In this document: one piece after another, positions 1 through 20,197 of the stretch
Position numbering within the stretch: the stretch's first letter is position 1
How the letters are laid out: each line of letters opens with the position of its first letter
IMG/VR virus record: IMGVR_UViG_2541047960_000002
Strand: one strand, 5' to 3'
Length of the DNA stretch: 20,197 nucleotides
Source of the DNA: a virus
Lineage: Duplodnaviria; Heunggongvirae; Uroviricota; Caudoviricetes
Translations under genes and position numbers: made by a program
The notes under the pieces: generated by a model
The model's input: the letters and a program-made list of their open reading frames with translations, nothing else
Databases searched by the model: none
What the model was told of the DNA's origin: nothing

Positions 1-75
1 CAGTTGAATAGTGCAGTTCTGTATTGGTTTTCCCGCACCATCTTTCAGCACACCTGAGATTTTTACTGCTGCCAT
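1..75 (-). CDS. stf: Side tail fiber protein Stf, N-terminal 25 codons only (gene runs off the left edge of the window)
   Basis: Minus-strand ATG at 75..73 preceded by GGAG; translation MAAVKISGVLKDGAGKPIQNCTIQL closely matches the recalled N-terminus of lambda Stf (MAVKISGVLKDGTGKPVQNCTIQL). Not in the ORF track because it is truncated. Confidence 0.7.
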   Translation of the reverse strand, partial: MAAVKISGVLKDGAGKPIQNCTIQL

Positions 76-84
76 ATCCACTCC

Positions 85-113
85 ACAAAAAAGCCCGCCT
101 GAACCGGCGGGCT
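85..113 (-). terminator. Rho-independent terminator downstream of lom
   Basis: Minus strand reads AGCCCGCC-ggttca-GGCGGGCT followed by TTTTTTGTGG: an 8-bp GC-rich stem, 6-nt loop and T-tract, 27 nt after the lom stop. Confidence 0.6.
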
Positions 114-139
114 GTCATAACACTGTGTTACCTGGCTAA

Positions 140-739
140 TCAGAACTTATAACCGACACCCACGATGAAACCGTCAGTGCGCCAGTCGCCACTACCGGAG
201 CCTTCATAAGCAATATCAATGGCCACGGATTCGGTCGGGTTAAACTGCACGCCAGCCCCCCACGCCAGAGACGTGTTGCTGTGGCGACCGTCATCACTTC
301 CGGTCAGCACATCGTGCGTTTTCCCCTTGTTGTCAGTTACGCGGAGATAATCCCCGGAGAACGTCGACACACGGCTGTAAGCCACACCTGCCATCGCATA
401 AGCACTGAACCATTCATTCACGCGTACAGATGGCCCCGCCATCACGCTGAACCAGCGGTTACGCTCGGAATCTTCATGCCAGCGGGTATCGCTGTAATGC
501 GTTTTTTGTTCATCTTCTGCGTCGGCATAACTGAAGGACGTAATCAGCCCCAGCGTGTCCGTAAATTCATAACGGTATTTCACGTTAATCCCGTTCAGAT
601 TATCGCTGCCGGGAGCGTTCGTACGGGCATGAAGATACCCCGCGCTCAGTGTGGACTGATGTTCAGACGCCCATGCAGGCGCACCGGATACGGACAGACA
701 GATGGCTGCGGACAAAATGGCTGCACATAATTTACGCAT
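140..739 (-). CDS. lom: Lom/Ail-family outer membrane beta-barrel protein (phage moron)
   Basis: 199-aa ORF with ATG start and a GAGG Shine-Dalgarno; signal-peptide-like N-terminus (MRKLCAAILSAAICLSVSGAPAWA), C-terminal aromatic residue (GYKF), and the lambda position between J and stf. Confidence 0.88.
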   Translation of the reverse strand: MRKLCAAILSAAICLSVSGAPAWASEHQSTLSAGYLHARTNAPGSDNLNGINVKYRYEFTDTLGLITSFSYADAEDEQKTHYSDTRWHEDSERNRWFSVMAGPSVRVNEWFSAYAMAGVAYSRVSTFSGDYLRVTDNKGKTHDVLTGSDDGRHSNTSLAWGAGVQFNPTESVAIDIAYEGSGSGDWRTDGFIVGVGYKF

Positions 740-761
740 AATTACCTCTCGCTTTTCTGCA

Positions 762-787
762 ATAAAAAAGGCGCCATTTCTGGCGCC
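762..787 (-). terminator. Rho-independent terminator between J and lom
   Basis: Minus strand reads GGCGCCA-gaaa-TGGCGCC followed by TTTTTTATT: a perfect 7-bp stem, 4-nt loop and T-tract immediately after the J stop. Confidence 0.6.
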
Positions 788-806
788 CGTATTGGGGTTA
801 TAAAAT

Positions 807-3800
807 TCAGCTGATACTGATGCCTGCGGTGGCTTTCTTCATCACAACAACCAGCAAATCGCTGATACTTGCTGTGGGATACCAGCCATTTACCCACCAT
901 GCTGATACAGAAAACTCCAGCGTCATGTGGCCGCGACCAGCAGGCATATCAATAACACCACTGTAAACCAGCGTATTATCCATCGCGGTACGGTTATAAA
1001 TTTCAGCACCGTTTTTCTTCACTATCAGGCGGCATGACGAATAAGTATCGCTGTTCTCCCGCTCATGTCTGGCACCGCTGAAAGCCACCGCCGGAATAAC
1101 AATCTGCCGGTTAAACGGCTGATCGTCATAAACCCTGACGGTAATGGTTCCTGATGGCCAACGCTCCGGTGCACGGGAGTCACGGGGGAAAGCCTTACCC
1201 ACTGTTTTAACGAGATCGCCTTCAATCTGGTTTGCAGACAGTTTCCCTCTGATGACACAGTTCTCGTTAATGGTGACATTATTGAGCGTGCCGGTATTCG
1301 CCGTGATGGCTCCACTGATATCCGCATTGCGGGCTGTCAGCCTGCCATCCGGCGTCAGGGAAAACGTCGGAGGATTGCCGGATGACGTGATGCTCACCGC
1401 AAACAGTCGCTTCAGGAACACGTCGTTCATGAACAGCTGATTCCCCTGCGCCACAAACAGCGGCGTGGTGTTGCCGTTCTCCGGGGTAATCATCGCAATG
1501 CGATCGGCCTGCAGCAGAATGTTACTCAGGGTCTGACCATCAACATCCTCAATCCCCGCGCCAATCCCGGCCACATAGGGAATACCGTTTTTTGTTTTCT
1601 GCACCTTCAGCATATACATGGCATTCAGCTCATTGCGCGTGTCTGACTGAACCCGCTGGATTTGCTGTATGGTCACGGCCTGGTCACCCAGCTTTTTATC
1701 CGTGGTCGAGGTAATTTCACTCCCTTTTTTATCCACGTACTGGCGGACCTGTGCTATCTGTCGGGCGTTTTCTGACTGCCCCTGGCTGACAGTCTGTGAG
1801 ATTTCACTGCTCACCCGGTCCACTTTCTGGCTCACCTGCGCGATGGCCAGTGTCTGGTCCTCATTCTTTTTCGCAACCAGCTGCGTGAGGCTGTTTTCCG
1901 CCTCCCCGATTTTCCGGGTCACTTCTGCGATATCCGTGTCCATCCGCTGACGGATGTCTTCTTCCAGTTGCGTGACCTCCGTACGCAGCGCTGAAGCATC
2001 AATGCGCTCTTTCAGTGCCTGGCCCAGAAGCGTCTCATCTATCAGCCCCCGGAAAATTTCCAGATACCCTTCACCATCATTGCTGGGCTGCCCGCTGGCT
2101 TCCACAAAAGCAGATTTTCCCACCAGGTTGACGCTTCGCACGTAAAACCAGAAATCCGTCCCGGGCTTAATCCGGCTCCCCTGGACAGTCCACTGACTGC
2201 CGGTCCCCAGATAACGGGCAGATTTTTCCACCTGTGCTGTGTTCGTGATGCGTTTTTCTGAGAACCAGAATTCAAACTGTACCGTCGGGTCATACACCGC
2301 AAGACGCGGGACCGCCGTTATCTGAAAATACCCCGGCGTCAGCTCAATCCGCGACGGCGCTGCCGGTGCGGCAATCCGGAACGATACCGACGCCGGATCG
2401 CCCTGCTGTCCCCGGGCATTTACCGCCCGGACCGTCAGCGTGTAACGCCCCAGCGCCAGCTGCCTGAAGCGGTAAGTGGTTTCCGCCGTCCGGGCCGTGC
2501 TGACCAGCCGCTCACTGCCGTCATCCGCTGTTACGGTCAGACGGAGCAGGAAGCTCACGCCCTTCACCACCTTCGGCGTGTCCCAGCGCGCCAGCACCTG
2601 ATATTCCCCGCTGTCTGCGGTGACTTCGGCGGTCAGGTGCTGCACCGCTGGCGGCGTGACACCATTCACCGTGCCGCTCTGGTCGCCGTCAAAGTGCGCT
2701 CCGTTATCCACGATGGCCTCTTTTTCCGGTACATGCTGCACGGCGGTGATGGCATACGCACCGTCATCGTTCTCCCGGATACTCACACAGCGGAACAGGC
2801 GCTGGCGCAGCGTCGGCAGCTTCAGCCCCCACACGCTGTACTCGGCAACGCCGTCAGGAACCCGGCTCACTTTCACCTTCACGCCGTCGGTGACGGACTG
2901 GACCTCCACGCTGACCGGATTCCCCTGTCCGTCAACCAGGCTTATCAGCGTGGTGCCGGAGGATGGCAGCGTGATTTCACGGTCGAGCGTCAGTGTCCGC
3001 GTCTGGCTGTTCACCGCCAGCACGCGACCACCGGTGCTGATACCGGCATAGTCATCATCGCAGATTTCAATAACATCGCCCGGCACATGGCGAAGCCCTT
3101 CTGCGCCCACGCTGAAATCCACGGTCTGCGTTTCCAGCAGTTCCGTTTTAATCAGCCACAGCCCGGCGCGGTGTGCCTGCCCCCGGCTGGTACAGCCAAA
3201 GGCATCCATCTTCGTGACATTATGACCGTAACGGGCAATGGCCTGCGTGTCCTCCACAAGCTCTGTCGCCGTCTCCCAGCCGTTGTCCGGGTCAATCCAG
3301 TTCACCTCAACGGCATTATGGCGGTCCTTCAGGGCGCTGAAGCTGTAGCGGAACGGCGCGCCATCATCCGGCATCACCACATTACTGCGGTTATAGGTCC
3401 ACACCTTATCCGACTGTCGGTCCTGCACGAACGTCAGCGTCTGCCCGTTCCATACCGGCATACAGCGCATCGCCGAGCAGAAATCACTGAGCACATCCCA
3501 CGCCTTGCGCTGCGTGGTCATGTACGCATTACAGGTGATGCGCGGCTCCGTGCCACCAAAGCCATCCGGCACCGACTGGTCGCAGTACTGGCCGATGACA
3601 TACAGCGCCCATTTGTCCACATCCGCCGCACCAAGACGTTTCCCCATGCCGTAGCGCGGGTGGGTCAGCATATCCCACAGACACCAGGCCATGTTGTTGC
3701 TGTATGCTGGTTTTAACGTTCCGTCCCAGATACCGCTGTATTGCCGCGTCTGCGGGTTATAATTCGACGGCACCTGCAGAATACGCCCGCGAAGATGATA

Positions 3801-4505
3801 ATTACGGCTCACCTGCTGACTGCCGAACTGCTCCGAGTCCACCTGAACGCCGACCAGTGCCGTGTTCGGGTAGCACTGTTTCACATCGATGATCTCGGTG
3901 TATGACGACCAGAGCGTTTTGTTCTGCAGCTGGTCTGTGGTGCTGTCCGGCGTCATCCTGCGCATCCGGATATTAAACGGGCGCGGCGGCAGGCTCCCCA
4001 CCACCACCGAGGCCAGATACTGCGAGGTGGTTTTGCCCTTAATGGTGATGTCTTTTTCCGTCACCCAGCCACCGTTACGTTGTATCTGAACCAGCAGACG
4101 GACTTCCGACGGATTCCTGTCACCCTTTGAGGTGGTTTCCACCAGTGCCTGTACACCGAAGGTAAAGCGCAGACGGTCGATGTTTGCAGACGTAATGGTG
4201 CGGGTGATCGGCGTGTCATATTTCACTTCCGTACCCAGCACCGTCTCGGAGCCGGAGGATTCAAACCCCTCCGGCGGTGTCTGCTCCTGCTCACCGGCAC
4301 GGAACACCACCGTGACACCGGAGATGTTGGTATTCCCCTCAGTGTCCAGCACCGGCGTACTGTTCAGCAGCACGCTTTTTAATCCATCCACCGGACCTTC
4401 AACCGGCCCTTCGCTGATGGCATCGATCACACTCAGCAACTGCGTGGACTTCAGGTTGTCCTTCGCTTCGCGCGGGGTATGCCCCTTACTGCTTCCTTTA
4501 CCCAT
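807..4505 (-). CDS. J: Host specificity / central tail fiber protein J (lambda J family, 1232 aa)
   Basis: N-terminus [34 protein letters not shown] is near-identical to recalled lambda J and similarity continues through most of the protein; GGAG Shine-Dalgarno upstream of the ATG. Confidence 0.95.
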
Positions 4506-4565
4506 TCCTCACGCTCCATAAACGACAAAACCGCCAGCAGGCGGTTTCACATAAAACATTTTGCA

Positions 4566-5213
4566 TCAGCGACCAATCACCACAACCTGACCACCGTCAC
4601 CTTCGTCTGCCGTGCTGATCTCCTGAGATACCACCCGCGACCCCACACGCATTTCACCGTACAGAACAGGCAAAACATTGCCCTGAGCAACCATGTTATC
4701 CAGTGACGAGAAATAGGTGTTCTGCTTACCGTTATCCGTGCTGGTCGCTGTGGGCGTCCGGGCTTTCGGTGCCAGCATCTGGGCCACACCGCCCAGGATC
4801 ATACTGGCTCCTGCCGCATACATGCCCGATAAAGCCGCAGCACCCAGCCAGCCTGCAGGGTTCCACCATGCCACCGCAATCAGCGCCGCCCCCAGCACAG
4901 CCTGAAATACGCCGCCACTTTTAGCCCCCGCCAGGCGCGGTACGATGTGGATCACGGCACCATTTGCCAGCGGCTCATTAAGACGGGCAGATAATTCGTT
5001 TTCGCCTGCATCACGCCCGGCAATACGCACCTGATACCAGCCGTCGCTCAGTTTCTGACGAAACGCCGGGAGCTGTGTGGCCAGTGCCCGGATGGCTTCA
5101 GCCCCCGTTTTCACACGAAGGTCGATACGGCGGCCAAATCGTTGTAAATCCCCGTAAAGGCAGATGCGCGCCATGCCCGGTGACGCCAGAGGGAGTGTGT
5201 GCGTCGCTGCCAT
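4566..5213 (-). CDS. I: Tail assembly protein I
   Basis: MAATHTLPLASPGMARICLYGDLQRFGRRIDL matches the recalled lambda gpI N-terminus; ATG start; overlaps the 3' end of K as in lambda. Confidence 0.9.
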   Translation of the reverse strand: MAATHTLPLASPGMARICLYGDLQRFGRRIDLRVKTGAEAIRALATQLPAFRQKLSDGWYQVRIAGRDAGENELSARLNEPLANGAVIHIVPRLAGAKSGGVFQAVLGAALIAVAWWNPAGWLGAAALSGMYAAGASMILGGVAQMLAPKARTPTATSTDNGKQNTYFSSLDNMVAQGNVLPVLYGEMRVGSRVVSQEISTADEGDGGQVVVIGR

Positions 5214-5854
5214 TTGTCGGTATACCTCTCTCGTTTGCTCAGTTGTTCAGGAATATGGTGCAGCAGCTCGCCGTCACCACAGTAAATGGCGGCGTGATTC
5301 GGCACCGATGAACCAAAACAGCACAGCAGCACATCGCCCGGCTGCGCCGCTGACAACGGCACCTGATACAGCCCCGTTGCCTCCAGATTATCCAGATAGA
5401 GATTCTGACCGTGACGCCACCAGTCATCCTCACGATGAAAATCCGGCATCTCAATCCCCGCCAGATGGTATGCATCCCGGAACAGCGTGTAACAGTCCGT
5501 CACCCCGTGCTCAAAGCGCCGCCCGGTAAGATGTGGCACACAGCGGAACTTGTGAATCGCCCCGCGGCAGACCAGCCACCACGGCAAATCACTCTGCACC
5601 TGCAGCCGCCGATCGGCCTCACTCAGCCAGGGCAGACCACCGGGGTGACTGTGGACCAGCGCCACAATCTCACCCTGCATTTCTGCCCGCAGCCAGTCCT
5701 CCGGAGCCATCCGGAAATACGCCTCCGGCTCACCGGAGATATTCACGCAGGGAAAATATCTTTCCCCTTCCGGCGTTCTCACCACGAAGCCGCACGACTC
5801 CGCTGGCGCACATCGCCGGGCGTGCGCCAGAATCGCTGATTCTGTCTGTGTCAT
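5111..5854 (-). CDS. K: Tail assembly protein K (called by similarity to lambda gpK; the JAB/MPN plus NlpC/P60 two-domain description is recalled family knowledge)
   Basis: Start placed at the internal ATG (MTQTESAILAHARRCAPAESCGFVV) that matches the recalled lambda K start and lies 4 nt after the L stop; the track ORF extends 14 codons further upstream into L. Confidence 0.88.
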   Translation of the reverse strand: MTQTESAILAHARRCAPAESCGFVVRTPEGERYFPCVNISGEPEAYFRMAPEDWLRAEMQGEIVALVHSHPGGLPWLSEADRRLQVQSDLPWWLVCRGAIHKFRCVPHLTGRRFEHGVTDCYTLFRDAYHLAGIEMPDFHREDDWWRHGQNLYLDNLEATGLYQVPLSAAQPGDVLLCCFGSSVPNHAAIYCGDGELLHHIPEQLSKRERYTDKWQRRTHSLWRHRAWRASAFTGIYNDLAAVSTFV

Positions 5855-5858
5855 GGGA

Positions 5859-6557
5859 TTACTGCGAAAGTTTGTTAATGGAAAGGAAGCCGCCAAAGTT
5901 GCCGACGTTATTGCGAAACTTACAGCCGCTCAGGCATTTGCTGCATTTATCCTTCGTGATATCGGACGTCGGCTGGTCATATTCATCCGCGACCGCCGGA
6001 CCGCTATAACCGCACTCATCACCGCGATAGGTCCAGGTGCAGGTGTTGGCCAGCATGATGCGCCCCGGAAAAACAGCACCATCCGTTTCCGTCGGCGTGG
6101 ACAGTACAAAAGAGGCACTCACCGCGCTCAGTTCGCTGCACTGCTCGATGCGCCAGCGGCTGATCACCTCCTGCTCTGGATCGGCTTCGCTGTTTCCGTT
6201 GACGAAGTTCACCACATCCAGAAAACGGGCGTAAACCTTACGCCTGACCACCGTTCCGCCGACCAGACTCTGCAGGTCTTCCGCCATCCCGGTGACCATG
6301 CCGTGCAGATTAGAGACTTTCAGCGTTGGCCTTGCACTGGCTCCTTTGCCGTTCATCTCAAATCCACTTCCCTGAATGGGATAGGCCTGATACTGCCGCC
6401 CCTGCCAGGTGACTGGTTCACCTTTTTCGTTCTGCTCATTACAGAAGAAATAACGATCTCCGCCGACCTCTGTCAGATCAATTTCCCAGAGCACGACCAG
6501 CGCGGATTGCTCCGTTTTAGTGCACTCATTGAGTGTTTCCTGCTGTATATCCTGCAT
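5859..6557 (-). CDS. L: Minor tail protein L (tail tip; Cys-rich C-terminus)
   Basis: 232 aa, the same length as lambda gpL; C-terminal cysteine cluster (CTWTYRGDECGY ... KCSKCLSGCKF); its ATG overlaps the M stop by 1 nt (TGATG). Confidence 0.9.
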   Translation of the reverse strand: MQDIQQETLNECTKTEQSALVVLWEIDLTEVGGDRYFFCNEQNEKGEPVTWQGRQYQAYPIQGSGFEMNGKGASARPTLKVSNLHGMVTGMAEDLQSLVGGTVVRRKVYARFLDVVNFVNGNSEADPEQEVISRWRIEQCSELSAVSASFVLSTPTETDGAVFPGRIMLANTCTWTYRGDECGYSGPAVADEYDQPTSDITKDKCSKCLSGCKFRNNVGNFGGFLSINKLSQ

Positions 6558-6898
6558 CAGTGAGTGACCTCTTCAAAGGTACAGTTAAAATCGGTATACA
6601 TGGCATTATCCGAAATGCTCCACTCCCTGCAGACAACCCGGACAGTCCTGTTGTGTTTTGGCGGACGCCACAAAAAAGCACGAACCCCGGCATGACGGGA
6701 TAAAAAACTGTCCAGCGCGGCACGGGAATATTCATCCGTGACACGAAATACCGGTTTAAACGTTTTCAGATCTGCATTCAGACCACCAGCCCGTCGCTGT
6801 TCATATCCGTCACCGAACTTTACCGTAATAACAGATGGCTTTCGTGTCGTCTCCATCCCCTCGCGGGGGATCCAGTTAAAAACTTCAGACTCAGGCAC
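6557..6898 (-). CDS. M: Minor tail protein M
   Basis: Contains the lambda gpM-like motif FGDGYEQRRAGGLNADLKTF; start assigned to a GTG preceded by GGAGG at about 8 nt spacing and overlapping the tape measure stop. An internal ATG at 6856 is the alternative start. Confidence 0.8.
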   Translation of the reverse strand: MPESEVFNWIPREGMETTRKPSVITVKFGDGYEQRRAGGLNADLKTFKPVFRVTDEYSRAALDSFLSRHAGVRAFLWRPPKHNRTVRVVCREWSISDNAMYTDFNCTFEEVTH

Positions 6899-9800
6899 TG
6901 CATAATCCTCCGTCCCGACGTGATGACTGCATAATTGACACAACCCTGCTGTCGATCAGATCCACCAGTCCCCTGGCTGAGCGCGCATCTATCTCGCCAT
7001 TGCTCCCTTGATTCTGAATGCTGATGTGATACACGGGAGAATAAACAAATCCACCGCCACCATTCACATTTCCAATGGCCCTGACCCCAAGAGAGCCGTC
7101 CGCTGCCCGTGTCAGTGGCATGATTGCTTCAGGCCCGGCCTCGCCCATCAGCCCGGCACCTTTCGCAAAAGCAAAATACGTCGGGGTATCCACAATGGTG
7201 TTACTGTAAGCACTCAGATTTGCCGATGTATAAACACCACCTTTTGCGTTTGCCACTGCACCGGAAAGCCAGTCGCCGACTGTACCAAGCCATCCTCCGG
7301 CACCGGACATGCTTTTGGAAAGTGACTTCAGCCCGTTAACGATGGCAGCGTTCATCAGAATTTTTGAAACTTCCTGGAGAATTGAACTCCCCCAGTTTCT
7401 CCAGTCCACAACATTTCCGGCCAGTGCATCGGAAATATTTGATACCAGCCCGTCCATAGTGGAAACGACAGCATCTGCCGCCTGCGAAGCATAATCGGTG
7501 GCACTGTCTGCCCAGTTCGTCAGTCCCTCCTGGAGTCCGGCATTCCAGTTACTGCGTAAAGCATCAGCCTTTGCATAATAATCCTGCTGATCGCTGAGAC
7601 GCTCTTCCAGATATTTTTCATTCAGAGATTTTTCCTGTTTCCACAGGGCTTCTTCAATTTCTCCGGCCTGATACTGTCTCAGTAGCTCGTTATTTTTCTG
7701 CTCAAACTCCTGCCGGATGCTCCACATTTCCTGAAGTCGTTCACGCATCCGTGAGCCTTCACCATATCCCAGTAACTGAGCCTCATTTGATGCTCTGACA
7801 CTGGCATTACTGTCCGCCAGACTGCTCTCATACGCAGCAAGCTGCTCACGAATCTTTTTCTGGTCGATGAGTGCTGCATTCTGCAAAAGCGTTTTTTTCT
7901 GCGCTTCTGACAGGGTTGATAATTCGCCCTGGCTGACCTGATATTTCATCTTAGCCAGTTCAGTATTCTGCCCTGCCAGTGCTATTTGCTCTTTTTGCTG
8001 TTTAATCAGTTGCTTATAAGTATCTTCTATTTTTTCCGCTTCGGTCTTTTTATGCGCTTTGGGTTTATTTGCCTGGTTATTTCGCCATGCATCCAGTGAG
8101 TTATTTATATAATTCAGTCTTGCTGTCTGATACGCCTCTCCCACAAAGCCGAGATCATCCGCAGCATAACCCAGGCGGGCACGCTCACGAGCTTCCCCCT
8201 TCAGGCGGGACAGAGCCAGTTCGCGCTCGCTGTTATTCAGTGCGGTCTGCTGTTTATCATCCAGGGTTGCCTGTGGTAGCCGTAACGGTACATTCACCAG
8301 CCCCTGTCGCTGCTGAAGTAATTCATTACCGAGCCCGAGAAGGCGATTAAACTCGGTATGCTGCCCATTCATGATCAACAGGGACTGATACGCTTTGTTT
8401 TGTTCCGCTGCCTGTTGACGGATCAACGCCACCCGTCGCTCCTCCAGCCCGGCAAGCACATCCTGAATGGATTGCGCTTTGCCCTGCATTTGAGTGAGGC
8501 GAGACTGTTCAACTGCCAGTTGATTTGTTGCTTCTGCAAGCCCTTCTGTGACAGTTTTTACCGACGTCATGTGGTTAATCATAAAACCGTTATCGGTTGT
8601 CCAGCCCGGGTTTGCCAGCACATACTGATAGCCAGCAATTTTTTCCTGTAAGGATTTAATCTTACTTTTCTGCTCGTCAATTAACCTGTTTTGCTCCTTC
8701 AGTGCCTGTCGCGTCTTTTCCTCATTATCTGACGCTTCAGGAAGCGACATTGCCGACGTTTTCTGGCGAATTTCGTCGATTGTTGCGGCATACTGTCGTG
8801 CAGATTCTCTGGCCTGCTCCTGATTCTGATACATCGTGTACCAGGCCGCAGCCCCCAGCATGACGAGTCCCGGCACACCACCAACCAGCCCCAGCGCGCC
8901 ACTTAATAAACGACTCCCCACTGACGTAACATTATTCAGCGTTGTCTGTGCCGCTGTTCTGGCCGCAATATTACGGGTAAGTGACACCTGGGCAGCTGTC
9001 AGCTTCGCTTCTGCTGCGGCCTGCCTTTCGGTACCGCGAGCAGCAACAACCGCCTGTTGCGCACGATAAACCGCCGCACGCGCCCTGGCGGTTGCTATCT
9101 GTGTCCCCCGAAGTTGCACTTCAGCAAGAGCCACTTCGTTTCTGGCTGCAGTAATTAATCCGGCAGTTGCAGATCCAGCAGACGACGCCATATTGCCAAA
9201 ATATCGGGCTACCCCGACGGCAACCAGAGCACCAGCAGCGGTTGCCACGGTGTCAATATTGCCTGCAATACCATTCAGCACACCGGAGAGCGTCTTCGTC
9301 ACTCCGCTTGCCTCGTTCGCACCACCAACCCAGGCCATAAAGGCGTTTTCAACTTTGGTTGCAGAGGATGAAACCGTATCAGGCATTGCTGCATATTCAT
9401 CACGCAACGCCCCAAGCTGACTAATCAGTGCAGGAACAACCTTATCAGCGGTCAGTTTTCCGTTATCCGCCATGGCCTTCAGATCCTTACGGGCAACCCC
9501 CATTCCCGCAGCCAGCGCACGAATAACACGATCGCCGTTCTCATTCACCGAGTTAAACTCTTCACCGCGCAGCACTCCCTGCGCCAGTGCCTGACTGAAC
9601 TGCGTGATCACCGAACTGGCTTCTGCTGTACTGGCACCGGATAATTTCAGGCCCGTGGAGATCGCCTCGGTGACTTTCAGTACCTCCTCAGAACTGTAAC
9701 CATACTCCCGCATGGAAGCTGCAGAACGGGCAAAAAGGCTGGCGTTATCAGAAAACGCCGTCCCCGTTCTCTGGCTGATCGCCATTAATTCACGCTGTGA

Positions 9801-10136
9801 TGACTGAAAATCATCACTGGACTGTGAGGCCTGCTTCAGACGGGCATTTACTGAATTCCACTCATCGGCGAGAGAAATAAGATGACCGGTAGCAAAAGCC
9901 CCGGCAAATGCCCCCGCCATGTTCAGTGCCGAAGATTTAGCTGTATTTATCTGATCCGTCACTTCTGCCAGTGCACGCCGCATTTCACGGGATGCAGCAG
10001 CGGACTGTCGGCCTCCGTTCTGCATGGTACGGTAGTAATCCTGCCCCATACGCGAAGCCCGGGAGATCTCTGACTGGAATGACCGGGAATTTGCCGAGAT
10101 TTTAATAATCAGTTCACGTAATGTCGCCACACTCAT
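6891..10136 (-). CDS. Tail tape measure protein (lambda H analogue, 1081 aa)
   Basis: Very long Ala/Gln-rich ORF with extensive predicted helical and coiled-coil sequence, located between the G/GT chaperone genes and M; ATG start with GGAG. Confidence 0.92.
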   Translation of the reverse strand: MSVATLRELIIKISANSRSFQSEISRASRMGQDYYRTMQNGGRQSAAASREMRRALAEVTDQINTAKSSALNMAGAFAGAFATGHLISLADEWNSVNARLKQASQSSDDFQSSQRELMAISQRTGTAFSDNASLFARSAASMREYGYSSEEVLKVTEAISTGLKLSGASTAEASSVITQFSQALAQGVLRGEEFNSVNENGDRVIRALAAGMGVARKDLKAMADNGKLTADKVVPALISQLGALRDEYAAMPDTVSSSATKVENAFMAWVGGANEASGVTKTLSGVLNGIAGNIDTVATAAGALVAVGVARYFGNMASSAGSATAGLITAARNEVALAEVQLRGTQIATARARAAVYRAQQAVVAARGTERQAAAEAKLTAAQVSLTRNIAARTAAQTTLNNVTSVGSRLLSGALGLVGGVPGLVMLGAAAWYTMYQNQEQARESARQYAATIDEIRQKTSAMSLPEASDNEEKTRQALKEQNRLIDEQKSKIKSLQEKIAGYQYVLANPGWTTDNGFMINHMTSVKTVTEGLAEATNQLAVEQSRLTQMQGKAQSIQDVLAGLEERRVALIRQQAAEQNKAYQSLLIMNGQHTEFNRLLGLGNELLQQRQGLVNVPLRLPQATLDDKQQTALNNSERELALSRLKGEARERARLGYAADDLGFVGEAYQTARLNYINNSLDAWRNNQANKPKAHKKTEAEKIEDTYKQLIKQQKEQIALAGQNTELAKMKYQVSQGELSTLSEAQKKTLLQNAALIDQKKIREQLAAYESSLADSNASVRASNEAQLLGYGEGSRMRERLQEMWSIRQEFEQKNNELLRQYQAGEIEEALWKQEKSLNEKYLEERLSDQQDYYAKADALRSNWNAGLQEGLTNWADSATDYASQAADAVVSTMDGLVSNISDALAGNVVDWRNWGSSILQEVSKILMNAAIVNGLKSLSKSMSGAGGWLGTVGDWLSGAVANAKGGVYTSANLSAYSNTIVDTPTYFAFAKGAGLMGEAGPEAIMPLTRAADGSLGVRAIGNVNGGGGFVYSPVYHISIQNQGSNGEIDARSARGLVDLIDSRVVSIMQSSRRDGGLCSA

Positions 10137-10144
10137 TCTCCGGA

Positions 10145-10168
10145 CGAAAAAAAACCGCCGAAGCGGTT
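10145..10168 (-). terminator. Rho-independent terminator between the GT chaperone and the tape measure gene
   Basis: Minus strand reads AACCGC-ttcg-GCGGTT followed by TTTTTTTT: a 6-bp stem with a UUCG tetraloop and T-tract, lying between the T stop (10177) and the tape measure Shine-Dalgarno and ATG. Confidence 0.55.
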
Positions 10169-10176
10169 ATGTTGAC

Positions 10177-10850
10177 TCACTGAGACACTATTAAAAGCGC
10201 GTTTTCCAGTCCAGCAAATGGATCTGATACGCCTTCTGTCTGCTCCTTCTCCCACTGAAGAAGCGCATCATTCAGTGGCACTTTGACCCCCTGCGCACCG
10301 TAAACAGCTGAAACAATCTGGGCAGCCCGGATATCAGCCCGTTCGTCCCCCAGCGGGCTGAACCTGTCAAATTCTGCCCACATCATGATTTCTGATGCGG
10401 ACATTTCCCGGCGTAACTCTGACAATGTGCGCCCCATCCTGAGCGCCAGCATCATCAGAAAACGCATCCCCGGAAGCGCTACTTTTTTTTAACCTCGCCG
10501 GCATCACTGATTAGTTCCAGAGACTGCCGAAGAAGCCGCGCATGCACCGGGCCATACACGGCAATCACCTGTTCACGATCATCCTCTGAAAATACAGGTT
10601 GCAGTCCGGTATCACACAGAACATCGATGAACAGTTCAACATCCGCTTCCAGATTTCGGCGGGCGCGCTCCGCAACGGATAACGGTGTCTCATCATCTTT
10701 TGCTTTAACGATCTCCTGCCAGCGCAACCAGGCTTCTGCAGAAGGTTCCCGTAATACAACCGTTGCCCCTTCCCATTCAGGCACATCAACAGTTTTATGG
10801 CGAAACCCCGACATCGTTGCCAGTGCCAGATTACGGATATTTTTAGTCAT
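10177..10850 (-). CDS. Tail assembly chaperone GT fusion made by programmed -1 ribosomal frameshift (lambda gpGT analogue)
   Basis: The -1 frame is open across the 3' end of G; reading from the slippery site gives ...KKK-VALPG-MRFLMMLALRMGRTLSEL..., which joins the 96-aa track ORF 10177..10467. Confidence 0.75.
10479..10850 (-). CDS. Tail assembly chaperone (lambda gpG analogue)
   Basis: Small acidic ORF immediately upstream of the tape measure gene, ending AAA AAA AAG TAG; start placed at an ATG preceded by GAGGA at 9 nt (MTKNIRNL...). An ATG at 10865 overlapping the major tail stop is the alternative. Confidence 0.8.
   Translation of the reverse strand: MTKNIRNLALATMSGFRHKTVDVPEWEGATVVLREPSAEAWLRWQEIVKAKDDETPLSVAERARRNLEADVELFIDVLCDTGLQPVFSEDDREQVIAVYGPVHARLLRQSLELISDAGEVKKK
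10482..10488 (-). promoter_or_regulatory. Slippery heptamer A_AAA_AAG for the G/GT -1 frameshift
   Basis: Minus strand GTT AAA AAA AAG TAG at the end of G; A AAA AAG is the heptamer used for -1 frameshifting in E. coli dnaX. Confidence 0.7.
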
Positions 10851-10864
10851 CACATCTATCCTCA

Positions 10865-11569
10865 TTAACTGACGGTAACAGTGCAGGAAGTAGAGGTCAC
10901 TTTGTTAACCGGGCTTGCTGAATCAGAAATCTCGCAGGTATATGCACCCGCATCACCGGATACTGCCGATGCCTTACTGAACGTTGCCGCCGTCTGTCCG
11001 GAAACAGGAGAACCACCTTTCTTCCAGACATAAGAATAAGGCGGCACACCACCCGCAGCCTCAACCGCCATTTCAAGTTTCGATCCGGAAGCAACCCGCA
11101 GCGTGCTTTTTAAATCGACCTTCACTTTCAGCGGCTCTGTCGTCAGCACAGGTTTACCTTTCAGGCGCAGAGAAAACGTTGCAGCCACAACACCATTGGT
11201 TCCTGCAGACCAGGTATGCTGACGCACCTCTGCCATAAAGGTAAATCCGTTGCCTGACGGAAAAATAACTTTAAAGCCATACGTGGTGTCATTGTCATAG
11301 GCACTGCGCAACGCGTTCTGGGCAGCATTGAGGTAAAAGTTGCCTGACATGGAAATCTCTGAAGCAGCACCAAGGCCGTTAATATTTTCCTGCTCAACAG
11401 AACACAGCGTGGTGACATCAATATCCTGCTTTTGTCCTGCAGTAAACTGCACCTCTTTGATTGTACAGCTCAGGCCAAGATAGCTGGCAGAATCCAGGGT
11501 TTCTGCTGTTACCGGTGCAGACGAAATCATAATTTTCGTCAGTTGCGAACGCTCAAAATTAGAGGACAT
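10865..11569 (-). CDS. Major tail protein with C-terminal Ig-like (Big_2-type) domain
   Basis: Position between the tail terminator gene and G/GT; Ig-like C-terminal segment (VPPYSYVWKKGGSPVSGQTAATFSKASAVSGDAGAYTCEISD). Start placed at ATG MSSNFERSQ with AGGAG at 6 nt; an in-frame ATG at 11620 with GAGG is the alternative, but the sequence between them forms a terminator-like hairpin. Confidence 0.8.
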   Translation of the reverse strand: MSSNFERSQLTKIMISSAPVTAETLDSASYLGLSCTIKEVQFTAGQKQDIDVTTLCSVEQENINGLGAASEISMSGNFYLNAAQNALRSAYDNDTTYGFKVIFPSGNGFTFMAEVRQHTWSAGTNGVVAATFSLRLKGKPVLTTEPLKVKVDLKSTLRVASGSKLEMAVEAAGGVPPYSYVWKKGGSPVSGQTAATFSKASAVSGDAGAYTCEISDSASPVNKVTSTSCTVTVS

Positions 11570-11581
11570 ACTCGTCTCCTG

Positions 11582-11607
11582 AAAATAAAAAACCCGCCAG
11601 CGGCGGG
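11582..11607 (-). terminator. Terminator-like hairpin and T-tract immediately upstream of the major tail protein ribosome-binding site
   Basis: Minus strand reads CCCGCC-gct-GGCGGG followed by TTTTTTATTTT and then AGGAG and the ATG. Confidence 0.45.
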
Positions 11608-11628
11608 TGGGTAAAATCATTAACGACC

Positions 11629-11973
11629 TCAGGCTATTACCTGAAATTCAAGCGTGGCTCTGCTCAGACGGGAGTCAGGATCATACCCCTGCGTTTTAGA
11701 AATAACGGAGGGTGCCAGTTTCCTTACTGCATCAAGCGCCTGCTCACGAATATCATCTGCGTCATCAGGTACTGTCGCCCAGACATCGATCTGCACGGTA
11801 ATTCTGGATTCAGCCTGCCCATCAAGCACATCAGATGCCGTGTCAGACACCACAGAAAACACCAGCCACGGCGGAGATACCGCAGGCTTTCCCTCCGTCA
11901 GCGGGACCACATAAGGATAAACCTGTCCTCCGGCCAGCTGAGACAACAGGGAATACAGTGTGCCCTCCCTCAT
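11629..11973 (-). CDS. Tail terminator / tail completion protein (lambda gpU analogue; putative)
   Basis: 114-aa ORF with ATG start and GAGG Shine-Dalgarno, overlapping the upstream gene stop (ATGA); assigned by its position just before the major tail gene. Weak family assignment. Confidence 0.6.
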   Translation of the reverse strand: MREGTLYSLLSQLAGGQVYPYVVPLTEGKPAVSPPWLVFSVVSDTASDVLDGQAESRITVQIDVWATVPDDADDIREQALDAVRKLAPSVISKTQGYDPDSRLSRATLEFQVIA

Positions 11974-12416
11974 TTACTTAAGACCTCATCAATAGCCTGA
12001 TTCATTCGCTGTATGGCAACCTGCGCCGCCAGCTCCTCTGTCGTATCGAAAGCCGGGCGAATGAATGGATGCGCGGGCATGTTTATCGTTCCCAGCTCCA
12101 CAAAGCGCCAGTAAAATGCATTTCGGGGATCGCTGGCTTTCATGCTGTTATCACTGTTTCCGGTTCGCAGGTTCCGTCCGCGAATGTGGACACCCGAGAT
12201 AATTTCCCCCCGACGCTTTGAACGCTGAGTGAGAACAACCACATTTTTCTTCAGTTTCCCGGTTCGCTCCGGCGCACGTTCAACAACTGCATCCCGCATA
12301 ACTTCAGCACCGGCACGGGTGGCATCGCGCAGAACCTTATTGTTTTCTGCCCTGCTGAGCGTCTCCAGATCCCGTGCAATATCCGCCAGGCCGGAAAAAT
12401 CAAGACTGAAATCCAT
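11970..12416 (-). CDS. HK97 gp10-family head-tail joining (neck) protein
   Basis: About 148 aa with motifs typical of the gp10 family (N-terminal GLADIARDLETL, C-terminal FYWRFVELGT); ATG overlaps the adaptor stop (TGATG). Confidence 0.75.
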   Translation of the reverse strand: MDFSLDFSGLADIARDLETLSRAENNKVLRDATRAGAEVMRDAVVERAPERTGKLKKNVVVLTQRSKRRGEIISGVHIRGRNLRTGNSDNSMKASDPRNAFYWRFVELGTINMPAHPFIRPAFDTTEELAAQVAIQRMNQAIDEVLSK

Positions 12417-12754
12417 CACACATTCCCCTTCAGGCTGCAGAGTATTTCAAGCCGGGTAGCGCGTGCATCCGGTATTGGTGGACCTTCTATACCCAGAATG
12501 GCCCCTTTAAATGCACCGGTCAGCACTTTCAGACGTGAAGTCGCTGTCACATCGCGCCGGAATCTCATCCAGACTCTGACCGTAGCCTGAGCGGTTTCTG
12601 CTCCGCCTGAGATTATCTCCCTCCCGCTGATACCCTTAACTTCTGCCCATACGGTAGCTCCCTCCGTCACCGTCTCCACCGGATGCCCTGACGGAGAGCG
12701 GGCGGTGGTGACATTCAGAATAATTACGCGATCACGTAATCTGCCCGCCTGCAT
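12416..12754 (-). CDS. Head-tail adaptor / head closure protein (Phage_H_T_join, SPP1 gp16-like)
   Basis: 112 aa, begins MQAGRLRDRVIIL, with AGGAGG Shine-Dalgarno; size and position typical of the family. Confidence 0.75.
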   Translation of the reverse strand: MQAGRLRDRVIILNVTTARSPSGHPVETVTEGATVWAEVKGISGREIISGGAETAQATVRVWMRFRRDVTATSRLKVLTGAFKGAILGIEGPPIPDARATRLEILCSLKGNV

Positions 12755-12762
12755 GTCTCCTC

Positions 12763-13080
12763 CTACAAAGGAATAAAACGATAAGGCTCCAGCAGAGAAG
12801 AAAAACCAAACGGGACTGGTGCCTTGCTGACATCTGAGGAATTTTCCCGGTTTTCGTACCAGTGCCCGACCAGCAACATGAGCGCCAGCAAAACATCATC
12901 AGCTATAAGCACCCCTTCAGGATCACCTTCCGGCACCGTCTCCTCATAAAGCTTACGGTTGATAAAATTTTCTGCCTTGCGGCAGGCAGCCCGGAAATAC
13001 AGCATCAGTAACTCATCATCAGTTGCATCATCTGTATCAATACGGCACTGCGCCCTGAGTTTTTCCACTATTGCTGCCAT
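12763..13080 (-). CDS. Head-tail connector / DNA-packaging protein (HK97 gp6-like)
   Basis: Start placed at the internal ATG (MAAIVEKLRAQ...) preceded by AGGAG; the track ORF extends upstream across the terminator and 100 nt into the capsid gene, which is an ORF-calling artifact. Confidence 0.75.
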   Translation of the reverse strand: MAAIVEKLRAQCRIDTDDATDDELLMLYFRAACRKAENFINRKLYEETVPEGDPEGVLIADDVLLALMLLVGHWYENRENSSDVSKAPVPFGFSSLLEPYRFIPL

Positions 13081-13113
13081 CAGAAACTCCTGCCCGCAAC
13101 ACTGTGCGGGCAT

Positions 13114-13136
13114 AAAAAAACCGCGTCGGCGCGGTC
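13114..13136 (-). terminator. Rho-independent terminator immediately downstream of the major capsid gene
   Basis: Minus strand reads ACCGCG-ccga-CGCGGT followed by TTTTTTT, 20 nt after the capsid TAA; a second hairpin (CCCGCA...TGCGGG) follows, before the connector ribosome-binding site. Confidence 0.6.
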
Positions 13137-13156
13137 TGTAACTGAACAACGAGTGG

Positions 13157-14374
13157 TTATTTGCCAGTGAGCGCCTTGATGGCTGCCACATCTTCCAGCA
13201 CACAGTCAAAACGATGGAAAGCCAGAAATGCCACCTGATCAAACTCAGCATAACGCTCAACCAGACGTTTCAGTTCCATATAAGTAACGCGGCGAATGAT
13301 AAAGCGGTTGAAATCCCCCAGGAAAATGAATTTTTTTCCGGTACCAATCCCGTCAATAGCCTGATCAATAACATAAGGGATCCCCAGCACAGTAGCCGGC
13401 GTACCGCCTGCAATATCCGGCAGCCATAACGGGCGTTTCTGCCCATCCTCCATCTCTTCAATAGTCTGCAATGTGGCATCATTGAATGCCCAGCGGTATT
13501 TCGGCCCACCACGATATGCCGGATCAATGGCATGTTTCAGGGCATTCATTTCTTTCCAGGTGAAAGCGGCAGAGGCTGCAGTCTGGATGGTTCCCGTCAC
13601 CGACGCTGCCAGCCCTTTTGGCTGTAACGGTGATCCCGTTCCGGTCCCCTGAACCAGATATTTTGCCTCTCCACGACCAATACGCTGGGCAATACGGTTT
13701 GCCAGATAAGATTCAATATCCACCCCACTGTCCTGGAGCAGCTCATTGGACACACGAATTATTTTTGATGACAGCTTTTTAGCCCCCAGAATAGCGGTCC
13801 CGAACGTCACATCCTGTTCCGTTGCGGCTGTATTTTCCGCCAGCAGTTCGCCCTCTTCAGTCGTGCCATCAGACGTTGACCAGGTGATATCCTGCCCGGT
13901 TGATGTGGTCAGAAGTTGCGCCACACTGGCAATCCCGCCATAAGCCTTCATGGTGTCAATGATTTTGTTACGCATCTGCGTGGGCACCGTATATCCGCCC
14001 TGAGAATCCGTTGTTACACTCTGAGCCCGCAGTTCACGCATCAGATTACGCTCTTCAGCATTCAGTTCTGCAAATCCGGCACGCAGAAAACGGTTAAATG
14101 CCGCAGCGCGCTTCTCTTCCACCGCCTTTTTCCCGTTCTCCGCCTCATTATTCTGGCGCTCTTCCGGCCCGGACTCATCCACATATGCCTGATCCTGACG
14201 GCGCAACTCTTCTTCACGGGCGATTTGCTCATCCAGCGCATCCAGCTCAGCTTTCGCCCTGTTCCACTCTGCCCGTTGCTCATCAGTCCATGCGTTATCA
14301 CCAATTTTTTCATGCAGTGCACGCATATCCTTTGCAATGGTGTTTCGTTTTTGCTTCATCTCATGAAGTTTCAT
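13157..14374 (-). CDS. Major capsid protein, HK97 fold, with N-terminal delta (scaffold) domain
   Basis: 405 aa; charged coiled-coil N-terminal ~100 aa (EQRAEWNRAKAELDALDEQIAREEELRRQ) typical of an HK97 gp5 delta domain; directly follows the prohead protease; ATG with AGGA. Confidence 0.93.
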   Translation of the reverse strand: MKLHEMKQKRNTIAKDMRALHEKIGDNAWTDEQRAEWNRAKAELDALDEQIAREEELRRQDQAYVDESGPEERQNNEAENGKKAVEEKRAAAFNRFLRAGFAELNAEERNLMRELRAQSVTTDSQGGYTVPTQMRNKIIDTMKAYGGIASVAQLLTTSTGQDITWSTSDGTTEEGELLAENTAATEQDVTFGTAILGAKKLSSKIIRVSNELLQDSGVDIESYLANRIAQRIGRGEAKYLVQGTGTGSPLQPKGLAASVTGTIQTAASAAFTWKEMNALKHAIDPAYRGGPKYRWAFNDATLQTIEEMEDGQKRPLWLPDIAGGTPATVLGIPYVIDQAIDGIGTGKKFIFLGDFNRFIIRRVTYMELKRLVERYAEFDQVAFLAFHRFDCVLEDVAAIKALTGK

Positions 14375-14388
14375 CGTCAGTAGTATCC

Positions 14389-14988
14389 TTATGCATTAAG
14401 AAGGGTCAAAAGACGCTCACGCGCCATTCGTTCGTTAACAGCTTTCTTCAGCGCACCACTCGCCCGCGCTTCCTGCCAGGCTTTCATTGAGCGGACACCA
14501 GAGTCTGCGTCCTGATAGGCCGGATATGTCACCGGGCTGACGTCATACAGACGAGAAATGCGCGTGATTTCCCGGATAACAATCCCCTCGTCGTCTTCAT
14601 ACCAGCTCTCTCCGTCACGGGCGACACGAAACGCGAACGAGGACTGATTAATGTCACCACGCAACATTGGAGACAGCACCAGGTCACAAATAGTCGGAGT
14701 ATCCGGTGCAACAATGTCATAACGTAAACCGCGTTCATCCACCGACAATGACAACGTGCCGGCAGAACTTCGTCCGAGAATGAAATTAGGATCATGATTA
14801 AACAAGCCACGTACATCATCATTCAGTACATCATCAAAAGCCCCCGGCTTGATGATTTCACGAAGTCCCCACAGAGGTTCTGAACGACTGTTAAATACCG
14901 AGCCATACCCCAGAATGTGGGTCGGGGCATTATCATATTGTTCCGCCCGCACCTCCCCGCTGTAACAGCGCGTTTCACGGTCATTCAT
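14389..14988 (-). CDS. Prohead maturation protease (HK97 gp4 / S78 family)
   Basis: 199 aa between portal and capsid genes; ATG overlaps the portal stop (ATGAATGA). Confidence 0.88.
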   Translation of the reverse strand: MNDRETRCYSGEVRAEQYDNAPTHILGYGSVFNSRSEPLWGLREIIKPGAFDDVLNDDVRGLFNHDPNFILGRSSAGTLSLSVDERGLRYDIVAPDTPTICDLVLSPMLRGDINQSSFAFRVARDGESWYEDDEGIVIREITRISRLYDVSPVTYPAYQDADSGVRSMKAWQEARASGALKKAVNERMARERLLTLLNA

Positions 14989-16207
14989 CGTTCTTTTCCT
15001 CTTTGCCTTTCGTATCTTTAAAGTTATTCAACGGATTTGCTGCATTTACGCTGACCAGCATTTCATCCAGACCGTCAACCGGGTTCATATCCTCAAATGC
15101 CCTGGCTTCATTCCGACTCATCCAGCCATCTGTAATGGCAAAGTGATAGAACTGCGCACGCTCCTGTGGGGTCCCACGGAGCAACCCCGTGAGGTTGAAA
15201 CGAACGTAATACCCGGCAGCCCGTTCTGTACGGGTAAACAGGCGACGGTTAAGCTCCTGCTCCCAGTTCGCAACCCAGGGCATCATCGTGTAGCGAACAA
15301 ACTGAATCGCCTGCTGCGTAATATTCGAAAATGTGGCTTTTTCCAGGTCATTAATCATGTGCGCCGGGACATTAAAAATCCCGGCAATCATCGACCGGTT
15401 CAGCTTGGTCATATCAATGATCTGAGCATCCACCGGAGAAACTGTCAGAGCGCGGTAATCCAGTTGCGCAGGCAGCAACATGGTTTTATTTTCCTGGCTG
15501 CGAAGCGCTGTCACCGCCCGCTGCCACATATTCTTGAGCCTGCCCCAGCTTTGTTCGTTCAGTTCATTTTTCACAGAAATAATACCGGCAGGACGGGCAT
15601 TACCGTTAAAAAAGGCGCTGGTATACTGCTGGCCACTCATTCCCATACCAATGGTTTCAGCATGCTGCATGATCGGGCTCAGTCCCATTTTCTGATTGTT
15701 TCCCAGCGCCCTGATATGGATCATGTCGTCCGGACTTACCGCAAATGCACCCTCTTCGTTATACACCCCGTAAGTATGACGCCCACCGGTGTTAAGTAAC
15801 GTGGTTTCCCATGGCATACAGCATTCAAGGCTGGTAACCTCTCCACGACGATTACGTTTTACCCACGTATAACCATTGCCCCACCCCAGCACATGACGCT
15901 GCTTCAGTTCCCGCCACTTATAGCTGGTCTGCCAGGCATTAGGTTCATCATGAACGAGCCAGAACAACGGATGATCGCGTGCCGGCTGAACATGCTCATT
16001 CGTTTTTCGCATCACATGCAGGGGCATCTGAGCCACACTGGATGAAATAACATAAATACAGGCATAGACAGCAGCCAGCTTCATGGATGTTTCCGGACTG
16101 ACATACACATCCCGGGCAAAAATATTATCCGTCTCAGCGGCCTCTCCGGTTACCGGAACCGAGGGATTTTCCAGAGGCTCACTGCGAAACAGAGCATCAA
16201 GAAGCAT
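14981..16207 (-). CDS. Portal protein (HK97 family)
   Basis: 408 aa, ATG start, positioned between the large terminase and the prohead protease. Confidence 0.93.
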   Translation of the reverse strand: MLLDALFRSEPLENPSVPVTGEAAETDNIFARDVYVSPETSMKLAAVYACIYVISSSVAQMPLHVMRKTNEHVQPARDHPLFWLVHDEPNAWQTSYKWRELKQRHVLGWGNGYTWVKRNRRGEVTSLECCMPWETTLLNTGGRHTYGVYNEEGAFAVSPDDMIHIRALGNNQKMGLSPIMQHAETIGMGMSGQQYTSAFFNGNARPAGIISVKNELNEQSWGRLKNMWQRAVTALRSQENKTMLLPAQLDYRALTVSPVDAQIIDMTKLNRSMIAGIFNVPAHMINDLEKATFSNITQQAIQFVRYTMMPWVANWEQELNRRLFTRTERAAGYYVRFNLTGLLRGTPQERAQFYHFAITDGWMSRNEARAFEDMNPVDGLDEMLVSVNAANPLNNFKDTKGKEEKNDE

Positions 16208-16337
16208 GTTTTCTCCTCATGGACACCACCAGTGCATAAAGCAGCAACAAACAGCCCGACAGCATCAGAGACGCTGGCAGACCTGCATACAGATAAACGC
16301 CAGCAGTGAGCAAACCGAAACCGATCAGCCCGGTCAT
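16197..16337 (-). CDS. Hypothetical small membrane protein (46 aa) between large terminase and portal; candidate only
   Basis: Hand-translated ATG-initiated ORF: MTGLIGFGLLTAGVYLYAGLPASLMLSGCLLLLYALVVSMRRKHAS, with two hydrophobic stretches and a basic C-terminus; fills an otherwise unexplained 147-nt gap and its stop overlaps the portal ATG. No clear Shine-Dalgarno; below the ORF track length cutoff. Confidence 0.3.
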   Translation of the reverse strand: MTGLIGFGLLTAGVYLYAGLPASLMLSGCLLLLYALVVSMRRKHAS

Positions 16338-16354
16338 ATCAGTAATAAGCTGTT

Positions 16355-18112
16355 TCACAGAATTAACAGGTCCTCATCAGGATCAAGCGTGGACAGAAAG
16401 TCATTCACGCCCCCTCCATTTACCAGAAAGCGGCTCATGGCTGTAAAAAGCGCAACAGGGCCGTCGATTTTGGCTTCCGGCGTGGATTTATTCGGGAAGA
16501 TGTTGTCGTTTTTGTCCGGTTTTACAGTAACGTTAGACATCATCCAGTTCATGACCGGATGATTGCTGTGATGGAAACGCCCGGCATAAACCAGTGATTC
16601 CGTTTCCTTCATGGCCTCTGACAGATTGCGGACCGTCTGCGGAACCTCCACCAGCGGTATCCCTTCTTCAGCCAGTGCCAGGCTGAACTGCATTGCGCTC
16701 CACGGGTCAAATCCCAGTTCCCTGAGGTTTTCACCGCCAATCCATTCCAGTAAGTCACTTTTTATCTGAGCATGATCGATAACATCACCATCCGTCAGGA
16801 TGAGCTTATCCATCTCCGCCCACTTCCGGTAAAGTTCTGCCTGCTGCCGCGAGCATCGTTCCAGCCGTCCTTCCGGAAGCCAGAATTTAAAATCAGCATG
16901 AACATGTCCGTTATCGGTTCGCCAGAGTTTTGCCGCCGCACAGATATCAATCTTATGAGCAAGGTCGACGCCGACCCACATGGGATATGTTTTCAGCTCA
17001 TGTTGTGGAGCAATGTATTCGCACTTCTCCCACTTAATCATATCCATCCAGGCAGATTCGGCAGTGACCCACACATTCATGTGTTTGGTAAAAAAATTCA
17101 CCCGCGCAGAGACCTGCTCCTTCGCTTTTTTCGCCAGACGACGCAGATCATCCCAGCGTTTACAGATGCCCAGGCCAGGATTCGCTTTCTGCCAGACCGT
17201 TTCATCAAACGGATCATCTCCCTCATCAAGCGTGTAAATGATCGCAAAGTAAGAGTCGTCTTTTACAGCGCCCTCCACGTCGCTGTTATAGCCTCGCAAT
17301 ACCTTGATGGCGTAATCACGCTGCTCGTAACAAATCCCTTCCTTGTTAAAGCCAGCCGTGGTGATACCAAATAACAGGGACTGCAGACGGGCACCGGTTG
17401 CCGTTTCCAGAACGTCCCACACGTCGCGGGTTTTATGTGCATGCAGCTCATCAATAATGGCGCAGTGGATGTTCAGACCGTCCAGGTTGTTTGCATCCGA
17501 GGAAAGCGGTTCAAATTTTGATGCGCTCTGCTCCTGGTAAATCGCCAGCTTGTTGAAATCAAACAACCGCCCGAGTGTCGACCGGGCTTTTCTGACCATA
17601 TTTTTGGCGTCTTCAAACACGATTCTGGCCTGGTCACGCGTGGTTGCGGCTGAATACACCTCAGCTCCGCCTTCACTATCTGCCCCCGTCATATACAGGC
17701 CGATACCCGATGACAGTGTTGATTTTGCGTTTTTACGGGCGACTTCGTTGTACGCCGTCCGGAACCGGCGCACCATCACCGGACGTCCGCTGCCATCGCT
17801 GCGCATGACAACTTCCCCGGTTTCTTCATTGACCAGCGGAATGACAAAACCAAAAATATTAATGAGGATAAATACATGCCAGTCCATCAACTCAATGGGC
17901 TGGCCTGCCAGTGCCCCTTTTACATGAGGCACAAATTTGTAGAAATTCAGGATGTGCTGCGCACGGGGTTCACTGAAATAAATCCCCCGCTTTTCGCCGT
18001 ACTTCAGATCATCAAGAAAACGCTGGCAGGCCAGGCGGACAAATTCGCCAGCAACAATTTCTCCTGCAACAACACGTTCGGCGTAGCGGATCCCGTCAGC
18101 CACTTTTGCCAT
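16355..18112 (-). CDS. Terminase large subunit (Terminase_1 / HK97-type)
   Basis: 585 aa; ATG overlaps the small terminase stop (ATGA); followed by portal, protease and capsid genes in the HK97 order. Confidence 0.93.
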   Translation of the reverse strand: MAKVADGIRYAERVVAGEIVAGEFVRLACQRFLDDLKYGEKRGIYFSEPRAQHILNFYKFVPHVKGALAGQPIELMDWHVFILINIFGFVIPLVNEETGEVVMRSDGSGRPVMVRRFRTAYNEVARKNAKSTLSSGIGLYMTGADSEGGAEVYSAATTRDQARIVFEDAKNMVRKARSTLGRLFDFNKLAIYQEQSASKFEPLSSDANNLDGLNIHCAIIDELHAHKTRDVWDVLETATGARLQSLLFGITTAGFNKEGICYEQRDYAIKVLRGYNSDVEGAVKDDSYFAIIYTLDEGDDPFDETVWQKANPGLGICKRWDDLRRLAKKAKEQVSARVNFFTKHMNVWVTAESAWMDMIKWEKCEYIAPQHELKTYPMWVGVDLAHKIDICAAAKLWRTDNGHVHADFKFWLPEGRLERCSRQQAELYRKWAEMDKLILTDGDVIDHAQIKSDLLEWIGGENLRELGFDPWSAMQFSLALAEEGIPLVEVPQTVRNLSEAMKETESLVYAGRFHHSNHPVMNWMMSNVTVKPDKNDNIFPNKSTPEAKIDGPVALFTAMSRFLVNGGGVNDFLSTLDPDEDLLIL

Positions 18113-18612
18113 CAGTCTCTCGCTTTTAAAAGCTCTGCCAGCGGATCAACATTATCCGGTCCGGCGGTATTTACTTTTGCCCGGCTTGCCGGTGACATAC
18201 CAAATTCTGCAAGCATCGCCCGGATCCGCTTCCAGGCATCCGCTTTCATCGCAGCAGCCGGGTGTGCCTTAATCAGCACATCACCGTTCTGCGTTTCCGA
18301 GCGGTAGGTGTACCCCTCAACATCGAGTGTTTCGCAGTGATGCCGGTATTCGGTATAGGCTTCCACCAGTAGCTCAAGCGCACGCGCATCAAGCTGAGAA
18401 ATGATCCCTTCCGCATTCAGCTCTTCCGCCATTCGCCTGAACCAGTACTTCCCCTGCGCCCCTAAATGTTGCGGAATTTTAGGGAGACCTTTTTCATCCT
18501 TTTTAGCGGTTTTTTTGAGGTCTTTAACTGGCCGCTTTGAGGGGTTGCCTCGTATCAAATGCAGGCGTGCGGGATTTTCGGGGGTCCAGACATAATCGGT
18601 TTTACCTATCAA
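18112..18612 (-). CDS. Terminase small subunit (P27 family)
   Basis: 166 aa with an N-terminal LIRGNPSKRP motif resembling the GNPGKRP signature of P27-family small terminases. The only in-frame start codons near the N-terminus are TTG (at 18612 and at codon 19), so the start is uncertain. Confidence 0.78.
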   Translation of the reverse strand: MIGKTDYVWTPENPARLHLIRGNPSKRPVKDLKKTAKKDEKGLPKIPQHLGAQGKYWFRRMAEELNAEGIISQLDARALELLVEAYTEYRHHCETLDVEGYTYRSETQNGDVLIKAHPAAAMKADAWKRIRAMLAEFGMSPASRAKVNTAGPDNVDPLAELLKARD

Positions 18613-18740
18613 TCATTTAATCACATTCCAAAAAAAAGTTTTCGAACCTGCGGCGATGCGAGGAAAGGTCAGGCGGCGGTACTGAGCAGCCAGGGTTGCA
18701 GAGATTTGACCCGCCCCTCCCCTGCAGATGGGAACTGTTA
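18613..18740. other. Intergenic region between HNH endonuclease and small terminase; candidate location of the cos packaging site
   Basis: 128-nt non-coding gap with GC-rich motifs (GGGGAGGGGCGGG, AGGCGGCGG) and an 8-T run on the minus strand; HNH-terminase pairing is typical of HK97-like cos phages. No exact lambda cosN (GGGCGGCGACCT) is present. Confidence 0.3.
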
Positions 18741-19091
18741 TCAATTGATGCGTTCGCGCGCTGTTTTTGCTTTATGACAGGGCCAGCACAGACTCTGCAG
18801 GTTACTGTCTGCATCTGTGCCACCATGAGCTTTCGGAATGATGTGGTCCACAGTTCTGGCTTCAACGGCTCTCCCATTGCGCAGGCAGTTCTGACACAGA
18901 TGATTATCACGCTTCAGTATGCGCGCACGTATGGCATCCCATTTCGAACCATAGCCACGCTGGTGGCGACTCAGTCCTCGTTGATGCTGTACCCATCCTT
19001 CGCCACGATGTTTATCGCAGTAACCAGAACTGTCTGTGGTTGTTCCTGCACATCCACGCTTACGGCAGGCACGTGGGATTAGTGATGGCAT
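18741..19091 (-). CDS. HNH endonuclease (terminase-associated)
   Basis: 116 aa with Cys-rich N-terminus (CRKRGCAGTTTDSSGYCDKH) and HNH motif (DHIIPKAHGGTDADSNLQSLCWPCH); ATG with GAGG; immediately upstream of the small terminase. Confidence 0.9.
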   Translation of the reverse strand: MPSLIPRACRKRGCAGTTTDSSGYCDKHRGEGWVQHQRGLSRHQRGYGSKWDAIRARILKRDNHLCQNCLRNGRAVEARTVDHIIPKAHGGTDADSNLQSLCWPCHKAKTARERIN

Positions 19092-19133
19092 AAATACCTC
19101 ATACCCTGCGAAATGTTTACCACGATAAAAAGG

Positions 19134-19598
19134 CTACTTAATGCACTGAGTGCGGATATACTCCTGTGCCCCTTCCAGTTGCATCTGCATCGTCATCAGC
19201 CGCTCTCTGAGGGTGAAATAATCCCGTTCAGCGGTGTCTTCCAGTCGGGGGCTGGTTGCATTATCCACGCCGGAGGCGGTGGTGGCTTCACGCACTGACT
19301 GACAGACTGCTTTGATGTGCAACCGACGACGACCAGCGGCAACATCAGCGCGCAGAGTTTCATTTTCAGCTTTCGCATTGGCTAATTCTCTCGAGTACTT
19401 TGCATCGAGCGCAGCAACATCACGCTGACGCTGCTGCATGTCAGCGATGGTGGCGATCGCCAGCTTCAGCTCACTGACTTTTTTATCACGCTGTTCTTTG
19501 TAGGCGATGGCGTTATCACGGTAATGATTGACCGCCCACGACAGGCAGACGATGATGCAGATAACCAGAGCATAAATAATCGCGGCGACTCTGCTCAC
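19134..19598 (-). CDS. Rz: i-spanin Rz
   Basis: N-terminal transmembrane segment ([20 protein letters not shown]) followed by charged coiled-coil sequence; contains an embedded Rz1 in another frame; start placed at a GTG overlapping the endolysin stop (GTGA), the track start being a TTG 5 codons upstream. Confidence 0.85.
19196..19378 (-). CDS. Rz1: o-spanin Rz1 (outer membrane lipoprotein), embedded in Rz in a different frame
   Basis: [60 protein letters not shown] closely matches recalled lambda Rz1: lipobox VVGC and a proline-rich stretch; ATG start. Confidence 0.88.
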
Positions 19599-19996
19599 TG
19601 ATCTATCCCCCAACAGGCTAATGCGCTTTCCTGGTCACGACGAATAACCTGTCCATAGCAGTTATTTGAACGTATGCGGCAATCGCGCCCACCATCTATT
19701 ATCCACCAGCGAATCGCCTCGCATGCGCCCTTACGATCACCGGCATTCAGCCGCTTATAAAACGTCGACGGAAAACACTTACCGGGGCCAATGTTATAGG
19801 GACAAAATGACGCGATACCCGCTTTTTGTGGTTCAGTCAGTGGTACTTTAATATTGCGCTCCACCCATGCCAGCGCCTTATCACGCTCAATGGCGTTGAC
19901 CTGGTCGCATTTTTCCTTCGACAGTTTCATACCGGGAAAAACGGGTTTTCCATCCACCATCGTGGCACCCCGACAGATGGTCCAGATGCCGGACCC
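19595..19996 (-). pseudogene. Endolysin (T4-type lysozyme, GH24; RrrD/P21 R-like), 5'-truncated by an IS insertion
   Basis: The C-terminal ~133 codons resemble the recalled RrrD/P21-type lysozyme (GIWTICRG...NIGPGKCFPSTFYKRLNAGDRKGACEAIRWW). Upstream of 19996 the reading frame runs into the IS terminal sequence, so the native N-terminus (membrane anchor and catalytic Glu/Asp region) is missing from this locus. Confidence 0.82.
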
Positions 19997-20197
19997 TGAA
20001 CCGCCCCGGGAATCCTGGAGACTAAACTTCCTGAGAAAGAGGTAAACAGGATGACTAAAAATACTCGTTTTTCCCCCGAAGTCCGTCAACGGGCAGTCCG
20101 TATGGTTCTGGAAAGTCAGGGCGAATATGACTCACAATGGGCGACAATTTGTTCCATTGCCCCAAAGATTGGCTGTACACCGGAGACTCTGCGTGTC
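19997..20197 (+). mobile_element. IS3-family insertion sequence (IS629-like), left end; continues past the window edge
   Basis: Terminal sequence TGAACCGCCCCGGGAATCCTGGAGACTAAACTTCC begins at 19997 with the TG typical of IS3-family inverted repeats, followed by an orfA-like gene; abrupt loss of endolysin homology at this point. Confidence 0.8.
20051..20197 (+). CDS. IS3-family transposase OrfA, N-terminal part (helix-turn-helix), partial
   Basis: ATG at 20051; translation [49 protein letters not shown] matches the recalled IS629/IS1203-type OrfA N-terminus. Truncated by the window, so absent from the ORF track. Confidence 0.8.

Follow-up and report, generated by a model that had tools for sequence, protein, structure and literature searches.

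A conserved small gene at the terminase-portal junction of an SfV-like HK97-type prophage encodes a predicted inner-membrane hairpin

Small genes at the terminase-portal junction

In E. coli K-12, ymfR of e14 lies between the large terminase subunit (TerL) and an HK97-family portal. YmfR is also the form present in phages phiP27 (as L37) and phi467, and these proteins, together with ORF03 of Yersinia P840, match phrog_502, a family that has TerL upstream and portal downstream in 80 of 80 viral contigs. ymfR rises together with the other e14 genes under SOS-inducing treatment (PMC10012262), in line with expression in the late or lytic phase. Within the literature found, YmfR appears in gene lists only; a functional study on YmfR, phiP27 L37 or small terminase-portal membrane proteins was not found, nor was an experiment on any family member. 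In lambda, a small gene, gpW, occupies the slot between terminase A and portal B, and the Lactococcus-phage family DUF1056 may lie in a similar position and serves here as a lead only. As for the assembly of portals at membranes, the T4 portal initiator is assembled on the inner membrane in dependence on the viral chaperone gp40 (PMC9958956).

The present analysis concerns a small gene in the same slot of a phage sequence (IMG/VR record IMGVR_UViG_2541047960_000002); the whole stretch of 20,197 nucleotides that was analysed is called the window. The late structural operon of the window is ordered HNH, TerS, TerL, small gene, portal, protease and capsid. Endolysin and Rz are encoded at 19134..20089, upstream of HNH/TerS, and the small gene is located in the head module about 3 kb away.

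Gene coordinates, start codon and coupling

16355..18112, minus strand: terminase large subunit TerL, 585 aa (Pfam TerL_ATPase and TerL_nuclease)
16197..16358, minus strand: small gene of 53 codons plus stop, MKQLITDMTGLIGFGLLTAGVYLYAGLPASLMLSGCLLLLYALVVSMRRKHAS (ORF listing; CDS of equal length in GenBank phages; phrog_7105; dN/dS 0.28)
14981..16207, minus strand: HK97-family portal protein, 408 aa (Pfam Phage_portal, E 3e-100)
16355..16358, minus strand: GTGA, small-gene start overlapping the TerL stop TGA (16357..16355), a putative site of termination-reinitiation coupling (sequence)
16335..16337, minus strand: ATG of the first-pass annotation, here internal codon 8 (position 8 is mostly V, T or L in the family, position 1 an invariant Met)
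16197..16207, minus strand: 11-nt overlap of the small-gene 3' end with the portal 5' end (sequence and ORF listing)
16213..16218, minus strand: portal Shine-Dalgarno GAGGAG, within small-gene codons 47-49 and 5 nt before the portal ATG (sequence)

The first-pass annotation, whose length cut-off had hidden the gene from the listed frames, described a 46-codon frame opened by the ATG at 16337 and ending with TGA at 16199..16197, in a gap that, from TerL stop to portal ATG, spans 147 nt (16208..16354). The frame, the exact peptide quoted and the figure of 147 nt are all correct, whereas the choice of start is not: the frame is open back to the GTG at 16358..16356, giving 53 codons and a peptide that opens MKQLITDMTGLIGFG in the ORF listing, and Met8 is not conserved. 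With the GTG start overlapping the TerL stop, both the gap regarded as unusual and the missing Shine-Dalgarno regarded as a problem vanish, and there is no intergenic gap between TerL and portal because the last 11 nt of the small gene overlap the portal gene. The proposed coupling to the portal gene stands; the stop does not lie on the portal ATG itself, as had been suggested, the overlap being 11 nt long.

These overlaps are features of the family. Of 162 intact homologues, 135 also have the 4-nt overlap between TerL stop and small-gene start, in most cases in the form ATGA, and the start at the position equivalent to GTG 16358 is ATG in 133 homologues and GTG in 29. Among 162 relatives, 100 overlap the portal gene by 11 nt and 24 by 4 nt. 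A Shine-Dalgarno-like purine run is found in 103 of 115 unique homologous genes, in which the tail Arg codons are AGG or AGA in 134 of 212 cases. The GTG start has no well-spaced Shine-Dalgarno of its own, a GAGG being located 13 nt upstream. As read from the sequence, the small gene is translationally coupled to the portal gene, and in most relatives its start and stop overlap both neighbours.

Conservation and selection

A survey anchored on the portal covered 171 loci from many proteobacterial genera, with portal identities of 48-100%. The small gene is present in the same slot at 168 of them, and 166 of these 168 copies are intact; the disrupted ones belong to an endosymbiont genome and to a single phage record, so that the search for frameshifts and stops in relatives favours a gene (2/168 disrupted). 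Despite divergent DNA, the frame is kept open across hosts that include Enterobacterales, Ralstonia, Halomonas, Aeromonas and Vibrio. Among 73 unique genes of 53 codons, the median dN/dS is 0.28 in the small-gene frame versus 0.97 and 1.9 in the other two; codon-position entropy follows the order 3 > 1 > 2, and the other five frames contain stops in relatives. On this frame-specific pattern, the 53-residue product is under purifying selection, which disposes of the earlier suggestion that the frame might be nothing. A search with the family profile retrieved 163 protein clusters, and three divergent members looked up without the portal anchor all lie in the order HNH-TerS-TerL-x-portal-protease-capsid. 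An exhaustive search of 1.84 billion representatives with the single sequence returned 20 matches, a number kept low because a 53-residue query is unable to reach high bit scores.

A 53-codon open frame is expected in random sequence with a chance of about (61/64)^53 = 0.08 per frame; the ORF alone is therefore not significant, and the evidence is its conservation. Taken together, 16197..16358 on the minus strand almost certainly (probability about 0.97) encodes a protein and is a real late gene of an SfV-like HK97-type prophage. A conserved non-coding spacer in which the frame is open by chance, or conservation of the nucleotides only, would agree with the commonness of frames of this length and with the lack of a Pfam or NCBIfam family, but is extremely improbable in view of the frame kept open at 166 of 168 loci across diverse hosts and divergent DNA, the frame-specific substitutions, and the absence of an RNA family or unusual fold. 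Two other candidates were dropped: a non-coding RNA, as the region matched no Rfam family and its RNA folding gave a z of -0.54, and the antisense ORF 16083..16562 on the plus strand, as the reverse frames are closed in relatives.

Many relatives have no such gene at this junction. TerL is joined directly to portal in Pandoraea prophages, Serratia PhooPhighters, mEp235, Pm34, OS31, Vibrio 1221 and Bacillus Fah, and in the HK97-type phages sampled from Gram-positive hosts (Staphylococcus, Bacillus, Streptococcus) the slot holds no hydrophobic counterpart of the gene. Since both close and distant relatives do without it, HK97-type assembly in general would not require the small gene.

Annotation and family membership

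The gene had been called unannotated, yet a 162-nt CDS is annotated at this position in phages Evi (VUF53252.1) and vB_EcoS-689R5 (URC08916.1), among others, and the RefSeq E. coli feature under the match is a 'hypothetical protein' in all cases among the matches listed. The peptide matches phrog_7105 with an E value of 9.4e-20, residues 1-52 aligning to profile positions 1-52 of 52. The gene is thus already known in databases (phrog_7105, PHROGs v4), in entries that carry no function, and as a sequence feature it is an ordinary annotated hypothetical gene. It occurs in 634 of 5426 complete E. coli genomes, and the YmfR counterpart occurs in 1373. Scans of the peptide and of YmfR against Pfam, NCBIfam and PADLOC yielded no meaningful match, and a sequence search of the PDB with the family profile yielded none.

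The predicted membrane hairpin

16284..16349, minus strand: helix 1, predicted TM segment 1, residues ~4-25, with invariant D7 and conserved G10, G13, G15 and G20 (AlphaFold2 helix 2-25, pLDDT ~90; column statistics)
16221..16280, minus strand: helix 2, predicted TM segment 2, residues 27-46, after a tight turn at conserved G26 (AlphaFold2 helix 27-50)
16200..16220, minus strand: basic C-terminal tail MRRKHAS, predicted cytoplasmic (family charge statistics)

The ORF translation, the family columns and AlphaFold2 bear out the description of a small protein whose two hydrophobic segments, here helical, are followed by a basic tail. AlphaFold2 places helices at residues 2-25 and 27-50 with a mean pLDDT of 88.9. 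The Kyte-Doolittle mean over 19 residues reaches 1.97 in helix 2, which is clearly hydrophobic, and is about 1.1-1.5 in helix 1, which is Gly-rich and borderline hydrophobic. Six glycines (G10, G13, G15, G20, G26 and G35) are conserved in the family, in which D7 and G20 are invariant. The family tail contains a mean of 3.5 K/R and has a net charge of +3.1, with a net charge of 0 at the N-terminus; the conservation of the basic tail is in part due to the embedded portal ribosome-binding site. The product is probably an inner-membrane helical hairpin with a tight Gly turn, its membrane insertion being a prediction, and the Lys/Arg-rich C-terminal tail points to both ends in the cytoplasm. A Foldseek search of the hairpin against BFVD and PDB gave only hits with E > 2 to generic helical pairs and is uninformative at 53 residues.

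Linkage to the portal gene

16358..16408, minus strand: acidic C-terminal tail of TerL, VNDFLSTLDPDEDLLIL (phi467 mosaic; tail conservation across TerL types)

In the sample of loci, which was selected by portal similarity, the identity of the small protein follows that of the portal (Spearman 0.76, partial 0.74) rather than that of TerL (0.30, partial 0.11). Phage phi467 is a mosaic that combines a TerL body as in the window with a phiP27-type tail, YmfR and a phiP27-type portal. Going by this mosaic and by the conservation of the tail across TerL types, the C-terminal tail of TerL is inherited along with the small gene and portal and not with the rest of TerL. The recombination boundary lies within the final ~17 TerL codons. 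The small gene is thus probably a part of the portal module, its divergence tracking the portal and not TerL. Physical linkage and a recombination hotspot at the 3' end of TerL may be all that lies behind this shared inheritance with the portal.

Possible functions

The leading, though tentative, reading is that the small protein is anchored in the membrane and assists portal or prohead assembly, or packaging, in a manner comparable to T4 gp40. The hairpin would be made in step with TerL and portal and, at the inner membrane, would nucleate or hold the portal or prohead initiator, or else dock the packaging motor. The only precedent that can be named, to our knowledge, is T4 gp40, the helper of gp20 portal initiator assembly at the membrane, and the membrane-linked assembly step has so far been documented only for this gp40/gp20 pair; we know of no membrane step needed for HK97-type heads. 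A bolder extension, which is rather unlikely, is that a whole branch of HK97-type phages, comprising SfV-like ones and, by way of YmfR, phiP27/e14-like ones, has a two-helix inner-membrane protein dedicated to tethering or nucleating portal, prohead or packaging motor at the cytoplasmic membrane. The same extension takes the TerL tail encoded just before the small gene to be portal-binding. If a link of portal assembly or packaging to the membrane were true, it would add an extra step to the HK97-type assembly pathway.

The small protein could instead be a stand-alone late membrane effector whose action on the host envelope is separate from head assembly, a somewhat less likely possibility. 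Such an effector might, like HK97 gp15 or T4 Imm, block DNA entry of a superinfecting or re-adsorbing phage; it might also adjust the timing of lysis or disturb a protein of the host membrane, and it would lie next to the portal gene only because the junction tolerates insertions. Many exclusion proteins and holins share this general build of a small protein with two TM segments and a basic tail. The filing of phrog_502 under 'moron, auxiliary metabolic gene and host takeover / membrane protein' and the dispensability of the small gene in several lineages favour an effector, as does the unrelated cargo taken up by the junction, such as a Doc toxin cassette in Streptococcus phage phiGBSVK-A and many ORFs in Microbacterium phages (PMC7302621). 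However, no promoter-like or terminator-like site was found on the minus strand in 15900..16900, and GC is 0.50-0.51 over the small gene versus 0.45-0.58 in the flanking windows; with neither its own promoter and terminator nor a GC anomaly, the gene would not be expressible from a repressed prophage as exclusion morons are. It is also near-universal in the lineage and overlaps both neighbours across genera, PADLOC and the holin families of Pfam and PHROG gave no match, and the lysis genes are separate (19134..20089). Should it nevertheless be an effector, an accessory gene other than a moron would here have become fixed within a structural operon.

Two specific classes were rejected. The first-pass annotation had raised a membrane moron, but a moron in the Hendrix/Juhala sense has its own promoter and terminator, a deviant composition and a sporadic presence, and this gene shows none of these, overlapping its neighbours and being present in 168 of 171 head modules. 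A class II holin or pinholin was dropped on account of the location outside the lysis cassette and the lack of a holin Pfam or PHROG match; a conserved dual-start motif is absent too, Met8 not being conserved in the family.

It is improbable that the ORF serves mainly as a translational coupler, a short translated bridge across which ribosomes reach the portal gene from TerL and which fixes the proportion of the two products, with the peptide as a by-product. The start and stop overlaps with both neighbours, the portal Shine-Dalgarno inside the ORF and the poorly spaced GAGG of the true start would suit such a bridge. The amino-acid constraint (dN/dS of 0.28, invariant D7 and G20, and the six conserved glycines along the two helices) argues against it, as do relatives that couple TerL to portal by direct overlap without a bridge and the retention of a separate family of the same fold, YmfR, in the same slot. 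A virion or ejection protein, in other words a hairpin packaged together with the portal or close to it and released on infection to aid DNA across the inner membrane, is very improbable: the place of the gene in the head module, its co-inheritance with the portal and the small head proteins that some other phages eject (e.g., T7 gp6.7) would suit it, but no signal beyond position supports it, a double-hydrophobic peptide of 53 residues would insert into the membrane of the producer, no virion proteome listing the small protein was found, and fold searches were uninformative.

The small gene is among the most position-faithful uncharacterised genes of a very common E. coli prophage head module, and genetics would be easy with its K-12 counterpart, ymfR.

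Comparison with known systems

The entries phrog_7105, URC08916.1 and VUF53252.1 represent the same gene, with (near-)identical products of 53 aa, the same position and the same overlaps, and differ from it in nothing. With morons and exclusion proteins such as HK97 gp15, the small protein shares the character of a small phage-encoded inner-membrane protein (here predicted) within a structural operon. Lambda gpW is a soluble head-completion protein, whereas the small product is hydrophobic with predicted membrane helices, and the Pfam and PHROG scans gave no gpW profile match to it. The likeness to T4 gp40, a small phage factor that links portal assembly to the inner membrane, is a working analogy only: no kinship in sequence or structure is claimed, and T4 does not have an HK97-type siphovirus module. 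The gp40 gene is not known to lie adjacent to the portal gene.

YmfR and phiP27 L37 resemble the small protein in having ~60 aa, two hydrophobic helices, a tight turn, a charged C-terminal tail and the TerL-portal slot. The small protein matches phrog_502 by hmmscan with an E value of 1.3e-6, secondary to phrog_7105, and hhalign of family against family gives a probability of 88.9% (E 2.4e-6, 46 columns), a score inflated by hydrophobic composition. The signature of YmfR is a YPPAG turn and CLxWSW, whereas that of the small protein family is D7, GLxGFG, YLxFG and G35; the YmfR signature residues are absent from the window protein, whose turn reads L-P-A-S and whose helix 2 contains LLLLYAL, and the invariant columns differ. 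The portal of YmfR is only ~29% identical to that of the window, and ymfR follows the TerL stop after a short spacer (11 nt, from annotated coordinates), in contrast to the 4-nt overlap of the small gene. These weak but consistent likenesses suggest that the small protein is distantly related to YmfR and phiP27 L37 or, at the least, their equivalent in position.

Organization of the TerL-portal region

The late operon of the window is of the canonical siphovirus type, in the order endolysin, Rz, HNH endonuclease, small (TerS) and large (TerL) terminase subunits, small gene, HK97-family portal, S78 protease and major capsid protein, followed by Ad1, Hc1, neck, tail terminator, major tail protein and chaperone. 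The portal is 83% identical to that of SfV, and the head module is SfV-like. An HNH gene directly before TerS is typical of HK97-like cos-packaging phages; the HNH-TerS-TerL order is also found in distant loci having the small gene (L266, L271). Every gene in this part of the window lies on the minus strand.

Features of the TerL-portal region
18741-19091, minus strand: HNH endonuclease, just upstream of TerS
16355-18112, minus strand: TerL
16358-16408, minus strand: C-terminal ~17 residues of TerL, VNDFLSTLDPDEDLLIL
16197-16358, minus strand: small gene, 53 codons and stop
16213-16218, minus strand: portal Shine-Dalgarno GAGGAG, within codons 47-49 of the small gene
14981-16207, minus strand: portal, ATG start

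The first-pass annotation placed a 46-codon ORF (ATG 16337 to TGA 16197) in a gap separating the terminase gene from the portal gene. Its coordinates and quoted peptide were reproduced, whereas its start lies seven codons short, as the frame is open up to GTG 16358, which shares bases with the TerL stop as GTGA. Because the 3′ end also overlaps the portal gene by 11 nt, the 147 nt from the TerL stop to the portal ATG contain no intergenic gap, and the Shine-Dalgarno sequence reported as missing concerns an internal Met only. The ORF, noted as below the length cut-off, is a real gene hidden by that cut-off. An open frame of this size has a chance of ~0.08 per frame in random sequence; its size by itself is therefore unremarkable, and the case for a gene depends on comparison. 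An antisense ORF of 159 codons (16083-16562, plus strand), covering the small gene and both gene ends, was rejected as spurious; reverse frames in relatives contain stops.

Databases already list the small gene, as yet uncharacterised. GenBank records for Evi, vB_EcoS-689R5 and other Escherichia phages label the same 162-nt CDS "hypothetical protein". Of 5426 complete RefSeq E. coli genomes, 634 contain the region, with this annotation in every record among those listed. The SfV reference record NC_003444 (L003, 2250-2411) leaves the gene unannotated and places the portal start 48 nt too far upstream. In a single database protein, P0022 (131 aa), the small protein is fused in frame to the portal N-terminus, probably through a 1-nt indel near the overlap.

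Conservation of the small gene

Using portal alignment as the anchor, 171 loci (portal identity 48 to 100%) were collected from species-representative genomes, IMG/VR and GenBank phages; their hosts include many Enterobacterales, Pasteurellaceae, Halomonas, Marinobacter, Pseudomonas, Ralstonia, Aeromonas and Vibrio. The ORF directly 5′ of the portal matched the small-protein profile in 168 loci. Frameshifts or stops in relatives had been set beforehand as refuting, and the frame is intact in 166 of the 168 copies, the two disrupted ones being in an endosymbiont genome and a phage record. In 162 copies analysed in detail, the start is ATG (133) or GTG (29), a 4-nt overlap with the TerL stop occurs in 135, and the overlap with the portal start is 11 nt in 100 and 4 nt in 24. 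In a set of 73 unique genes of 53 codons, the ORF frame has a median dN/dS of 0.28 versus 0.97 and 1.9 for shifted frames, variability by codon position follows 3 > 1 > 2, and stops occur in all other frames. HNH-TerS-TerL-x-portal-protease-capsid arrays also surround three divergent family members located independently of the portal. No Rfam family overlaps the region, and its RNA folding is not unusual. As judged by these comparisons, the small gene is real; the first-pass alternative that the ORF is "nothing" is contradicted by its retention and frame-specific selection, leaving the absence of a gene extremely improbable.

The frameshift splitting the gene in the record of Halomonas phage QHHSV-1 (L010, 2214-2400) reflects either faulty sequencing or a pseudogene. 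The Symbiopectobacterium purcellii MEX chromosome carries five copies of the head module (L018, L020-L023), all with the small gene, and the related endosymbiont Ca. S. endolongispinus (L089) has a copy in which it is disrupted. Phages Ssp-JY37 (L009) and Yong-L1-251 (H104), recorded as infecting Synechococcus, have the small gene and a portal sharing 60% identity with that of E. coli; their modules look closest to those of Halomonas prophages, making the recorded host an odd assignment.

The first-pass suggestion of a membrane moron was rejected: promoter-like or terminator-like sites on the gene strand and a compositional shift are absent, both neighbouring genes are overlapped, and nearly all members of the lineage carry the gene. 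HK97-type heads as a class do not require it, as TerL is joined directly to the portal in Pandoraea prophages (portal 57% identical), mEp235, Pm34, OS31, Vibrio 1221, Bacillus Fah and Serratia PhooPhighters. In Streptococcus phage phiGBSVK-A (L174, 1317-2225), the slot holds a Doc toxin gene, an ORF overlapping upstream of it (possible antitoxin) and a small acidic soluble protein, indicating that the junction can take unrelated cargo in Gram-positive relatives.

Predicted product and probable relationship to YmfR

The small protein has a full-length match to PHROGs family phrog_7105 (E 9.4e-20) and weaker matches to phrog_4810 and phrog_502, "membrane protein" (1.3e-6); Pfam and NCBIfam scans gave no match. 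In the 105-sequence family alignment, M1, D7 and G20 are invariant, G10, L11, G13, F14, G15, L23, G26, L31, G35, A42, L43 and A46 are nearly so, and the tail beyond residue 46 has a mean of 3.5 Lys/Arg. AlphaFold2 with this alignment predicts helices 2-25 and 27-50 folding back at G26 (mean pLDDT 88.9); helix 2 is clearly hydrophobic, and helix 1 is Gly-rich and borderline. The product is likely an inner-membrane hairpin with both termini cytoplasmic by the positive-inside rule, in which D7 and the tail's first Arg would lie opposite each other. The basic tail (16200-16220, minus strand) encodes the portal ribosome-binding site, and its Arg codons are rare AGG/AGA in 134 of 212 cases (115 unique homologous genes). 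Protein charge and Shine-Dalgarno thus constrain the same bases, and tail conservation is due in part to this dual coding.

Hairpins of 60-63 residues occupy the same slot in phiP27 (L37, curated as "membrane protein"), phi467 and Yersinia P840 (ORF03), beside portals only about 29% identical to that of the window. All three match phrog_502, and DNA search identified the phiP27/phi467 form as ymfR of the E. coli K-12 e14 prophage, located between a truncated terminase gene and the portal gene, a gene order also given in PMC11541549. This form occurs in 1373 of 5426 genomes, with TerL upstream and portal downstream in 80 of 80 viral contigs. Aligning the two family profiles with each other gave a probability of 88.9% (E 2.4e-6, 46 columns), pointing to a probable remote relationship, or at least positional and structural equivalence; the window gene is not classed as a YmfR because the family signatures differ. 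We found no experimental work on either family in the literature, where YmfR appears in gene lists only: it was induced with the rest of e14 under SOS-inducing treatment (PMC10012262) and was included, with many other clones of membrane proteins, in a screen by overexpression (PMC10299036).

Co-inheritance with the portal and TerL tail

Over 70 non-redundant loci, small-protein identity follows portal identity (Spearman 0.76, partial 0.74) and much less that of TerL (0.30, partial 0.11); the same small gene and portal adjoin TerL bodies that share about 38% identity. The TerL of phi467, at least 97% identical to that of the window over 560 residues, switches ~19 codons 5′ of its stop to a phiP27-type tail (L179, 2790-2846), followed by YmfR and a phiP27-type portal. 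Conversely, SfV has a different TerL body, yet its tail motif DFLS-LDPD-DLLIL is that of the window. The tail type hence follows the portal type, not the TerL body (phi467 L179, phiP27 L175, SfV L003). The TerL tail, small gene and portal thus form the co-inherited unit, and the phi467 and SfV arrangements suggest a portal-matching TerL tail with a recombination boundary inside TerL. In lambda, the large terminase binds the prohead (portal) through its C-terminus; purely as an analogy, this would place the small gene between sequences encoding two partners that interact.

Proposed role

The best-supported reading, to which we assign a probability of roughly 30-40%, is that the hairpin would be made along with TerL and portal and would be an accessory that assists the portal, the prohead initiator or the packaging motor at the inner membrane. 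A late membrane effector independent of assembly, for example in exclusion or lysis timing, is a tentative possibility. A translated coupler with an incidental peptide is improbable, since constraint acts at the residue level, and a packaged ejection peptide is quite unlikely. Strict synteny, frame-specific selection, the YmfR link and co-inheritance with the portal and TerL tail are added by this analysis. Interest is modest and would rise if a membrane-portal link were shown. The only named precedent for a membrane-linked role in portal assembly is gp40 of T4, on which assembly of the portal initiator on the membrane depends (PMC9958956).

Follow-up and report, generated by a model that had tools for sequence, protein, structure and literature searches.

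Probable IS629 insertion in the endolysin gene of a lambdoid prophage of Escherichia coli UMEA 3899-1

Judging from the sequence on the two sides of a single junction, the endolysin gene of a lambdoid prophage in Escherichia coli UMEA 3899-1 has almost certainly been disabled by the insertion sequence IS629. We consider it very probable that IS629 (1,310 bp when complete) transposed into this gene and left the prophage with a lysis defect. The DNA analyzed here, which we call the window, is 20,197 nt long and corresponds to a complete contig in the draft assembly of E. coli UMEA 3899-1 (GCA_000461795.1, scaffold KE702678.1); it is identical to that scaffold. Both edges of the window are contig ends inside the scaffold, so features that run off an edge cannot be completed from this assembly. 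The prophage is lambdoid, with an HK97-type head and a lambda-type tail; its late genes are read from the minus strand, and at the right end of the window they abut the left end of the IS.

We located the junction by megablast of window positions 19100-20197 against 5,426 complete E. coli genomes. Positions 19100-19996 (query 1-897) are 100% identical to intact loci annotated "lysis protein" and "lysozyme", for example in E. coli 042, and in every such match the identity breaks off at 19996. The next base, 19997, aligns with the first base of the 1,310-bp mobile_element feature annotated "IS3 family IS629" in LC567824.1, the record of the Stx2a phage Stx2_499. The first-pass annotation of this DNA had proposed that endolysin homology ends exactly where an IS3-family terminal repeat begins, at 19997, and the megablast break and the annotated IS start agree with it to the base. 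Alignment with E. coli 042 shows the intact gene reading ...TAC CGC GAT and then GGG TCC GGC... at this site, where the window reads ...CCCGGGGCGGTTCA and then GGG TCC GGC.... The boundary is unambiguous, since the intact gene and the IS carry different bases at the first position beyond it. The IS thus lies between codon 44, which encodes the catalytic Asp, and codon 45 of the 177-aa endolysin, that is, after nt 132. Chance cannot account for the matches of the junction, the IS and the remnant. One open reading frame runs across the boundary (164 aa, 19595-20089), fusing the end of the IS to the endolysin remnant; it is a mechanical reading frame with a TTG start inside the IS, its exact sequence is not on record, and we rejected it as a gene.

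The IS sequence at 19997-20197 (plus strand) is the left end of IS629, an element of the IS3 family, and represents the first 201 of its 1,310 bp: the left terminal inverted repeat (IRL, TGAACCGCCCCGGGAATCCTGGAGA...), the 5' untranslated region and the start of orfA, after which the element is cut by the contig end and scaffold gap. It matches the annotated IS629 of LC567824.1 at 198/201 nt (98.5%, E = 3e-96). Window 19997-20041 is identical throughout to the first 45 nt of that element, IRL included, and the terminal inverted repeat begins with 5'-TG, as the IS629 IRL does; in the reference element the first 25 positions of IRL and IRR agree at 23. The identity lies above the isoform-level threshold (>95%), the assessable part being 15% of the element. 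The orfA segment (20051-20197, plus strand) comprises the first 49 codons of the transposase gene, including the HTH_Tnp_1 region; all 49 residues agree with the annotated OrfA, the three nucleotide differences from the LC567824.1 element are all synonymous, and the fragment matches Pfam PF01527 with E = 2.9e-4. The call in the first-pass annotation, an IS3-family element resembling IS629, can therefore be sharpened to IS629 itself, on the LC567824.1 match, the identical IRL and the OrfA agreement.

Transcription of orfA heads away from what remains of the endolysin gene and is antisense to the late operon of the phage. Only its start was assembled; orfB and the frameshift site of this copy fall past the contig end. 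The full-length reference OrfB scores 315.7 bits against the NCBIfam IS3 transposase model (NF033516), above the cut-off of 160 bits. IS3-family elements move by a copy-out/paste-in route, using an OrfAB transposase made via a -1 frameshift. IS629, with its isoforms IS1203 and IS3411, is among the commonest insertion sequences of E. coli; we found the element in 3,644 of the 5,426 complete genomes (median, 3 copies), and other E. coli chromosomes and plasmids carry copies that match the 201 nt of the window at 100% identity.

On the other side of the junction lies the 3' remnant of the endolysin gene (19595-19996, minus strand), 133 codons and a stop, corresponding to codons 45-177 of a GH24 lysozyme of the P21 R/RrrD/RrrQ type that has 177 aa when intact. 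Over residues 45-177 the remnant shows 100% identity with the intact protein WP_000992099.1. It scores 71.8 bits against Pfam Phage_lysozyme (PF00959; cut-off 22.3), covering profile positions 16-125 of 125 only, and matches the endolysin family PHROG 7 with E = 1e-51. The intact allele matches the solved lysozymes P21 R (3hde/3hdf, E about 3e-16) and E. coli RrrD (4zpu), as well as another endolysin (7m5i), and in the alignment to P21 R (PDB 3hde) the residues E35, D44 and T50 fall at the same numbering. The pattern E-X8-D-X5-T is the catalytic triad of "true lysozymes", and SAR domains are rich in Ala and Gly (PMC9239132). The remnant starts at G45; it lacks E35 and D44, keeps T50 alone and so does not contain the triad. 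The sole hydrophobic stretch of the intact protein, at residues ~8-27 (GLSAAVLALIAVGAPAP...), is Ala/Gly-rich with a mean Kyte-Doolittle value of 1.9, and this weakly hydrophobic, N-terminal SAR-like segment lies wholly within the 44 missing codons and is absent from the remnant. Loss of the N-terminal membrane anchor and of the catalytic Glu/Asp region had both been anticipated in the first-pass annotation. The match to WP_000992099.1 and the hydropathy profile confirm the first, and for the second the alignment to the P21 R/RrrD type, which that annotation had suggested as a check, places E35 and D44 among the missing residues and T50 among those kept. We conclude that what is left in the window is a pseudogene fragment, by its residue content not a functional GH24 lysozyme.

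The public annotation of this locus, ERA39028.1 ("lysozyme [Escherichia coli UMEA 3899-1]"), corresponds to a 121-aa, ATG-initiated part of the remnant (window 19595-19960, minus strand). The label "lysozyme" on this entry is misleading, because the export segment is gone and only one catalytic residue of the three is left.

In intact relatives, the endolysin gene comes after the genes for a class II holin of 71 aa (PF04971) and for a member of the YdfR family, and Rz with an embedded Rz1 follows it. The cassette is of the P21 type, with a class II holin/pinholin, a lysozyme and Rz/Rz1; from homology, we infer SAR behaviour for the endolysin and pinholin behaviour for the holin. Both spanin genes are intact in the window. 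The Rz i-spanin gene (19134-19598, minus strand), which overlaps the endolysin stop codon, encodes 154 aa from its annotated start, with a PF03245 match of E = 7e-49 and 154/154 aa identical to WP_000091902.1. The 60-aa Rz1 o-spanin lipoprotein (19196-19378, minus strand) is encoded in the +1 frame inside Rz and matches PHROG 3198, "Rz-like spanin", with E = 4e-29. Of the four genes of the holin-endolysin-Rz/Rz1 cassette, then, not all are intact: the endolysin gene is disrupted, and the assembled part of the holin gene stops at codon 33.

The rest of the late operon (143-19091, minus strand) runs from the HNH gene to Lom at full length and with no internal stops, as assessed by tblastn and Pfam. 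The late genes comprise Rz, HNH, TerS (P27 family), TerL, a 53-aa ORF, portal, S78 protease, major capsid, connector and head-closure proteins, followed by gp10-like, gp17, an Ig-domain tail protein, tail tube, the G/T chaperones, tape measure, M, L, K, I, J and Lom. For comparison we used E. coli 20AR0300, the closest intact relative, which aligns in one piece with window 1-19996 at 99.0% identity. By tblastn, 22 annotated proteins taken from this relative are all present in the window at full length, with 96.7-100% identity and 0 stops, which bears out the earlier impression that everything downstream of the lesion (Rz/Rz1, HNH, terminases, head and tail genes) is intact.

The HNH endonuclease gene (18741-19091, minus strand) lies immediately upstream of the P27-family TerS gene (18112-18612, minus strand), which is followed by TerL; the HNH-TerS-TerL arrangement is typical of HK97-like cos-packaging phages. 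The mechanical ORF for TerS has a TTG start and 166 aa, versus 160 aa annotated in relatives. The head-closure ORF at 12416-12754 (minus strand) encodes 112 aa versus 102 aa annotated in the 99%-identical relative; 98 residues align, and there is no stop or frameshift, a pattern that by alignment indicates a small indel or a C-terminal difference. At the end of the tail chaperone gene G (window 10455-10500, minus strand) stands the slippery run GTT AAA AAA AAG TAG, the expected -1 frameshift site for a putative G-T fusion with the downstream T ORF (10177-10467). Of a tail-fibre gene (MAAVKISGVLKDGAGKPIQNCTIQL, phage_tail_N), window 1-75 (minus strand) contains the initial 25 codons; the left contig end cuts the gene, which resumes past the gap.

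The scaffold extends the view beyond the window on both sides. The left end adjoins a gap within the tail-fibre gene, and the right end, at 20197, adjoins a gap of 3,920 N. Past the right gap lies a 1.3-kb contig that ends in codon 33 of the holin gene and matches the intact holin to its last base, with no IS sequence. The 5' end of the holin gene is thus present on the same scaffold, upstream of the window and in the expected orientation and order. Further upstream, around the Q antiterminator and early region, the scaffold is interrupted twice more, by 1,015 N and by at least 1,850 N. The assembly thus contains neither the far end of the IS nor a target duplication, and it likewise lacks the endolysin gene's 132-bp 5' fragment, ydfR and the remainder of the holin gene. 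Additional defects could lie in the missing parts of the early region and of the lysis cassette, so the first-pass idea of a single lesion in an otherwise complete prophage goes further than the assembled sequence. A simple insertion would require the right gap to hold ~1,779 bp, namely the remaining 1,109 bp of IS629, 667 bp of phage sequence and 3 bp of duplicated target; the estimate of 3,920 exceeds this need by about 2.1 kb, and the excess could be an error in gap size, a second mobile element or other DNA.

Many other E. coli drafts end contigs at nt 134/135 of this same lysozyme gene, where there is a GGG/GGT polymorphism between co-resident prophage alleles, and these breaks account for 87 clustered peptides, 28-48 aa long, that bear the name "lysozyme, partial". 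This break lies 2-3 nt from the IS629 site described here and is unrelated to any IS. In the protein collection we also encountered the 45-aa upstream product that would be expected of the second junction (44 codons, a Gly from the GGG duplication and a TGA from the IS end). We rejected it as evidence for that junction because its contigs simply end at ...GATGG or ...GATGGT(TC), the assembly branch point, without IS sequence. The 98-aa product predicted for a 4-bp duplication was absent from the protein collection.

The reading we rate most likely is a simple insertion. IS629 would have entered the gene between codons 44 and 45, in the orientation that sets its transposase genes antisense to the late operon, and probably generated a 3-bp (GGG/CCC) or a 4-bp target duplication; the 5' fragment of the endolysin gene would lie within the unassembled gap. 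On the plus strand of the window, the far side is predicted to show the IRR of IS629 and, after it, CCC(A)TCGCGGTATGCC..., in which the duplicated bases lead into the 132-bp 5' fragment. In favor of such an insertion, the gap is large enough for the rest of the IS and the missing 667 bp, and the holin 5' end lies upstream in the same orientation; against it, only one IS end is assembled, and the gap is ~2.1 kb above the ~1,779 bp expected.

An insertion at this point would amount to a null endolysin allele. The remnant (residues 45-177) would be unable to give an exported, active muramidase because the SAR-type segment and the residues E35 and D44 are lost. On induction, particles would be assembled, the cell wall would not be degraded, the spanins would be unable to act and the virions would be trapped. 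A pinholin that still functions would depolarize and kill the cell on induction, so the lesion would block phage release rather than protect the host. The lysis-defective phenotype is what the gene content would predict.

IS629 lies physically between the late promoter side and the downstream late genes, as the first-pass annotation pointed out. In lambda, Q-modified RNA polymerase resists terminators. A polar effect of the IS on the late genes is doubtful, because lambdoid late transcription is Q-antiterminated and would be expected to read through terminators in a 1.3-kb element. A promoter and terminator scan of 18500-20197 returned nothing above the shuffled expectation.

The excess in the gap estimate bears on the possibility that the lysis cassette contains more than one mobile element or other inserted DNA, so that the endolysin hit would be one of several lesions and the phrase "single insertion" in the first-pass annotation would be wrong. 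We judge this rather unlikely. The roughly 2.1 kb beyond what a simple insertion needs and the contig break inside the holin gene both speak for it, and E. coli EPSSH018 provides a precedent for two IS3-family elements in one cassette: there, a complete 1,310-bp IS629 with a GTA duplication sits in ydfR, a different IS3-family element splits the holin gene, and the adjacent rrrQ lysozyme gene is intact. In UMEA 3899-1, however, the holin-side contig end carries no IS bases, compared with 201 bp of IS on the endolysin-side contig. Gap sizes in mate-pair scaffolds are estimates, and one extra 1.3-kb IS (about 3.1 kb in total) or two (about 4.4 kb) would fit the figure of 3,920 poorly. The more specific suggestion that about 2.1 kb of the 3.9-kb gap consists of another IS, a composite segment bounded by IS629 or some different cargo, inserted in the holin-ydfR-endolysin interval, is, in our view, unlikely; if true, the lysis cassette would have been remodelled and not merely interrupted.

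The visibility of only one junction would also be compatible with an IS629-associated deletion or rearrangement, in which the IS first inserted elsewhere in the cassette, or recombined with another copy, and DNA up to codon 45 was lost or inverted. Among IS629 sites in O157 genomes, a 3-4 bp duplication was found at 21/47, the other 26/47 being without one (PMC3271280). In E. coli O145:H28 RM13514, IS629 adjoins a lysozyme gene of which 99 nt at the 3' end are left; the element has no target duplication, and the genes on its far side, ren/ninB, are unrelated. This layout, which is kept in several O145 genomes, indicates an IS-associated deletion or rearrangement and shows that such events happen in this gene family. 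The assembly of the holin gene only to codon 33 could be read in the same way. Yet a deletion would need only about 1,109 bp in the gap, and the gap of 3,920 N exceeds even what a simple insertion calls for; the contig on the holin side has the order and orientation that one would expect; and the region, shared by co-resident prophages, is badly assembled in many drafts, so that no deletion is needed to account for the contig break. We therefore regard such an event as improbable. Had it occurred, the 5' part of the endolysin gene and possibly ydfR and the 3' part of the holin gene would be affected, and the prophage would lack more than endolysin integrity. It is highly improbable that the last 201 bases of the contig are misjoined and that the endolysin gene is intact in the real genome. 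This is a draft short-read assembly, IS629 is multi-copy in E. coli, and the junction occurs in no other public sequence searched, but the contig passes from endolysin to IS sequence precisely where the terminal repeat of the IS starts, as expected from transposition and not from a random chimera, and it is continuous through the junction.

A junction-centred BLAST gave no match to the junction in 5,426 complete E. coli genomes or 50,697 phage records; the partial hits were IS629 beside other lysozyme alleles at other positions. Exact-pattern scans of GTDB representative genomes, JGI metagenomes and IMG/VR found neither the observed junction nor the predicted second junction (GGCATACCGCGATGGG[T]TGAACCGCCCCGGG). 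Relative to the collections searched, the exact insertion site, after nt 132 of the UMEA 3899-1 allele, is the only new part, and it has no wider consequence.

Insertion sequences hitting prophages are a well-known, ordinary route of prophage decay, and the present case, a textbook one, has little meaning beyond UMEA 3899-1, for which we predict that the prophage would be unable to release particles on its own. In E. coli O157, 62% of IS629 copies lie in prophages or prophage-like elements (PMC3271280). IS629 is the main source of variation among Stx2a phages, and in type PST1-5 (E. coli O157:H7 PA45) a putative lysozyme gene is interrupted (PMC4587872). Our own comparisons added E. coli 14EC007, in which a 1,310-bp IS629-type element splits rrrQ with a TTG duplication and both gene halves are present, and Stx2_499, whose lysis cassette carries a complete 1,310-bp IS629 with a CTGG duplication. 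The presence of IS629 in prophages, including in the lysozyme gene, is a kind of event already known.

Set against the IS629 copies of Stx phages and O157:H7, the element in UMEA 3899-1 is alike in sequence over the assembled part (198/201 nt, the same IRL and the same OrfA N-terminus), and its prophage location is typical; unlike them, it is represented in the window by the left 15% only, and its insertion site occurs in no other sequence searched. With PST1-5 and 14EC007 it shares the disruption of the same class of prophage lysis gene by the same IS, and with 14EC007 also the orientation of the IS relative to the gene, with IRL beside the 3' remnant. Both differ in insertion position and host prophage, and neither junction matches that of the window: in 14EC007 the 5' fragment is 117 nt long and the duplication is TTG, while in UMEA 3899-1 the insertion point lies after nt 132. 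The closest known parallels to the intact gene are the SAR endolysins phage 21 R and E. coli RrrD (3hde, 3hdf, 4zpu), together with the S21 pinholin. The intact allele aligns with these endolysins over residues 31-174 with E35, D44 and T50 conserved, has an N-terminal Ala/Gly-rich hydrophobic segment, and is preceded by a class II holin and followed by Rz/Rz1. It is a distant relative of them (E about 1e-16) whose SAR behaviour is predicted from homology only, and the copy in the window, unlike R and RrrD, is a catalytically dead 3' fragment of such an enzyme.
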